DNA of 64,000 bases from Anaerolineae bacterium (GCA_963675785.1 OY776562.1:1856001-1920000), one strand, 5' to 3'. Numbered from the stretch's first letter, positions 1 through 64,000 are shown. The notes: generated from the sequence alone by a model not told the origin. Numbers and translations are program-made.

Positions 1-55
1 CTGCGGCTGTCATTTTGCAGCGTTACCTCGATAGCCAATCAGGAGAACCGCATCT

Positions 56-1204
56 GTGAACAAAGCCGCGCGAGTGATCCTCCGCATTCTGACCTCCCTT
101 TTATTGATTGCCGTAGTCGTAGTCCTTTTGGGCAGCGGCCTGCTTTACGTGCTGCAAGATGCCCGAGATAGAACGCCAGATTCTGACTTTGTCATCACTG
201 TCGATTCCATCGAACACGAACTGCTAGGTCTTTATCTCAGCTACAAAGGTGATGATACAATGGCAGCTCCAGAACCTGACAGTGAAAAGAGAGTCACCTT
301 TGTGGTTGAATCGGGCGCCGCGCTGGGTACCATCGCCACGCAACTAGAGACGGCCGGCCTGGTACAAGATGGTGATACTTTTCAAACGCTGGTGCAATAT
401 AACGGCCTCGAATACAGCATTCAGGCCGGTGTATTTTCACTGAGCCCCTCCATGGATATGGAAACGATTATGGAGCAGCTGCAACACGGCCAGATCGAAT
501 CTGCCCAGGTTACCATTGTGGAGGGATTGAGGGTTGAAGAAATAGCAGCTCAGTTAGAAGAGGCGGGGGTCGTCTCGCAGAATGAATTTCTCACAGCCGT
601 GTGGAATGGCCAGTTTGAGCATGACATTCTCGCAGACCGCCCTGATGAAATCCTATCACTGGAAGGCTATCTCTTCCCCGATACCTACTACTTGCCTCTC
701 AATACCGATGCAGACACAGTACTGCAAGTTATGTTGGACAACCTTTCACAGCGCCTGGGTGATGATCTGCTTGCCGAGATCGACGACCAAGGGACCACCC
801 TCTACGAGGCGCTTACCATGGCCAGCATCGTAGAGCGCGAAGCGATGGTAGACGAGGAGCGCGGACTCATCGCCGGTGTATATTACAACCGACTTGAGCA
901 GGGCATGGCACTGCAATCTGATCCCACCGTGCAGTATAGCAAGGGGTATAGCGAAGCGGATGCAACCTGGTGGGCACCCATGCTGCAAGAAGAGGCCCAG
1001 ACGGTAGTCTCACCTTATAACACCTTTATGGTACTGGGCCTGCCTCCCGGTCCCATCTGCAACCCGGGCCTGGCTTCCATTGAAGCCAGTGTTGAACCGA
1101 CCGAAAGCAACTATTTGTACTTTTATGCCAAGGGCGATGGCACACACGCCTTTGCCACCACCTACGAGGAGCATCTGGAAAATCAGGCCCTGTACGGGGG
1201 CTGA
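56..1204 (+). CDS. mltG: Endolytic transglycosylase MltG (YceG family)
   Basis: N-terminal TM helix; motifs LEGYLFPDTY, ASIVERE (catalytic Glu), LQSDPTVQY and SPYNT..GLPPGPICNPG; GTG start preceded by AGGAG. Confidence 0.93.
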   Translation: MNKAARVILRILTSLLLIAVVVVLLGSGLLYVLQDARDRTPDSDFVITVDSIEHELLGLYLSYKGDDTMAAPEPDSEKRVTFVVESGAALGTIATQLETAGLVQDGDTFQTLVQYNGLEYSIQAGVFSLSPSMDMETIMEQLQHGQIESAQVTIVEGLRVEEIAAQLEEAGVVSQNEFLTAVWNGQFEHDILADRPDEILSLEGYLFPDTYYLPLNTDADTVLQVMLDNLSQRLGDDLLAEIDDQGTTLYEALTMASIVEREAMVDEERGLIAGVYYNRLEQGMALQSDPTVQYSKGYSEADATWWAPMLQEEAQTVVSPYNTFMVLGLPPGPICNPGLASIEASVEPTESNYLYFYAKGDGTHAFATTYEEHLENQALYGG

Positions 1205-1214
1205 GGCCATAAAT

Positions 1215-1252
1215 AACAAAAAGGGGCGGATTTGCATCCGCCCCTTTTTGTT
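1215..1252. terminator. Bidirectional intrinsic terminator between convergent mltG and the permease fusion
   Basis: aacaaaaaggggcgga-tttgca-tccgcccctttttgtt, a perfect inverted repeat with A/T runs on both sides. Confidence 0.9.
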
Positions 1253-1269
1253 TACCGGAACTTGCATTC

Positions 1270-4200
1270 TTAGTACGAAGGATCCGTGGCTAACATCATC
1301 ACCGATAACGTAGTAAGTCGCCCTACAGCACCAATCTTGTCTGGATCGATAGTTTCGTAGGTATCTTGTGGTGTATGCACATATTCATCGGCACCATCCC
1401 AACTCAGAATCATCAAAGCCACGTCTTCACTGGGGGAAAGCCAATCAGAAAAGATGCTATGCAAGCCAGAACCTGAAGCAGTGACTTTGACACCAACCTT
1501 GCGTGCCGCATCCTGAACAATCTCTGTAAGAGCATTGCGGGTCGACAAGGAGATCAGTGCCTTTTGACCAGACCCCGCCCCCACACCCTCTAGCTCAAAA
1601 GCACCAAGGATCTCAAGCGTGTCAAAACCGGGGTGTGCCTCAAGGAAACGCTCATAATTCACAGCAGAGCCGCGCTCACCACCCGCCCAGGCCACAAAAA
1701 TAATCGTCCTTTGCGGCTTGAAATCCTGCTCAGCCATAGTACGCAACACCTCAAGCATTGTAGCAATGCCACTGGCGTTATCATTGGCGCCAGGCAAGAG
1801 TTCGCCATTTTCATCACGGCCCAAACCATCATAGTAGGCCGAGATGATGATCGCTTCGTGCCCCAGCAGCACATCCTCGCCGGGCCAAAGGCCGATAACA
1901 TTGCGCACTTCAATACGTCCAGTATCCTCGACTGGAACCGTGACAGTAACCTGCCATCCCGTATCTAGGTAGAACTTGGATGATGAAGCAATCAACATCT
2001 GAAGATCATAACCAATTACATCCATGACCTCACTCATAAAATCCAAGGTGACATATACACTAGGTGCAGCATCGTCCAGCGAAGTCCCCAACGAGGTGGG
2101 CAGTTCAAATAGCTGAGTTATATCGCTTTCATCCCCCAAGCTAATCATACCGCTCTTGGATATATACCCTAAACCCTTTTGGAATGAATATCGATCACCC
2201 AACCACAGCACGACTTTATCTTCGCGATCAATCTCTTCATCCGTAACATTGTAGGCATCATCAGCAGCATCACGAGAAGAAATGCGCGTACCTCCTGGAG
2301 ATATAACCACCAAATCTCCCGTACCATAACCGCCAGCATCAGAAGAATCGCTGTCGCGTACGAAATCGACGCCATATTCGCCTTCGATAACTTCGCCATT
2401 AGGTCCCGTAAAAACCAGCGTGGGGGTATCTACCAGATTGCGGTAATAAGCGGTGATCTCTTGGTAGTAAGTTTCATTCTCGCCGCCCGGCTGCAGACCA
2501 TAGTCGCGGAATTCTTGGGCAATAGATTCGGCAATTTCGTTCGCCTCTTCACTGCCCGAAAGCCTGCCATTTAGCGATTCGTCTGTAAGCCAGGCAATAT
2601 CCTCCATAGCCCGTTCTTCTGAAAAAGCTTTAGCATAGGCTGAATAGTGTGTCGCATAACTATTGGCATCGAACATCCAGTACACGCCAGCGCCTATAAT
2701 CACGGCAACCAAGAGTGTGTAGCGATTGAACAGTGTACGCATGGAGAGTGTTAGTTTTTCGCTCACTTGACGAAGCCCTTCGCCAAGATAGGTAAAGCCC
2801 ATGATAGCAATAAAAAAGGCCGCCGCCGGATAGAGGGCACTCCATGGCGCGCTGCGTATGCTCTTCCAAGAGTTGGCCAGCATAACGGACCATTCGGGGA
2901 CGTTATAATAAATCACTGATGGGTAGCTATCACCACTCGCGGCACGCCCCCCACCGATAAACACACCAAGAAAACCAAGCTCGCCCAGGAGCATGAGCAC
3001 GCCGCCCATCTCCAGAAAGGCTAGACTGATAATCTTGGGCCAAACATTAGGCAGAACATGCGAACTGAGAATCTGCCCCTCAGTTAGGCCATTAGCCACA
3101 GCCCCTTCGATATAGGCCATGGGGCGAATGGCAGACACTTCACTGCGCACGGCTTGCATCACATCAGCCCAACCCACCGCGGCCAGGGCAATGATGAATG
3201 AAGACATACCTTCTTGTACGCCCAGGCCATAGACAATGAGCATGGCCAATAGCAGCCCCGGAAAGGCTGAAAAAGCTTCCCCCAAGCCAATAATAAAACG
3301 ATCCAATCGACTGTCTGAATACCATCCCGCCAAAAAACCGAGCAGACAGCCAATAAGCATACGAATAACCACCGCAAAAAGGGCTATGGACAACGTCCGC
3401 CCAGCTCCGGAAAGCAACAGGCTGAGGATATCGCGTCCCTGGGCGTCTGTGCCTAATAAATAAGTCTCACTAGGCGCCATAGGCGGAACAACGCTCTCGC
3501 CATTCACTTCGATAAAGAGCTGATAATCATAAGGATCATGAGGAGAAATGGAAGTTCCAAATAAAACAACAACTAAAAGCAAAGCTGTAATAATCAAACC
3601 GACGATCAAAGAAGCGTTACCCGCCGTAGCACGAATCCAGGCATCCCGACGTGCTTTGGTTCTGATGCGAGCCGCACGTTGGTCCTCCTTATCTACTCGC
3701 TGATTGGCGCCTTGTATATCTTCAAATGAAGCCAGTTTTATCTGATGGGCAGCACGCCGCTCACGCCATCTTCTAAAGGTGAGCCAGCTCCAAAAAGAGC
3801 GGATAACCTGGCAAAACCAATCTGACCAGCTGCTCTTGAGGCGGATATGCGCAGCCTCTTCAGCCAAACGTGGATCCAACACATGCTGAAGAATATCAAC
3901 CGAAAGATTGATCAAGATAAAGGCGCCGCCCAAGATGAAAACCATCAAGCTGGCCCCAATCACTTGGCCAGTCTGTAGTAACTCCAAGAGTCCAACCCCA
4001 GCTCCAGGCCAACTGAACACAGTTTCTACCACCGGTAGGCTTGAGAGAGCCAAACGTAGTGAAGTGGCCAGAGTAACAAAAATAGTACCGACAGCATTAG
4101 TAAGAATATGCTTTAACCAAACACGATGGGGGCCCAACCCTTTGGCCTCAGCTGTCCGTACATAATCTTGGGAGAGGATGTCATTAATGGCTACATAGGA

Positions 4201-4773
4201 AAGGCGAGCAACTTGAGCAATGGGGCGAGCTGCCAGAACCATCACGGGGAGAATCATATGGCTATCCCAGCCAAAACCCCCTACAGGAACCAAACGAACC
4301 CCCGTGTTCTTGTAAAAGGCAATCTCTGCTATTTGCAGTACCATGGCCAGAAAAAAGCTGGGCGTTGATATGCCTACAATAGAGATAAACAATACGACGG
4401 CCGAAACTCCCTTGTGTTTGCTAGCCGCTGCTATAGCGCCGATCAAAACACCCAAGAACCCACCCACACTCATAGCCACAAGTAAAAGGCCAGCACTATT
4501 CTGGAACATGCGCACCAAAGCCTCGCCCAAATCTTCAGTGCTGTCAGGCATATAAGTGCCGCCAGTGTTGTAAAAAGTGCCGAGTTGCCCCGTAACAGCA
4601 CGTAGGGCCATCTCTACTACACCCTGGGCAGCATCCACGGCCACATTCAAAATGGAGATGGATTCGCCAGCAGAAGTATAGTGAGCCATCGTCTGTACAA
4701 ACATAGAAAGATAGACGATGGCGATGAGGACAAGGATGGAAGAAAGCAGACGTTTTGTAATGTACCGACTCAA
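1270..4773 (-). CDS. Fused ABC transporter permease (DppB/OppB + DppC/OppC) with C-terminal PA/M28 peptidase-like domain
   Basis: First half has DYVRTAEAKGL (EAA motif) and VETVFSWPGAG. Second has LGTDAQGRDILS and YIEGAVANG. C-terminus has PGANDNASG, RTIIFVAW and YVHTPQDT, typical of M28. Confidence 0.85.
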   Translation of the reverse strand: MSRYITKRLLSSILVLIAIVYLSMFVQTMAHYTSAGESISILNVAVDAAQGVVEMALRAVTGQLGTFYNTGGTYMPDSTEDLGEALVRMFQNSAGLLLVAMSVGGFLGVLIGAIAAASKHKGVSAVVLFISIVGISTPSFFLAMVLQIAEIAFYKNTGVRLVPVGGFGWDSHMILPVMVLAARPIAQVARLSYVAINDILSQDYVRTAEAKGLGPHRVWLKHILTNAVGTIFVTLATSLRLALSSLPVVETVFSWPGAGVGLLELLQTGQVIGASLMVFILGGAFILINLSVDILQHVLDPRLAEEAAHIRLKSSWSDWFCQVIRSFWSWLTFRRWRERRAAHQIKLASFEDIQGANQRVDKEDQRAARIRTKARRDAWIRATAGNASLIVGLIITALLLVVVLFGTSISPHDPYDYQLFIEVNGESVVPPMAPSETYLLGTDAQGRDILSLLLSGAGRTLSIALFAVVIRMLIGCLLGFLAGWYSDSRLDRFIIGLGEAFSAFPGLLLAMLIVYGLGVQEGMSSFIIALAAVGWADVMQAVRSEVSAIRPMAYIEGAVANGLTEGQILSSHVLPNVWPKIISLAFLEMGGVLMLLGELGFLGVFIGGGRAASGDSYPSVIYYNVPEWSVMLANSWKSIRSAPWSALYPAAAFFIAIMGFTYLGEGLRQVSEKLTLSMRTLFNRYTLLVAVIIGAGVYWMFDANSYATHYSAYAKAFSEERAMEDIAWLTDESLNGRLSGSEEANEIAESIAQEFRDYGLQPGGENETYYQEITAYYRNLVDTPTLVFTGPNGEVIEGEYGVDFVRDSDSSDAGGYGTGDLVVISPGGTRISSRDAADDAYNVTDEEIDREDKVVLWLGDRYSFQKGLGYISKSGMISLGDESDITQLFELPTSLGTSLDDAAPSVYVTLDFMSEVMDVIGYDLQMLIASSSKFYLDTGWQVTVTVPVEDTGRIEVRNVIGLWPGEDVLLGHEAIIISAYYDGLGRDENGELLPGANDNASGIATMLEVLRTMAEQDFKPQRTIIFVAWAGGERGSAVNYERFLEAHPGFDTLEILGAFELEGVGAGSGQKALISLSTRNALTEIVQDAARKVGVKVTASGSGLHSIFSDWLSPSEDVALMILSWDGADEYVHTPQDTYETIDPDKIGAVGRLTTLSVMMLATDPSY

Positions 4774-4872
4774 AATGACTCCCCCGTACTCATGAATGCT
4801 CGCTCATTGTAGCAAAGTGAAACGATGTAGCAAGTTGGCATTTGCAACCAAACAGACAGGTGTTATGAACAC

Positions 4873-4900
4873 TTGACACGAGTAGATGCCCGCATATACT
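4873..4900 (+). promoter_or_regulatory. Putative sigma70 promoter for the ferredoxin
   Basis: TTGACA-N16-TATACT. Confidence 0.55.
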
Positions 4901-4916
4901 CAGGGCGGATAATTAA

Positions 4917-5207
<291 letters not shown>

Positions 5208-5232
5208 GATTGGCTTTTGCGAAAGACCGAAC

Positions 5233-5265
5233 AAAAGGCTCTCTGACGTTGTCAGAGAGCCTTTT
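5233..5265. terminator. Bidirectional intrinsic terminator
   Basis: aaaaggctctctgac-gtt-gtcagagagcctttt between convergent genes. Confidence 0.88.
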
Positions 5266-5267
5266 CT

Positions 5268-6527
5268 TTACCACCGCAATAGTCCGTTATCCCATTCGAA
5301 AACATGGTTGCCCGCTGTAGCATTCACGGCTGCAAGCAAAAGCCCGCCTTCCCAGAACCAGCCATGTGCTCCAAAAGCAGCTCTGGATGCTGCCTGCTCA
5401 AGAGGTTTACCATCAAAACGTACTGTCGCAGGGCAAGGCGTCTCGGCGGCAAGGGTAAGATTTTCTGCGCCCATCGGCAGATTCAAACGAACCTGCCCCT
5501 CGACACTTTCAAGGTTGGCCATGCTGCGCGCACAGGCGTAACGCGTAATCTGTGAGGGCTTTTGCCACAATGTACGGCTGCCATCGGGATCGTGGGTACG
5601 CAAGCGTTCCACAACCTGCTGGAGCACACGAAATCCCCTGCGGTCGCCATCATGCAAGCCGTAGAAACCCTGCCAATGGCTGCACATGATTGCTGGCTGC
5701 CGCAGCCGGATCAATTCAACCAGACGCCCCCCGCTACCATCCTCACGGATGTAATAGTCAGCATCGGCCTGCCGGTAGCCTTCCCAACTGCCAGTATGAT
5801 CTTGGGTGGCAGCAATGATCTCCCCTACTGCTGTGCCAGATTCCACATCGGCGTACCATACCGGTGTCTCTATAGCAGGTCCATCCTCGATACGCTTGAA
5901 AAAGTAAGGGCAGGCGTTGCCAGTAACTTTGGATAAAACAGCTCCTGTGAGTTGGGCGTAGATCGGCAGGGAATTACCAGCGAACCCGCCGGGCGAGGTG
6001 ACCCCCTCTGGCGGCAAGCCCACATCACAGAGTATCTGGCAGGCCAGGCGCATGATACGATAGACCAAATCGGCGTTCTGTTCGGGAAGAGTTTCCCATT
6101 CGTATTGTTCCCAGGGCTCGCCCGTCAGAGGCTGAAGCGTATCAGGATCCAATACACGGGTGTGAGTCAGCATTTCCGGTGTTATGTCAAATGATGGAGT
6201 AATGAGTTCGCGACACATGCGCAGCCAGTCAGCCTGTTGCCCTCGCGTAAAAAGCGGCAGGGGTTTGTCGATACGGCCTATGCCCGCTGGCACGGGCACC
6301 ACACTAAACTTGCCGCGCACGCCGTTCTCCAAACACCAAGCGGCAAACTCGGCAGTAAATGCTTGGGGATGTACCACCGGCACATCCTGCCAACGCCGGT
6401 TTTGCCCATCGACGAGGTTCCGATCGCGCATCCAGAAATAATTGAGGTTGTAGAGCAGCGTAGAGTCGTCAATGATCAACGACAGCGGCACACGATCCAA
6501 TGCAAAACGTGTAATTTCGGCCTGCAT
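5268..6527 (-). CDS. Conserved hypothetical protein, possibly polysaccharide-deacetylase/NodB-like barrel
   Basis: 419-aa ORF with RBS GGAGG; LSLIIDDS, EMLTHT, GVTSPGGF and MCSHWQG motifs resemble CE4-like metal sites (inference). Confidence 0.55.
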   Translation of the reverse strand: MQAEITRFALDRVPLSLIIDDSTLLYNLNYFWMRDRNLVDGQNRRWQDVPVVHPQAFTAEFAAWCLENGVRGKFSVVPVPAGIGRIDKPLPLFTRGQQADWLRMCRELITPSFDITPEMLTHTRVLDPDTLQPLTGEPWEQYEWETLPEQNADLVYRIMRLACQILCDVGLPPEGVTSPGGFAGNSLPIYAQLTGAVLSKVTGNACPYFFKRIEDGPAIETPVWYADVESGTAVGEIIAATQDHTGSWEGYRQADADYYIREDGSGGRLVELIRLRQPAIMCSHWQGFYGLHDGDRRGFRVLQQVVERLRTHDPDGSRTLWQKPSQITRYACARSMANLESVEGQVRLNLPMGAENLTLAAETPCPATVRFDGKPLEQAASRAAFGAHGWFWEGGLLLAAVNATAGNHVFEWDNGLLRW

Positions 6528-6541
6528 GAGATGCCTCCCTG

Positions 6542-7249
6542 CTACATGCCGGTAGACCGCGCAGCTCCCACATAACGCTCATCATACAGCTCGGGCTTGT
6601 AGGCCATACGCCGGTCAGGACAGCCCTCGCGAGGACAGAGCAGGCAGCTGTAAAAGTCTTCTTCCACAGCAAAGCGAATGCCCGATACCGACTTGTTGGG
6701 CGTCATCAGCATGGTTTCGCCCAAAGCTACGCCAATAAGGTTTTGCGTATCTCCCAGCACATTGAACAGCGGCCGCTGCTCTCGGATGGGCCAATCGGCC
6801 AGGGAACCCGGCGCCATGGTTGACGTCTTGCCGGGATGGTACTGCTCATCAATAGTCTGCTTGAGTGCGGCGATGGCCGCCCCCAGCACGACCTCTTTGA
6901 TGGCCTCTGCCTCATATTGCAGCAAAAGGTCCTCTAGCGATTCTGCCCAGGCATTGATCTCGCAACCACACGTCGCTACATAGGCAAACACACGCTGCTT
7001 GCCTTGTAGATTAACGGACAGAACACGACTGACAAAATGCTCGCCTTCGATGATGACACCCGTTTCATCAAGCTCGGAGATAAACCCAGTACGGGCCATA
7101 GCCGCCGGTTTACCCACTTGCACGGCCTCAGCACAGAGTTTTTCAAACTCAGCGTAGGATTTGCTGGCGGGCTTGATGTGCAGACGGCGAGCCATAGCCT
7201 CGACATCCAGCGTCCAAGGGATATCATGCAACACGATGAGATCATTCAT
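6542..7249 (-). CDS. Vitamin B12-dependent methionine synthase activation-domain-like protein
   Basis: YVATCG, MAPGSLADWPIREQRPLF, MLMTPNKSVSGI and a C-terminal C-x2-C-x4-C; start set at ATG 7249 (GGAGG upstream). Confidence 0.75.
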   Translation of the reverse strand: MNDLIVLHDIPWTLDVEAMARRLHIKPASKSYAEFEKLCAEAVQVGKPAAMARTGFISELDETGVIIEGEHFVSRVLSVNLQGKQRVFAYVATCGCEINAWAESLEDLLLQYEAEAIKEVVLGAAIAALKQTIDEQYHPGKTSTMAPGSLADWPIREQRPLFNVLGDTQNLIGVALGETMLMTPNKSVSGIRFAVEEDFYSCLLCPREGCPDRRMAYKPELYDERYVGAARSTGM

Positions 7250-7427
7250 GCACGTAATAACCTCCAAATCCAAGAGCACCTATCTGACTTTTGACAAAGT
7301 ACAAACACAGGCAACAACAATCAGATCATCTCCAGAATGGCTGGCACACACAGTGCGAATAGACACATTTTTCCCTATATCGCAGATGCAAGCGAGCGAA
7401 CATCGACCTGCCCAGTGGAATCTTCTA

Positions 7428-7457
7428 TTGACGCGCAAAGGCTGAGAGCGCTATGCT
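7428..7457 (+). promoter_or_regulatory. Putative sigma70 promoter
   Basis: TTGACG-N18-TATGCT upstream of the 7500 ORF. Confidence 0.45.
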
Positions 7458-7499
7458 CAATATGCAGGACATGCTAACCAAGCAAGCGGAGGCAGCACA

Positions 7500-8480
7500 A
7501 TGAAGATCTTTGTAGTTGGGGGTACAGGATTTCTAGGATACCACACTATTCAGGCCTTAACGAAAAAAGGGCATTCCGCTGTCACCATCGCACTGCCACC
7601 CATGCCTGCACCCGAGCTTCTTCCAGAAAGTGTGCAGTGCGAACTCGGCAATATGAACGAGATGAGCGACGATTATTTGGTAGAGTTGATGCGGGGATGC
7701 GATGGGTTGGTGTTTGCTGCAGGAAAAGATGAGCGCATCGTACCAGAAGCGCCCGCCTATCCTTTTTTCCGCAAAGCTAACGTCGATGATTGTGTACGCA
7801 TGATTCACATTGGCGTACGTGCAGGCGTCAAACGTGCTGTAGTGCTCAACTCTTATTTTGCTACCTTTGCCCGGCGCTGGCCTGAGCTAGAGATGGCGCG
7901 CTGGCACCCCTATGTACGCAGTCGTATCGAACAAGCCCAAGAAGCCATTGCTGCTGGGGGCCCGAATATGGATGTGATGATTCTGGAGCTACCCTACATC
8001 TTTGGCACCATGCCGGGGCGTACACCGCTGTGGACCATCTTCACAGACATGTTTTTGGCGCAGCGCGCGGTGTATTACACATCCGGGGGCTCAGCCTGCA
8101 TTACCGCCAAACAAGTGGGGCAGGCCGTTGTAGGGGCGCTAGAACAAGGCAGAGCAGGCGAGCGCTATCCCATTGGGTGGAAGAACCTGACCTGGAAAGA
8201 GCTTTATACCAAGTTCGTGGAGTATATGGGCATCCAACGCAAACTGCGCCATGCACCCAAATGGTTGGCCAAGCTCTTTGCCCGCAATATGCTCGCCCGC
8301 GAAAGGCATGAGGGCAAAGAAGCGGGAAGTAACCCGGTTCACTTTATGGATACCCAGTGCCGCGAGACCTTTATCGACCCCGAACCCGTCATGACCGAAT
8401 TGGGCTATGAACCCGACGATCTCGATGCGGCCATCGCCGATTCTGTGCGGGCCTGCATGGCCTCTTACAAAACCCTCTAG
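7500..8480 (+). CDS. NAD-dependent epimerase/dehydratase (extended SDR)
   Basis: N-terminal VVGGTGFLG Rossmann motif; YxxSR in place of YxxxK; RBS GGAGG. Confidence 0.85.
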   Translation: MKIFVVGGTGFLGYHTIQALTKKGHSAVTIALPPMPAPELLPESVQCELGNMNEMSDDYLVELMRGCDGLVFAAGKDERIVPEAPAYPFFRKANVDDCVRMIHIGVRAGVKRAVVLNSYFATFARRWPELEMARWHPYVRSRIEQAQEAIAAGGPNMDVMILELPYIFGTMPGRTPLWTIFTDMFLAQRAVYYTSGGSACITAKQVGQAVVGALEQGRAGERYPIGWKNLTWKELYTKFVEYMGIQRKLRHAPKWLAKLFARNMLARERHEGKEAGSNPVHFMDTQCRETFIDPEPVMTELGYEPDDLDAAIADSVRACMASYKTL

Positions 8481-8484
8481 CAAA

Positions 8485-8518
8485 GCGGCCAGTCGTCTTT
8501 CCGACTGGCCGCACCTTT
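8485..8518. terminator. Stem-loop terminator between convergent genes
   Basis: gcggccagtcg-tctttc-cgactggccgc followed by cctttt. Confidence 0.7.
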
Positions 8519-9406
8519 TCAGATATCCAAACGTTGGCGCACGCGATCCATAAGGCTCTCTGGTGCATGGGTGCACACGGCAAACAAAAGCAAGAGCCCC
8601 GGACCGCCGTGGCTGGCCAATGAAACACCAATCTCATCAACCTCGATATCTTCTTCGGACCTGCCCAAGGCCTCGGATAGACGCGTACGCATATCCATAG
8701 CAGCGTCCTCGGTTCGAGCATGCAAAATGATGATGCGCTCCACCGAATCCAGCCTGGCAATCTCTTCGACAATGCGGATCATGCCTTTTTTGCTAGACCG
8801 AGAAACGCCAACCAGTTTGAGTTCGCCGTCGGTCATGGTCAACAAGGGTTTGACATTTAGCGCACGCGCCACCCGATCAATGGTAGGCAAAACGCGGTCT
8901 AGCCGCCCACCGCGCCGAATATACTCGAGCGATTCGAGCTGCAAACGGGCCAGCGTTCGCTCGCGCAAATCCTGCAGTGCTGGCAGAATCTCCTCCACCG
9001 TGTGGCCCTCACGTGCCATTTTGGCAGCCAATTCGACCTGCAGCCCCGCCCCACGAGAGGCGAATCGCGAATCACAAACCGTCACGCGATTGCCAAAATC
9101 CATGGCCCCCAACCGCGCGCTGTTGAACGTGCCGCTGTGCTCAGCAGTAATGGTAATACAAAGCGCATCATCGCCGGCATCCACAATCTCTTGAAAAGCC
9201 CGTACGAAATCCCCTGCCGGCGGCTGAGAGGTTAGCGGCTTAAAGCCCTGTTCGATATAAGCCCAGAACTCTTCGCGAGCAGTTGGGGAATCAGGAACCC
9301 TATGATCTCCCAGCGTCACCACAATCGGCACCACGCTGATGCCATACTCCTCTGCCAGCCCAGCAGACAAGTCCGTTCCACTGTCACACACGATGCGCAG
9401 TGCCAA
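8519..9406 (-). CDS. DegV family fatty-acid-binding protein (FakB-like)
   Basis: IVCDSGTDL, PLTSQP, SGTFNSA, LEYIRRGGR, LNVKPLL and SHGGPG. Confidence 0.92.
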   Translation of the reverse strand: MALRIVCDSGTDLSAGLAEEYGISVVPIVVTLGDHRVPDSPTAREEFWAYIEQGFKPLTSQPPAGDFVRAFQEIVDAGDDALCITITAEHSGTFNSARLGAMDFGNRVTVCDSRFASRGAGLQVELAAKMAREGHTVEEILPALQDLRERTLARLQLESLEYIRRGGRLDRVLPTIDRVARALNVKPLLTMTDGELKLVGVSRSSKKGMIRIVEEIARLDSVERIIILHARTEDAAMDMRTRLSEALGRSEEDIEVDEIGVSLASHGGPGLLLLFAVCTHAPESLMDRVRQRLDI

Positions 9407-9451
9407 GTTTCCCCCTTCCGCGCCGAGGCGTCTATCGCCCTAGCCCAAACT

Positions 9452-9859
9452 CTAGTGTCCGCCTTGTGGTTGAAGGCGATCACGATCCAATATGCCGCGC
9501 TGTGCCCCAGCCTGCGCCCCGTATTCCCTGGCGCAATCGGCACATGATTGCAGCACAATCTCGTCGACCATACGAATAACCAAATCGATGTAATCGGATG
9601 TGGTCTCAGCAAACTCTTCCGCGCCTTCTGGCACATCCAAGTTCAATATACGCTCTTGCGCGGCTAACAGGTCATCCAGCAGTTCTGCCGCCTGATCTAC
9701 GCCCATATCCAGCGCCGTTTCAAGAGCCTGATCAAATAAGACCAACTCTTCATCTACTGCGCTTACATAAGCATCCACCGGATCGGTTTTCTGACAGCCG
9801 ACCAGCGTAGAACTGGCCACGATAGCCGCAAGCAGGAATATCCTAGCTAATGTCTTCAC
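9452..9859 (-). CDS. Hypothetical lipoprotein
   Basis: Signal peptide with lipobox LVGC; acidic helical body; overlaps the upstream gene end. Confidence 0.6.
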   Translation of the reverse strand: MKTLARIFLLAAIVASSTLVGCQKTDPVDAYVSAVDEELVLFDQALETALDMGVDQAAELLDDLLAAQERILNLDVPEGAEEFAETTSDYIDLVIRMVDEIVLQSCADCAREYGAQAGAQRGILDRDRLQPQGGH

Positions 9860-11021
9860 GAATCACCTCAACTTGAGGCGGATTGCAGAAATCATGGTAA
9901 CGTTCGGTAGCGTTGGCATCGGCAGCATCGCCATCATGCACCAGAATGCGATAATGCCAGGTGAGGCTTTCGCCAGCGGGGATGATCAAATCCCAGGTAT
10001 TGTTAGGATCGCCTGTGAAATCATGGAGCGCAATTGGATTAGCCGTCATCAATCCGTAATTGCGCACGTGCCAGAACGTGGGATATCGCGGGTTATTCTG
10101 ATGATCCATCAGGCACACACCGCGCCAACCAAGTTCCGTGGGACCAGAGTAATCACACCAGGGGGCACGTTGGCCCCAGGCCTCATCCTCTAACACTGCC
10201 CCGTAACCATTAACAAAACGTCCGCCGCTCATATCGCCTGTCACATCCATGGATGTGGCTACACGCACCGCGATCAAGCCCCCCTCTTTAGTATCTCCCA
10301 TCACCACCGGCCCTTGCGAGGCTTCGAATGTGATCTCGTAATCGATGAGACGGCACTCAGCTGGGGCATTGTAAAAAGTGAGCCGGCGCGTCTCGGTCAT
10401 ATTCGGTTGATGGTCGGCATCGGTCCAATGTAGAATCTCGGAAAAACCGCCGGCCACCGGGCCGGAATAGATACGAGTGAATACCTGATGCACCTGATAC
10501 CCGTGCCCCTCGACCTCACTCCAGTTATCCACACCATTGACGGCTCCCTGTGCGGTGTAAATGCCCTTGTGATGAGGATGGTCGCGCGTATCGCCCTCGG
10601 CATCGGGAACCATGGGCCAATCCCGAGTGATGCCCACCCCGCCGCTGGCCAGCACCGGGTAGAGATAGGGTCGGACCACATCCGCATAGTTGTACACGGT
10701 GAATCGTTCACCGTTGATGTTCACGATGAGCTTGTCACCCGTATCAGAAACCAGCACACGTTCATCCGGCGCCGTCATAACACCGCCAGAAACGAGGTGG
10801 TATTCGATGGTAGCACAAGCCGGTTCGTTCTCTACAATCCAGGCCAACTGAATGGCGTCATCCTCGCGCCAGGCCTGCAGTGGCAATTCATTCCCGGCTA
10901 CATCCTGCAAATGCAATGTGGCAGGATCTATATCGGCAGCAACATCTAACCTGGCTGTCATGGGGCAATAAGTACGGTGATGCCATCCCGATTTCACGCA
11001 GATTGTTGCCAGACGTTTCAT
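9843..11021 (-). CDS. PmoA-like (DUF6807-type) carbohydrate-associated protein
   Basis: RPYLYPV, DHPHHKGI, DTKEGG..VRV and PTFWHVRNYGLMTANP motifs. Confidence 0.7.
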   Translation of the reverse strand: MKRLATICVKSGWHHRTYCPMTARLDVAADIDPATLHLQDVAGNELPLQAWREDDAIQLAWIVENEPACATIEYHLVSGGVMTAPDERVLVSDTGDKLIVNINGERFTVYNYADVVRPYLYPVLASGGVGITRDWPMVPDAEGDTRDHPHHKGIYTAQGAVNGVDNWSEVEGHGYQVHQVFTRIYSGPVAGGFSEILHWTDADHQPNMTETRRLTFYNAPAECRLIDYEITFEASQGPVVMGDTKEGGLIAVRVATSMDVTGDMSGGRFVNGYGAVLEDEAWGQRAPWCDYSGPTELGWRGVCLMDHQNNPRYPTFWHVRNYGLMTANPIALHDFTGDPNNTWDLIIPAGESLTWHYRILVHDGDAADANATERYHDFCNPPQVEVIREDIS

Positions 11022-11028
11022 GATATAT

Positions 11029-11847
11029 CTATGCTCCTTGTGTGGTTCTTAAATTGTAAATGCTCTGCCGAGCAATTTCATGAGGGTCTATTATGGTATC
11101 AAAAGCTTCGACGGAAAGCCAGCCATCGTAGCCAATCTCATTCAATGCTGCCATAATCGGCTCAAAGGCCACGTCGCCCATGCCAGGGCCAAGGCGGTTG
11201 GGATCATTGACATGAACATGACGGATTCTATCCCCAACAAGCCGAATTTGATCGGCCACCGGGCGCGAATCATGAGCCATGGCCTTGACATCGACCATCA
11301 GACCGAACCCGGGCCGTCCTACCTCTTCCACAAGCTTGATAGCCTCATCAATGCAGGTGATAAACGCACACTCGGGGGCGGGTAAGGCTTCGATGCACAA
11401 AGTTACACCGCAATCGGCCGCCCGTTCACCACAATGCGCCATTGTTTGCCTAAACCAACCCCAGGCTTTTGCAAAAGGTACGCCTTCACAGGGATTACGC
11501 TGCGCTGGCGACCCCAACACCAAAATGCTCCCACCTAGCTCAGCGCACAGGTCTATTTCGGCCAGCAAATAGTCGGCCGCCGCTTCGCGTTGAGACGAAT
11601 CCGAGGAACAAAGGTGTTTGCCCTCGGTATGCGCCAACAGCCAATGCAGGCCAACTACGAGCAGGCCATTGTCTTCGATCTCGCGGCGAATACGATGGCG
11701 AACTTTGCCAGTCAAGTCATGCACATCGTCGCAAAGTGTATAGGGAGCAAGCTCCAGACCGGCATACCCCAGTTCAGCCAAAAAGGCCGCCGTATCAGCC
11801 AAAGGGCCCTCAAATAACTCATTACACATGGCATAGCGTTCTGCCAC
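11029..11847 (-). CDS. Sugar phosphate isomerase/epimerase (xylose-isomerase-like TIM barrel, D-tagatose/psicose 3-epimerase-like)
   Basis: GYAGLELAP, LCIEAL, LMVDVKAM, HVHVND..GPGMG and GYDGWLSVEAF. Confidence 0.88.
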   Translation of the reverse strand: MAERYAMCNELFEGPLADTAAFLAELGYAGLELAPYTLCDDVHDLTGKVRHRIRREIEDNGLLVVGLHWLLAHTEGKHLCSSDSSQREAAADYLLAEIDLCAELGGSILVLGSPAQRNPCEGVPFAKAWGWFRQTMAHCGERAADCGVTLCIEALPAPECAFITCIDEAIKLVEEVGRPGFGLMVDVKAMAHDSRPVADQIRLVGDRIRHVHVNDPNRLGPGMGDVAFEPIMAALNEIGYDGWLSVEAFDTIIDPHEIARQSIYNLRTTQGA

Positions 11848-11985
11848 AAATCACTCCCTCTTTAGACCTACCCTGCTATCATTCTACTCTGCCATTCTAC
11901 TTCCTTCAACAGCCCCTTGACATGTCCGATTGGCGCAGTATCCTTGCAGGCAAGATTGCAAAAAGCTACAGAGAAGGAGAGCCGC

Positions 11986-13872
11986 ATGTATCGATCCATC
12001 TTCACTGACGAACTGGGTCTCGACATCGCAGAAGCACTGCCCATCATCAAATCATGGGGGCTCGACTATTGCGATCTTCGCGCCATGGTTTTTGGCAAAG
12101 GCTGTGAATACCTCACCCAGGAAGAACTGGAAGAGGTCAAAAGGTTGCTCAAGCAGAACGGCCTCAAGCTGGGCTGCCTGCAAACATCGTTAGCCAAGGT
12201 TCAGCTCCCCGACCGAGAGCGTCAGGAGGCCGAAGAGGCCAAGATGGAAGGGATCATCCGCGCCGCTGACGCGCTGGATTGCAATCTGGTGCGCAGCTTT
12301 TTCTACTGGCACCCCAAGGACGACCTGCGCGGCAAGTTGAGCATCCTCCCTGACCAGCAGCAAAAAGTTCTCGATATGTTCGAACCACTGGCCAATCGTG
12401 CCATCGAGGCCGGCCTCAAAATCGGATTCGAGAACTGCGGCGTAACCGCCGATGAGGTGTTTACTATCCTCGATGAGCTGAATGTGCCCGGATGGGGCCT
12501 AGCCTGGGATCCGGCTAACGGCTGGGAGCAAAAAGAGAACCTAGAAGACGAAGTCGAATATCTGGTTACCTGTGCCCAGCGCTCGGTGATGGTGCACGTC
12601 AAGGCAAGAGGTTCTGTTATTCCATTAGAAGGCGAAATCCTCCCCTGGGCTCGCATTCTGACAACCTGCGCTGCCGCTGGCCTAGAAGGCCCTGTAAGTG
12701 CCGAAACACATAACCGCGATAAAACGATGAGCGACGTGGACGTGTCGCACAGCGTGATACAAGTTATGGAACGCGCCTGGCCGCTAGAAGCGCCGGGGGA
12801 AATCTATGAAGCTGCCAAGCCACGCAACACAGGCATTGTTCGAGATTGGGATAATGACCCGGTAGGCTTTGTGGTGGTGGGACTGGGCATGGGCCATAAC
12901 CGTGCCCGTGTGGTTACACAGACATCGGGAGCTCGCCTGCTGGGCGTTTGCGACCTCGTTGAGGAAAGAGCTCAACGATCTGCTGAGGAATACGGCGTGC
13001 CTTATACCCTGGATATCGAAGACTGGCTGGATCAGGACGATGTCGAGGTAGTTTATGTCATGACGCCCACCGGCTTGCATGGTAAGGTGGCCCGGCAGGC
13101 GATTGCCGCTGGCAAGCACGTGCTCACTACCAAACCCATGGACGCCTCGCTCAAGGCTTGCGATGCCACGATCAGGGCGGCTGAAGAAGAAAACGTTCTG
13201 TTGGGAGTCGACTTCGACCGCCGCTTTCAGGATGATTTGCTTTCATTACAAGCCAGCGTGCGTGAAGACAAACTGGGCAGACTGTTAAGTGGCCAGTGCT
13301 CGCTGCAGGTGCTGCGCGGCCCCGAGTATTTCCAAGGCATCAGTGCCTGGCATGGTACCTGGGAACTGGATGGTGGCGGCGTACTCTCTAACCAATCCAT
13401 CCATCATATTGATGAATTGGCCTTTGCTCTGGGCATTCCCTCGCGCGTACGCTGCGACATCTACACCCAGACACATGAGATCGAAGCCGAGGATCTGGGC
13501 ACAGCCGTATGGGTTTATGACGACGGGCCAGTTATCACCTTTTACGGTACCACCAGTTACCCGCAAAAGACCTGGTATCATCGGCTGGATTTGTTTGGTA
13601 CAGAGGGCGCCTTCCATCACACTGAGGGTGGCCCTTACAACAAACCTGAGACACATTGGTTTGTGGGTGGTGAATGGAGCGATAAGGCGCCTGTTAGCGT
13701 GCATTCACACTGGCAGAGTGCAGCGGATAACATGGCCGCTGCTGTACGCACCGGAGTCGAGCTGACTTGTACGGGGCGAGATGGCCGCCGTACCCAGTCC
13801 ATTCTGGATGCCATGTACCGCTCGGCCAAACTGGGCGGAGCCTGGGTCGGTGTCGAGCCAGACCTAGATTAA
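11986..13872 (+). CDS. Fusion of a xylose-isomerase-like TIM barrel and a Gfo/Idh/MocA oxidoreductase
   Basis: N-half SIFTDE, GFENCG, WDPAN, VHVKA; C-half VVGLGMG, AGKHVLTTKP, GGGVLSNQSIHHID; AAGGAG RBS before ATG 11986. Confidence 0.82.
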   Translation: MYRSIFTDELGLDIAEALPIIKSWGLDYCDLRAMVFGKGCEYLTQEELEEVKRLLKQNGLKLGCLQTSLAKVQLPDRERQEAEEAKMEGIIRAADALDCNLVRSFFYWHPKDDLRGKLSILPDQQQKVLDMFEPLANRAIEAGLKIGFENCGVTADEVFTILDELNVPGWGLAWDPANGWEQKENLEDEVEYLVTCAQRSVMVHVKARGSVIPLEGEILPWARILTTCAAAGLEGPVSAETHNRDKTMSDVDVSHSVIQVMERAWPLEAPGEIYEAAKPRNTGIVRDWDNDPVGFVVVGLGMGHNRARVVTQTSGARLLGVCDLVEERAQRSAEEYGVPYTLDIEDWLDQDDVEVVYVMTPTGLHGKVARQAIAAGKHVLTTKPMDASLKACDATIRAAEEENVLLGVDFDRRFQDDLLSLQASVREDKLGRLLSGQCSLQVLRGPEYFQGISAWHGTWELDGGGVLSNQSIHHIDELAFALGIPSRVRCDIYTQTHEIEAEDLGTAVWVYDDGPVITFYGTTSYPQKTWYHRLDLFGTEGAFHHTEGGPYNKPETHWFVGGEWSDKAPVSVHSHWQSAADNMAAAVRTGVELTCTGRDGRRTQSILDAMYRSAKLGGAWVGVEPDLD

Positions 13873-13908
13873 AAAAAGAGGGGAGCGGACAACCGCTCCC
13901 CTCTTTTT
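13873..13908. terminator. Bidirectional intrinsic terminator
   Basis: aaaaagaggggagcgg-acaa-ccgctcccctcttttt. Confidence 0.9.
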
Positions 13909-13915
13909 CGTTTTG

Positions 13916-15076
13916 CTACTTGATGCCCTTGGCGCGCATCATATCGTCGATATTGACCACCACCAATTGGGCCCTGCCGCTGGCATCCGAGGCCACCAAA
14001 AGCTCTTGGCCATCCCACGACCAGGCGGGGTGCAAATGGGTGCCCGTATGCGAATGGTTCAGCACCCCCATGTGCAGCACGTCATAGGCAGTGTCGGTTA
14101 GCGTGTCTACCACCAACAGCGAAGCACCACCCTCACCCGCCAACACATAGTCCGCGGCGATCCAACGGCCATCTGGCGAATAGCTAGGATGTCCCATACC
14201 ACCCAAGGCCTTGGTAGCCAAGCTGCGCTCACCAGTCTCGGTATCATAGAGCACCATCGAGAGTTTGGGCCTGCCGGGGAACTCGGCGTTCGCCAAAATC
14301 TGGTGGCAATTGGGATGCCAGAGCGGATGATGACCAAACTCACCCACGCGCTTGAGCCCTGTGCCATCGGCGTTGATCACATAGATATCCTTGACGCGAG
14401 GCAGCTCGTTGTACTTGTCCGCATAGAAAATCTCGTTGGTAAACACAAACATCAGGCGTTGGCCATCAGGCGACCACTTGGTGTGCTTGATGTAGAGATG
14501 CCAGCCATCGATCTCGTCACGGCGGGGATGAATGTCCAGACAATCTTGGATGCTCACCACTTGGTGAGATTTACCCGTAGCAAAGTCGATGATACGGGCA
14601 CCTCGTTCGGCATAATTCAGTCTGACGTGCTCATCGGGCTGGAGATGATAGTCATCAAAATACGTACCCTTGTCACCCGTAGGGCAAACCATGCGAATGG
14701 CGCCGGGCACGCTCCCCGATTCACCGTTTTCAACATAGGTCCAAGAGAGGCACAGATTGCCATCCTCATCGCGATCATCATAAAACACGCGAGTGCCATC
14801 CGCCGACCACTGCGCCTTGGCGCCGTCGTTTGAGGTCATAAAGCGCGAATGAGCCACCACGCAAAGATTCTCGCCGGTACGTGAGGCCACACAAATGTCG
14901 CCTTCAGAAGCCAGCGGCGCCAAACGCGAAAAAACCACGTCGAACGATGTTCTCGACCAGGGCGGCAAATCATAATACCCGTGTACACTGCGCAGTTCAG
15001 GATGGCTCGTAAGCTGTAGTACCGGCACCCCCGTTACGGGATCCTTGTATCGAACGGCCTCGCATGTTCCAGTCAT
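13916..15076 (-). CDS. TolB-like beta-propeller, oligogalacturonate-lyase (PL22)-like
   Basis: YKDPVTGVPVLQLT start, repeated WSPDG/WSADG blades, C-terminal THLHPAWSWDG. Confidence 0.7.
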   Translation of the reverse strand: MTGTCEAVRYKDPVTGVPVLQLTSHPELRSVHGYYDLPPWSRTSFDVVFSRLAPLASEGDICVASRTGENLCVVAHSRFMTSNDGAKAQWSADGTRVFYDDRDEDGNLCLSWTYVENGESGSVPGAIRMVCPTGDKGTYFDDYHLQPDEHVRLNYAERGARIIDFATGKSHQVVSIQDCLDIHPRRDEIDGWHLYIKHTKWSPDGQRLMFVFTNEIFYADKYNELPRVKDIYVINADGTGLKRVGEFGHHPLWHPNCHQILANAEFPGRPKLSMVLYDTETGERSLATKALGGMGHPSYSPDGRWIAADYVLAGEGGASLLVVDTLTDTAYDVLHMGVLNHSHTGTHLHPAWSWDGQELLVASDASGRAQLVVVNIDDMMRAKGIK

Positions 15077-15105
15077 CGTGTGCCCCTCCCCCCAGAGAGT
15101 ATCTA

Positions 15106-17667
15106 CTAACTGACGTCCATATTATCACCGCTGAAATCCTTCAATGGCCACCAGGTAGGGTCATTGGTGACGACCACTTGGGCCACTGCAGAAGTAGCGG
15201 TTCGTGGCACCAGTGTCAGCGAATGCCGTCCCTCAGTCAAGTCAAACAACTCGGGACTGCCAGCCACATGACTACCCAAGGCACTCCAAGACCATTGTCC
15301 CCAACGCCCCCACACCTGCCACTGGCCCACCTTTTGATCATCGATGAGCACATCAAAGAGACTCGGCTGACGTTCCTGATGGGTGGAGATGCCCCAAAGA
15401 GCGTATTGGCCATCCTGAGCCAGCTTGAACTTCCATGTGATCGAACCTTCCGCCCTACTGGCTATGGCAGCACGCAGATCCAGTCCGTCTGGTTGAACCA
15501 GATCCATGTCGGTACGTTTGCCCTTGCGGGCATCGAGCTCTATGCTCTCTGATTTGATAGCCGGCAGATCACAGGCAACTGAAACGGGCAGGGATTCTAT
15601 ACCGGCGCGGTTCACAGCGGTTACGGCATAGGCATAGGTCTTGCCGGGCTGCAAACCCCAGTCCACCAGTTCGGCTTCTACAGGAGAACCTACCAAATTG
15701 TCCTGCCCAAGCTCAGGTTCTGTACCCGGCTGAACACGGTAGACGTTGAAATGGGAAAAACTGTTTAGTCTGAGCTCTTGCCAGGCAATGCGGATGGCAT
15801 TCGCAAAAGCCGGTTCTGCAGTAAGACCTTCTGGTGTAGGCGGCGTATCGCCATCCAACATCGTCATCCTGCCTTCAGGAACATAATCCTCAACATCCGC
15901 CAAAAAGATCATGTCCAGGCATTCCTGGCCTGTTTCAGGTTGGAAGAGAAGCCGGGTCTCGCCAGTGATGAGCTCGTGGGGCTCTTCAGCACGCCCCCAT
16001 GTCCACTCCTCGCTATCGCAAACCAGACGAATCTGTCCATCAGGCAATGTGGCCTTCCATGAGCCCTCGCCACGCACACGCGCCCACAAGTAGAAACTGC
16101 GCGTAGCCGGTACACGCACTGGCAGCCACAGGCGTCCACGCCCCTCGCCACTGCAGCCAATATATGCACCGCTCGAAGCTCCGCTTCTGTCAGAGAGGCA
16201 GGTTAATGGCAGAGTTGGCTCACCCACTTCTGCCTGATAGCGCAAGCAGATCGGTCCTTCCCAGTAAACATCGCCCAACTGATAGACGGGCTGTGTGGGT
16301 GCACTCTCCAAGCCGCTATGCTCTACAGCCGTTACGGCATAACACAACTTTTGATCCTTGCGTAGACCAGAACGCCAGCCCAAGCCACGTTGGGGCTTGA
16401 AACTGAGCAGCTTCCAGGTCAAACCACCATCTGCTGAGCGATAGATGTTGTACCCCATAACCTCACGGGAATGAACGGGCTCGTCCCAGTTGAGCACGAC
16501 ACTTTTCCCATCAATACGCTGCCGCAAGTTGCGCGGCGCATCTGGCTGACGCAAAACAGCCATGTACAAATCCGAAAAATCGCCAATAGCATCGCTATTG
16601 AACACAACCTTGGTGCCATCAGGGCTAGGCGTCGGGTGCGCATGAGTCGTATGGTGATCAGGATGCCAGTTCTGGTGATGGTTATACAGTGAATTATCAA
16701 AGGTGCAGATGCGCTGAATTACGGAAGAGGCATTCAGCGGGAAGGCCAAAACCTGATTAGGATAAATCGCCGATTCTGGAATGCCCCCAATGGTATCAGT
16801 AACGAACCAATCCCCATCCACCGTCGAGGCCCCATGCCCACCGCTGCCCAAATGAGCGATCTCGCGCCGCTCGGTAGAGTCAAGGGGCCAACCCCAAACA
16901 GAGCCCTCATCAAAGAAGGTCAGCTCGGTGCCACCAGTCACCCAATCGGGATGACTGCCAGTGAAGGGGATTTCCTTTCGCTCGGTGCCATCGGGTAGAA
17001 TGGTCCACTGCGTGCGTGGCTGGTCATAATTGAAAAAGATGCGGCAGTCGTCGGACTTGCAGAAACGCAGCCGGTGCCAAGAACGCTCCAACTCTATGGT
17101 TTGCAGCGAGCCATCCAAGCCCAGCACATAAATCATAGAAGGATGATCCGCAATCTCGTGTGAATAGCCCCCATCCTTTTTCCCAAAGAGGAAACACTCC
17201 TCCGAGGGGTGAGGCGGCTGCATCGCGCCAAGATCCTGCTCAACGGCGACTACTTCGATGATCTCACCATCAAAGGGGTTGAGCGCCAACACCCGCGTGG
17301 TATCGTTCTCAACTTGTGCAATTAAGAAACGATCGCGACGAAGCAGGCTCCAATAACCATCCACAGATGGATCATCAGCCGGGGCAGGCATAGGCCGAAT
17401 GTTGCTGCCATCGGCATTCATCAACCAACGGCGGCGCTGGCCGCTTCGCCAGCTGAAAAAACAGATCACCGAACCATCGGCGTTCCAGGCTGGCTTGTCG
17501 TAATAATCGTTTGAATCGATGGCAGGGTCGCAAGTCATGCGCCAAACGATACCGTGTGTGTCTGGATCCACATACACAGAGCGCTCTGAAAGGTAAGCGC
17601 CCTGTCTGCAAGTATCCTCCAAACGCCGCCAACCACTTTGCTGACTTTGGATTAAAAGTTCAGACAT
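15106..17667 (-). CDS. Oligogalacturonate-lyase-like beta-propeller with fibronectin III and CBM-like domains
   Basis: YVDPDTHGIVWRMT and THAHPTPSPDG propeller; two FN3 units (W..P...GYNIYRS...YAVTAV...LES); two jelly-roll-like segments. Confidence 0.68.
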   Translation of the reverse strand: MSELLIQSQQSGWRRLEDTCRQGAYLSERSVYVDPDTHGIVWRMTCDPAIDSNDYYDKPAWNADGSVICFFSWRSGQRRRWLMNADGSNIRPMPAPADDPSVDGYWSLLRRDRFLIAQVENDTTRVLALNPFDGEIIEVVAVEQDLGAMQPPHPSEECFLFGKKDGGYSHEIADHPSMIYVLGLDGSLQTIELERSWHRLRFCKSDDCRIFFNYDQPRTQWTILPDGTERKEIPFTGSHPDWVTGGTELTFFDEGSVWGWPLDSTERREIAHLGSGGHGASTVDGDWFVTDTIGGIPESAIYPNQVLAFPLNASSVIQRICTFDNSLYNHHQNWHPDHHTTHAHPTPSPDGTKVVFNSDAIGDFSDLYMAVLRQPDAPRNLRQRIDGKSVVLNWDEPVHSREVMGYNIYRSADGGLTWKLLSFKPQRGLGWRSGLRKDQKLCYAVTAVEHSGLESAPTQPVYQLGDVYWEGPICLRYQAEVGEPTLPLTCLSDRSGASSGAYIGCSGEGRGRLWLPVRVPATRSFYLWARVRGEGSWKATLPDGQIRLVCDSEEWTWGRAEEPHELITGETRLLFQPETGQECLDMIFLADVEDYVPEGRMTMLDGDTPPTPEGLTAEPAFANAIRIAWQELRLNSFSHFNVYRVQPGTEPELGQDNLVGSPVEAELVDWGLQPGKTYAYAVTAVNRAGIESLPVSVACDLPAIKSESIELDARKGKRTDMDLVQPDGLDLRAAIASRAEGSITWKFKLAQDGQYALWGISTHQERQPSLFDVLIDDQKVGQWQVWGRWGQWSWSALGSHVAGSPELFDLTEGRHSLTLVPRTATSAVAQVVVTNDPTWWPLKDFSGDNMDVS

Positions 17668-17777
17668 TATACAGACCTCCAGATTTCATCACCTAACCCA
17701 ATAAGCCCTGTCTCAGGGCTAGAGCAAAAAATATCCTATCGCACTTGCTTCATTTGGTCAATGCAAAGCTTTATGAA

Positions 17778-17806
17778 TTGAACAAGCCCCCGCGCTGCTC
17801 TATAAT
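17778..17806 (+). promoter_or_regulatory. Putative sigma70 promoter for the GNAT operon
   Basis: TTGAAC-N17-TATAAT. Confidence 0.6.
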
Positions 17807-17834
17807 CAAGGGACAAAGTAACGGAGGAAAACTG

Positions 17835-18371
17835 ATGATCAGTGGTTCGCGAATTAACTTGCGCCCCTGGTGCAAAGAAGATATCGATCTGTTTATCCGT
17901 TGGTTCAACGACCCCGAAGTAACAATTTATATTGGCAATGCCTTCCCCAACCTTACTCGTGAAGCGGAAGAGCATCTCTATGAAGAGCATGTCAAAGAAA
18001 AAGATCGTACGATGTATGTCATTGAACTCAAAGAGACAGGACAGGCCATCGGCAATTGTTCCTTGTTTGGGATCGATCTCAAAAACCGTTGTGGAGAGAT
18101 CGGCATTGTCATTGGCGAAAAAGACCACTGGTCCAAGGGCTATGGCCGCGAGGCGATCAACCTGTTGCTACAAGTTGGCTTTGATGGCTATGGGCTCAAC
18201 CGCATTCAACTGCGTTATGGCGATTTTAACCGGCGCGGAGAGAACTGCTACAAAGCCGTGGGCTTTAAGGAAGAGGGCCGCCTGAGGCAGGCATGGTACA
18301 TCAAGGGCGAATATTACGACGAGGTCATCACCAGCATTCTTGCGTCAGAGTATCGCGAAAGAATGGACTGA
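17835..18371 (+). CDS. GNAT N-acetyltransferase, RimJ/RimL family
   Basis: EIGIVIGEKDHWSKGYGREA and N.RG...YKAVGFKEEGRLRQ; GGAGG RBS before ATG 17835. Confidence 0.9.
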   Translation: MISGSRINLRPWCKEDIDLFIRWFNDPEVTIYIGNAFPNLTREAEEHLYEEHVKEKDRTMYVIELKETGQAIGNCSLFGIDLKNRCGEIGIVIGEKDHWSKGYGREAINLLLQVGFDGYGLNRIQLRYGDFNRRGENCYKAVGFKEEGRLRQAWYIKGEYYDEVITSILASEYRERMD

Positions 18372-18386
18372 GCAGGAGGCACTGGC

Positions 18387-20063
18387 ATGAGGGTTCTACA
18401 ATGGGCGGTAGAAACGCTCCACTTGAAGGCTGCTGCCGAGTATGAAGCGCCGTACCGTTACGATCGACCGCCTGGTTTGCACTGCATTATGCAGCCACAA
18501 GAAGGGGAACCTCTCATCCTGGAAGGTTATTGGGACGGTGGACGCGACTGGACGGTGCGTTTTGCACTGCCCACAGCAGGCCAATGGAGCTGGCAGATAG
18601 AATCGGCCGATGCCGGGCTCAACGGTCTCAGTGGCGAAATTTCTTGCGAACCTATCAACGAAGAAGCCATTAGCAAGAACGCAAACCTCCACGGGCATAT
18701 CCGTGTGGCCCCAAGTGGACGATATTTTGAACACGCCGACGGCACACCTTTCTTTTTGATGGCCGATACCAACTGGGCCATGCCCAGCCTGCGTTGCGCG
18801 CCGGGCAAACAGCATGATGGGCCGTTTTACATTTGGCTGAACGACCGCCTGGAAAAAGGGTTTACGGCGGTGCTCACCACGCTTTTCGACATCGACCAGC
18901 CGAATAGCGGCGGGCATCCCTTCCCCAATAACACGCACTGGCCGGGCGACGGCAGCTATATGCCACTCAACCCCGCCTATTTTCAAGCGCTGGACACCAA
19001 AATGCAGGCTCTATGGGAGGCCGGTCTGGTAGTAGCCTGTCATCCCACATGGATCGGCAAGCAATATGGGTTTGAGCCTGAGGATGCAGCCTGGATATGG
19101 CGCTATTTGCTGGCACGTTACGGCGCCTACAATCTGATTTTTTCGGTGAGTGGTGAATACCATCTTGGCTATGAGGGAAGCGCCGCCTGGCGCCCCTGGA
19201 GTAAAGAAGAATTCAATACCATGGGAGAGATCATAGCCGAAGGAAATGCCTATGGGCATCCGTTGAGCATCCATCCACGTGGCCCCTTGTATGATAGGGA
19301 TGGCGAGATAACCAATATCCACACCGCTTCATCCGGACTGGATTTTCATAATGCGGGTTGGCTGGACCATAACTGGATACAGGGAGGTCAGCATCCGGCA
19401 GTGCTGGTCTATACGCCCACCTTTCTGTGGATGGACTATCGCCGAGAGCCGTCTCGTCCCACCTGGGTAGCCGAAGGTTTCTACGAGAACAACAGCCCCA
19501 CCGGGGCCAGTGCGCGCATGGTGCGCTGGCAAGCCTGGACGAGCTTTTTAAGCGGGGGCTGCGGATTTGGCTACGGCTCAGGTGGTGTATGGCAATTCTA
19601 TGATCCACAAGACCACGCCAGTCATCGCAGCGGACGTTCTAATCAGCCGAGTTGGGATGGCCTGACCTGGAAAGAGGCCCTGAATCGAAGTGGCTCAGAC
19701 CAGCTGCTTTTTCTCAAAGAGTTTATGCAACACATCCCCTGGTGGGAGCTTGCCCCCGCCCAGGATAGACTGGTCATTCGTGGTGGGGACGCTGAAATGG
19801 AAGATGAATCCACACCACGCTGTGCTGCAACGCCCAATAACATTGTGGCGATCTACATCCCCTATGGGAACAGCGGCAAACACATCGGCGTCAAGGGGCT
19901 ACCGCATAGATTCAGGGCAGGCTGGTTCGATCCGCGCAATGGCGAGACCACCTTCTTTGAAAGCCCGCAATGCCGTGCCGATGGCTATGGCTATTGGGAA
20001 TCGCCCAAGGTGCCCAACAAGAGCGATTGGATTATCTGTATTATGCCGGAAATCAACGCTTGA
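18387..20063 (+). CDS. DUF5060/DUF4038 apiosidase-like (GH140-related) glycoside hydrolase
   Basis: GYWDGGRDWTVRF, GRYFEHADGTPFFLMADTNW, LNPAYFQALD, QGGQH, EGFYE and C-terminal WFDPRNG...DW. Confidence 0.8.
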   Translation: MRVLQWAVETLHLKAAAEYEAPYRYDRPPGLHCIMQPQEGEPLILEGYWDGGRDWTVRFALPTAGQWSWQIESADAGLNGLSGEISCEPINEEAISKNANLHGHIRVAPSGRYFEHADGTPFFLMADTNWAMPSLRCAPGKQHDGPFYIWLNDRLEKGFTAVLTTLFDIDQPNSGGHPFPNNTHWPGDGSYMPLNPAYFQALDTKMQALWEAGLVVACHPTWIGKQYGFEPEDAAWIWRYLLARYGAYNLIFSVSGEYHLGYEGSAAWRPWSKEEFNTMGEIIAEGNAYGHPLSIHPRGPLYDRDGEITNIHTASSGLDFHNAGWLDHNWIQGGQHPAVLVYTPTFLWMDYRREPSRPTWVAEGFYENNSPTGASARMVRWQAWTSFLSGGCGFGYGSGGVWQFYDPQDHASHRSGRSNQPSWDGLTWKEALNRSGSDQLLFLKEFMQHIPWWELAPAQDRLVIRGGDAEMEDESTPRCAATPNNIVAIYIPYGNSGKHIGVKGLPHRFRAGWFDPRNGETTFFESPQCRADGYGYWESPKVPNKSDWIICIMPEINA

Positions 20064-20126
20064 ACTATGCAGTGAGACCCCCTGCGACAGTACTTTGAGC
20101 TGATACAAAAGGAATCGATAAGCGAT

Positions 20127-21122
20127 ATGAGAATTGAACACAACCGCCTGGGACATCTTTTGAGCACTGTGTTGCTTTGCAGCACACTGGCCGCAGGCTG
20201 CCAAACCGCTACCAGCACTCCCATGCCTACTGCCACAGCGACAGCCACATTACTGCCAACATCCACGCCGACAACTGCACCAACTAATACGCCAGCACCG
20301 ACGGCAACGCCGATGCCGACAGCCGCACCGCTGCAAATATCGATCTCGGCGCCAGCTAGCGTCCCCCAGGGCGATACCTTGGCGGTGCGCATCGAGACCA
20401 ACAAACCCGCCGAGGTGGACGGCACGCTGGGGGGAATCCCCCTCACCTTTTGGAGCAACGACGATCTGACTCATACGGCATTAGTGGGCGTTTCCGCCAT
20501 TGCTGATCTGGAAGACCTGGCGCTCTATGTGACAGCCACCGACCTCGACAACCAGGTAGTCTCTTTGAACAGCAATGTGGACATTGTGGGCGGCTCGTTC
20601 GAGAGCGAGTACCTCGAATTTGACGAGGAAACCTCAGCCCTGCTCGATTCGAGCTATACCGCGCCAGAGGCCGCTTTGCTCTCGCAGATATACGGCAGTT
20701 TCACCAGTGATAGGTATTGGGACGGCACCTTTAGTTGGCCCGTCTCTGAAGATACGCCCATTACCTCCTACTTTGGCACGCGCCGTTGGTACGGAGACGC
20801 CTTTTATTCGTACCACGCCGGCACCGATCTGGGCGCCGAAGCTGGCACACCAGTACTAGCCTGCGCCGATGGCGTCGTGGCACTTGCTGAGACCTTGTAC
20901 GTGCGCGGCAACGCCGTCATCATCGACCACGGCCAGGGTGTATTCACTGGCTATTACCACATGAGTGAGCTCGATGTAGAAGTGGGCCAAACCGTACACA
21001 CCGGTGACCAACTGGGATTGGTGGGCACAACCGGCCTCAGCACCGGCGCACACCTGCACTGGGAACTGGAAATCGGCGGCATTCCGGTCAACGTGCTCGA
21101 ATGGACCCAAACCGCATACTAG
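20127..21122 (+). CDS. M23 family metallopeptidase lipoprotein
   Basis: Lipobox LAAGC, PT-rich linker, HAGTD (HxxxD) and STGAHLHWE (HxH). Confidence 0.92.
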   Translation: MRIEHNRLGHLLSTVLLCSTLAAGCQTATSTPMPTATATATLLPTSTPTTAPTNTPAPTATPMPTAAPLQISISAPASVPQGDTLAVRIETNKPAEVDGTLGGIPLTFWSNDDLTHTALVGVSAIADLEDLALYVTATDLDNQVVSLNSNVDIVGGSFESEYLEFDEETSALLDSSYTAPEAALLSQIYGSFTSDRYWDGTFSWPVSEDTPITSYFGTRRWYGDAFYSYHAGTDLGAEAGTPVLACADGVVALAETLYVRGNAVIIDHGQGVFTGYYHMSELDVEVGQTVHTGDQLGLVGTTGLSTGAHLHWELEIGGIPVNVLEWTQTAY

Positions 21123-21138
21123 AAAGCAGGGTTGCCAG

Positions 21139-21894
21139 ATGACAAGCGTCAGAATTCCCCCTCTGGTTTTCGCTCACCGGGGCGCCCGAGATATTGCCCC
21201 AGAGAACACCTTGGCTGCTTTTCGAGCTGCTATGGATGTGCGCGCGGATGGCATCGAACTGGATGTGCAGCGTTGCGCCAGCGGCGAGATCGTGGTAATG
21301 CACGATAGCAAGGTGGATCGCTGTACTGATGGCACGGGCCTCCTGCGGCAAATGACCTGGGACGAGTTGCAGCGCCTCGACGCTGGCGGCTGGTTCAATG
21401 AGGCATTTCGGGGTGAGCGTCTACCGCTCTTTGAGCAGGTGCTTCAGCTCATCGCCGGCAAATGCCTGCTCAACGTCGAGATCAAAACCAGTAGCGTGGG
21501 CACAGATGGCATCGAGGGCGAGGTCGTTCGCCTTTTGCGCGAATACGCCATGGAAAACTCGACCATCATCTCCTCCTTTAACCCTTTTGCCCTGATTCGC
21601 TGCAAGCATCTGGCGCCGGATATCCCCAGGGGTATCCTGTATAGTGGTGATCTAGCCGTACCCCTGCGCAATCTCTGGCTCAAGGGGCGCATCGCACCGC
21701 AAGCGCTGCATCCCCAATATGACCTGGTCGATAGCGAATATATGGACAAGGCCAAAGGTGAAGGACTCGAGGTCAACGTCTGGACGGTGGACGAGATCGA
21801 GGACATGAAACGCATGGCGCAGCTTGGCGTACACAGCATTATCACCGACCATCCGGGGTTGCTGGTAGAGAAACTGGCCGCTGAAGCGTTCTAG
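21139..21894 (+). CDS. Glycerophosphodiester phosphodiesterase
   Basis: FAHRGA...PENTLAAF, IELDV, VMHD..VDRCTDG, LNVEIK, WTVD and IITDHP. Confidence 0.93.
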   Translation: MTSVRIPPLVFAHRGARDIAPENTLAAFRAAMDVRADGIELDVQRCASGEIVVMHDSKVDRCTDGTGLLRQMTWDELQRLDAGGWFNEAFRGERLPLFEQVLQLIAGKCLLNVEIKTSSVGTDGIEGEVVRLLREYAMENSTIISSFNPFALIRCKHLAPDIPRGILYSGDLAVPLRNLWLKGRIAPQALHPQYDLVDSEYMDKAKGEGLEVNVWTVDEIEDMKRMAQLGVHSIITDHPGLLVEKLAAEAF

Positions 21895-21900
21895 GAGGGG

Positions 21901-22437
21901 ATGATGTCTACTCAGGATCACCCGCTGGTTGCACTAGCCCGCGAGACCATTGAGAACCACGTCCGCACGGGCAAGACTATTGCAGCACCTAAAGAATTGA
22001 CTGAGGAAATGAAGCTGCGTCGGGGGGTGTTTGTCTCGTTACACCGCCCCGACGGCGTTTTGCGCGGCTGCATTGGCACTATCGAGCCGATGCGGGTTAA
22101 CGTCGCCGAGGAGATCATCTACAACGCCATCAGCGCCGCCGAGCATGATCCGCGCTTTTCGCCGCTCAGGCCGGAGGAGCTGGAGGGGCTGGATGTCTCG
22201 GTAGATGTGCTCACCGAGCCCGAGGCCATCAGCTCCTTTGACGAGCTGGACCCGCGCGTTTACGGCGTCATCGTGCAGCACGGCCATAAGCGGGGACTGT
22301 TGCTGCCCGACCTAGAGGGCGTCGATACGGTCGAGCAGCAAGTGAGTATCGCCCTACAAAAAGCATGGTTATCACCGCGCGACTCTTATGAGATGTATCG
22401 TTTCCGCGTGGTGCGTTACCACAAACTCGAGGGCTAG
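21901..22437 (+). CDS. amrA: AmmeMemoRadiSam system protein A (AMMECR1 domain)
   Basis: GVFVSLH, LRGCIGT, DPRFSP and GLLLPDL motifs. Confidence 0.88.
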   Translation: MMSTQDHPLVALARETIENHVRTGKTIAAPKELTEEMKLRRGVFVSLHRPDGVLRGCIGTIEPMRVNVAEEIIYNAISAAEHDPRFSPLRPEELEGLDVSVDVLTEPEAISSFDELDPRVYGVIVQHGHKRGLLLPDLEGVDTVEQQVSIALQKAWLSPRDSYEMYRFRVVRYHKLEG

Positions 22438-23061
22438 CTAAGGGGCAGGCTCCATGATGACTACCTCGGCGGTCTCCCCCACCAATTCTTGAAAGCGCGT
22501 AGCGGTGCGGCGCGTACCAATGATGCCGCCCCAGTGCATGGGCACCACGACCTCTGGCTTTATGCGACGCACTGCCCTGGCGGCGTCTTTTTCATCCATG
22601 GTAAACTTGCCCCCTATGGGCAGCAGCGCCACATCGCAAGTGATGGAATCCATCTCGGGAATCAGGTCCGTATCCCCGGCGTGATAGATGCGCCGGTCTC
22701 CCATATCGACGATATAGCCTACATGCTGGTCATCCCGTGAATGAAAGGGCTTGCCGATATTGTACGCTGGCACTACCTCAAGCGTCACACCACTGCCCAA
22801 ATCCAAGCGATCCCCCGGTTTAATTGTGGTCACCTGGCCGGTCTCGAACTTGTCCGCACAATCCTCCGTACAAATGATGCGCGTCTTGTCAGTCGCCAGT
22901 TTGGCCACGTCCCCAGGAGAACAATGATCGTGATGCCCGTGGGTAATGAGAATCACATCCGCTGGCGCAAAGGTTTCGAGCTTCCAGGGATCGAAATAGA
23001 TGCGTAGCTTGTCATCAAGGCGAAAACTGGCATGTCCCAGCCAGGTCAATCCCTCTAGCAT
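22438..23061 (-). CDS. MBL-fold metallo-hydrolase (UlaG/UPF0173-like)
   Basis: WLGHASF, THGHHDH, YHAGDT, LPIGG and PMHWG. Confidence 0.9.
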   Translation of the reverse strand: MLEGLTWLGHASFRLDDKLRIYFDPWKLETFAPADVILITHGHHDHCSPGDVAKLATDKTRIICTEDCADKFETGQVTTIKPGDRLDLGSGVTLEVVPAYNIGKPFHSRDDQHVGYIVDMGDRRIYHAGDTDLIPEMDSITCDVALLPIGGKFTMDEKDAARAVRRIKPEVVVPMHWGGIIGTRRTATRFQELVGETAEVVIMEPAP

Positions 23062-23125
23062 GGTTCACCTCCATCAATAGATAAGCTGCTTGTATGATAA
23101 AGCCACCCGCCTTGGGGCGCAAAGA

Positions 23126-25822
23126 TTAACCAAAAGCAGCGAAACCATCCAGTACCAGTTCTCGCATCAACCCCAGCACCCGATGCGCTGTCCTGGGAGA
23201 AAACCATTCCTCTATCTGCATTCCCTCGATAGCCTTCAAAGGATCAGGTGTGGATAAAGGATTCTCGGGCTGTCTACCATCACCAGCACACCACTGGAGC
23301 AAAGCAGACAAGGGAACTTCTAGAGCCTGACGCGAGCCATGAAACCGAGGCAGAACCTTCATCAGCACTGCTTGGTCAAAAGCTGCTTGATCGCCTCCCA
23401 ACGAATCGTAAATGCCGCTCCCATGAGCTGTCTGTACATAGCAAGCGATCTCGTCAAAGATACGATAGCCCACGTGCATCTTGTGTGGCTGTAATGTAAC
23501 GTTCAAAGCGAGTAGCCGTTCGCGCAGCCAGGGGATGCGCTCCAAACACTCAGCGACCTGTTGCTTACTGTTGTGCTGGAATTTGTTATCTCCCACCAAG
23601 ATATTGAGCAAAGCCTCGGAGCGCTCCAAGGTTCCCTCTGTAGCCGCACTAGGCACATAACTCGCAAAATCGACATCATTCAATTCTAGGGTAAAGGCAC
23701 GATCTAGCACCTTGGGGCTAAAAGAATAAGTCGTTTCATCGACATTGACTGTACCCACAATGTAGAAATTAGGGGGTAGATACAGCTCTTGTGGTGGCAA
23801 GTCCCCCCTAGCGTCTAGAGGCAAATTGAGGCGAAGAGGTTCTTTGGTAAAGCCATCTTGGCTGCGCCCTGATTCTAGAACGCTGAGCAAATCGGAGAAA
23901 TAGTATTCCACCCGAGCTAGATTCATCTCATCGAGGATAACGAACCAGGCCGTCTTTTCACCACGTTTGTAGCTTTCCGTAGCTCGCAATACAAAACGCA
24001 AAAAATCTGTCCACATATAGGTACCGGTAAGGGGGTTATAGTACCCCAGCAGGCTCTTGCTGTCGCGCCAATCAGTGCGCACCGATTCGAATAATGAATT
24101 AGGGATTTCTTCAGCATGGCCACTCGAACGCAAGGTAGCCTCTTTTTCTGTGAGGATGGTAATTTCCTTTAATTCGCCTCCGTCGTCAATGGTGAAATCC
24201 AGATAGGCTTTATCCCCAGCTCGAAACGCGTCCTTAAATCCAAGAGCACAATCTTCGCTGAGATTGAGACATAAACTAGATGAATTCGGATAAACATAGT
24301 GCGAAAGCAAACAAGGGGTAGAGTATTCACCACAATGAGTAGGAAAACGCTTCTTCTCTTCCATTTGAAGAAATGGAAAGCGCTCTAGAAAGCCTAGAGG
24401 TAAATCTATTTGCTTATTTGTAAGCATAGAAGGCCGAATAACAACGCTCGGAAGTGAATCATCGACCACCGTGATGACCGACTGGGGTAACATATCGGCC
24501 AAGGTTTGGGCGAGTTTGGTTTTGCCAGTACCAGAGATACCGGATAGGATGACGAATCCTTTGGTTTGCAGTGCAGTAAAGTAGGCGGCTAATTGCTCAT
24601 CCGTATAGTGCAAGTTGCGTGAAGCAGTACCTTCTTGCAAACAAGCCAATAAATTCCAAGAATCTTCTTGCTCCACTGTCGTTTCTGGAAAAACAGGGGA
24701 AGGCAACTCACGATCAAGAACTCTACGCATATATGATAAAACGCCCGGAGAATGAGATGAGCGCCAAGTGGAAATACTTCCCCACGCACACCATTCCTCA
24801 ATTATCGATTTATATTGGGTGAGCAAAAGCGGAAGGAAGGCTGTTGCACTACCCACAAAGATATCTGATGAAATCCATAGTAAGCGAGCTTGAGGGAATC
24901 TTTTGTAGGGCTCCCCAAGTTCTCCCTTTTCTATGACATCGTTCCAAAAAGCGAGAGAATCTCCTGATAGCTCGGGGTTATCGATAACCAACATTCCTAG
25001 TTTGTTTGCTTTAATTATGGCGACATAGCCTAAACCAATATTCAAAGTAAGTCCATTATCATGCAGAACAATACTCCAAGAAGCCTTTGCGCAATGATGG
25101 GCCAAATCAATGCATTCAGCCATAAAACCAAGAAACTGGTCACGTATAGCGGCATCTGGTAACAACTTTTCTATTACATCTCTGGCACTTGTTTCTTGTG
25201 CTCTCCATGCTTCTAATTCATTAGATTCATCAATATTTATCTTTGAGTAAGTGGGATCAGGCAAATCACGATCTAGATAATCGCGCATGTATAGCAAAAC
25301 CCCTACTGAATGAGCTTGTTTATAAGGAGAACTACCCGAAGACTTCCAAATAACAGGAAATATGTTTCCGTACTGTCGTAGCAAGAATGGCAGTAATTTT
25401 GGAAACATTGTTAGAAAGCTCTCAAAAGAAAACTGATATAGACGTGCTGAAGCAATAGTCTTGAATGGCTCTGAGGCACTTCCTTTTTCCAAGACCTCTC
25501 TCCACCAACTCTTTTCTTCCTCGCTGGATTCCAGAGTATCAGGAATAATGAACTCTATTATATTCGACTTAATCATTAGAATGCGGTATAGCCCAAAATT
25601 CATCGAAAATTCCGACTTTTTTAGCGTAATCTCCCACGCCCCAGGCGCATGATCATGCGCTAATTCGATACAATCGGCCATAAAGGTCAGAAACTGCCGC
25701 CGCAAGCCCTCCTCGGGCAAAAGCTTTTCGATCACCTCACGGGCGTAAGCGACGTCAGTACGGCGCTCTGACAGCGTATCCGCATCCTCCAGTTCGTCTA
25801 AAAAGACCTGATCGTCGCTCAT
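23126..25822 (-). CDS. McrB-family AAA+ GTPase (restriction/defence) with duplicated N-terminal domain
   Basis: Walker A GISGTGKT, VRTDWRD..LLGYYN, Walker B ILDEMNLARVEYYFSDLLSVLES, McrB signature GTVNVDETT..FSPKVLDRA; start ATG 25822 overlaps the upstream stop (ATGA). Confidence 0.88.
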   Translation of the reverse strand: MSDDQVFLDELEDADTLSERRTDVAYAREVIEKLLPEEGLRRQFLTFMADCIELAHDHAPGAWEITLKKSEFSMNFGLYRILMIKSNIIEFIIPDTLESSEEEKSWWREVLEKGSASEPFKTIASARLYQFSFESFLTMFPKLLPFLLRQYGNIFPVIWKSSGSSPYKQAHSVGVLLYMRDYLDRDLPDPTYSKINIDESNELEAWRAQETSARDVIEKLLPDAAIRDQFLGFMAECIDLAHHCAKASWSIVLHDNGLTLNIGLGYVAIIKANKLGMLVIDNPELSGDSLAFWNDVIEKGELGEPYKRFPQARLLWISSDIFVGSATAFLPLLLTQYKSIIEEWCAWGSISTWRSSHSPGVLSYMRRVLDRELPSPVFPETTVEQEDSWNLLACLQEGTASRNLHYTDEQLAAYFTALQTKGFVILSGISGTGKTKLAQTLADMLPQSVITVVDDSLPSVVIRPSMLTNKQIDLPLGFLERFPFLQMEEKKRFPTHCGEYSTPCLLSHYVYPNSSSLCLNLSEDCALGFKDAFRAGDKAYLDFTIDDGGELKEITILTEKEATLRSSGHAEEIPNSLFESVRTDWRDSKSLLGYYNPLTGTYMWTDFLRFVLRATESYKRGEKTAWFVILDEMNLARVEYYFSDLLSVLESGRSQDGFTKEPLRLNLPLDARGDLPPQELYLPPNFYIVGTVNVDETTYSFSPKVLDRAFTLELNDVDFASYVPSAATEGTLERSEALLNILVGDNKFQHNSKQQVAECLERIPWLRERLLALNVTLQPHKMHVGYRIFDEIACYVQTAHGSGIYDSLGGDQAAFDQAVLMKVLPRFHGSRQALEVPLSALLQWCAGDGRQPENPLSTPDPLKAIEGMQIEEWFSPRTAHRVLGLMRELVLDGFAAFG
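24689..25744 (-). repeat. Tandem duplication of a ~166-aa domain within McrB (units 25744-25247 and 25186-24689)
   Basis: AREVIEKLLP..FMADCIELAH..W.I.L...HSVGVLLYMRDYLDRDLPDPTY versus ARDVIEKLLP..FMAECIDLAH..W.I.L...HSPGVLSYMRRVLDRELPSPVF; both units span 498 nt. Confidence 0.9.
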
Positions 25823-27429
25823 TCCTTTTCCTCCACACGCATCGGTAGCGCCCCTACCCCAGCGATATTGCCAAACAACACGTTTTCCAGGCCTAGCGCA
25901 TACTCGGCGCCATCCGTACCGTAAAAACAAGCCGAGTCGCCCGGATAGAGGGCCACGGCAGCACGCAGTTTAAGCGCATCACGGTACGTGTGCATCTTGT
26001 ATAGGTCGGCATGTTTAGCCGCCGTCCTTTCGTTATCGGGCTGATCGAGACTAGCCAGACGATCCAGGCGAAACTTGGCATCGAGTGCCACGTCGCGATG
26101 ACCCTGGCGGTGCCAGGTGTAATCTGGCCGCAACAGCACCGAGTAACTGTTGGGCCGCGCAAAGCCACGGTTGTATTCGAGTACGCCACAATCCGCAAAA
26201 ACAGCACGCGCCCCATGTTCCAATCCGGTCTCATCCGAAAGAATCAACGTTAGTTTAGGATCAAAACCGCTTATAGCTTTGATGCGATCAATGAGCCAGT
26301 AGAAACCCCACACCTCGTAAAGCGTAGCCACATCGCGCAAAGAGATAGCCTGTTCGATACGATCATAGAGGGGATGACGCGAGAGATGGAACAAGCGCCA
26401 GAGCTGTAGCAATTCGCGGTAACCGTCCCGACGGAGTAAAACTTGGGAGCGAAACGGCAACAAGCGCATAGGGCCAACATCCGCAAAGGCTGGATTCTTG
26501 GTCCAACCCTGTAGATAGACGCGAAGCATATCGAGAGACTGGCGATCACCCTCTCCCAACCTGGGCCACCAACGCTGAGCCTGCAAATCGAACAACACTT
26601 GTTCGAGCGCTTTTACGAAATAGACTACAAAGCGGTTTTCGGGATTATCGCAGGTCTCGTACGGACAACGTTGCCAAACATGCGAAGGGACATAACGTCG
26701 CCCTTGGCGGTCAGAGAGACCAGTGTTCAAACGAGTAGATATCCATCGCTGCGGAGACTGAAGCACATCTAGCAGTACATCCGCATCCAACTCTGCAGCA
26801 GCCCCCGTCTCTATCAAACGGGAATCATCGGTCAAAGTGCGATACGTCGCACGTTGGATAACCTGAAGCGCCTCTATTAGCGCCTGAGCATAGGTGCGCA
26901 AGAAATAAAGCACAAACAAACGCGAGGGTATACGTAGACTTTCAGAGGTAGCCAGCATGGTGGTTGCTGAAGGAGCAAAGGGTAATCGTGCTGCACGTTC
27001 GTAAAGATCATCGATGAGGCTTTGAGAAAAAGCCAGATGCTCACGTGCATCGGCGTGTTTGTTCGAGATGATCAGCAGACACAAAGAGTTGGCATCCCGA
27101 TGTCCCTCGTACTCGGCTTTTATATGAGCCAGGCCAACTTGGTTTTCGAAACACAAGCGGAAAATGTTACCTTTAACCGGGGTAAGGCGTTGTCCAGAAA
27201 GCCAAAGAGCTTTTATGCCTGGGCAATCGATATAGTACTCATGCCATTCGCGAATCCAGGCCGATACCGGTGGAATCTCTAGTGGCACACAGGTTGCCTT
27301 AACCCAGCCAAGGCGGCTATGTTCTGTATCGAGCTGAGCAAGGAAATCAGTACACCAACTAGACGCGTTCTGTTGAAGAGCGCATTCTACCACGTTCGCA
27401 ATATGAGTGTCCGTTTGTGTCGTCTCCAT
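25819..27429 (-). CDS. McrC-like DUF2357 / PD-(D/E)XK nuclease
   Basis: ETCDNPENRFV, LYEVWGF, catalytic LRPDY...LDAKFR, DLYKMHTYRDAL and ALYPG. Confidence 0.88.
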   Translation of the reverse strand: METTQTDTHIANVVECALQQNASSWCTDFLAQLDTEHSRLGWVKATCVPLEIPPVSAWIREWHEYYIDCPGIKALWLSGQRLTPVKGNIFRLCFENQVGLAHIKAEYEGHRDANSLCLLIISNKHADAREHLAFSQSLIDDLYERAARLPFAPSATTMLATSESLRIPSRLFVLYFLRTYAQALIEALQVIQRATYRTLTDDSRLIETGAAAELDADVLLDVLQSPQRWISTRLNTGLSDRQGRRYVPSHVWQRCPYETCDNPENRFVVYFVKALEQVLFDLQAQRWWPRLGEGDRQSLDMLRVYLQGWTKNPAFADVGPMRLLPFRSQVLLRRDGYRELLQLWRLFHLSRHPLYDRIEQAISLRDVATLYEVWGFYWLIDRIKAISGFDPKLTLILSDETGLEHGARAVFADCGVLEYNRGFARPNSYSVLLRPDYTWHRQGHRDVALDAKFRLDRLASLDQPDNERTAAKHADLYKMHTYRDALKLRAAVALYPGDSACFYGTDGAEYALGLENVLFGNIAGVGALPMRVEEKE

Positions 27430-27485
27430 TGCAGTATAGCTTATCCCGTAAAACAGATAGCGTCAACGCAACTACTCTCAAACCT

Positions 27486-27515
27486 TTGCATCCGCACCTC
27501 ACGCCGTGCTATACT
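27486..27515 (+). promoter_or_regulatory. Putative extended -10 promoter for etfBA
   Basis: TTGCAT-N18-TATACT with TGn immediately before the -10. Confidence 0.5.
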
Positions 27516-27549
27516 CGCCGACAGCAGTTTGGAAAGTGAAAGGCCCTGT

Positions 27550-28347
27550 ATGCACGCCATTGTATGCATCAAATCGGTACCCGATACCACCCAGGTTAGT
27601 TTTGACCCCGAGACCAACACGCTGGTGCGAGCCGGTGTAGCTTCGACCATCAATCCCTTTGATACCTACGCCATCGAGGAAGCGCTGCGCATGCGCGAGG
27701 CTCACGGCGGCACGGTGACGGTGATCAGCATGGGGCCGCCCCAGGCCGAGAACGAGTTGCGCGAGGCTCTGGCCATGGGTTGCGACCGCGCCATTCTGTT
27801 GTGCTCTCGTGATTTTGCCGGCAGCGATACCTGGGCCACGGCCTATACGCTGTCGCGGGCCATACGCGCACTGCCCCCGGCCGATGTGGTGCTGTGCGGC
27901 AAGCAGGCCATCGACGGCGACACCGGCCAGGTAGGGCCGGGTATCGCCAACCAGTTGGGCCTGCCCCAGCTCACCTATGTGTTCCGCATTCAGGCGATGG
28001 ATTTCGAGGCGGGCACCATTCGCGTGCAGCGCATTGTGGAAGAGGGGCTGGAGGTGGATGAGACCCGGTTGCCCGCCCTGCTCACCGTGGTCAAGGACAT
28101 CAACACGCCGCGTTACCCCACATTGCGCAACATTCGGCACGCCCGAAGGGCCGAGATCGAGACCTGGACGCCCTGCGATCTGCCCGAGTGCAGCGAATCC
28201 TGCCTGGGATTGACGGGTTCGCCCACCCAAGTGGTCAAGGTGTTTGCGCCGCCCCAACGCAGCGAGCAAGCCGTGTTGATTGAGGGCGAGCCTCAAGAAG
28301 CAGCGGCAACCCTGATTCGTATTCTGCGCGAGCGGCAGCTCATTTAG
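27550..28347 (+). CDS. etfB: Electron transfer flavoprotein beta subunit (FixA family)
   Basis: IVCIKSVPDT, INPFDTYAIEEAL, FAGSDTWAT, GKQAIDGDTGQVG and GLTGSPTQV. Confidence 0.93.
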   Translation: MHAIVCIKSVPDTTQVSFDPETNTLVRAGVASTINPFDTYAIEEALRMREAHGGTVTVISMGPPQAENELREALAMGCDRAILLCSRDFAGSDTWATAYTLSRAIRALPPADVVLCGKQAIDGDTGQVGPGIANQLGLPQLTYVFRIQAMDFEAGTIRVQRIVEEGLEVDETRLPALLTVVKDINTPRYPTLRNIRHARRAEIETWTPCDLPECSESCLGLTGSPTQVVKVFAPPQRSEQAVLIEGEPQEAAATLIRILRERQLI

Positions 28348-28356
28348 GAGATAGCG

Positions 28357-29550
28357 ATGGCCCTCTTGATCATAGATCGTGAAACGTGTATTGGCTGCGG
28401 CGCTTGCGCGGCAGTGTGCCCTTTTGGGGCGCTAGAGATCGCAGATGGCCTTGCCGAGGTGAACGAGGCCTGCACGGCCTGCGGCGCCTGCCTTGGCGAA
28501 TGCCCGGTGGAGGCGCTTTCATTGCCACGGGCCGCTGCTGCTGCCGATATCGCCAGTGCCAGCGGCGTGTGGGTCTGGATCGAGCAGCACCAGGGCGCGG
28601 GTGCCGAGATCTCCTGGGAGATTCTGGGCGAAGGACGACGACTGGCCGATTCCGCCAACGTCGAACTGACGGCCCTGGTGTTCGGACACAACGTCGCAGC
28701 GGTAGCTGAGGAAGCCATTGCCTATGGTGCCGACCGCGTGCTGCTGGCCGATGACCCGCAACTGGCAATGTTCCGTACCGAGCCCTATGCCCGCGTGCTC
28801 AACGGCCTGGTGCGTGAATACCAGCCGGCTATTCTGTTGATGGGCGCCGATGCCCGCGGACGCGACCTGGCCAGCGCCGCCGCCACCGAGCTGCACACGG
28901 GTCTCACCGCTGACTGCACCTCGTTGCGTATCAACGCCGAGAGTGGCCTGCTGGAGCAGACCCGCCCGGCCTATGGCGGCAATATCATGGCCACCATCAT
29001 TACGCCTAACCACCGCCCACAGATGGCCACCGTGCGTCACCACGTGTTTGCGGTGCCCCCACGCGATGCCAACCGCCGTGGCGAAATCATCCCTGTTACA
29101 GTTGCCATCAGTCCCGCCGACCTGCTGACCCGTGTGCTGGAGCTGATCCCGGTAGAGCAAGACGCTAACATCTCGGATGCGCGCATTATTGTGGCGGGCG
29201 GAGCAGGCGCAGGTGGCGCCGATGGTTTTGTCCCCATTCGTGAGCTGGCCGCTGCCCTGGGCGGCGCCGTGGGCGCCTCGCGCTATGCGGTCGATCAGGG
29301 ATGGATTCCCTACGAGCATCAGGTGGGGCAGACCGGACGCACCGTTCGGCCCGATCTTTACATCGCCTGCGGCATCTCGGGGGCCATTCAGCACCTGGCC
29401 GGCATGTCTACTGCTGGCACCATTGTGGCCATCAACACCGACCCGCAAGCGCCCATCTTTCGTGCCGCCCATTTCGGCATTGTGGGCGATATGCACGAGA
29501 TTCTGCCCGAGCTGACCCGAGCTGTGTTGGCCATGGACAAGCACAAATGA
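28357..29550 (+). CDS. etfA: Electron transfer flavoprotein alpha subunit with N-terminal 2x[4Fe-4S] domain
   Basis: CIGCGACAAVCP / CTACGACLGECP; GLTADCT, TRPAYGGN, QVGQTG and GISGAIQHLAGM. Confidence 0.93.
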   Translation: MALLIIDRETCIGCGACAAVCPFGALEIADGLAEVNEACTACGACLGECPVEALSLPRAAAAADIASASGVWVWIEQHQGAGAEISWEILGEGRRLADSANVELTALVFGHNVAAVAEEAIAYGADRVLLADDPQLAMFRTEPYARVLNGLVREYQPAILLMGADARGRDLASAAATELHTGLTADCTSLRINAESGLLEQTRPAYGGNIMATIITPNHRPQMATVRHHVFAVPPRDANRRGEIIPVTVAISPADLLTRVLELIPVEQDANISDARIIVAGGAGAGGADGFVPIRELAAALGGAVGASRYAVDQGWIPYEHQVGQTGRTVRPDLYIACGISGAIQHLAGMSTAGTIVAINTDPQAPIFRAAHFGIVGDMHEILPELTRAVLAMDKHK

Positions 29551-30422
29551 GCACCGCCATCACGCAACAGCGCCTGGAAGAATTGCGTAACCTGCGCTGG
29601 TTTCGCCTGCCCGAATATCGTGTGCGTAGCGAGGCCCAGGCGCTGGCCTTTGTGGACGAGGTGGGCTTTGCTTTTTTGTTTGGCGAAAAAGGTGTCGATA
29701 TCCCCACGCTGTGGGGTGCGGTGTGCGGCGGCGAGCGCCCCGTACCCCAGAACCACGATGACCACGAACTGGGCATCACTTGGAATCTCAAGGATACGCT
29801 GCCCAGCAAAGGCCTCATCTATTACGGCAAGCTGCTGCGCAAAAAGCCCACGCTGGTGACGCTGGAGCTGCTGCCCACCTTTTACGCCCTCTCACCCAAT
29901 TACGGCGATGAAGAGGACTATTTGCTGCTCTACCAGGAGGGCAAACTGACCGCCGAGGCGCGCACCCTCTATGAGGTGCTGTTGACCAAAGGTAACGCCA
30001 TGCCCACCAGTCACTTGCGCCGCGAAGGCGGCATGGCCGGCGGCGAAAACGCCCGCCGTTTCGATCGGGCCATCGAAGAGCTGCAGGTGAACATGATGAT
30101 CGCCAAAGCGGGCATCTCGGATGCCAACCGCTGGGGCTATGCCTATGTGTACGACCTGTTCATCCGCCAGTACCCCAAGGTGCCCGAGCAAGCCCGCGAT
30201 ATCTCGACGGCAGCAGCCATGAAGACGCTACTAGTACGCTACCTGCACAACGTGGTAGCCGTGCCCGAAGCACAGGCCAAGCGCCTCTTTGCTTGGGAAG
30301 CCTGGGCCTGGGAGGATACGCTAGAACGCCTGGAGCGCGAGGAGACGCTGCTGCGGGATGTAGAGATCGAAGGCGTCAAGAGCAAGGGGTTGGTGTTGCG
30401 GGAGGATGTGAAGAGTGATTAG
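29547..30422 (+). CDS. AlkZ/YcaQ-related winged-helix protein (putative DNA glycosylase-like)
   Basis: ALAFVDEVGF, PTLW.AV.G, W..KD.LP..G..YYGKLLRKKP, FDRAIEELQ; ATGA overlap with etfA. Confidence 0.6.
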   Translation: MSTAITQQRLEELRNLRWFRLPEYRVRSEAQALAFVDEVGFAFLFGEKGVDIPTLWGAVCGGERPVPQNHDDHELGITWNLKDTLPSKGLIYYGKLLRKKPTLVTLELLPTFYALSPNYGDEEDYLLLYQEGKLTAEARTLYEVLLTKGNAMPTSHLRREGGMAGGENARRFDRAIEELQVNMMIAKAGISDANRWGYAYVYDLFIRQYPKVPEQARDISTAAAMKTLLVRYLHNVVAVPEAQAKRLFAWEAWAWEDTLERLEREETLLRDVEIEGVKSKGLVLREDVKSD

Positions 30423-30563
30423 TTAGCTTGAGACGATCACGAATACTTTGGCTACAACTAAAGTGTACCAGAAAACAACCAGAATAATGTTAAAGTATCT
30501 CGATCTCCTACTATTGATACATATTTATTCCAGTTGAGCTTATCTTTCTTTGATAACCAACTT

Positions 30564-30986
30564 CTACTCGGAACTCAGAGTAATCTTGTCCCTCAGGATT
30601 GAAAGACGATCGATAATTTCTGTGACAGCATCTTTCATCTGTTCATATGGAGAAAGCTCCTTATCACGTTCAGCAGCTAACGCACGTTTTCTAGCGGCTC
30701 CCGCGCTCTTCATAGAAGACCTATACTTCGAACCCAATAGAGTTCCCCCTAATCCAGGCTGGTATGTAGCTCCTTCAATTTGATCTCGATACCTGGCTCG
30801 AACTTGTTTGATTTCAGTTACAAGCTCTTTTTTCATAAGTCGCAGCTGTTTTTGAGCCAAACTGATTTGCTTTGTTGCTATCTTGGGATCGTCATCATGC
30901 TCAAACCCAAACTCTAGATTTCTTCCTTTTCTTGAGAGAGTTAAGCCAGGGATATCGTTAATCCTACTCATATACTCATTAAACAT
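30564..30986 (-). CDS. Hypothetical coiled-coil, Lys/Arg-rich protein (AT-rich)
   Basis: ORF with GGAGG RBS before ATG 30986; helical heptad character; visibly lower GC than its flanks. Confidence 0.6.
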   Translation of the reverse strand: MFNEYMSRINDIPGLTLSRKGRNLEFGFEHDDDPKIATKQISLAQKQLRLMKKELVTEIKQVRARYRDQIEGATYQPGLGGTLLGSKYRSSMKSAGAARKRALAAERDKELSPYEQMKDAVTEIIDRLSILRDKITLSSE

Positions 30987-31169
30987 GACTGTATCGTCCT
31001 CCCTGAAGATAATGGCTACATGCCTCCAGTCACTATTTCTATAGCCCAAGACATGTTACAGCTATGATGTTGAAAATCTTCCTTAACGATAGTTTTCGAT
31101 ACTCTGAACTACGGATCAGAGCAAAACCATCATACACAAAAAAGATGACTATTTCCAGAGAAAAGAACC

Positions 31170-31207
31170 CTGGAGGGCTCCTTTCATATATGAAAGGAGC
31201 CCTCCAG
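31170..31207. repeat. Perfect 38-bp palindrome
   Basis: ctggagggctcctttcata|tatgaaaggagccctccag is its own reverse complement. Confidence 0.9.
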
Positions 31208-31262
31208 CACTCGCTGAAAAAAACAGCTATCAGCACACCGCTTTGGTCATCTCCAAAACGCA

Positions 31263-31294
31263 CGAGAGCCCGGAATAATCCGGGCTCTTGTTTT
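31263..31294. terminator. Stem-loop, probable terminator downstream of the FAD oxidoreductase
   Basis: gagcccgga-ataa-tccgggctc followed by ttgtttt on +. Confidence 0.55.
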
Positions 31295-31361
31295 GCCTGG
31301 TATTGGGGCTTGCCGCAGAACGCGGATGTGGCGCACTCTGCGGGCACAATAGCTACGAGAG

Positions 31362-32861
31362 CTATTCCAGGCCCAATTCTGCCAATCTCTCCGCTCGGCC
31401 CAGAAACACGCCCTGTGAAACGAGCGTTCTCTGCAGTTCTCGGATGTTGATATCGCGCGGAGTGGTTCCGCTCAGCGCCGCTACGGCCGCAGCCGCACCA
31501 GCCGCCTGACCGGGCTTCATGCTGTTGGTGCCGCAGCGCAAAATGGGTTGTGGGATACAAGAGACAGACTTGCCGCTGCCCACCAGCAGATTCTCAACGC
31601 CCTGCGGCAGGATGATGCCGTAAGAGATGTCGATGAGACTGGGATTGAAGATACTACAGCCATCGGTGGTGAGTTCTCCACCCACTGATTCAGCCCGCAC
31701 CTTGCCCTTGTCGTCCTGGTCAAAGGGGTGATCCAAATAGCCATCACCACCCCAGGGGCAACCAGAGCGCACCGCCACGACATCATCAAAGTGCACGTCG
31801 TCCAGTGAATTGACAAGCTCGCTGGTCAAAGTGCTGACACCATCCAGGGCGCGACTGACGCGAATGCCCAAGTCCTGGGATATCTGAGAGACATGGGCGT
31901 TCTTGAAACCAGGCAGGGTTTTTTTGTAGAAATCGGCCACATAGTACACCAGGCGGGTCATCTCTAGCTCGGCCTCTGAAGTAGCCTTAGGATCGAGAGA
32001 CTCCAAGCGCCAGAGCATCGAGTTGATGGAAACATCGCCAAGCTTTTTCAGGCCGATGAGACAGGTCATATCCAGTCCAAAGGCTTTGCCCATTTTCTTG
32101 CTGTACTCACCGCGAGCGATGCCCTCCTGGACGAGGTCCCATTTACGACCACCGCGATGGGGAAAGTACATTTTGCCGTACTCGATATTGGCCGCAAAGT
32201 CACCCAAGCCACGGATGCCGTCGTGCCCAATGGGGAAAGCTTCGGGCTTTTCTTGAAAATAAGCCAGGGTCTCATCGAAATTCACATTGGACATCTTGAA
32301 AGCCAACGTGCAGGTACCCTGGGTCTCGCGCATGGGGCAGCCAGTCTGATAAGCCAGGTCGGCCTCGCCGGTGCAGTCCACAGTTACGCGGGCCTTGATT
32401 ATCTTGCGGCCGGTCTTGGTCTCGATATAGACGCCCTCGACCAAATTGCCATCCATTACTGGCCGCGTGGCCAACACATGGGTGAGGATGGTAACGCCAG
32501 CTTGCTGCAGCAGGTCAATGAGCACCACCTTGAGTTTTTGCTCATCAAAGACCATCTTGCTGTAGGGTTCGTTCCAGTTGGCCTCAGCCCCATCATAGGC
32601 TACCAGCGTATCCATGATCTCGCGGGGGATGCCGTCAACCAAATGGCGCCCTTCGACGTCAAAGCGCGAATTCACAAAGTTGGGGATGATGTTACTGACC
32701 AGCACGCCACCCAGGCAACCATTTCGCTCGATGAGCATAGTTTTAGCGCCCGCGCGAGCCGCAGCGAGGGCGGCTGTACAGCCAGCAATTCCGCCACCCG
32801 CCACCAGCACATCAACCGAATCGTAAACGGGGATATCACGCGATAATTCTTTGATAGACAT
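31362..32861 (-). CDS. FAD-dependent oxidoreductase (FAD_oxidored family)
   Basis: DVLVAGGGIAG, IERNGCLGG, VDCTGEADLA, ENLLVGSG and GQAAGAAAA; AAGGAG RBS before ATG 32861. Confidence 0.88.
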   Translation of the reverse strand: MSIKELSRDIPVYDSVDVLVAGGGIAGCTAALAAARAGAKTMLIERNGCLGGVLVSNIIPNFVNSRFDVEGRHLVDGIPREIMDTLVAYDGAEANWNEPYSKMVFDEQKLKVVLIDLLQQAGVTILTHVLATRPVMDGNLVEGVYIETKTGRKIIKARVTVDCTGEADLAYQTGCPMRETQGTCTLAFKMSNVNFDETLAYFQEKPEAFPIGHDGIRGLGDFAANIEYGKMYFPHRGGRKWDLVQEGIARGEYSKKMGKAFGLDMTCLIGLKKLGDVSINSMLWRLESLDPKATSEAELEMTRLVYYVADFYKKTLPGFKNAHVSQISQDLGIRVSRALDGVSTLTSELVNSLDDVHFDDVVAVRSGCPWGGDGYLDHPFDQDDKGKVRAESVGGELTTDGCSIFNPSLIDISYGIILPQGVENLLVGSGKSVSCIPQPILRCGTNSMKPGQAAGAAAAVAALSGTTPRDINIRELQRTLVSQGVFLGRAERLAELGLE

Positions 32862-32898
32862 GGAAAACACTCCTTTGGATGATTTACATACAGTATGG

Positions 32899-32924
32899 AT
32901 GGGGCCTGCATCTACAGGCCCCAT
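32899..32924. promoter_or_regulatory. Intercistronic stem-loop after the SBP gene (possible mRNA stabiliser or partial terminator)
   Basis: atggggcctg-catcta-caggccccat with no U-tract. Confidence 0.5.
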
Positions 32925-32935
32925 TCTCACAAGCA

Positions 32936-34969
32936 CTAGAGCACATGAGAATCTGGGTCATCCCAAAAGAGTGTCTGGATGGGGCAAATTGATTCATCTT
33001 TGGTGGAACCAGAATCAATGGTGATATCTTCGGAATAGCCTCCTAGACCATTTTTGACGATCAAAATGGAAGGCAGTTCACCCAGCATACCAACCATGGG
33101 TAGCTGTTCACGCCAAATGTCGAGAATACCCTGGAAGAGCTCATTTTGCCCTTCTTCGGAACTCGTGACTTTGATCTGATCCCGGATGTTCCAGATATCC
33201 CAAATCCAGTGATCTGCAGGGGGCTCCTCAGCATTGGGGTCGGTGGGGTCGATGGAATAGAGCGCCCAGGCACCAGCCCACGCATGATCCTGGCGGGTGC
33301 CGTCGAACACGGTCATTTCCTGAATAGGTAACAGTGTCCAGGCGTTCCACGATGGGAAGCAAGCGTCGGTATCGTTGGCCGCAAAGTGCTCCTCCACCAA
33401 CGAGCGCTCCGAATACTTGTAGACGCACTTGATACCTACCTCACCGAGATAATTGGTGGTGAGGTTGGCACAATCTTCCCAGGAAGATCCTTGATCGAGA
33501 TAGCCCTCGATGCTGAAAAAGATCGTGTCGCCGCTGCCGTCAGGGTAAACGCGATAGCCCTCAGCATCACGCTCATTGTAACCTGCCTCATCCAGCAAGC
33601 GGTTGGCCTGATCGACATCATAATCGACGTAATTCGATGAAAGATCAGGGTCATAGTTGGGCGATGTGGGCAGGGGACTGTATTGACGCGGTGTAGCTAG
33701 GCCGTCAAAGGCCAGTTCGTTCATGGTGTCACGGTCGATAGCCAGCGACATAGCCTTGCGTACATCGAGCGTGTTAAAGAAGGTGCGTAGACGCTCGTTC
33801 TTGGTAGTGAGGTTTGGCAGCAAACAAACGTGCTTGGTGCCAGCCACCGCAGCCACCTTGAAATCACCAGTCTCTTCACCCTCTTTAAAGGGGGTAAAGT
33901 TGGCAATATCCATATGGCGGGCCTGATAGTCAATCTCGCCATTCATCACCCACATGTTCATGGTATCGACGCTCTCGAACAGGCGGTGTGTCATGGTATC
34001 GACATAGGGAAGCTGGACGCCGTTGGCATCGACTTCATAGAAATAGGGGTTGCGCTCTAGTATGTAGAGTTCTTGGGCCATGGTGTTGAACGAGATAAAT
34101 GGATATTGGGTTGGCCGGCCTGCATTGGTCCACCACTGATCCTGAGCCATATACAATTGCTGCCACGTCTCAAAGCCAGCCTCGGCAACCATAGCATCCA
34201 AATCCGCCTCTTTAGCAAAACTGCCATGAAACTGCTTCATGTAATGGGCGGGTGAATAAGGCTGGCGCAGTGTCGCAGTGGGGATGTAGAGGGGGTTGGG
34301 ATCGGCAAACTTGTAGACCACGGTATACTCGTCAGGAACCGAGAACTCGGGTAGAACGCTGTCTGCACCAGTTTTGAGAAATGCTGCATCGCCCGCGAGA
34401 ATAGTCTCATCGACCAACGCGCAATCCTCGAAAAAGTAACGAAAATCCTCACTGGTAAAGGGCTCGCCATCAGACCACTTTTGGCCTTTGCGCAAGTACA
34501 AGGTTAATTCGGTGGCATCGTCACTGTAAGACCATGACTCGATGATCTCGGGGCGAAGGGTCATATCTGCGTTATAGAACACCAGGCCGACACCAGCGAT
34601 CTTGCGGACGCCCCAACGGTCAGAAACGCCGTTGAAAGCACGGCGGATGTTGCCACCCACATTGCCCAGCCCAAAAGGCGTAGGGCAAACGAGCGGCTCT
34701 TCAGGTAGACGATCCTCAATAGCCGGGAGCACTCCGCTGGCGACACGCTCTGAGAGATAGGGAGACTCGATATACAGCGAGGTCGGCACAGCGGTAGGCT
34801 CCGGTGTGGCTGTTGCCTCAGAAACTCCTGATGCCGTGGTAGGCTCTGGCGTAGATGTAGGCGCTTCAGTGGGAGCAGGGGTCGCTGTGGGCTGGCTGCA
34901 GGCAGCTACCACACCAGCAGATAAGGACAAGGTCGTGAGACGGATAAACTCTCTTCTTCCAACTTTCAC
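32936..34969 (-). CDS. ABC transporter substrate-binding lipoprotein, family 5 (peptide/oligosaccharide), Tat-exported
   Basis: GTG 34969 with GGAGGT RBS; twin-arginine GRREFI, lipobox VAAC, PT linker, LPAIEDRLPEEP, KWSDGEPFTSED and RNPYFYEVD..QLPYVD. Confidence 0.88.
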   Translation of the reverse strand: MKVGRREFIRLTTLSLSAGVVAACSQPTATPAPTEAPTSTPEPTTASGVSEATATPEPTAVPTSLYIESPYLSERVASGVLPAIEDRLPEEPLVCPTPFGLGNVGGNIRRAFNGVSDRWGVRKIAGVGLVFYNADMTLRPEIIESWSYSDDATELTLYLRKGQKWSDGEPFTSEDFRYFFEDCALVDETILAGDAAFLKTGADSVLPEFSVPDEYTVVYKFADPNPLYIPTATLRQPYSPAHYMKQFHGSFAKEADLDAMVAEAGFETWQQLYMAQDQWWTNAGRPTQYPFISFNTMAQELYILERNPYFYEVDANGVQLPYVDTMTHRLFESVDTMNMWVMNGEIDYQARHMDIANFTPFKEGEETGDFKVAAVAGTKHVCLLPNLTTKNERLRTFFNTLDVRKAMSLAIDRDTMNELAFDGLATPRQYSPLPTSPNYDPDLSSNYVDYDVDQANRLLDEAGYNERDAEGYRVYPDGSGDTIFFSIEGYLDQGSSWEDCANLTTNYLGEVGIKCVYKYSERSLVEEHFAANDTDACFPSWNAWTLLPIQEMTVFDGTRQDHAWAGAWALYSIDPTDPNAEEPPADHWIWDIWNIRDQIKVTSSEEGQNELFQGILDIWREQLPMVGMLGELPSILIVKNGLGGYSEDITIDSGSTKDESICPIQTLFWDDPDSHVL

Positions 34970-35144
34970 GTGTGTACCTCCTAGAAAAGCTCTGCGAATA
35001 GAAAGCCAGACCTCTTTCCTGCTCTCCTTTCTCAGGCGATACACATCTTGCTGATTCTTGCAGTCTATAGTAGAATAATACAGCAAGGTGTCGCCTGACA
35101 CTCTGTGCGGACGCTGTGCGAGCAACTCTAGTCGGGGAACTCGC

Positions 35145-35846
35145 TCAGCGTCTTTCTTGTATTTGAGCAACCCTCTTGAGATGGTCATCAAGGCCGGTTA
35201 GGTTGTGCTTTCTGGCTTGCCGCTCAGTTTCCTCTACATCACCGCTAGCAATGGCCGTGAGCATCGTCCGATGTTCAGCCCTGGCATCCATGGCACGTTC
35301 GTTCGTCATCGGGTCTAGTCCGTAATAAACCGCTATACGACGCCAGTTCTGCTGCAAAATTTTTAAGAATAATGTGAGCATGGGCACTTCAGAGAGTTCG
35401 CCCATGGTGACATGGAATTGAAAGTTTTGCAGTGTGAATCGCTCCATATCGTTCGCAGAAATAGATTCATCCATCTCTGTCATCTCTTGCTCAAGAACCT
35501 TGAGCTTTTCCGACGTACAAGTGCGGCAGACGGCCTTAGCCGCCAGTACCTGTAATTCGCCCGATATGGCAAAATAGTCGACTATGGTAGAGGGAGAGAT
35601 AGGCGCAACGACCGCCCCTTCATGGGGGGTGGATATCACCAACCCTTCAACCTGCAATTGCAGGAGCGCCTCTCGTACCGGAACACGGCTTAGCCCCAGC
35701 TCGCCAGCCAAGTCGTCCAGTATGAGCCGTTCGCCCGGCGCCAGCTCGCAAGAGATAATCATCTCGCGCAGTTCGTGTAGCACCCACTCTTGTTTGGTAG
35801 AAAAGCGCTTTATGTGTTTGCTCCGCCCCATTGTGTTACGCGTCAC
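35145..35846 (-). CDS. GntR family transcriptional regulator (FadR/FCD type)
   Basis: LAPGERL..DLAGELGLSRVPVREAL..L..EGLV; FCD domain with NFQFH and EH; start GTG 35846 or ATG 35831. Confidence 0.9.
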   Translation of the reverse strand: MTRNTMGRSKHIKRFSTKQEWVLHELREMIISCELAPGERLILDDLAGELGLSRVPVREALLQLQVEGLVISTPHEGAVVAPISPSTIVDYFAISGELQVLAAKAVCRTCTSEKLKVLEQEMTEMDESISANDMERFTLQNFQFHVTMGELSEVPMLTLFLKILQQNWRRIAVYYGLDPMTNERAMDARAEHRTMLTAIASGDVEETERQARKHNLTGLDDHLKRVAQIQERR

Positions 35847-35860
35847 GCTGCCTCTCTTTC

Positions 35861-35908
35861 TGTATATATTATATTTTATAAAATATAATATATACAATTT
35901 TTTGTCAA
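35861..35908 (-). promoter_or_regulatory. GntR promoter with overlapping 36-bp perfect palindromic operator
   Basis: tgtatatattatatttta|taaaatataatatataca (35861-35896); TTGACA at 35908-35903 with a TATTTT -10 at 17 bp spacing. Confidence 0.75.
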
Positions 35909-35927
35909 GCACACCAGACAGATTTTG

Positions 35928-35970
35928 AATAAAAAAGGTGGATCAGATTTCTCTGACCCACCCTTTTATT
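35928..35970 (-). terminator. Intrinsic terminator after the small Gly/Arg-rich gene
   Basis: Minus strand gggtgggtcaga-gaaa-tctgatccacc followed by tttttt. Confidence 0.75.
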
Positions 35971-35998
35971 CATTTACCCATTGGGCGATCTACAGATG

Positions 35999-36226
35999 TT
36001 ACAGAACAACTATCAGCACGCCGCCAACAACCAACAGGGCCACAAGGGTCGGGATTAGGCAACCCCACAAACGCGGGAAACAACCGCGCCGATAACCATA
36101 ACCACCGTACATGGGCGGCCGCATCATCGGCCGTCTATGAAAACCACCTGGCCTACCACCAAACCCGCCACCACCACCCATCGGCCCATGACCACCCGGA
36201 CGAGGCCCCATCTTGCCTTTAGGCAT
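35999..36226 (-). CDS. Small Gly/Arg/Pro-rich membrane protein (75 aa)
   Basis: AAGGAG RBS, its own terminator, low-complexity N-terminus and C-terminal TM helix. Confidence 0.65.
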   Translation of the reverse strand: MPKGKMGPRPGGHGPMGGGGGFGGRPGGFHRRPMMRPPMYGGYGYRRGCFPRLWGCLIPTLVALLVVGGVLIVVL

Positions 36227-36333
36227 CTATGTCTCCTTCAAACCTTGGCAGTCCCTGCTGCCTGTTCCATCGCATTCATCTATTATACGCTGGAGCAGGC
36301 GGCCTGGTTGCTGAGGTTCGATGAGCCACCACA

Positions 36334-37737
36334 CTAGCCTTTGCCGATGCCCCAATCGCGACTGCTGGATTTGCAGGTGTGTTCCGTCACGCCGCCCACC
36401 CACTTGACCGTGAGCCAACGCGAACCGCTCGTCTCGGGCGGAAGCCCTCCAGGGCCAGCGCCCTTGGAGCAAAAGTGCTCCCAATAACCCTCGGGGCACT
36501 TGACCATGCCGCTCAGAATGGGATCATCCGTCTCTTCCAAATAGGCCTGCAGTTTATCGCGCAACTCCGCCTCGATGGCGGCATATTCGGGCGCGCCAGA
36601 CAGGTTGTTACGCTCATTGGGGTCGTTCTGCAGGTCGTAAAACTCCCACTCGGGACGCTCCCAACTGCGCAGGGTCTCGCGCATCACATCCACCGTGGGC
36701 GTATTGAGAATGTCGGCGGCAAGCTGTAGACCGGGACCCGGCTCGTAATTGTGGATGAGCTTCCAACAGTCAGTGCGAATAGAGCGAAGGGGCTCGTAAA
36801 AATCGTGCCAGGTCTGCTCCGCATAGACATAGTCGTGGCCCACGTCTTCGCCTGCGGCGGCATAGGGCCAAAGGCTGTGGCCATCACAGGGATCGGGGAT
36901 CGCCTCAGCGGCACCAACGGCATCCAGAATCGTAGGCATGAGGTCACAGTTGGCCGTGAGTCCCATAAAGCGTCGTCCGCCCTCGATATGGCCCTTCCAG
37001 CTCAACACCAGGGGAATCTTTAGCCCGGGATCATAGAGGGTGCCCTTAGCCAGGGGCATGCCGATGCCGTGATCAGAAGTATAGATGATGAGGGTGTCCT
37101 CTAGCAGGCCCAACTCGGCAGCAGCGTCCAGCACCTTGCCAGCGGCGGCATCCATACGGCGCACGCCACTGTAGAATTTGACCATCTCATCGCGAATGAT
37201 GGGGTCATCAGGTAGATAGCCCGGCAGGGTAATGGCCTCGGGATCCTGCAATTCGGGCCAATCGACGTTGTAAGGGCGATGCGGGCGATTGAATCCCACC
37301 ATCAGAAAGAAGGGGCTGTTGGGGTCGCGCTCACGCATGTAGCGAATGCCCGATTCAGCCGAATTCTCGGGCGTATCCTCCTGGCTGCCCACATCGATGC
37401 CACGGTCGTAAAAATCGGCGCTGATGTGCCAGGTACCGTAACAGGCAGTATGATAGCCCAGCGTTTTGAGCACCGCCGGCAGCGTGGGCACCTCAGGGCG
37501 CACCTCCCAATGGCCGCCAGAGGCCAAAGCCATGAGGCCGTTGCGATGGGGCATGAGCCCGGTGAGCATGGTGCCACGGCTGGGGCTGCAGGTGGGCGAG
37601 GCGGCGAAATATTGGTCAAAGATGACGCCCTCGGCGGCAAAGCGCGCCAAATTGGGCGCAATGGCCGAGTTTCCCGGATAGAACGGCAAGTGATCGCCAA
37701 TATCATGACAGTTCAACAAAAGGATATTTGGTCTCAT
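36334..37737 (-). CDS. Sulfatase (N-sulfoglucosamine sulfohydrolase-like)
   Basis: RPNILLL..HD, CSPSR formylglycine motif, LTG..PHRNG, SDHG, AKGTLYD and YDLQNDPNE. Confidence 0.92.
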   Translation of the reverse strand: MRPNILLLNCHDIGDHLPFYPGNSAIAPNLARFAAEGVIFDQYFAASPTCSPSRGTMLTGLMPHRNGLMALASGGHWEVRPEVPTLPAVLKTLGYHTACYGTWHISADFYDRGIDVGSQEDTPENSAESGIRYMRERDPNSPFFLMVGFNRPHRPYNVDWPELQDPEAITLPGYLPDDPIIRDEMVKFYSGVRRMDAAAGKVLDAAAELGLLEDTLIIYTSDHGIGMPLAKGTLYDPGLKIPLVLSWKGHIEGGRRFMGLTANCDLMPTILDAVGAAEAIPDPCDGHSLWPYAAAGEDVGHDYVYAEQTWHDFYEPLRSIRTDCWKLIHNYEPGPGLQLAADILNTPTVDVMRETLRSWERPEWEFYDLQNDPNERNNLSGAPEYAAIEAELRDKLQAYLEETDDPILSGMVKCPEGYWEHFCSKGAGPGGLPPETSGSRWLTVKWVGGVTEHTCKSSSRDWGIGKG

Positions 37738-37886
37738 CGTTCCCCCTTATCAAAGACCCAATGCGATGAGGCATGGTAGCAAACAATGTGATGGAACGCC
37801 AGCATCCAAACAATTGCGGATCAGGACATGGTCAGAAAATGCTTGCTGTGTTAAAATGCCGCCCGATAGATTGAATGAGGTGAGAG

Positions 37887-38726
37887 ATGGAAAAAGATAT
37901 GGCTCGGCCCTTGGCCGGACGAGTCGCCTGGGTTACCGGCTCTTCGCGGGGCATTGGCTTTGGCATTACCGAGCATCTGGCTGAGCTGGGCGCAGCTGTC
38001 ACTGTGCACGGTTCACGCCCAAATTCGCCGGCCGCCTTTGGCGAGGGCGATACACTGGAATCGGTAGCAGAGAACATCGCGAGCAAAACCGGCTCGCGCG
38101 TACTGCCTCTTTGCGCTGATCTGACCCGTCCCGAGATGGTGCACCAGGCCGCAGAAACCATTCGCCAAAAGCTGGGCCCCATCGACATTCTGGTGAACTG
38201 CGCAGGTGGAGACATCGGCCACCGAGGGCCAACCGCGCCGCTGGCCGGCAAGCCGGAGGGCAACGATGCCATTGGCATTAGCTATGAGGACCTGGACGTG
38301 GTGCTCAAGCGCAACCTGTACACCTGTATCCTCTGCTGCCAGGAGGTGGCACCAGAGATGATGGCCCGCAAGAGCGGCCGTATCGTTAACATCGGCAGCA
38401 TCGCCGGGCTATTCGGCCACGCCGGTTCGGCTATCTATTCCACCGCCAAAGCCGCCGTGCACGAATACACCCGCTGCCTGGCCGACCAACTGCGCCCCTA
38501 TGACGTGGCCGCCAACGTCATCGCCCCCGGCGACATCCTCACCGGTCGTTTTGCCAACAGCCGCGAGACCGACGAGGCCCTCAAGGTTTCCGAAGGCACG
38601 ATGGTGCGTTACGGCACCCCCCTCGATATCGCCAAGGCCGTGGCCTTTTTGGCCAGCCAGGAAACTACCTACATCACTGGGCAGGTGCTCCGTGTGGATG
38701 GCGGCCTGCAGACCTTTCCCGCATAG
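37887..38726 (+). CDS. SDR family NAD(P)-dependent oxidoreductase
   Basis: VTGSSRGIG, DILVNCAG, NIGS, YSTAK and ITGQVLRVDGG. Confidence 0.93.
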   Translation: MEKDMARPLAGRVAWVTGSSRGIGFGITEHLAELGAAVTVHGSRPNSPAAFGEGDTLESVAENIASKTGSRVLPLCADLTRPEMVHQAAETIRQKLGPIDILVNCAGGDIGHRGPTAPLAGKPEGNDAIGISYEDLDVVLKRNLYTCILCCQEVAPEMMARKSGRIVNIGSIAGLFGHAGSAIYSTAKAAVHEYTRCLADQLRPYDVAANVIAPGDILTGRFANSRETDEALKVSEGTMVRYGTPLDIAKAVAFLASQETTYITGQVLRVDGGLQTFPA

Positions 38727-38730
38727 AAGA

Positions 38731-38768
38731 AACGCCGGTTAGCCCAGTGATTCAGGCTGACCGGCGTT
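38731..38768. terminator. Stem-loop between convergent genes
   Basis: aacgccggttagcc-N10-ggctgaccggcgtt. Confidence 0.6.
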
Positions 38769-38781
38769 ACTATTTCTCGTA

Positions 38782-39867
38782 CTAACCTCGTGTGGCTTCC
38801 AGCAGGCGCAATTCCTCGATAAAAGCCTCAGCCTCCCCAGCGGTCATGCGGTCACTGATGGTGAGCAAAAAGCCCTTGCCGCCCAGGTTGCGCACGATGT
38901 TGCGCGCCCCCTCTGCCGAAACATACAACTGGCAAAGTTTGCCGCCATCGATGATGCGCTTGAGGATATCCGGCCACGCGTCGGGCTCGGGGTTGCCTGC
39001 ACCGGGAATCCACTGAATGCCACGCAGTCGTTCGATGGAGAGCAGCAGATCGAGATGAGCAAGCTCGCCAGGGCCATCCATGTGGTAAAAACCGTGATCC
39101 AGGTGCTCGCAACAAGCTGTCAGGTCGGGCATGACAAAGCGCTCGAACATGGCCGGCGAGATCATATAAGAGAAATCGCACTGCAACATGTAACATTTGC
39201 CCGGCGACCAGATGGTGGCCCAGGGTGAGGAACCAGCACAAACGGGGCGGATCAAGTCGTACAGGGCATCGTAATAGCGTATCCAGGCCGCGGTAATCCC
39301 GCCCATCAGGCGCTCGACATCGCCTGGCGCATCGTATAGCTCCATCAACAAACCCTCAGTAGTACGAAACGAGGCCAAGATGTCGAGGTTACCGCCCAGG
39401 TCGGTATGGCCAATCTGCACTTGTCCCTGCCAGGCAGTCAGTGCCTCTTGGGTTATGTCAACTACGCGTCGCCACCAGACACTCTCTTCCGAATAGGCAA
39501 GTTCCAGTTCATTCGCTGGCAGCAATTGGGCTGGCTCGAACCAAACTGTCTCAGGCACGGGGTGCACCAGAGCGCCCATAAAGCCGGCCATGATGCCCGG
39601 ACCGAAATCCACCCAAAAGCGAGGCAATGCATCGCCGTAGAAACGCTGGGATTCCAAATGGGGCGCCGCACGAGCAATCACTTCTTCAGCAGGCATATCC
39701 AAGGGATACCCGGCCAAGCGTTCCGGCAGCTGCGGGTAAACGACGGTGGGGTCAGGCTCATATCCCTGAATCTGCACCAGGGGCCGGCCCAGATCGTGGT
39801 TCCACCAGGCAGTGTAATCGCGCTCGATGCGTTCCCAATCACGCGACGTAAAATGGATGTCGGCCAT
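38782..39867 (-). CDS. URO-D/MtaA-CmuA-like TIM-barrel protein (possible corrinoid methyltransferase)
   Basis: DFGPG, DLGGNLDILASFR, LQCDFSYMISPAMFERFVMP, YHMDG and IQWIPGAG. Confidence 0.7.
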   Translation of the reverse strand: MADIHFTSRDWERIERDYTAWWNHDLGRPLVQIQGYEPDPTVVYPQLPERLAGYPLDMPAEEVIARAAPHLESQRFYGDALPRFWVDFGPGIMAGFMGALVHPVPETVWFEPAQLLPANELELAYSEESVWWRRVVDITQEALTAWQGQVQIGHTDLGGNLDILASFRTTEGLLMELYDAPGDVERLMGGITAAWIRYYDALYDLIRPVCAGSSPWATIWSPGKCYMLQCDFSYMISPAMFERFVMPDLTACCEHLDHGFYHMDGPGELAHLDLLLSIERLRGIQWIPGAGNPEPDAWPDILKRIIDGGKLCQLYVSAEGARNIVRNLGGKGFLLTISDRMTAGEAEAFIEELRLLEATRG

Positions 39868-39912
39868 GCTGCTCGCTTTCGAAGGTTATAGACAGGATTT
39901 TGCCGTGTAGAA

Positions 39913-40302
39913 TCACCGAACTGCTTTGCCATGGCAAAGCAGTTCAATAATCTCCTCTTCGGTCTGAGGGACGTCATAATCACCAATCAATTGCCCTGGA
40001 TAGTGGTAAACAATGCCTGCGCGTTCGTTAGTCTCCATGCAATCCATGAGCTTGGTCTCGCCGTATTCACGGATGAAACGAGCAAAGGCGCGCACACGCA
40101 TTTTGTCCAGCATGGTGTCCTGGCAAGGAAACTCGACACATTCCCAACAGCCGTTCAAGCCTTTTTCCAGGCAGCACTTGCGATTCTGGCACCACTCTCG
40201 ATTCTCACAGCCATCGTTACGGCAACCGGCGCAAGTTTCGTTCTGCCCGCATACACAACAGGCCAGACCACAGTAAGCGATTCCCTTATCTCTCAGCAAC
40301 AC
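39913..40302 (-). CDS. DUF3795 Cys-rich protein
   Basis: IAYCGLAC..C, CAGCR, C..RKCC..KGLNGCWEC..FPC. Confidence 0.78.
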   Translation of the reverse strand: MLLRDKGIAYCGLACCVCGQNETCAGCRNDGCENREWCQNRKCCLEKGLNGCWECVEFPCQDTMLDKMRVRAFARFIREYGETKLMDCMETNERAGIVYHYPGQLIGDYDVPQTEEEIIELLCHGKAVR

Positions 40303-40318
40303 ACACCATTCCAGTCCA

Positions 40319-42043
40319 TCAGCTCAGCACGTAGCGGGCACGCCGCCAGGTTCGCCACCCAAGGTAGCCTGCCAAGGCGAGCACAGCCAGCAAGCCAAGC
40401 GCACGCAGCCAGGGGAAGGTTACATTTTCGGACGTGAGCACTTCCAGCGCGTCCACAGCCACACTCGCACCTTCAGTCGTGCCCTCATCGGCCAGGGTAA
40501 CCGTAATGGTATGCTGCCGCACGTCCACGCCATCGACCAGTGTCAATTGAACACTAGCCCCCAATCCCCCCGCGGGAATGTCGATATAGGTACGTCCCTG
40601 CTCGTCCTTATCCAAGCCACCAGCAGCAGCGCCATCCATAACAACGTATAGGCGCAGTGCGGCAACGGGACGTTGGATGATCATATCCAAGCGAGAACCA
40701 GAGAACGTAAAGGTGATGCTGTCTCCCGGCTCATCAGAGATCATCGCACTGCCGCCATTAGCCTGTTCATCCAGCACGGGCTGCCAGTTGCCGATGAACT
40801 TGACGGCCGGATTCGTCTCCTCATAGTGGCCCAGGGTGGGGATATCCTGCTCGGTAGCAGCCTCTTGGACTGCCAGATAGAGCGGCCGCGGCGTAAAGTC
40901 CGTATCCACCATGCGGAAGTAATACTCGGCAGATGTATCTGGGATCTGGCCTACCTGCCGGAAATACCAGACCATGAACACACCCGCCCAGGGCCATTCT
41001 TCACGAGCCATTTGAATGCCTTGCACCGTATAGGCGGCCTGTTCAGCTTCGCTAACCCGTCCCCAAACAAGCTGGTCTTCCGTAAAGCCTGCAGGAGCCG
41101 CATTCCAGCCGTATTCGTTAAACCATACGGCCTTTTCGGCGTCGCCATAACGCACCATAATCTCACGATGCAACAATACCCGCTGGAAATTCAGTACCCC
41201 GGGATCGGGAGGATCATCTGGAGAGCCGCCCATACCAAAAACGTTGGCAGAGTAGATATCAAAATAGTCGGCGGCGCCAGCCTCATACATTGCTTCCAGA
41301 TAGGTCAAGTCGTTCATCGAGCGCCACTTGCCCTCCTCGGGGTGAGCTTCTCCCAAGGTAAAGGCCAATGGCGCGCAGAGCACCTGAATATTGGGGTCTG
41401 CCTCTTTGGCGCGTGTGTAGGCTATCTGGAGCATCTCTACATACGCTTCAGGATCGACAGGTTGATTGCCCCATTCAGGATAGATGTTGGGCTCGTTCCA
41501 TATCTGGATATAGTGGATGCGCCCTTTGTAGTGAGAGACAAAGGCATACACAAAGTCGCCATAGTCTTCAAGGTTGTCAGGCGGCGCGTTAGAGATAGAG
41601 TTGTCCTCGCGCGTCCAATCAGGTGGGGAATCCAGGCGGGCAACGACTTGCAGCCCTTGGGCCTCACAGGCCGTCACAATAGCGTCATACTTGGCCCAGC
41701 TATCGGTGTTCGTCCCCGGAACCAAGAATTCGCCCTGACGCGTTGGCTCTATCTCTGCCCAAGAGAACTGTTGCTTGACCCAGCCAAGCCCTGCCTCCGA
41801 AGCCATCTCCAGGGTAAGGTCGCGCTTCCAGGTTTCCACCTCGCGTTCGAGGAAAAAGTTGGCCCCATAAGGATTAAGGTCCGTGTTGGCAATAGTTCTT
41901 GCCTGCACGGCAGTTTCATCGTCCGGGGTTTGCCCAAGGTAATCCGCGATCGTCAGACCCAGGAGCGCAATAGCTGCGGCGCCCACAATGATGATAATGG
42001 CCAACCTGATACGCCAAAGTGTCGGCATTGTTCGTTCTGCCAA
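40319..42043 (-). CDS. Membrane-anchored clan GH-A glycoside hydrolase (GH5/GH39-like) with CBM-like C-domain
   Basis: IWNEPN (acid/base) and WFNEYGW (nucleophile); N-terminal and C-terminal TM helices. Confidence 0.8.
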   Translation of the reverse strand: MAERTMPTLWRIRLAIIIIVGAAAIALLGLTIADYLGQTPDDETAVQARTIANTDLNPYGANFFLEREVETWKRDLTLEMASEAGLGWVKQQFSWAEIEPTRQGEFLVPGTNTDSWAKYDAIVTACEAQGLQVVARLDSPPDWTREDNSISNAPPDNLEDYGDFVYAFVSHYKGRIHYIQIWNEPNIYPEWGNQPVDPEAYVEMLQIAYTRAKEADPNIQVLCAPLAFTLGEAHPEEGKWRSMNDLTYLEAMYEAGAADYFDIYSANVFGMGGSPDDPPDPGVLNFQRVLLHREIMVRYGDAEKAVWFNEYGWNAAPAGFTEDQLVWGRVSEAEQAAYTVQGIQMAREEWPWAGVFMVWYFRQVGQIPDTSAEYYFRMVDTDFTPRPLYLAVQEAATEQDIPTLGHYEETNPAVKFIGNWQPVLDEQANGGSAMISDEPGDSITFTFSGSRLDMIIQRPVAALRLYVVMDGAAAGGLDKDEQGRTYIDIPAGGLGASVQLTLVDGVDVRQHTITVTLADEGTTEGASVAVDALEVLTSENVTFPWLRALGLLAVLALAGYLGWRTWRRARYVLS

Positions 42044-42072
42044 TGCAGTCTCCTCTATATAGATACCAAGAG

Positions 42073-42102
42073 ATTATAGGTTTGGCCTATCCTACGTGTC
42101 AA
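42073..42102 (-). promoter_or_regulatory. Consensus sigma70 promoter for the glycoside hydrolase
   Basis: Minus strand TTGACA-N18-TATAAT. Confidence 0.7.
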
Positions 42103-42205
42103 CGCTGCACAAAGCAGTTGTTACACCCATTGCGCATGACAAGAGCAAGGCGATATGTTACAATTGCGCAACAGGTGGGGCTTTAACCACATCATGAGGG
42201 AGACC

Positions 42206-45200
42206 ATGCCGCCTGAGCAGCCCGAACGCATCGATATTGATCTTAACGTTCTGCCGCCCGAGTTTCGTCGGCGCCAGATCAGCCCAATCTTTATGCTGCT
42301 CTGGGTTCTATCGGGTATCTTGTTGGTTGCGTCTATAAGCAGCCTCATTATCCGGCAGACGAGCACCTCTTCCGCAGCTGAGCTTCAAACGCAAATAGCT
42401 CAGATACGCATTACCTCCGATTCACTCAATACACCATCGACAGAGCTTGTCGAACTTTCGAATGAATTGGCCCAGGTTGAAACCGATTTGGCAGATCTCG
42501 AGGCACTATCAGCCACAGTGCTTGGCGCTCGTCCAGATTGGGAAGCAATTGGTGCAGCACTTCTCCAATATGATTCGGGCGCTCTGACCATCAGCGAGAT
42601 GGTACAAAATGGCAGCAATCTAAGTGTTAGCGGCAGTGCCGCCTCACGGAATGATGTGCTAACCTATGCGACCTGGCTCGAAGAAAGCAATGTCTTTGAC
42701 AACGTGCTGATCCAATCCATGGTCGACATGGAAGGCCCATTTGTCACGCCAACGCCAGCCGTGCAGACTGGCCAGACGCCGGTTCAAAGCGGAACCTCCG
42801 TCCTTACGACAACCCCTCAGGCCACGTCCAGCCCTTATGATGGATACGAGGCCGACGACTATGACCCGCAGCCCATCTCGATCAACGAAACCCAGTGGCA
42901 CAGCTTTAGTCCAATTTACGATATCGATCAGGTTACCTTTACCGGCAAAGCTGGACGCCGTTATTGCATCTTGGCCCTGCCGCAGAGCTCCGGAGTCGAT
43001 ACAACCCTGCTGGTCACCATAGGCGACTCTTCGTACTATAACGACGATTGTTTTCCTGATACCTCAGAGCCCCTGGCCTGTGATTGCCCTACAGGCACCT
43101 TTACAGCCACAAGAGCATCCATGGTCGAGGTACAAATTGACGATGACGAGGATCAACTCGTCAGTATTCTGGTCAGCAACAACGGTGAGTACGGCGCGGA
43201 CCAGTGGTACACCCTATTTGTCTCTGAATCAACCGGCGACGCCTACGAGGACGACGATATACAGGCCAAAACAATTGCCACCGGGGAAACGCAGCTGCAC
43301 ACTTTTTACCCAGATGGCGACATAGATCGAGTGACATTCTCCATCAAGCAGGGACGAGCATACGAAATTCGCACCACTGATCTTACTCTGGGCTTGGATA
43401 CGGTCATCACAGTCTCTGCCAACGGCACTACGTTCGAGAATGATGATGTTACCCCCGGCGATCGCTCATCCAGCGTCACTTTTACGGCTACAGCCGATGG
43501 GAATGCCCAAGTGCTGGTTATGAACGCCGGGCAATTTGGTTTAAACATGTCCTACAATCTCCAGGTTCTGGAGGTGGGCGGTGATGCTTACGAGATGGAT
43601 GACTATGTACCCGCCTCAATCTCGCCAGGAGAGGAACAAGAACACAGCTTTTATCCTGATAATGATATCGACCGCCTAACTTTTAACGTCAAAGCGGGAA
43701 ACACCTACGCGCTCAGTACCTACAGCCTGACCGTTGGCGTTGATACTGTTGTTTCGGTTCTGTACAACGGACAGGTTTACCAGAACGACGATGCCACCTC
43801 GACCAATCGCAATTCGTCTGTTCAGTTCAGTGCATCTCAGAGCGGCACAGCGCTGGTTACGATTACCAATCTTGATCGCTATGGCTCTGACAAGCTATAT
43901 TGGGTTACACTCACTGAATCTGGCACAGTAGCAACGCCAGGCACATCGCTTTATACTCCAACGCCAACCTGTGCAGATGCCTATGAACCGGATGACATCA
44001 TTCCCTACAGCATCCTCGTTAACCAATCTTACGAACACACCCTGTGCAGCACTGGCGATATCGACCGGGCCGTCTTTACGGCCAAAGCCGGCTATGCCTA
44101 CATCATCGAGACCACGGACCTAGGGGCCAGTGCGGATACAGTGATTACGGCGCTCATTGGCCAGCAACAAAGTAGCAATGATGATCGCAGTCCGCAAGAC
44201 CTGAGCTCTCGCCTAGAAGTACAAAACAACACGACCTCTGACCAGCCAGTTTATATCACTATTACAAACCAGGGCTACTATGACGAGAACAGCAGCTATA
44301 CACTGACTGTGAGCAATGCCGGAGTTGGTGATGATTATGAGCCAGATGATGATTCACCAACTTCTATCACGCCAGGAATTCAGCAAAAACATACCTTTTA
44401 CCCGCCAGGAGATGTAGATTCGGTACAATTCACGGCAAAATCGGGACATCGTTACCGAATCTTTACGTCCAGTGAGTCCAGTTTGGTAGATACTGAAATA
44501 GTTGTCACCATGGGTAGTGTTACCCTGCGGAACGATGATCGTATTCCGGGTGATGTGACATCCTACATCGAGTTGCAGAACGATGAGGCCGCCAATCTAG
44601 TTGTCACGGTGACCATCTTTAACAAGGGGGACGACGATCCTGATGCAACATATACGTTGCAGGTTGATGATATGGGCACAACGGGGTCCGATAGTTACGA
44701 GCCGGATATGACGTCAATCCAATACCTCTCGGTAGGTGAGATTCAATATCACACCTTCTACCCCGATGAGGATGTCGACCGCGTGTTCATGCAAGTCAAA
44801 GCGGGGCGTCGCTATGCGGTGTACACCTGCGGTAACCCTTACCAAAGCGCCAGCACGCCTATACCAACAACGACACCTTACTCATCGACACTAGATTTAT
44901 GTATGCCGTTGGTGCCAGGTGTCGATACAGTAATCCGCGTTCAGGGTGAAGTACAGAGCTGCAGTCCGTCTGGTTGCGTGAGCGACGATATCTATGCTGG
45001 TTCTGGCTATTTGAACTCCCGGGTCGAATTTGAAGCCATTTCTGATGGCTTGGTGGTTATCTATATTGAAAACGAAGGATTATACGGAGAAACGCGAGAA
45101 TACTATTTGCTAGCTGATGAAATCGGGGCCAGTATCACCACACCCGTTCCGACAACTGCGGCTAGTCTGCACAAAACTGACATCAAGTTGTGCTCCAATA

Positions 45201-45313
45201 TCTCGCGACCAGACATCGAACCCATAAGAAAATCGCAAGACACGCAAACGTCGAGTCAAGGGGTAGGCGTCAGTTTCACACTTTTGCTGGAATTGCGGGA
45301 GGTTGAGCCATGA
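42206..45313 (+). CDS. PilN-like type IV pilus assembly protein with six inserted PPC-like repeats
   Basis: IDLNVLP (PilM-binding INLLP motif), TM, coiled coil, RPDW...LSVSGSAASRNDVLTYATWLEESNVFDNV, repeat array, terminal VSFTLLLEL; start ATG 42206 (GAGGGAG RBS). Confidence 0.78.
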   Translation: MPPEQPERIDIDLNVLPPEFRRRQISPIFMLLWVLSGILLVASISSLIIRQTSTSSAAELQTQIAQIRITSDSLNTPSTELVELSNELAQVETDLADLEALSATVLGARPDWEAIGAALLQYDSGALTISEMVQNGSNLSVSGSAASRNDVLTYATWLEESNVFDNVLIQSMVDMEGPFVTPTPAVQTGQTPVQSGTSVLTTTPQATSSPYDGYEADDYDPQPISINETQWHSFSPIYDIDQVTFTGKAGRRYCILALPQSSGVDTTLLVTIGDSSYYNDDCFPDTSEPLACDCPTGTFTATRASMVEVQIDDDEDQLVSILVSNNGEYGADQWYTLFVSESTGDAYEDDDIQAKTIATGETQLHTFYPDGDIDRVTFSIKQGRAYEIRTTDLTLGLDTVITVSANGTTFENDDVTPGDRSSSVTFTATADGNAQVLVMNAGQFGLNMSYNLQVLEVGGDAYEMDDYVPASISPGEEQEHSFYPDNDIDRLTFNVKAGNTYALSTYSLTVGVDTVVSVLYNGQVYQNDDATSTNRNSSVQFSASQSGTALVTITNLDRYGSDKLYWVTLTESGTVATPGTSLYTPTPTCADAYEPDDIIPYSILVNQSYEHTLCSTGDIDRAVFTAKAGYAYIIETTDLGASADTVITALIGQQQSSNDDRSPQDLSSRLEVQNNTTSDQPVYITITNQGYYDENSSYTLTVSNAGVGDDYEPDDDSPTSITPGIQQKHTFYPPGDVDSVQFTAKSGHRYRIFTSSESSLVDTEIVVTMGSVTLRNDDRIPGDVTSYIELQNDEAANLVVTVTIFNKGDDDPDATYTLQVDDMGTTGSDSYEPDMTSIQYLSVGEIQYHTFYPDEDVDRVFMQVKAGRRYAVYTCGNPYQSASTPIPTTTPYSSTLDLCMPLVPGVDTVIRVQGEVQSCSPSGCVSDDIYAGSGYLNSRVEFEAISDGLVVIYIENEGLYGETREYYLLADEIGASITTPVPTTAASLHKTDIKLCSNISRPDIEPIRKSQDTQTSSQGVGVSFTLLLELREVEP
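42839..45125 (+). repeat. Six tandem ~115-145 aa acidic beta-sandwich (PPC-like) repeats
   Basis: Consensus D.YE.DD....I..G..Q.H(T/S)FYP..D(I/V)D...F..KAG..Y...DT.......NDD....S.V; units start near 42839, 43235, 43580, 43973, 44327 and 44687. Confidence 0.9.
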
Positions 45314-45957
45314 ACATGGATATCAAGGACCTCCCTCGAATTTGGCAAGAACTGAACAAGACATTGGTCTATACTATTGTGGCAGCAGTCGTTGCGCTAA
45401 CAATGACCGCACTGACGCTCCCGAGAGCCATTACAGCTATCTCGGAAAAAAGTGCTGTACAGGCCGAGTATGACCAGTTGTACAGCAGCGTTCAGCAGCG
45501 GATTACTCTACTCAATAGCCAACCCCAAGTATTACAGCAGAATATTGAAGAAACCATTGTAGAAGCCCAGGCCCTTGCAATAGAACTGGCCACGGCTGAA
45601 CAGGCCAACGCCGTAATGGCTGGTCTTTATAACAAAGCCACGCAGGCCGGCGTCTCTGTGACGCGAATTGACCCCATCACCGAGCTACAGGGTGATGATG
45701 CTGTCGAGATTTTTGCTTATGACAAGCAACAAGTGGTTGTTGAAGCTGTTGGTACAGCACAGAATTTGATTCTCTTTCTTGAGCTTGTATCTGACTTTGG
45801 TGTTCCAAGCTATCATGTCGAGGATGTTGCCATGTCATCTGATACAAGCTTGGTACTTTCGTTTGATGTTATTGGCTATTCATCAGACTATGCAGGTGCC
45901 ACGGCAATCGCTTTGGCCCAAACGGGCGATTTGATTGTCGCAAAAGTATGGAGGTAA
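45310..45957 (+). CDS. PilO-like type IV pilus assembly protein
   Basis: TM plus coiled coil, then LYNKATQAGVSVTRI...VEAVGTAQNLILFLELV, a GspM/PilO-like pattern; ATGA overlap with pilN. Confidence 0.65.
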   Translation: MNMDIKDLPRIWQELNKTLVYTIVAAVVALTMTALTLPRAITAISEKSAVQAEYDQLYSSVQQRITLLNSQPQVLQQNIEETIVEAQALAIELATAEQANAVMAGLYNKATQAGVSVTRIDPITELQGDDAVEIFAYDKQQVVVEAVGTAQNLILFLELVSDFGVPSYHVEDVAMSSDTSLVLSFDVIGYSSDYAGATAIALAQTGDLIVAKVWR

Positions 45958-45961
45958 TGCC

Positions 45962-47077
45962 ATGAAACAGCGGCGCCATATAACTCTGAATGCGCTGGCC
46001 ATCGGCCTGGCGTTAATCATAATGACCCTGGCACCCTCAGCGACAGCCCCTCGCGTTTTGGCCCAGGACACTGCTACAGCTACTGCTACATCGAGCAGCC
46101 TGACCGAACAATTGGATGCCGCCTGGAGTCTTCAGGATTGGGTGGAGGTTTTACGCCTGCTGGATCTCATTGAAGTACAAGACCCTAGCTACTCAGAGTT
46201 AGAAGACAAACGGTATTTCGCTTATGTCAACTATGGCTATGAGCTGATGACGCAGAATAAATGCACCGAGTCACTTTCTGCGTTTCGTAACGCTTTACTG
46301 GTTCGTTCTGATGGGGATGAAGCCGAAGCAGGCCTTGAGCTGTTGGAACGCTATTGCACAACACCCATTCCCGGAACTGCGACACCTACAACACCGGCCT
46401 CATCTGCCACAAGCACGCCCGTACCCAGCAACGGCACAACGACATCATACACTGTCCAATCGGGCGATACGCTCTACAGTTTGGCCAAGACCTACGGCGT
46501 AACCGTCCAAGAGATTATGCAGGCCAACGGATTGAACTCGTACTTTATTCGTACAGGGCAGACACTGATTATTCCTGCAGAGGAGAGCGATCCTACTGAA
46601 GTCCGGGTGCACATAGTTCAGCCCGGCGAAACACTGTTCCATGTGGCCAACCAGTATGACACGACCGTCTCGGCGATCATGTCATTGAACGGACTTACCA
46701 GCTATAGTATTTGGGCCTACCAAGCGCTTTACATACCTGCTGCCGAACAACCGGACATGATTTTGCATACGGTAGCCGCAGGGGAAACCCTCTACAGCAT
46801 CGCCAAGGAATATGGCGTTTCTCTGGCTATGTTGATGAAGGCCAACGGTTTGGAAAACTATACCATTTATATTTATCAGCAAATCGCCATACCACCCGAA
46901 GACTGGTCTGGCGATCTGGTAACCACCCCAACCACAGCAACGACCCATCTGGTGGTTGCAGGGGATACTCTGTTTAGCATTGCCCGCACCTATGGCACGA
47001 CAGTCACAGCTCTCAAGAGCGCGAATGGGCTCGGGTCATCGACGATTTATGCGGGCGACACTCTGCGCATACCCTAG
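45962..47077 (+). CDS. Secreted protein with a helical/TPR-like N-domain and four LysM domains
   Basis: Signal peptide (VLA-Q); four V..G(D/E)TL..(I/L/V)A..Y......NGL....I.....L/I.IP units; GGAGG RBS. Confidence 0.88.
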   Translation: MKQRRHITLNALAIGLALIIMTLAPSATAPRVLAQDTATATATSSSLTEQLDAAWSLQDWVEVLRLLDLIEVQDPSYSELEDKRYFAYVNYGYELMTQNKCTESLSAFRNALLVRSDGDEAEAGLELLERYCTTPIPGTATPTTPASSATSTPVPSNGTTTSYTVQSGDTLYSLAKTYGVTVQEIMQANGLNSYFIRTGQTLIIPAEESDPTEVRVHIVQPGETLFHVANQYDTTVSAIMSLNGLTSYSIWAYQALYIPAAEQPDMILHTVAAGETLYSIAKEYGVSLAMLMKANGLENYTIYIYQQIAIPPEDWSGDLVTTPTTATTHLVVAGDTLFSIARTYGTTVTALKSANGLGSSTIYAGDTLRIP

Positions 47078-47085
47078 AAAGCGAT

Positions 47086-47967
47086 ATGGCCAAAAATCGC
47101 GCCATTACGACAATCAGTATAGATGCTACAAGCATCAAGTTCTTGACCGCACTGCAAGGGCACGTGGAGCAGTTTGGTAGCGTACAATTGCCTTTGGGTC
47201 TCATTATAGAAGGTTTGGTTACGGATACCGCCGAGTTGGGGCGTATTCTTGATCTTTTAATTCGCGAGCATGATCTCGGGCGTGAGGAGATCATTGTGGG
47301 AATTGATGCAATCCGCTCAATTCCGCGCATTTTGACGTTGCCCAACGTACAGAGCAATCTGCTGGAGCAAACCATCCAGCGAACAGCACGCAAAGAGATG
47401 CCCGTTTCGGTCGATACACTTTATCTTTCCTGGCAAGAACTGCCGGCCGGTGCGGATGAAAAACGTATCTATGTCGTGGGTGTACCACGCGACAGTGTGG
47501 ATTCGCACGTGGCCGCCCTTCAGAACGCCTCCATCAAGCCCTATTTGATGGATTTGCGGCCGCTGGCCCTCGTGAGAGCCATTGGACAAAAAGATGCTGT
47601 CATTCTCTCGCTGGAGCCGCGTGTACTCGATATCATACTGGTAGCGAACTGGATACCCATCATCGTGCGTACCTTTGACGTCGATGCATCAGTACGTTCA
47701 ATCGAAGATCGTGTTCAATTGCTTTCGAGTGAAACCGGTCAGACAATCCGATACTATAACGACAGCCACCGAGAACATGTGCTTGGCGTGGAAACACCGC
47801 TTTATTTTACCGGCAATCTCGCTCAATCGCCCGGCTTGGTGGATGCGTTGGTTAACGAGATGAATCGGCCCGTATCGCTTCCAGAATCACCGATGCCCTG
47901 TCCGGCCGAGATGCCCGTTCCTGTTTACATGACGAATATTGGCCTTGCACTCAAGAAAAGAGTTTGA
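47086..47967 (+). CDS. pilM: PilM-like actin-family pilus assembly protein
   Basis: ISIDATSIK, LPLGLIIEGLVTD, RILTLP, EMPVSVDTLYLSW, MDLRPLALVRA, TIRYY, YFTG and NIGLALK. Confidence 0.78.
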   Translation: MAKNRAITTISIDATSIKFLTALQGHVEQFGSVQLPLGLIIEGLVTDTAELGRILDLLIREHDLGREEIIVGIDAIRSIPRILTLPNVQSNLLEQTIQRTARKEMPVSVDTLYLSWQELPAGADEKRIYVVGVPRDSVDSHVAALQNASIKPYLMDLRPLALVRAIGQKDAVILSLEPRVLDIILVANWIPIIVRTFDVDASVRSIEDRVQLLSSETGQTIRYYNDSHREHVLGVETPLYFTGNLAQSPGLVDALVNEMNRPVSLPESPMPCPAEMPVPVYMTNIGLALKKRV

Positions 47968-48896
47968 GCCGTGGACTTGATTGTTTGCAATTTGAGCAAA
48001 ATCTGATGAGCATCTCGCCGGAAACGGGGAATATTATCATCGGAATCATGTTCGCAATGATCGGTGGCGTCATCGGTAGCTTTTGCAACGTTCTGGCAGA
48101 TCGAATTCCTGCCGGCAAGAGCATCTGGCAACCACCTTCCCATTGCGATGGCTGTGGTCGCCGACTCACGCCAATGGAGATGGTGCCCGTATTCAGCTAT
48201 TTGGTGTTGCGAGGTCGCTGTCGAACTTGCGGGCAGCGCGTACCAAAAAGGGTACTTTGGGTTGAACTCATCACTGCAGGTTTGTTCGCTTTGATATGGT
48301 TCCAAGTAGGGCCGCAAACATGGCTCGAACTGGGTCCGCTCATGATACCCGTTGAGCCATTGGCAACCATGGCGATAACAACCGTGCTAGTGGCACTCTT
48401 TATAACCGATATGGAACAACAGCTACTGCCCTCCAGCATTATCTATACGGGATTGGGGCTTGCTGTAATCTTGGCATTGTTGAGATATGCTGCTGGGGGC
48501 TTTCGTATTAGTCATTATGGCCTCATTGCAGTGCTATGGCCGCAGTTAGTAGTCGAACACGGTTGGAGTTTTTTGACACTTGATTTAATAAGCCAACCTG
48601 CCGGAATGATCATCGGTTTTGCACTGTTCTGGTTGATTTGGCGCATATCTCGCGGTGGCATGGGATATGGCGACGTACGCCTGGCGGCGCTGTGTGGTCT
48701 TGTTCTCGGCGCGCCTGGTATTATTGCTGCTTCCATGGCCTCCTTTGTGTTAGGAGGGCTAGCCGCCGTTGTCGTACTCGTAAGCCGACGAGGGAACATG
48801 AAAACTGCCATTCCCTTTGGCCCATTCCTGATCCTCACAAGCTTTGTCTGGATGGTGTGGGGAAATGAATTGATGAAAAGCTATCTCGGCATTTAG
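47964..48896 (+). CDS. pilD: Prepilin peptidase (A24A)
   Basis: GSFCNVLADRIP, SHCDGC, VPVFSYLVLRGRCRTC, ITD, GMGYGDVRL and IPFGPFL; alternative start ATG 48006. Confidence 0.93.
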   Translation: MSRGLDCLQFEQNLMSISPETGNIIIGIMFAMIGGVIGSFCNVLADRIPAGKSIWQPPSHCDGCGRRLTPMEMVPVFSYLVLRGRCRTCGQRVPKRVLWVELITAGLFALIWFQVGPQTWLELGPLMIPVEPLATMAITTVLVALFITDMEQQLLPSSIIYTGLGLAVILALLRYAAGGFRISHYGLIAVLWPQLVVEHGWSFLTLDLISQPAGMIIGFALFWLIWRISRGGMGYGDVRLAALCGLVLGAPGIIAASMASFVLGGLAAVVVLVSRRGNMKTAIPFGPFLILTSFVWMVWGNELMKSYLGI

Positions 48897-48924
48897 CAGC
48901 TTGTCATAGAGAGGAAACAATCCA

Positions 48925-50016
48925 ATGTCAAGCACCGGTGCAGGAGAACCCGTCAGCGATATCAACGAACTGTTGACGCTGGCCCAGCGCATCGAAGCAT
49001 CAGATATCCATCTCAAGGTGGGGCGCCCCCCCATCATGCGTGTATTTGGCGAATTGCACGTGCAATCTCTGTACAAGCCGCTAACGGATGATGATCTCGA
49101 TCGCATTGTCAACTCAATCACCAACCAAGCTCAAAGGCAGCGTTTTGAGGAGCAGCTCGAACTTGACCTCTCTTACGACCTGCCGGGAGTGGCCCGTTTT
49201 CGTGTCAATATTGGCCGAGAAAGGGCGCATACAACCATTGTCATGCGCTTGCTTTCCAATGCAATTCCATCACTTGATTCGTTGCGTCTACCCTCGGTTT
49301 GTAAAGAACTCATCATGAAGCCGCGCGGCTTGATTCTGGTGACGGGGCCAACGGGGAGCGGCAAGTCAACGACATTGGCTTCGCTCATTGACTATCGCAA
49401 TGCCCGACGGGCAGATCGGATCATCACCTGCGAAGACCCGATCGAGTACGTTTTTGAAGACAAGCATTGCCTGATCACCCAACGCGAGCTCGGCGAGGAT
49501 ACGCCCTCGTTCGCTTCTGCGCTCAAGCATGCCCTCCGCCAAGACCCTGATGTAATTCTGGTGGGAGAAATGCGCGACCCGGAGACCATTCAGGCCGCCC
49601 TAACTGCCGCAGAAACCGGACACCTGGTGCTTTCTACGCTGCACACCAATGGCGCAGCTCTTACCGTAGACCGCATCATTGACGTATTCCCCGCTCATCA
49701 GCAGGCACAGATCCGCACGGTGCTTTCCAACATCCTGGTGGCCGTTCTTTCGCAAACACTGGTGCCTTCTGCCGGCGGGCACGGACGAGTGGCCGCAGTA
49801 GAGGTGATGATAGCAAACAGCGCCATAAGCAACCTGATTCGCGAATCGAAAACGCATCAGCTCAACGGCGTCATCGAGACCGGTGCGCGAAATGGCATGA
49901 AAACACTGGATCAGGCTCTGATTGAACTTTATCGGCGTGGTGCCGCCACACTGGAAGATATCTTGGAAAAAGCCAATGATCCCGAACGCGTCCGCGGTCT
50001 AGCCCAACCTCGTTAA
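48925..50016 (+). CDS. pilT: Type IV pilus retraction ATPase PilT
   Basis: ASDIHL, GPTGSGKSTT, EDPIE, LRQDPDVILVGEMRD, AETGHLVLSTLH and AISNLIRE (AIRNLIRE-like). Confidence 0.95.
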   Translation: MSSTGAGEPVSDINELLTLAQRIEASDIHLKVGRPPIMRVFGELHVQSLYKPLTDDDLDRIVNSITNQAQRQRFEEQLELDLSYDLPGVARFRVNIGRERAHTTIVMRLLSNAIPSLDSLRLPSVCKELIMKPRGLILVTGPTGSGKSTTLASLIDYRNARRADRIITCEDPIEYVFEDKHCLITQRELGEDTPSFASALKHALRQDPDVILVGEMRDPETIQAALTAAETGHLVLSTLHTNGAALTVDRIIDVFPAHQQAQIRTVLSNILVAVLSQTLVPSAGGHGRVAAVEVMIANSAISNLIRESKTHQLNGVIETGARNGMKTLDQALIELYRRGAATLEDILEKANDPERVRGLAQPR

Positions 50017-50027
50017 TATTTGCCCTC

Positions 50028-50055
50028 AAAGAGAGGTCTGCGGACCTCTCTTTTT
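50028..50055 (+). terminator. Intrinsic terminator after pilT
   Basis: gagaggtc-tgcg-gacctctc-ttttt. Confidence 0.85.
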
Positions 50056-50202
50056 CTTTGTCCGCATTTCGTTAGTTTCCTTACACAGCTCTTATGTCCC
50101 ATTAATGCAGAGTTTATGAAACAGTTGCATAATTTCCGTTACTATATAGGCATGGTGACAGTAGAGAGCGCCCCCGCTAAAAGATGCATCAAGGAGTGAG
50201 AA

Positions 50203-50565
50203 ATGCGTAACGAGAGAGGTTTTACCCTTATTGAGCTTTTGATCGTGTTGGCTATTCTGGCTATCCTGGTTGGCGTAGTAGCCATGAGCGTTGGTGGCAT
50301 TACAGATACAGCCAATACCCGGGCCATGAGTGCCGAACTTGAGGTTGTGCAAACAGCCATTGACACTTACAAGACCCTTGACGGCACACTGAGCAGCTCT
50401 AACACTATTAGTGCACGTACAACTGCCGCAGTGATCACATCTTCTGACACAGATGCGCCGTTCTACAAATACCTGGATTCTTCGACCAAGTACACATACA
50501 CCTGGACGGCTTGGACTGGCCTAAGTGATACCACAGGCGGTATCGCTTCAAACCCGGATATGTAA
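50203..50565 (+). CDS. pilA: Type IV pilin (probable major pilin)
   Basis: Class III signal MRNERG|FTLIELLIVLAILAIL; AAGGAG RBS; flanked by terminators, so monocistronic. Confidence 0.88.
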   Translation: MRNERGFTLIELLIVLAILAILVGVVAMSVGGITDTANTRAMSAELEVVQTAIDTYKTLDGTLSSSNTISARTTAAVITSSDTDAPFYKYLDSSTKYTYTWTAWTGLSDTTGGIASNPDM

Positions 50566-50607
50566 ACACGGATGAACTAAAGGGTGGCTACGAGCTAAGA
50601 GTATAAC

Positions 50608-50645
50608 AAAAGCAGCTGACTGGATAATCTAGTCAGCTGCTTTTT
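50608..50645. terminator. Bidirectional terminator between pilA and glyA
   Basis: aaaagcagctgactgga-taa-tctagtcagctgctttt. Confidence 0.88.
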
Positions 50646-50664
50646 GTTCCTATCTACCTACTAC

Positions 50665-51909
50665 CTAGTAGATCGGAAATGCCTCGCACAGAGCCAAGGA
50701 CCGCGCTCTAACCTGCTTGGCCGTTTCCTTATCGCCCATGTGCGTCAGAACCTCGACAATCATCTCCGCAATCTGATCCATTTCCGCCGGCCCCATACCC
50801 CGTGTCGTCACGGCAGCCGTTCCTAGGCGAATACCGCTAGTTACCATAGGCGGTTGGGGATCAAAAGGAATCATGTTGTGGTTACAAGCAATGCCAGCCT
50901 CTTCCAAGGCCATTTCAGCATCAATACCCGTAAGGCCCAGCGGCTGCAAATCAAGCATCATCAGATGATTATCCGTCCCGCCAGAGACGAGGCGCATACC
51001 CCTTTGGGTCAGTCCATCCGCCATAGCCGCTGCATTGGTCACAATATTCTGCGCATAAACCATAAACTCGGGTTGAAGGGCCTCATGGAAGGCCACGGCC
51101 TTGGCGGCGATAATGTGCATCAACGGGCCGCCCTGCAAACCAGGAAAGACCGCACGGTCGATCTTGCGAGCATATTTTTTGCGGCAAAGAATCAAGCCAC
51201 CACGTGGCCCGCGCAGCGTCTTGTGAGTGGTGCTGGTTACCACATCGGCATAGGGCACCGGGCTGGGGTGCACACCCGCCGCCACAAGGCCGGCAATGTG
51301 GGCCATATCCACCATCAAATATGCCCCAATAACTTTCGCAATTTCGGCCAGGCGGGGAAAATCAAAGATACGGGCATAGGCGCTGGCCCCAGCTAGGATC
51401 ATTTTGGGATTGACTTCGCAGGCCTGGGCTTCCAGGGCATCGTAATCAATCGTCTCAGTACCAGCGGCAACGCCATAGTGATGGAAATCATAGGTCTTGC
51501 CAGAAAAACTCAGGGCGTGGCCATGGGTAAGATGCCCGCCGTGAGCGAGATCCATAGATAGAATCGTATCGCCCGGCTTGAGCAGCGCCATGTAGGCCGC
51601 CGCGTTTGCCTGAGATCCCGAGTGGGGCTGTACGTTGGCATGTTCAGCTCCAAAAAGCATCTTGGCACGGTCACGGGCGAGATCTTCGGCCACGTCGACA
51701 CAGCAGCAACCGCCATAGTATCTCTTACCCGGATAACCCTCTGCGTATTTGTTTGTCAACATGGAACCTTGTGCCTCAAGCACCGCCTTGCTGACATAGT
51801 TCTCCGAGGCGATGAGCTCGATGGTATCGCGCTGGCGAGCCATCTCATCCTGAATCGTCTGGCAGAGTTCGGGATCGACACTTCTAAGGTCTGCGGCTCT
51901 GTCGGTCAT
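50665..51909 (-). CDS. glyA: Serine hydroxymethyltransferase
   Basis: [41 protein letters not shown] and FPGLQGGP; GGAGG RBS before ATG 51909. Confidence 0.97.
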
Positions 51910-51933
51910 AACTTCCTCCAATTCGCAGGAATT

Positions 51934-51963
51934 AAAAACGCTCTATGCCTATTGGCATAGAGC
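51934..51963 (-). terminator. Intrinsic terminator in the glyA 5' leader (putative attenuator)
   Basis: Minus strand gctctatgcc-aata-ggcatagagc-gttttt, ending ~25 nt before the glyA start. Confidence 0.75.
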
Positions 51964-52003
51964 CTCGATGCCCGTGCGGCTGCAGCGCCGCATAGTTAAA
52001 ATG

Positions 52004-52032
52004 ATTATAGGCATTGCCCGGGGCCTGTGCAA
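52004..52032 (-). promoter_or_regulatory. Putative glyA sigma70 promoter
   Basis: Minus strand TTGCAC-N17-TATAAT. Confidence 0.7.
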
Positions 52033-52042
52033 ACCAGACAAA

Positions 52043-53251
52043 TCACCAGCGCCAAAGGGGTTCCTTGCGTACTGGTTCTGATCGGCGATAGTGCTTTTCC
52101 GCAGTGAGCACATAGTAACGGCTATCCTCAAAGAGAATGCGGACAGCACCAAACTGCTCGACAATCATCTCGTCGTACTTTAGAAAGCGGTTTGCGACAA
52201 TGATCAGACGCCCCCGATTGTTCAGCACCCGGAAAGCTCCTTCAATAAAGCCGCGAGCTATGTCGGCATTGCGCACAAAACTGCTATGAAACGGCGGATT
52301 GCTTACCACCAGATCAAAACGCTGGTCTTCTACCGCAGAAACGCCTTCACCGTGAATGACATGAGCGTTGGTAATGCCATTGGCCTGAATGTTCTCGTTA
52401 GCACACTCGCAGGCCAAAGCATCTACATCGATCATGACCACCTCTCCTTGAGGCGCCAGACGAGCGGCATGGAGGCCAATGATACCACAACCGCAACCCA
52501 CATCGAGAATACGGTCGGTCTTGTGCGTTACCAGTTGGTCCAACAAAAGGGCCGTGCCATCATCGAGTTCTTGCCAGGAAAAAACACCCGGACGCGTCCG
52601 CAGCTTGTAGCTTTCAGCACCCACCTCAACGTCATACTCACAGCGCGTATCGGCGAGAACGCCGGGCTCAAGATACGCTTCCGGCCAATCGGCATGAAGA
52701 ACATCAGGCTGAAACTGTACCACACGACAGCCGCGGCGATAGGCCAGCACAATGGCAGAGCCCCATACCGCCTCGGCGTCGCTTACTGCGGTTTTGATGC
52801 CCTGTTTGTTTGCTCCGGCCACGTAAACGCGCCCCGCTGCAGCAAGCGATTGCAGAACACCTGCATACAGCCGCCTCACAAGATCGCGCCCCTTGGGTAT
52901 TTTGAGCAAAACCACGTCCACCTGGCCATGTTCAGGGCCGGGCATCCCCACAATCAGCCGAACATTAGAAACACCTTGCAATGTACGCCGCGCTGCCTCG
53001 CAGGCAATCCACTGAGTATCAAAAGCCGTCACCTGACTGTTGGGGAAACGGCGAGCTACTTCGAGAGCGAGCGCGCCATGGCCCGCCGGATATACCCAGA
53101 TACGAGCACCCTGCTGATGACAAGTCGCGTATTCTGCCAATAGCTCGTCTGGGGGCGTAACCTCTTGCCAATCTGCAAAACCAGGAAATGACACAACTCG
53201 CAAAGGGCCCGATCCCAGATCAAATTGCAACACGTGTTCCGCAAGCGACAC
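52043..53251 (-). CDS. Class I SAM methyltransferase, RsmC/RlmG (MTS) family, two-domain
   Basis: TRPGVFSWQELDDGT, LDVGCGCG and VSNPPFH; degenerate N-terminal MTase domain; GTG 53251 with GGAG RBS. Confidence 0.85.
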   Translation of the reverse strand: MSLAEHVLQFDLGSGPLRVVSFPGFADWQEVTPPDELLAEYATCHQQGARIWVYPAGHGALALEVARRFPNSQVTAFDTQWIACEAARRTLQGVSNVRLIVGMPGPEHGQVDVVLLKIPKGRDLVRRLYAGVLQSLAAAGRVYVAGANKQGIKTAVSDAEAVWGSAIVLAYRRGCRVVQFQPDVLHADWPEAYLEPGVLADTRCEYDVEVGAESYKLRTRPGVFSWQELDDGTALLLDQLVTHKTDRILDVGCGCGIIGLHAARLAPQGEVVMIDVDALACECANENIQANGITNAHVIHGEGVSAVEDQRFDLVVSNPPFHSSFVRNADIARGFIEGAFRVLNNRGRLIIVANRFLKYDEMIVEQFGAVRILFEDSRYYVLTAEKHYRRSEPVRKEPLWRW

Positions 53252-53353
53252 TGACCACACTCCACTCACTAGACACCCACAACGAACAGAGTACAATGCA
53301 GTATATACGTTCCATTCATCCGTGCCTAAACTGGCTAACTAGGAGGTGACCTC

Positions 53354-54760
53354 GTGACCACCTTTGGACTTGTTGTCGGGAATCGCGGCTTTTTCCCCGG
53401 CGAACTCTGTATTCAGGGACGCGAGACCATGATTCGCGTGCTCAAAGAACAGGGTATTGATACCATCTGCCTCAGCCTTGAGGATACGCGTTTCGGTGCT
53501 GTACAAGACTATCAAGAAGCCAAAGTCTGTGCTGAATTGTTCAAGGCTCATGCTGATGAAATCGATGGTATCCTCGTTACCCTGCCTAACTTTGGCGACG
53601 AGCGCACCATCGCTGATTCGATCCGCCTCTCTGGCCTGAACGTCCCTGTGCTCGTGCACGCCTACCCTGACAAGACCGACGCCATGTCGATCTCGACACG
53701 CCGCGATTCGTTCTGCGGCAAGATGTCGGTCTGCAACAACTTGATGCAGTACGGCATCCCCTTTAGCATCACCAGTCAGCACACGATCGATCCTGAATCG
53801 GATTTGTTCCGTGCTGATGTCGACAAGTTCGCGGCTGTGTGTCGCGTGGTCAACGGCCTGCGTAAGGCCCGTTTTGGCCAGGTGGGGGCGCGCCCTGCGG
53901 CCTTTATCACTGTGCGCTATAGCGAAAAACTGCTAGAGCATGCGGGCATTTCAGTTGAAAGTGTTGATCTATCCGAGATTTTCTCCGCCACCAAGCGTCT
54001 GGAAAATGATGATGCAGCCGTAACAACCAAACTGGGCGAAATCAAGGCTTACTTGAATGTCGGCGATACACCCGCCCAGGCGCTCATCAAGATGGCCAAG
54101 TTTGGTGTGGCCCTTGATGCCTTTATCGACGCGCATGACCTGGATGGCACCGCCGTTCAGTGTTGGACATCGATGGAAGAGAACTATGGCGTAGTACCCT
54201 GCACCATCATGAGCATGCTCAGCAACAGCCTGGTGCCCAGCGCTTGCGAGACCGATATTACCGGCCTCATTGGCATGTACGCCATGGTGCTGGCCAGTGG
54301 CAAGCCCTCGGCCTTGCTGGACTGGAACAACAACTTTGGCGACGATCCAGACAAGGGCGTGGTGTTCCATTGCAGCAATCTGCCGCAAGACCTGTTTGGT
54401 GGAGAGGCCGTCATGGACTATCAGGCCATCATCGCCAGTGATGTAGGCAAGGAGAACACCCACGGGACACTCGTCGGACAGATCAAGCCGCGCAAAATCA
54501 CCTACTGCCGCGTCTCTACCGACGATGCCTATGGCACAATCCGAGCCTATCTGGGTGAAGCCGATATCACTGATGACAATGTAGACACCTTCGGTGGTTA
54601 TGGCGTCATCAAAGTGCCTGGGTTCCAAGATCTGTTGGCTTTTATCTGTGAAAATGGCTTTGAGCACCACGTCGCCGTAAACGGTGCCTGCGTAGCCGAT
54701 GCTGTTTATGAAGCCATGACCAAGTATCTTGGCTGGGACGTGTACTACCACAAGGGCTGA
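53354..54760 (+). CDS. L-fucose/L-arabinose isomerase family protein
   Basis: LPNFGDE, RRDSFCGKMSVCNNL, VQCWT, ACETD, HCSN and GFEHH; AGGAGG RBS. Confidence 0.85.
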   Translation: MTTFGLVVGNRGFFPGELCIQGRETMIRVLKEQGIDTICLSLEDTRFGAVQDYQEAKVCAELFKAHADEIDGILVTLPNFGDERTIADSIRLSGLNVPVLVHAYPDKTDAMSISTRRDSFCGKMSVCNNLMQYGIPFSITSQHTIDPESDLFRADVDKFAAVCRVVNGLRKARFGQVGARPAAFITVRYSEKLLEHAGISVESVDLSEIFSATKRLENDDAAVTTKLGEIKAYLNVGDTPAQALIKMAKFGVALDAFIDAHDLDGTAVQCWTSMEENYGVVPCTIMSMLSNSLVPSACETDITGLIGMYAMVLASGKPSALLDWNNNFGDDPDKGVVFHCSNLPQDLFGGEAVMDYQAIIASDVGKENTHGTLVGQIKPRKITYCRVSTDDAYGTIRAYLGEADITDDNVDTFGGYGVIKVPGFQDLLAFICENGFEHHVAVNGACVADAVYEAMTKYLGWDVYYHKG

Positions 54761-54772
54761 TAACAGCCAAAC

Positions 54773-54809
54773 AAAAAAAGACCTGCGGCCAATGGCAGCA
54801 GGTCTTTTT
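54773..54809. terminator. Bidirectional terminator
   Basis: aaaaaaagacctgc-ggccaatggca-gcaggtcttttt. Confidence 0.85.
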
Positions 54810-54847
54810 ATTTGAGCCCGGATTTTTCACCAGGCAAAAAGTGCTTT

Positions 54848-56884
54848 CTAGAACAACGAACCAACGTTGGCGATGATGGGGCCAAACACTGTTGCCACCA
54901 GAGACATCACCGTGATCATGGTGTTCAGTGAAGGACCTGCGGTATCCTTAAAGGGATCACCAACGGTATCACCGATTACAGCAGCGGTATGGGCAGGAGA
55001 GCCCTTGCCACCATGAGCGCCGTCTTCGATGAACTTTTTGGCGTTATCCCACAAACCACCGGCGTTCGCCATAAACTCGGCAAAGATAATGCCTGTCACG
55101 ATCGAACCACCCAAAAAGGCACCCAGAGCCTCGAGACCAAGGACGAATCCTACGATGATCGGCGTAATAACGCTGATGAGACCAGGGCCAACGAGCTCGC
55201 GAAGAGCACCGCGTGTGGCGATATCGACACACTTGGCACTGTCGGGCTTGACTTCACCCTTGAGAATGCCGGGGATGTCGTTAAACTGACGACGAATCTC
55301 GTCAACCATCTTGAAGGCGTTGCGGCCAACAGCCAGAATGGTCATAGCGGAGAACACAGGCGGCATGATGGCGCCGATGAACAAACCGGCCATAACCTGA
55401 GGCTTGGAAATATCCAGACCAACCAGGCCAACCTCTTGCATATAAGAGGAGAACAAGGCCAGCACGGTCAGTGCTGCAGCACCAATAGCAAAGCCCTTGG
55501 TGATGGCCTTGGCGGTGTTTCCAGCAGCATCCAAGCGGTCGCAGACGGCAATAGTCTCTTCGCTCTCGCCACCGGCCTCAGAGCAACCCTTGGCGTTGTC
55601 CACGATAGGGCCATAAGCATCAGCCGAAACGATCATGCCGGAAATGGACAGCATACCCACAGCTGCAATTGAGACACCATAGGTGCCCGCGACGCCAAAA
55701 GCATCGGCCAAAAAGTACGAAGCAACCATGGCGACAACAATGCCCAGAATGGCAGGAACCAGTGAGAGCAAGCCGTAAGAGAAGCCATCCAAAATGAGGA
55801 TAGCAGCTCCCGTATTGGCAGCATTCGCCGTATTCTGCACGGCCGACTGGTCGATGTCAGTGTACTTGTCACTGGTAAAGCCAACCACCACACCGGCAAT
55901 CAAGCCGAACAGCGCAGGCAGATAAATACCCCAGGGGTTGTCGAGGCCCAATGAAAAGACAGCCGGAATAGCAATAATCGCAAAGAGGATGGCCGTGACA
56001 ATGGTACCCGTGTTCAAAGCCTTGCCGGGGTCATTGTCTTCACCAGCACGAACAAAGAACAAACCGACGAGCGAAGCCAACATGCCGGCCGCAGCAAGAA
56101 CGAGCGGCAGCAAGATGTATCGGGGGTTGCCATCAAAGATTTCGGTGCCCAAGAGCATCACAGCAACTACCGAAGCGACAAATGAGTCAAAGATGTCGGC
56201 GCCCATACCAGCGACGTCACCTACGTTGTCACCCACGTTATCAGCGATAACGGCAGGGTTACGCGGATCGTCTTCATCGAGGCCAAACTCGACCTTACCG
56301 ACCAGGTCAGCGCCGATGTCAGCAGTCTTGGTATAGATACCGCCACCGGCCTTGGCCAAAAGGGCCAAAAGGCTGGCGCCAAAGCTAAAGCCCAGCACCA
56401 CAGTGGCACTATCAAACAGCATATAGATGATAGTCATACCAAGAATGGCCACACCGACGACGGAGAAACCCATCACACCACCAGAGAAAAAGGCTACTGG
56501 GAATGCCTTATTCAAGCCATCACGGGCTGCCCAGGCAACTCGAGCATTGGCACGAGTGGCCACGTACATGCCAGCATAGCCAGCGGCTGCGGAACAAAGT
56601 GAGCCGGTGAGAAACGCAAGGGCCATCTGCCAACCAGGAGCCTTGGCATCTGCACTCGAATACGCTACCCAAAGCACGGCGGCCAATACCACGGCCAGGG
56701 TGATAAGCGCCTTGTAGAGCAGCTTGAGGTACGCAGAGGCACCTTCCTGAATGGCCTCACTGAACTCGGCCATTTTCTCGTTCTCGTTCGACTGCCTCAT
56801 GACATACCGGTAAAGGTATACCGCGACGCCTAGGGCAATAACACCCGAGACGAGAGCCACAATCTCCCATGCAGCAATACTCAT
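54848..56884 (-). CDS. hppA: Membrane-bound H+/Na+-translocating pyrophosphatase
   Basis: [52 protein letters not shown] and [14 protein letters not shown]. Confidence 0.96.
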
Positions 56885-57020
56885 AATCGCCTCCTAAAAC
56901 AAACTAGTAAAACACTCCTGAGAACACAACCCGCATCTCCTGATAGGGTTGCGTTTCCCAAAACACAAAGCCGGTTCGGCACGCAAACACGCCGACAGGC
57001 AAAGGGCCAAACCATCAGCT

Positions 57021-57049
57021 ATGATACATTCGCCGCGATAGCCTGTCAA
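57021..57049 (-). promoter_or_regulatory. Putative hppA promoter
   Basis: Minus strand TTGACA-N17-TATCAT. Confidence 0.65.
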
Positions 57050-57058
57050 AAGCTATCA

Positions 57059-58354
57059 TCACTTGAACAAATCTCTCCAAGCAGCAGCGGCCAAAAACCA
57101 ACATAGCCCGAGTGCAATCCCGGCTGCTGCCAATGCGCCTAAAACTGCCAGAATGACAGGGGCAAGAGCACCAGCTATGAACAATGTTTTCCAAGTACTG
57201 AGCGTATGAACCCCACGAATCACAGTCGCCAATAACAGCGCCGTTAAACCCAGCGCCAGAGGAGCCAAAACACGGATATAATATGCCGGAGGCGCCACTC
57301 TGCCGCCTTGAGCAGCAAAACCCAACAATGGCAGGAGCGTACCCAAGGCTGTAGCCAGGGCCATGCCCACAAGGAGAATGCCAGCATATAACGCGGCATT
57401 CTCCTTTTTTGCGTCAGCAGACATTTTGCGACTGGCACATAATGACAGCAGCACCAGTACTACCGCAATCGCTAACAGCCACCAACCGAAACCGCCACTG
57501 CCATAGCTGTGAGCCGAAATAAGCTGGCCTCCGCGGGCCGCAAAAGTGCAAACAAGCGCCACGGGCCACACCAAGCCCAGACCAATGCGTGCCAACCGCG
57601 ACGATACACCGCCCTGCTGCGCGCCACTTAGCCAAATTAAGGAGGCCGAAAGCGTCAACCAGGCAGAAAGGCTTGCAGTCTCGATAGCATCCCAGCTCCA
57701 AGCAGTGCCCCAGCCCTGGGCGCACTGTGCCCAACACATACCCATCCAAATGGCCGTGCTCAGCAAAAGCCAGGATACCAATCCCACTTTTTTTGCATAG
57801 CCAAATTCGGCAGGGGTAAAACTAGCAGAAAGCGACATGCCGTAAAGCCAGGCCAGGCCGCAATAAGCAATAAACACCAACGGAGGATGGGCGATCAGTA
57901 AGGGGTCTTGCAAAGCAGCCGATAGACCCTGACCATCCAGAGGTGGTGATCCGAGAACATCATACAAGCCCATTGCCAAGCAGGCCGCTGAAAGCAATCC
58001 GCCAAGCGCCAAAAGAATGCGGCTTGAAATAGAATCCACAGCGCGGTCAAGGAAGTTGAGCCAAACCGCCAACAGCGAAGCAAGCCATCCCCACAAGAGT
58101 AGTGAGCCGCTTGCGCCGCTCCAAAGTGCCCCGATACGCAGCCACAAAGGCGCCGACTGCTGTGTGTACTGCACAACATAGGCAAACCGCGTATCTACCC
58201 TGAGCAGGGCAATCGCCATAATACCCAGAGCCACCGATGTGGCCGCCAGTGTGAACAGTCCAAGTGCCCGCCGCATCCTTGCAGCAGGCCATATGGCCCC
58301 ACCAAGACCAACCAAGGTCCCAAAAATCAGTGCTACAGTACCGATCTGCTGCAT
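57059..58354 (-). CDS. CcmF/CcsA-like cytochrome c biogenesis membrane protein (shortened, divergent)
   Basis: FAYVVQY, ALWSGASGSLLLW, DGQGL...LQDP..IAHPP, WGTAWSWDAIE (WWD domain) and SAHSY. Confidence 0.75.
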   Translation of the reverse strand: MQQIGTVALIFGTLVGLGGAIWPAARMRRALGLFTLAATSVALGIMAIALLRVDTRFAYVVQYTQQSAPLWLRIGALWSGASGSLLLWGWLASLLAVWLNFLDRAVDSISSRILLALGGLLSAACLAMGLYDVLGSPPLDGQGLSAALQDPLLIAHPPLVFIAYCGLAWLYGMSLSASFTPAEFGYAKKVGLVSWLLLSTAIWMGMCWAQCAQGWGTAWSWDAIETASLSAWLTLSASLIWLSGAQQGGVSSRLARIGLGLVWPVALVCTFAARGGQLISAHSYGSGGFGWWLLAIAVVLVLLSLCASRKMSADAKKENAALYAGILLVGMALATALGTLLPLLGFAAQGGRVAPPAYYIRVLAPLALGLTALLLATVIRGVHTLSTWKTLFIAGALAPVILAVLGALAAAGIALGLCWFLAAAAWRDLFK

Positions 58355-58429
58355 GCTGTTCCTTGTTCATTGACAGAGCCAGAGGTGAAAACTATACTCT
58401 GGCCTAGACCATACCTCGCAAAGGAGCTC

Positions 58430-59353
58430 ATGAAGTCCATTCGTATACTCTTACTCGTGTTGCTCGCCCTGCTCCTCGTCCAAGGTTGCGGAAACAGCAC
58501 TGTAACGGGTACGGCCACACCAACCGCCTCCACAGAAGCCTCCGAAACGCTGGCTCCCGAAGATATGCCCACGGCAGCGGCTGTCATCTCTGCTCAGGCC
58601 GATAGCAGTGTGGCCATTGCTACAGTGAATGGCCAGGAGCTTTCCTATGCCGATTTCGAGGTGCGTTTTGCAGCCGAGCAGGCCCTATTCCAGCAACAGC
58701 CCGATTATGACCTCTCTACCACAGCGGGTCAACAGGCTCTGGCGCGATTTCGCTCTGGCTTATTAGACCGCATGATCGACGAAATGCTCATCGAGCAGAT
58801 TGTGGTGGCTATGGAATTGACCATAGACGAAAGCGAGCTGCAGAGCGCCGCCGAGGCTCAGGCTGCACAAACTGGTCAAGAACTCTCCTTTGCCCTACAA
58901 CAGGTCAAGAATGACATGTACGCTGAGATTGTCATGGAAGCCATTACGGCAGATCTCGACCGAGTGCAGCCGCAGGTTCACGTCAAGCAGATTCTGGCAG
59001 CGGATATCGACCAGGCCAACGCAGCATTGGCCGAACTTGAAAGCGGCGCCGCCTGGGATCAAGTAGCTGCCAAGTATTCTATTGATGCTTCTGTTACAGA
59101 AGACGGCGGAGATTTGGGCTTTATCCCGGCCGGCGTTATGCCGCCAGCCTTTGATGATGCCGCTTTTGCTCTGGAACCGGGCGAATATTCCGGGGTTGTA
59201 GAAAGCGAGACGGGGATTCATATCATCCTGCTCGTCGAAGAGTCCGATTCCCTTTCTGTGCCCGATACGTATTGGCAGGCTGTACAGCAACAGACTTTTA
59301 CCGACTGGCTGGCCTCCTATCGCGAGGCTTCAACCATCCTTCTGGCAGAATAA
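58430..59353 (+). CDS. PpiC/parvulin peptidyl-prolyl isomerase lipoprotein (PrsA/SurA-like)
   Basis: Lipobox VQGC, IATVNG, AAKYSID..GGDLGF, FDDAAFAL and VESETGIHII; AAGGAG RBS. Confidence 0.88.
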   Translation: MKSIRILLLVLLALLLVQGCGNSTVTGTATPTASTEASETLAPEDMPTAAAVISAQADSSVAIATVNGQELSYADFEVRFAAEQALFQQQPDYDLSTTAGQQALARFRSGLLDRMIDEMLIEQIVVAMELTIDESELQSAAEAQAAQTGQELSFALQQVKNDMYAEIVMEAITADLDRVQPQVHVKQILAADIDQANAALAELESGAAWDQVAAKYSIDASVTEDGGDLGFIPAGVMPPAFDDAAFALEPGEYSGVVESETGIHIILLVEESDSLSVPDTYWQAVQQQTFTDWLASYREASTILLAE

Positions 59354-59382
59354 CCGCCCTTCAAGCAGTTCAGGGGAGTCTT

Positions 59383-60021
59383 ATGGATATTACCTGGTAT
59401 GGACATTCATGCTTTCGGCTGAGGACACGCGGCTGCGCCGTAATGTGCGATCCTTTTGCCCCTTCACTGGGGTACGAGATTCCGCGCCTGCCAGCAGATA
59501 TCACCACCATCAGCCATGATGACGAAAACCACAATTATGATCGCGCTGTCCGCGGCCATTCGTATACCATCAGCGGTCCCGGTGAATATGAAATCAGCGG
59601 GGTTTTTGTCATCGGCGTGCCCACCTTTCAAGATACCAAACAAGGCGAAGTGCGCGGCAAGAACACCTCCTACGTCATCGAGATGGAAAACATTAATATC
59701 TGCCATTTGGGCAACCTGGGGCACTCCCTAAGCCAAACCCAGCTGGACGATTTGGGCAATGTTGATGTGCTGTTGGTTCCCGTCGGCGGCAAAGATGTGC
59801 TGAGCGGCATACGCGCGGCCGAGGTGGTCAGCCAGCTCGAACCTGGCATCGTCATCCCTATGCATTACAAAGTGCCCGATCTCCAGACAGATGGAGAGAG
59901 TGCAGCCCGCTTTTTGCGCGAAATGGCCGTAGACAAGCCTACGCCAATCGATATATTAACGATCACCAAGAGTCAGATCAGCGAAGACACACGTGTCGTC
60001 CTTTTGGAGCCCAAGAGATAA
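59383..60021 (+). CDS. MBL-fold hydrolase-like protein (degenerate metal motif)
   Basis: [27 protein letters not shown] and IPMHY; SHDDENH instead of HxHxDH. Confidence 0.82.
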
Positions 60022-60578
60022 TGGATACTGAACGAATTGAGAGAGCCGTCCGCGAAATACTCGAAGCGATCGGTGAGGATCCCGACCGCGAGGGGTTGGT
60101 GCGCACACCAGCCCGAGTAGCTGCCATGTATGAACAGATTTTTAGCGGGATGGATATCGACGCCGGAAAATATCTGCGTGTTGGCTTTGATGAAGACCAC
60201 AGCGAAATGGTCATCCTCAAAGATATTCCTTTCTACTCGATGTGCGAGCATCACTTGTTGCCTTTTCACGGCACGGCACACATTGGCTACATCCCCTCAG
60301 GACGCGTAGTTGGCATCAGCAAACTAGCCCGCGTGGTAGAAGCCTATGCCCGCCGCCCCCAGCTACAGGAGCGACTCACCAGTCAGATTGCTGATACAGT
60401 AATGGAGACACTCAAGCCCTATGGCGTGGGTGTGGTGATCGAAGCCGAGCATCTGTGTATGACCATGCGTGGTGTACAAAAGCCGGGTACCGTTGTTGTA
60501 ACCTCGGCAAACCGCGGCAACTTTTTATCTCGACCCGAAACCCGCAAAGAGTTCATGACGCTTATCGGTCGCAACTAG
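60021..60578 (+). CDS. folE: GTP cyclohydrolase I
   Basis: [37 protein letters not shown] and HLCMTMRG. Confidence 0.97.
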
Positions 60579-60593
60579 GAGCAAAAGAGCTGT

Positions 60594-61238
60594 ATGTCTG
60601 CTAGAACACGTCACCTCATCGTTTTGGTGGTGCTCTCTCTCGTCCTTTCAGCCTGCGCCAGTCAGAGCACGATCGATGTGGATACGGCAATATCTGAAGG
60701 CACACAACTGCTCGAAGAGGGCGATGCCTCTGCTGCACTGAAAGCATTGGCCGGCGTTTCAGATGCTGATGCTACAGCCGAGATATGGTATCTGCGGGGC
60801 AATGCCTATGCCAGTTTGGGTGAAACGGAGAATGCTCGCGATGCATATAAAACAGCGCTCGAGCTAGACGCCTCACTTACAGATGCACAAGCCAACCTCG
60901 GCGTTGTACTCTATGAGCTAAGCGATTTTGAGGGGGCCGAAACCCAGTTTCGTGCAGTAGTAGAAGCACAGCCCAATGATGCCGACCTGCACTATAACCT
61001 GGGCGGCGTGCTCCTTGCCCTGGGCCAACTGGAAGAGGCTGAAGCCGAGCTGAAACTGGCCATCTCTCTCGATGAAACACTTGCCGAGCCCTATTTGGGT
61101 CTGGGCACGCTTTACGAACTGACTGGCGATAACGAAGCGGCCATTGATGCATATATAAAGTTCATCGAACTCTCTGATGACAGCTATTGGATCGAACAGG
61201 CCAACGCTGCTATTACCCGACTAGAGATCGCCCAGTGA
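60594..61238 (+). CDS. TPR lipoprotein
   Basis: Lipobox LSAC; about four TPR units (WYLRGNAY, ANLGVVLY, YNLGGVL, YLGLGTLY). Confidence 0.85.
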   Translation: MSARTRHLIVLVVLSLVLSACASQSTIDVDTAISEGTQLLEEGDASAALKALAGVSDADATAEIWYLRGNAYASLGETENARDAYKTALELDASLTDAQANLGVVLYELSDFEGAETQFRAVVEAQPNDADLHYNLGGVLLALGQLEEAEAELKLAISLDETLAEPYLGLGTLYELTGDNEAAIDAYIKFIELSDDSYWIEQANAAITRLEIAQ

Positions 61239-62500
61239 TGCCAGCAGTCAATCGCGGCAAGGCACGATACAATGCCCGCATCCTCGCCGATACAGGCCGG
61301 GATGTCCGCCAGGATATGGTATTAGCCGGCATCTCGTCGGCTGGCATCGAGATTATGGCCCCCAAGGCGCGCCAATTGGTCATCCAGGTCGAAGCGCTGC
61401 CCATGGCAGCAGCGGCCATCCTCAAGCAAGAGATGCTGGCCAAAGGCGGCGACGCCGCCATCGCCGGATCCATCTATCTGGGAAGCGAGCGTACCACTGA
61501 CGCCATCCTCATGGGGTCACTGCGCACCATACAGCGCATGCTAGATACCCTGGCTATGCAGCCGCTACCCAGCCTGCAGGCACTCTACCACGAATTGAGC
61601 GCACTGCTCGATACCCTGCAACCCTCCAGACCTCCCGCAATGGTAGTACGCGACGCTGTCTTCGTTTGGGGCACGTGCACCTATATCATGGGCATTCTCA
61701 ATGCCACACCCGATTCTTTTTCCGGTGATGGCCTGTTACAAAAGGCAGACCCGGTTCAGACTGCTGTAGCCCAAGCCCGGGCATTTACAGAAAATGGTGC
61801 CGACATTCTCGATATTGGCGGCGAATCCACCCGCCCTGGCGCCCCACAAGTATCACCTCAGGAAGAGCAGGCGCGCGTGGTGCCCATCATCAGGGCCATC
61901 CGCGAACAGCTTGATGTGCCCATCTCCATCGATACCTACAATGCCGAAACTGCGGCCGCAGCCCTAGATGCCGGAGCCGACATCATTAACGACGTGCGTG
62001 CACTGTACGAGCCAGGCATGGTCGAATTGGCTGCTGAACGCGGGGTCCCCGTCATTTTGATGCACAACAGGCTATCCGCCTCAGTACAAGAGACAGAGAC
62101 GCTAGGAAATCGCTACCTCGGCACCCAGTACGGCAATCTCATCGCCGATGTGCTACGCGATTTGCGCACCGCCGTAGAACGCGCAGCACAAGCTGGTGTC
62201 TCGCGCGAACGTATGATCATCGATCCGGGTGTGGGGTTTGGAAAAACCACGGCGCAAAACCTGGCACTGCTAAATGAGCTAAATCAGTTCACAGCCCTGG
62301 GTTTGCCTCTTTTACTGGGTGCGTCCAACAAATCATTCATCGGCTATACGCTGGATGCACCGCAAGGGCAAAGGCTGATGGGCACTGCCGCTGCCAATGC
62401 CGTCGGCATTCTACACGGCGCCGACATCATTCGCGTGCACGATGTTCGCGAAATGGCCCAATTGGCCAAAATGTGCGACGCCATTGCGAGGCGCAGCTAG
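61238..62500 (+). CDS. folP: Dihydropteroate synthase with N-terminal extension
   Basis: MGILNATPDSFSGDG, DIGGESTRPG, ISIDT, IINDV, IIDPGVGFGK, SNKSF and IRVHDV; extra ~140-aa N-domain with ILKQEMLAKGGDAA. Confidence 0.93.
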   Translation: MPAVNRGKARYNARILADTGRDVRQDMVLAGISSAGIEIMAPKARQLVIQVEALPMAAAAILKQEMLAKGGDAAIAGSIYLGSERTTDAILMGSLRTIQRMLDTLAMQPLPSLQALYHELSALLDTLQPSRPPAMVVRDAVFVWGTCTYIMGILNATPDSFSGDGLLQKADPVQTAVAQARAFTENGADILDIGGESTRPGAPQVSPQEEQARVVPIIRAIREQLDVPISIDTYNAETAAAALDAGADIINDVRALYEPGMVELAAERGVPVILMHNRLSASVQETETLGNRYLGTQYGNLIADVLRDLRTAVERAAQAGVSRERMIIDPGVGFGKTTAQNLALLNELNQFTALGLPLLLGASNKSFIGYTLDAPQGQRLMGTAAANAVGILHGADIIRVHDVREMAQLAKMCDAIARRS

Positions 62501-62501
62501 C

Positions 62502-63008
62502 ATGGCTCGGGCTTATCTGGGCGTAGGCACAAATTTGGGTGATCGCGTGGCCAACATCGAACGCGCCTATGCTCTGCTCGACAGGAGCGATTGTGCCGTT
62601 TTGGCCACCTCGCCGCGTTACGAAACAGAGCCCTGGGGCGTTATCGATCAACCCTGCTTTTTAAACGCCGCTTGCCTTATCGAAACGCTTCTCGAACCGC
62701 TCGAACTACTGCGTACGCTCAAGGGAATCGAAAAGGAAATGGGGCGAGAACCCACTATTCGCTTTGGCCCCCGTCCCATCGATCTCGATATCCTTTTGTA
62801 TGACAATCTAGTCATGTGCACACCAGAGCTATCCATTCCCCACAAAGGTATGCTAGAACGCAGCACGGTGCTTGTACCTCTAAACGACATCGCCCCGACA
62901 GTCATACATCCACTGACGGGGCGATCCATTGCGGCACATCTACAGGAATTGGGTGCTATTGGTGGGCTGGCGCCATATCCTCCGGGTTTGTCTCCGCAGG
63001 CGCATTAA
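62502..63008 (+). CDS. folK: 2-amino-4-hydroxy-6-hydroxymethyldihydropteridine diphosphokinase
   Basis: AYLGVGTNLGDR, YETEPWG..QPCFLNA, GPRPIDLDIL and IPH. Confidence 0.95.
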   Translation: MARAYLGVGTNLGDRVANIERAYALLDRSDCAVLATSPRYETEPWGVIDQPCFLNAACLIETLLEPLELLRTLKGIEKEMGREPTIRFGPRPIDLDILLYDNLVMCTPELSIPHKGMLERSTVLVPLNDIAPTVIHPLTGRSIAAHLQELGAIGGLAPYPPGLSPQAH

Positions 63009-64000
63009 ATACATCACCTATGGCCGTATCCGATTGGAGCAGGTCGTTGTAAATGATCCGCGACCGGGACAGCTCTTCTTTGGCACTATCAAACTGACCT
63101 ACTTCATCCAGTAGATCCGAGAGCTCACGATGGGTTTCTGCCGTATTGAGCTGATCGCCCGCCTCTTGATAAATCTGCAGCGCCTCTCTCAGGTAGCGCT
63201 CGGCCACATTCCATTTGCCATCCAAGCGAGCGATGCCTGCGTACACCCGGCTGACATCGGCAATGCCTGGGGAAAAGCCCAAACGCGCAAAACATCGCTG
63301 TGCCTTGCGGCAATTATCACGGGCCTCGTGCATCTGCTTGAGTACCAGATATGTTTCCGCCAAGTGCAGATAGAGTACGCCCTGCTCATGAACATCGGGA
63401 ATCTTGCCCAACGCACTCAACGATTGCTGATAGCAATCAAGGGCCTGGCCATAATCTTGCAGGGTATAGTAAGAAAAACCCAGATTGCTCAATCCCCGGC
63501 TTACATCCAAGGGCTTGTCCAGATGGGCAAAAGTTTCGATAGAGCACTTGTATAGTTCAATAGCTTTTTCTACGTTCCCATGGGCATTATTAATAATGGC
63601 CAGGTTGCCAAGGACGCGTGCCTGAAGTATCTCCAGTTTTTGTTCCTTGGTAACAGCCAGGGCTATCTCTAACCGTGCAAGAGCATTCTGCCAGTCTCCG
63701 CCCTCAAAATCCATGAACCCGAGGCTCATGAGTGCGTCAGCTCGTCCCTTGTGATAACCTGTCTCTTCTGCCTTGTACAAACTCTGCCTGGCCTGGGCCT
63801 GAGCTTCATCCCACTTGCCACTGCGCCCCAGCAGTCGGGCGACTGCCAACATCACATCAGCTTCAGATTCGCCATCCTGTAGGGTTCGGCTAAGAGCAAG
63901 AGCTCGCTCATAGGTTTCAAGTGCACGATCCAGCTTGCCGAGGATGACATACAAACCACCCAGACGCTCAGCAAGATCGCGTTCTGTGCATGGATCGTTT
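62956..64000 (-). CDS. Tetratricopeptide-repeat protein (5'-truncated by the window edge)
   Basis: Multiple MalT-like TPR units; the reading frame appears open to the window end. Confidence 0.8.
   Translation of the reverse strand, partial: NDPCTERDLAERLGGLYVILGKLDRALETYERALALSRTLQDGESEADVMLAVARLLGRSGKWDEAQAQARQSLYKAEETGYHKGRADALMSLGFMDFEGGDWQNALARLEIALAVTKEQKLEILQARVLGNLAIINNAHGNVEKAIELYKCSIETFAHLDKPLDVSRGLSNLGFSYYTLQDYGQALDCYQQSLSALGKIPDVHEQGVLYLHLAETYLVLKQMHEARDNCRKAQRCFARLGFSPGIADVSRVYAGIARLDGKWNVAERYLREALQIYQEAGDQLNTAETHRELSDLLDEVGQFDSAKEELSRSRIIYNDLLQSDTAIGDVFNAPAETNPEDMAPAHQ

Follow-up and report, generated by a model that had tools for sequence, protein, structure and literature searches.

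The pilN gene described here lies in the window, i.e. the whole 64,000-nucleotide stretch of Anaerolineae DNA that was analysed, where it heads an operon with the order pilN–pilO-like–LysM–pilM–pilD–pilT–pilin, all on the same strand. The features of the gene and its operon are as follows.

42206..45313, + strand: pilN coding sequence, 1035 aa, PilN with a predicted nested six-domain array (open frame, translation, ribosome-binding site, 15 full-length relatives)
42233..42256, + strand: N-terminal motif DIDLNVLP, residues 10–17, probably cytoplasmic and of the PilM-binding type
42284..42352, + strand: transmembrane helix, residues ~27–49, no charged residue, inside model helix 27–73
42353..42523, + strand: extracytoplasmic coiled-coil stalk, residues 50–106, model helices 27–73 and 79–106
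42524..42736, + strand: first part of the PilN core, helix–strand–strand–helix–strand, residues 107–177 (PF05137, model, VIA)
42737..42838, + strand: linker 1, residues 178–211, 34 aa, 56% Pro/Thr/Ser, no charged residue, pLDDT below 50
42839..43237, + strand: PPC-like domain 1 with a Cys-bearing extra loop, residues 212–344 (repeat alignment)
43238..43582, + strand: PPC-like domain 2, residues 345–459 (PF04151 at 374–437; VIA match 4dxz_A over 345..457)
43583..43930, + strand: PPC-like domain 3, residues 460–575 (VIA match 5sv5_A, range 465..570)
43976..44329, + strand: PPC-like domain 4, after a 15-aa Pro/Thr linker, residues 591–708 (VIA match 1nqd_A, range 591..704)
44330..44683, + strand: PPC-like domain 5, residues 709–826 (VIA match 3jqw_A, range 709..823)
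44690..45139, + strand: PPC-like domain 6 with a ~32-aa Cys-bearing insertion, residues 829–978 (repeat alignment)
45140..45259, + strand: linker 2, residues 979–1018, 40 aa, 40% Pro/Thr/Ser, pLDDT 25–34
45260..45295, + strand: terminal strand, residues 1019–1030, predicted last strand of the PilN core (model, VIA, relatives, Pfam)
45310..45957, + strand: PilO-like gene, 215 aa, whose start codon overlaps the stop of pilN (ATGA)
45935..47077, + strand: protein of 380 aa with a membrane anchor, a TPR-like region and four LysM domains (PF01476 E 1.7e-63, 4 stretches)
47086..47967, + strand: pilM, 293 aa (PF11104 E 7.5e-12; TIGR01175 E 4.5e-14, under its cut-off)
47964..48896, + strand: pilD prepilin peptidase, 310 aa (PF06750 E 2e-29, PF01478 E 3.3e-10)
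48925..50016, + strand: pilT retraction ATPase, 363 aa (TIGR01420 E 1.9e-142, 474.5 bits, over cut-off)
50203..50565, + strand: type IV pilin, 120 aa (N_methyl PF07963 E 9.5e-11, residues 1–26)

Integrity of the gene

The open frame spans 42155 to 45313 and holds one intact gene. The likely start codon is at 42206, since a Shine-Dalgarno-like site (GAGGGAG) is located 5 nt upstream and an equivalent MP... start is found ~10 residues ahead of the IDLNILP motif in 15/15 relatives. A longer N-terminus beginning at 42155 is ruled out by the ribosome-binding site and the homolog starts. The source genome is a single 3.2-Mb contig that is 94.8% complete. The 15 full-length relatives are 40–49% identical to the protein and have the same order of parts, and 29 of 53 loci from named Anaerolineae/Chloroflexota metagenome-assembled genomes (MAGs) match it from the N-terminal region through the last repeats. 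The assembly chimera that the first-pass annotation had considered is ruled out by the single contig and by the order of parts shared with these relatives and MAG loci. In addition, repeats that are only 32–45% identical are too divergent for an assembler to have collapsed or chimerised them.

The N-terminal half is that of a PilN

The sequence IDLNVLP occupies residues 11–17 and aligns with the start of the M. xanthus PilN (3jc8_Na); across 16 sequences, D12, N14, L16 and P17 do not vary. Motifs of this type have a PilM-binding role according to the available text of two reports (PMC13319060, PMC6916266), and at the sequence level the assignment of the motif to the type that binds PilM is strongly supported. 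The coiled-coil stalk is covered by many VIA structural matches to coiled-coil structures over residues 25–108. In the AlphaFold2 model, the core consists of helix 112–120, strands 127–135 and 138–145, helix 148–160, strand 164–177 and strand 1019–1030, and structural matches to it (VIA) begin at residue 107–111. The translation of this region reads W112...LSVSGSA...F164.NV.I., and every element from which a PilN-like start had originally been proposed (IDLNVLP, transmembrane helix, coiled coil, W...LSVSGSA and F..V) is present.

The Pfam PilN profile PF05137 matches residues 128–174 of the protein with its positions 15–61 of 78. The match scores 20.7 bits in a scan of the protein, under the cut-off of 22.8, and 24.8 bits, over the cut-off, in a six-frame genome search. 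All 40 relatives scanned match the profile at E ≤ 0.01, and in 35 of them the match is over the cut-off. A profile built from the family in turn matches 3jc8_Na from its residue 3 (E 0.0029). The NCBIfam scan gave no family match for this protein or for the PilO-like ORF.

Like other PilN proteins, the product has a short N-terminus with a PilM-binding-type motif and one transmembrane helix, and its gene is accompanied by pilM, a pilO-like gene and other type IVa pilus (T4aP) genes. The coiled coil is followed by a ferredoxin-like core of two helix–strand–strand units only if the C-terminal strand is counted, i.e. the fold is interrupted. The identity of the product as the PilN subunit of a machine that assembles type IVa pili is strongly supported.

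An array of six PPC-like domains

The first-pass annotation had noted six D.YE.DD repeats after a Pro/Thr linker, and six units are indeed found there, with D.YE.D motifs starting at residues 212, 345, 460, 591, 709 and 829. They align over ~115 columns with the pairwise identities given above and 15 invariant positions, are mutually homologous and, judged from their sequences, are a genuine repetition and not the product of chance or low complexity. The description of the insert as six acidic PPC-like domains stands, and its size, put at ~800 aa initially, is corrected: the array is 767 aa long (residues 212–978), and the whole insert, from the end of strand 3 (residue 177) to the start of the last strand (residue 1019), 841 aa. 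The array is strongly acidic (120 D+E versus 33 K+R). Four cysteines of domain 1 (C254, C282, C292 and C294) are invariant across the family, as are C875 and C899 of domain 6, where C924 is nearly invariant. Because cysteines are conserved in these two domains, the array is presumed to be outside the cell membrane.

The Pfam PPC profile PF04151 matches two stretches of the protein (28.4 bits versus a cut-off of 25.9, E 3.2e-6), the better one being 374–437. Structural counterparts identified with VIA include the ColG collagen-binding domain s3b (1nqd_A) for domain 4 (Z 12.9, rmsd 2.1, 104/111 residues), the ColH collagen-binding domain (3jqw_A) for domain 5 (Z 12.6, rmsd 2.2, 107/117) and a collagenase PPC domain (5sv5_A) for domain 3 (Z 11.9, rmsd 2.2, 99 aligned). 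The tandem 5iku_A matches the array with a Z of 12.1, and PPC-type matches recur in the two-domain paralog of the same genome. By these VIA matches the units have the β-sandwich fold of the collagen-binding domain and, together with the PF04151 match, they bear out the original PPC-like assignment. PDB sequence searches with one repeat and with a six-repeat profile did not find the collagenase domains, the sequence similarity being too low; their matches were at chance level (E 0.1–0.66). A Foldseek search of the PDB with the whole model gave generic multi-sandwich proteins (TM 0.07–0.11) and the ColG tandem 5iku (TMt 0.38), with no PilN-type match among those listed. The pTM of the full AlphaFold2 model is 0.28, and the mutual placement of the six domains is not fixed by it.

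All six units share the acidic positions D1, E4, D6, D28 and D30 without exception. Judging from the offsets of the VIA ranges, these may be equivalent to the Ca2+ ligands of ColG.

A terminal strand that would complete the PilN fold

The sequence VSFTLLLEL (residues 1022–1030) forms a lone strand between disordered linkers in the AlphaFold2 model, with a mean pLDDT of 84 over residues 1021–1030. Periplasmic domains of known structure superpose on the split core across the entire insert (VIA): 6ghu_A with a Z of 9.4 (rmsd 1.9, 74/78 residues, model range 109..1029), 2w7v_B with a Z of 8.8 (74/82, range 109..1031) and 2rjz_B with a Z of 9.5 (range 111..1035). The structure 3jc8_Oa also superposes, and the ranges of such matches reach 1029–1035. 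Prediction of the full protein, which the first-pass annotation had proposed as a check, thus brings the terminal strand within the range of the GspL/EpsL/PilO superpositions. The model of the two-domain paralog repeats the result, with the T. thermophilus PilN (4bhq_B) matching over 119..528 (Z 7.7, rmsd 1.7).

The terminal strand motif ends 146 of the 163 relatives (as a control, it was matched against 2350 internal 30-aa windows and fitted 441 of them). PF05137 runs through the terminal strand, to positions 74–77 of 78, in 8 of 30 insert-free relatives scanned (~190 aa), and halts at ~61–63 of 78 in every long form scanned. Short and long forms of the family were also aligned, in support of the nested position. 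Docking of the strand in a predicted complex of residues 100–182 and 1000–1035, with the family alignment, scored 0.51, 0.52 and 0.50, compared to 0.45 for one unrelated 36-residue control, and speaks neither for nor against the nested position.

Three independent lines, the ladder of homologs, the profile in short relatives and the AlphaFold2 superpositions, place the strand in the PilN fold. The initial proposal that the array sits in the last PilN loop, with VSFTLLLEL completing the sheet, is therefore supported, as far as models and alignments go. With both ends pinned to the PilN core, the array would be a closed domain loop rather than a free tail. The overall architecture, a PilN core split by a nested array, is very probable.

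The insert varies among relatives

The survey of homologs for repeat number that had been suggested earlier gave 0 to 10 PPC-like domains in 163 relatives: 0 in 80, 1 in 20, 2 in 24, 3 in 9, 4 in 8, 5 in 6, 6 in 13, 7 in 2 and 10 in 1. A word-index search for shorter relatives with residues 1–185 found none at E ≤ 0.001. This was an effect of the method, as an exhaustive phmmer search found 298. Other domains, of glycan-binding or adhesion type (F5_F8_type_C, CarboxypepD_reg and BACON_2), occupy the same insertion site in some relatives. The six domains each keep their own conserved features across orthologs. Of 301 sampled genomes of the class, 268 have no match to the N-terminal query, so the nested architecture is not a general need of secretin-less Chloroflexota.

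In one of four relatives' loci examined, a papain-like protease carrying both PPC and BACON domains is encoded between pilN and pilO; the window contains none.

Operon, paralog and genome context

The PilO-like ORF is similar to the PilO part of a PilO–TPR–LysM fusion in the relative L028 (BLASTP E 6e-4), and its comparison with the PilO–LysM fusion of the paralog locus is not significant (E 2.2). The Pfam scan gave no match for it. Its ESM Atlas neighbours include PilO clusters (score 0.93–0.94), which we treat as a lead only. The four-LysM protein matches the TPR–LysM part of the same L028 fusion (E 8e-29) and is predicted to be a peptidoglycan-binding partner. Fusion of pilO with the LysM gene occurs in relatives and also at the paralog locus, and the operon context of the window recurs in the relatives L027, L028 and L030. 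The pilB and pilC genes are located elsewhere in the genome. A secretin search of the 94.8% complete genome gave no match, in agreement with the earlier view of a cell devoid of a secretin.

The paralog locus is located ~60 kb upstream of pilN and carries archaellins, ArlH/I/J-like genes, a PilN-like gene and a PilO–LysM fusion. This second PilN of the genome has two PPC-like domains and the same order of parts.

The two-domain paralog of the archaellum locus is described as having no PilM-binding motif.

Possible roles of the array

The available parts of PMC6916266 and PMC13319060 raise as still open the problem of how type IV pili pass through the wall when there is no secretin, a problem that in Chloroflexota extends to archaella. 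The following topology is strongly supported: the N-terminus with its PilM-binding-type motif is cytoplasmic, one helix crosses the membrane and the coiled coil leads to the small ferredoxin-like PilN core. After the third strand of the core, and before the fourth and last, the chain exits via the flexible Pro/Thr linker, forms six acidic β-sandwiches similar to PPC/collagen-binding domains, and returns via the second linker for the last strand to close the core. Acidic motifs conserved in these domains (D-x-Y-E-x-D-D, D-[IV]-D and N-D-D) might bind Ca2+ and stiffen them, by analogy with clostridial collagen-binding domains; those of ColG require Ca2+ for collagen binding (PMC6168687, available text). 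PilN and its PilO-like partner may form a multi-copy ring in which the arrays surround the pilus exit. The arrays and the four-LysM protein could then anchor the machine in the peptidoglycan and outer layers of the secretin-less envelope and/or line the passage, and the reach would be tuned by how many domains are inserted, 0 to 10 among the relatives.

A split PilN with a wall-directed array is the best explanation as a whole, with a rough probability of 0.6. Taken separately, the role of the arrays as a collar that surrounds the pilus and anchors it to the wall or spans the wall falls somewhat short of even odds. A more elaborate version is doubtful: the arrays of a multi-copy PilMNO ring would build a Ca2+-stiffened collar or channel across peptidoglycan and outer layers that functionally replaces the PilP–PilQ secretin module in Chloroflexota, domain number would set its length as an envelope ruler, and the two-domain form would have been co-opted for the horizontally acquired archaellum of this genome.

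In other proteins, PPC domains take part in substrate binding or are cleaved off, so a binding or a processing role would fit the fold equally well. In the former case, which we consider rather unlikely, the PilN core would be as described and the array would be a ligand-binding or adhesin module instead of a structural collar, capturing a polymer from outside the cell (glycan, collagen-like protein, sheath protein or the surface of a neighbouring cell) or a substrate of the machine near the pilus base. Collagenases use PPC/collagen-binding domains as binding modules (PMC6168687, available text), the structural matches are to collagen-binding domains, lectin-type domains (F5_F8_type_C, BACON_2 and CarboxypepD_reg) occur at the same site in relatives, and domain-specific conservation across orthologs is expected for specific surfaces. 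However, both ends of the array are tethered near the membrane by linkers of 34 and 40 residues, which limits its reach beyond the envelope, and the operon shows no evident ligand candidate.

It is improbable that the array is a regulatory or processing module, in which Ca2+ occupancy or cleavage of the Pro/Thr linker controls docking of the last strand and hence PilN stability and machine assembly, with cleaved PilN persisting as two pieces associated non-covalently. Secreted proteases commonly lose their PPC domains once outside the cell, as the name of the family reflects, and mature forms with and without them are known (PMC3327674, in the part available). The linkers are also long and disordered, and one relative has the papain-like protease described above. 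However, this neighbour was found in only the one locus, and the maintenance of six domains at 40–49% identity across many MAGs suggests that the folded domains themselves are functional. Finally, although structural matches to PilO and GspL are equally good and the PF05137 protein scan is under its cut-off, it is very improbable that the ORF is something other than one genuine PilN (an artefact of assembly or annotation, unrelated genes fused together, or a PilO/GspL/GspM member) given the same order of parts in 15 relatives, 29 named MAG loci and the second paralog of the genome, repeats too divergent for assembler collapse, the N-terminal motif, PF05137 over the cut-off in 35/40 relatives and a separate PilO-like gene downstream.

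Comparison with known systems

Literature searches found no description of this PilN architecture, consistent with the first-pass view that no described type IV pilus machine is known to have it. The protein shares with canonical PilN (T. thermophilus 4bhq, the M. xanthus 3jc8 model, PF05137) the N-terminal motif, the transmembrane helix, the coiled coil and the ferredoxin-like core, and its gene has the same pilM neighbour and a pilO-like gene downstream. Canonical PilN is ~200 aa long and a short hairpin joins its last two strands, whereas here this hairpin contains 841 residues. Canonical PilN machines also have PilP/PilQ, for which the genome of the window has no such partner, since no secretin was found. 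If the split PilN with its wall-directed array is correct, the family is a sequence-defined candidate for a core machine subunit with a variable, wall-directed array at one fixed site, and its natural series of 0 to 10 domains, together with the swaps of domain type, is a ready set of variants for reach and anchoring. It would also show clearly that a large multi-domain array can nest within a ~80-residue fold, an arrangement that annotation pipelines expecting contiguous domains miss because the PilN profile halts at ~61–63 of 78 in long forms.

An enlarged PilMNO subunit in a secretin-less envelope has a parallel in PilO of monoderm Firmicutes (S. sanguinis), proposed to help in crossing the peptidoglycan or in anchoring the machine to it (PMC6916266, available text). 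Here it is PilN that is enlarged, by domains nested in its fold, and peptidoglycan binding would come from a LysM module that is either separate or fused to PilO. In Litorilinea aerophila, the archaellum locus, with PilN and a PilO–LysM, is of the same kind as the paralog locus ~60 kb upstream of the pilN gene, and its PilN/PilO were proposed to be a scaffold through the wall or an anchor (available parts of PMC12488501 and PMC13319060). These parts mention the LysM fusion of PilO and not extra PilN domains: 'PPC' and 'pre-peptidase' have 0 occurrences in the text of PMC13319060 at hand, and the matches to 'PPC' displayed for the PMC12488501 supplement (2 of 7) are locus-tag prefixes. Unlike the archaellum-linked PilN of L. 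aerophila in these excerpts, the PilN of the window is encoded alongside pilM, pilD and pilT in a T4aP operon.

The collagen-binding or PPC domains found in collagenases of clostridia and Bacillus (1nqd, 3jqw, 5iku and 5sv5; PF04151) have the same β-sandwich, tandem arrangement and acidic N-terminal motif, with Z of 11.9–12.9 and rmsd of 2.1–2.2 over 99–107 residues. In collagenases these domains are C-terminal to a secreted peptidase, whereas the PilN protein has no peptidase domain and its PPC-like domains are not C-terminal but embedded within a pilus-machine protein of the membrane, where Ca2+ and collagen binding are putative. The resemblance is confined to the fold and family of the domain.

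The periplasmic domains of GspL/EpsL/XcpY and PilO/GspM (6ghu, 2w7v, 2rjz and 7ze0), sister families of PilN from type II secretion and type IV pili, superpose almost completely on the split core but do not have the arrangement with a PilM-binding N-terminal peptide. GspL has a cytoplasmic domain of its own.

Architecture of the pilN* product

The open frame of pilN* is uninterrupted over window positions 42155–45313 (+), and its likely start is 42206, because this position is preceded at 5 nt by a GAGGGAG site and the equivalent MP... is the start in 15 of 15 relatives, about ten residues ahead of the IDLNILP motif. The product (P0001, 1035 residues) contains all the parts that the first-pass annotation had read from its translation, from a PilN-like start through a Pro/Thr linker and six repeats to a VSFTLLLEL end.

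Features of P0001 (residues)
11–17, IDLNVLP motif
~27–49, uncharged hydrophobic helix
up to ~106, helical region
107–177, helix-strand-strand-helix-strand unit
178–211, linker 1 (56% Pro/Thr/Ser, no charged residues)
212–978, six repeats, starting at 212, 345, 460, 591, 709 and 829
979–1018, linker 2
1019–1030, final strand including VSFTLLLEL

The repeat array, put at about 800 residues in that annotation, is present and measures 767 residues, or 841 for the insert with both linkers. It is acidic (120 D+E vs 33 K+R), and its six repeats share 32–45% pairwise identity and 15 invariant positions.

Judged from its sequence, the pilN* product is a PilN. Residues 128–174 match positions 15–61 of the 78-position Pfam PilN profile PF05137, with 20.7 bits when the protein is scanned (slightly below the cut-off of 22.8) and 24.8 bits in the genome search (flagged over the cut-off). 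A 16-sequence family profile (positions 11–157) matches residues 3–144 of Myxococcus xanthus PilN (3jc8_Na) with an E-value of 0.0029. An exhaustive phmmer search with P0001 residues 1–185 against 1.84 billion representatives returned 298 proteins at E ≤ 0.001, 47 of them at E ≤ 1e-10; all 40 relatives scanned match PF05137 at E ≤ 0.01, 35 of them over the cut-off. NCBIfam has no family match for P0001.

The array is nested within the PilN fold

When PPC-like domains were counted with a profile built from the six P0001 repeats, their number ranged from 0 to 10 among 163 relatives, a variability that the annotation had proposed to survey.

PPC-like domains in 163 relatives of P0001 (domains; proteins; median length)
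0; 80; 213 aa
1; 20; 450 aa
2; 24; 585 aa
3; 9; 718 aa
4; 8; 820 aa
5; 6; 961 aa
6; 13; 1058 aa
7; 2; 1179 aa
10; 1; 1579 aa

A strand motif of the VEFVILLEL type lies within the last 30 residues of 146 of the 163 proteins; the same loose pattern occurs in 18.8% of internal 30-residue windows (441 of 2350). Of the 17 others, some break off within a repeat or linker, as expected of truncated genes, and the rest carry variants outside the pattern (for example P0028, P0069 and P0090). In 8 of 30 insert-free relatives scanned, all with a short loop (P0089, P0108, P0071, P0066, P0138, P0150, P0053 and P0128), PF05137 aligns through the terminal strand to positions 74–77 of 78; in all scanned forms with a longer loop or an insert the match stops at ~59–68. 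Short and long forms align as homologs through strand 3, which is followed by a hairpin and a strand in the short forms and by the Pro/Thr linker into the first repeat in the long ones.

The AlphaFold2 model of P0001 (mean pLDDT 71.3, pTM 0.28) contains elements H112–120, E127–135, E138–145, H148–160 and E164–177, six β-domains and, flanked by disordered stretches, a lone strand 1019–1030 with a mean pLDDT of 84; the linkers have pLDDT below 50. In an all-against-representatives structural search, complete periplasmic domains of the PilN/PilO/GspL/GspM type align to this model over ranges that begin at 107–111 and end at 1029–1035. A Z-score below ~8 can mean a merely common arrangement; the P0001 core matches have Z of 8.8–9.6 and cover nearly whole target domains.

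Structural matches of the P0001 and paralog models (target; Z; rmsd; residues aligned; model range)
P0001 core, 6ghu_A (XcpY); 9.4; 1.9; 74 of 78; 109..1029
P0001 core, 2w7v_B (EpsL); 8.8; 1.9; 74 of 82; 109..1031
P0001 core, 2rjz_B (PilO); 9.5; 2.9; 82; 111..1035
P0001 core, 3jc8_Oa (PilO, architectural model); 9.6; 3.7; 88; 107..1034
P0001 repeat, 1nqd_A (ColG collagen-binding domain s3b); 12.9; 2.1; 104 of 111; 591..704
P0001 repeat, 3jqw_A (ColH collagen-binding domain); 12.6; 2.2; 107 of 117; 709..823
P0001 repeat, 5sv5_A (Bacillus collagenase PPC domain); 11.9; 2.2; 99 of 105; 465..570
Paralog, 2rjz_B; 9.9; –; –; 105..528
Paralog, 6ghu_A; 9.5; –; 75 of 78; 102..523
Paralog, 2w7v_B; 8.7; –; 79 of 82; –
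Paralog, 4bhq_B (Thermus thermophilus PilN); 7.7; 1.7; 68; 119..528

Residues 109–177 alone cannot fill 74 of the 78 residues of XcpY, and therefore the terminal strand 1019–1030 occupies the last-strand position of the PilN core in the model. The idea that VSFTLLLEL completes the PilN fold is supported by the homolog ladder, by the eight PF05137 alignments through the strand and by the model superpositions. From the alternation of secondary-structure elements we infer that the hairpin between strands 3 and 4 is directed away from the membrane.

The insertion site in relatives

Other modules occupy the same place, after strand 3 and ahead of the shared terminal strand. One relative PilN (647 aa) carries an F5/8 type C domain there and ends in VSFVLVLEL, another (929 aa) carries a CarboxypepD_reg domain and ends in VDFTIIVEV, and still others have BACON_2 beside PPC-like domains. 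Insert-free forms often have a 25–35-residue Pro/Thr loop at this position, a hot spot for insertion.

In GTDB samples, hits to the N-terminal query came from at least 15 of 401 phylum genomes (E ≤ 1e-5) and at least 33 of 301 class genomes (E ≤ 1e-3; open frames of 87 to 2194 aa), the latter including 2 of the 10 sampled from the own family; both counts take in the source genome and are lower bounds, a single-sequence query being insensitive.

Among the 163 relatives of residues 1–185 (ranked by likeness to the query), a strict pattern for a PilM-binding-like N-terminal motif picks out 20 of the 22 proteins that have at least five PPC-like domains, 5 of the 61 that have one to four and 13 of the 80 that have none. 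This distribution suggests a PilM-coupled subfamily and a second one that lacks this coupling.

The PPC-like repeats

Pfam PPC (PF04151) matches P0001 with 28.4 bits (cut-off 25.9). The P0001 model also matches the tandem ColG s3a–s3b structure (5iku_A, Z 12.1); a PDB sequence search with one repeat or with the six-repeat profile gave nothing meaningful. The invariant acidic positions of the repeat unit are D1, E4, D6, D28 and D30, and all but one of the six P0001 units contain N-D-D. Presumably, these acidic positions sit roughly where the Ca2+ ligands of ColG s3b lie. Conserved cysteines are present in PPC-like domains 1 and 6, and fit a predicted extracytoplasmic location. ColG domains require Ca2+ for collagen binding, according to excerpted text of PMC6168687.

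The pilN* operon

Genes of the window operon (all + strand)
42206–45313 (+), pilN*
from 45310 (+), pilO-like ORF, 215 aa, its ATG overlapping the pilN* stop (ATGA)
to 47077 (+), four-LysM protein, 380 aa
downstream (+), in this order, pilM, pilD, pilT and pilin

The pilT product matches TIGR01420 with an E-value of 1.9e-142 and the pilin carries an N-methylation motif; pilB and pilC lie at ~0.525 Mb of the same genome. This context fits the PilN identity. The window pilM (47086–47967, +) is short (293 aa): PilM profiles match its first ~167 residues only, and TIGR01175 stays below its cut-off.

Pfam has no match for the 215-aa ORF. In L028, a locus from the relative genome G596, a PilO-TPR-LysM fusion is similar in its PilO portion to this ORF (E 6e-4) and in the remainder to the window LysM protein (E 8e-29). 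In a language-model Atlas the ORF falls among clusters including PilO (score 0.93–0.94; PilO on 39–51% of members), a placement taken as a lead only. Fusion matches and Atlas placement together point to a PilO. The separate PilO-like and TPR-like/4xLysM genes at window 45310–47077 (+) thus correspond to two halves of the L028:11451–12905 protein.

The operon context is kept in relatives. One genome of the same family has pilC, minor pilins, pilN* (six domains), a LysM protein, pilD, pilT and a pilin; another genome has pilN* (three PPC-like domains plus BACON), a papain-like protease, pilO-TPR-LysM, pilM, pilD and pilT. In G596, the gene between pilN* and pilO-TPR-LysM (L028:7270–11403, +) codes for a secreted protein of 1377 aa that belongs to the papain family (Peptidase_C1) and contains lectin-like, BACON_2 and PPC domains.

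Proposed role and alternatives

The topology, nesting and operon partners of the pilN* product are either shown or strongly supported. In the most likely mechanism, PilN and the PilO-like protein would ring the platform in multiple copies, as they usually do, and each PilN would add a closed loop of six stiff acidic sandwiches, probably Ca2+-loaded, on two flexible tethers. These loops would encircle the point where the pilus exits and, together with the LysM protein, would anchor or line its path across the peptidoglycan and the outer layers. The annotation had assumed a cell with no secretin, and PF00263 indeed has no match in the source genome (completeness 94.8%).

A ligand-binding or adhesin role of the PPC array remains a rival, as does a Ca2+- or protease-controlled switch acting on the docking of the last PilN strand. 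The third rival is an artefact: the source genome consists of one contig of 3,217,757 bases, and the possibility of an assembly chimera raised by the annotation falls to this contig, to 15 end-to-end relatives and to 29 loci in metagenome-assembled genomes (MAGs).

The 15 relatives, found in a word-index search with P0001, are 941–1579 aa long, share 40–49% identity over 80–100% of the query and align with it end to end. The N-terminal motif, the core and every repeat but the fifth contain invariant residues; in the fifth, conservation reaches ≥ 90%, as it does at F1024 of the last strand. The ending V/I-x-F-x-L/V-L-L is present in 14 of 15, the exception (P0010) being marked at its source as a partial sequence. 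Species-representative genomes, when scanned, gave 53 loci matching pilN*. In 29, all labelled Anaerolineae, Anaerolineales, Anaerolinea or Chloroflexota/Chloroflexi MAGs, the match spans from the N-terminal region (query residue ≤ 58) to residue ≥ 972. In the others the repeat region is matched (in some to the C-terminus) and the N-terminal core is not; eight loci of this type lie outside Chloroflexota, seven in named other phyla and one in an unclassified bacterium.

Enlarged PilMNO subunits are already known: excerpts of PMC6916266 describe a large PilO in the secretin-less envelope of Firmicutes, and the PilO-LysM fusion of Litorilinea aerophila is a second precedent. Domains nested in PilN were not found described. 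The literature searched (subscription journals outside its scope) on PilN with PPC, on PilN with Chloroflexi, Anaerolineae or monoderm, and on archaellum with Chloroflexota and PilN yielded none among the papers listed, in line with the annotation's view that no type IV pilus (T4P) machine of this architecture had been described. The supplement of PMC12488501 catalogues Anaerolineales T4aP clusters with pilN, and its legend, in the portion available, mentions the LysM domain of PilO as sole extra domain; 'PPC' and 'pre-peptidase' have no occurrence in PMC13319060.

A two-domain paralog and other loci

About 60 kb upstream of pilN*, outside the window, the same genome encodes a 528-aa paralog (PF05137 E 2.6e-7) that shares the core, carries two PPC-like domains and ends in SVQFSILLII. 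Its AlphaFold2 model (pLDDT 71.6) places the terminal strand at 515–524. The paralog lacks the PilM-binding-like motif. It belongs to an archaellum-type cluster of this bacterial genome at ~1827794–1838520 of the contig (G000:C1; L004:5795–16520 in a stretch outside the window). Ahead of it lie three archaellin (Arch_flagellin) genes, a CheY-like receiver, a receiver-KaiC (ArlH-like) gene, an ArlI-like 559-aa T2SSE, an ArlJ-like 508-aa T2SSF and a 394-aa unknown; after it, PilO and LysM are likewise fused in one gene. This locus is of the type published for L. aerophila, where, in excerpts of PMC12488501 and PMC13319060, pilN and pilO-LysM beside archaellum genes are proposed to form a filament scaffold through the wall.

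A third, weak PilN-profile match (E 0.29) falls at G000:C1:528472–528555, within an open frame of 403 aa that closely follows pilC, and genes for a Tad-like ATPase and TadB/C-like proteins lie at ~2.80 Mb. The divergent upstream neighbour of pilN* (window 40319–42043, −) encodes a 574-aa protein that bears TM helices at each terminus and whose sole profile match, to CE2_N, is weak (E 0.0026); on visual inspection it resembles a wall- or glycan-active enzyme of glycoside-hydrolase type. Window 23126–27429 (−) holds a McrBC-like restriction pair, a 934-aa AAA_5 ATPase followed by a 536-aa protein with DUF2357 and a PD-(D/E)XK nuclease.
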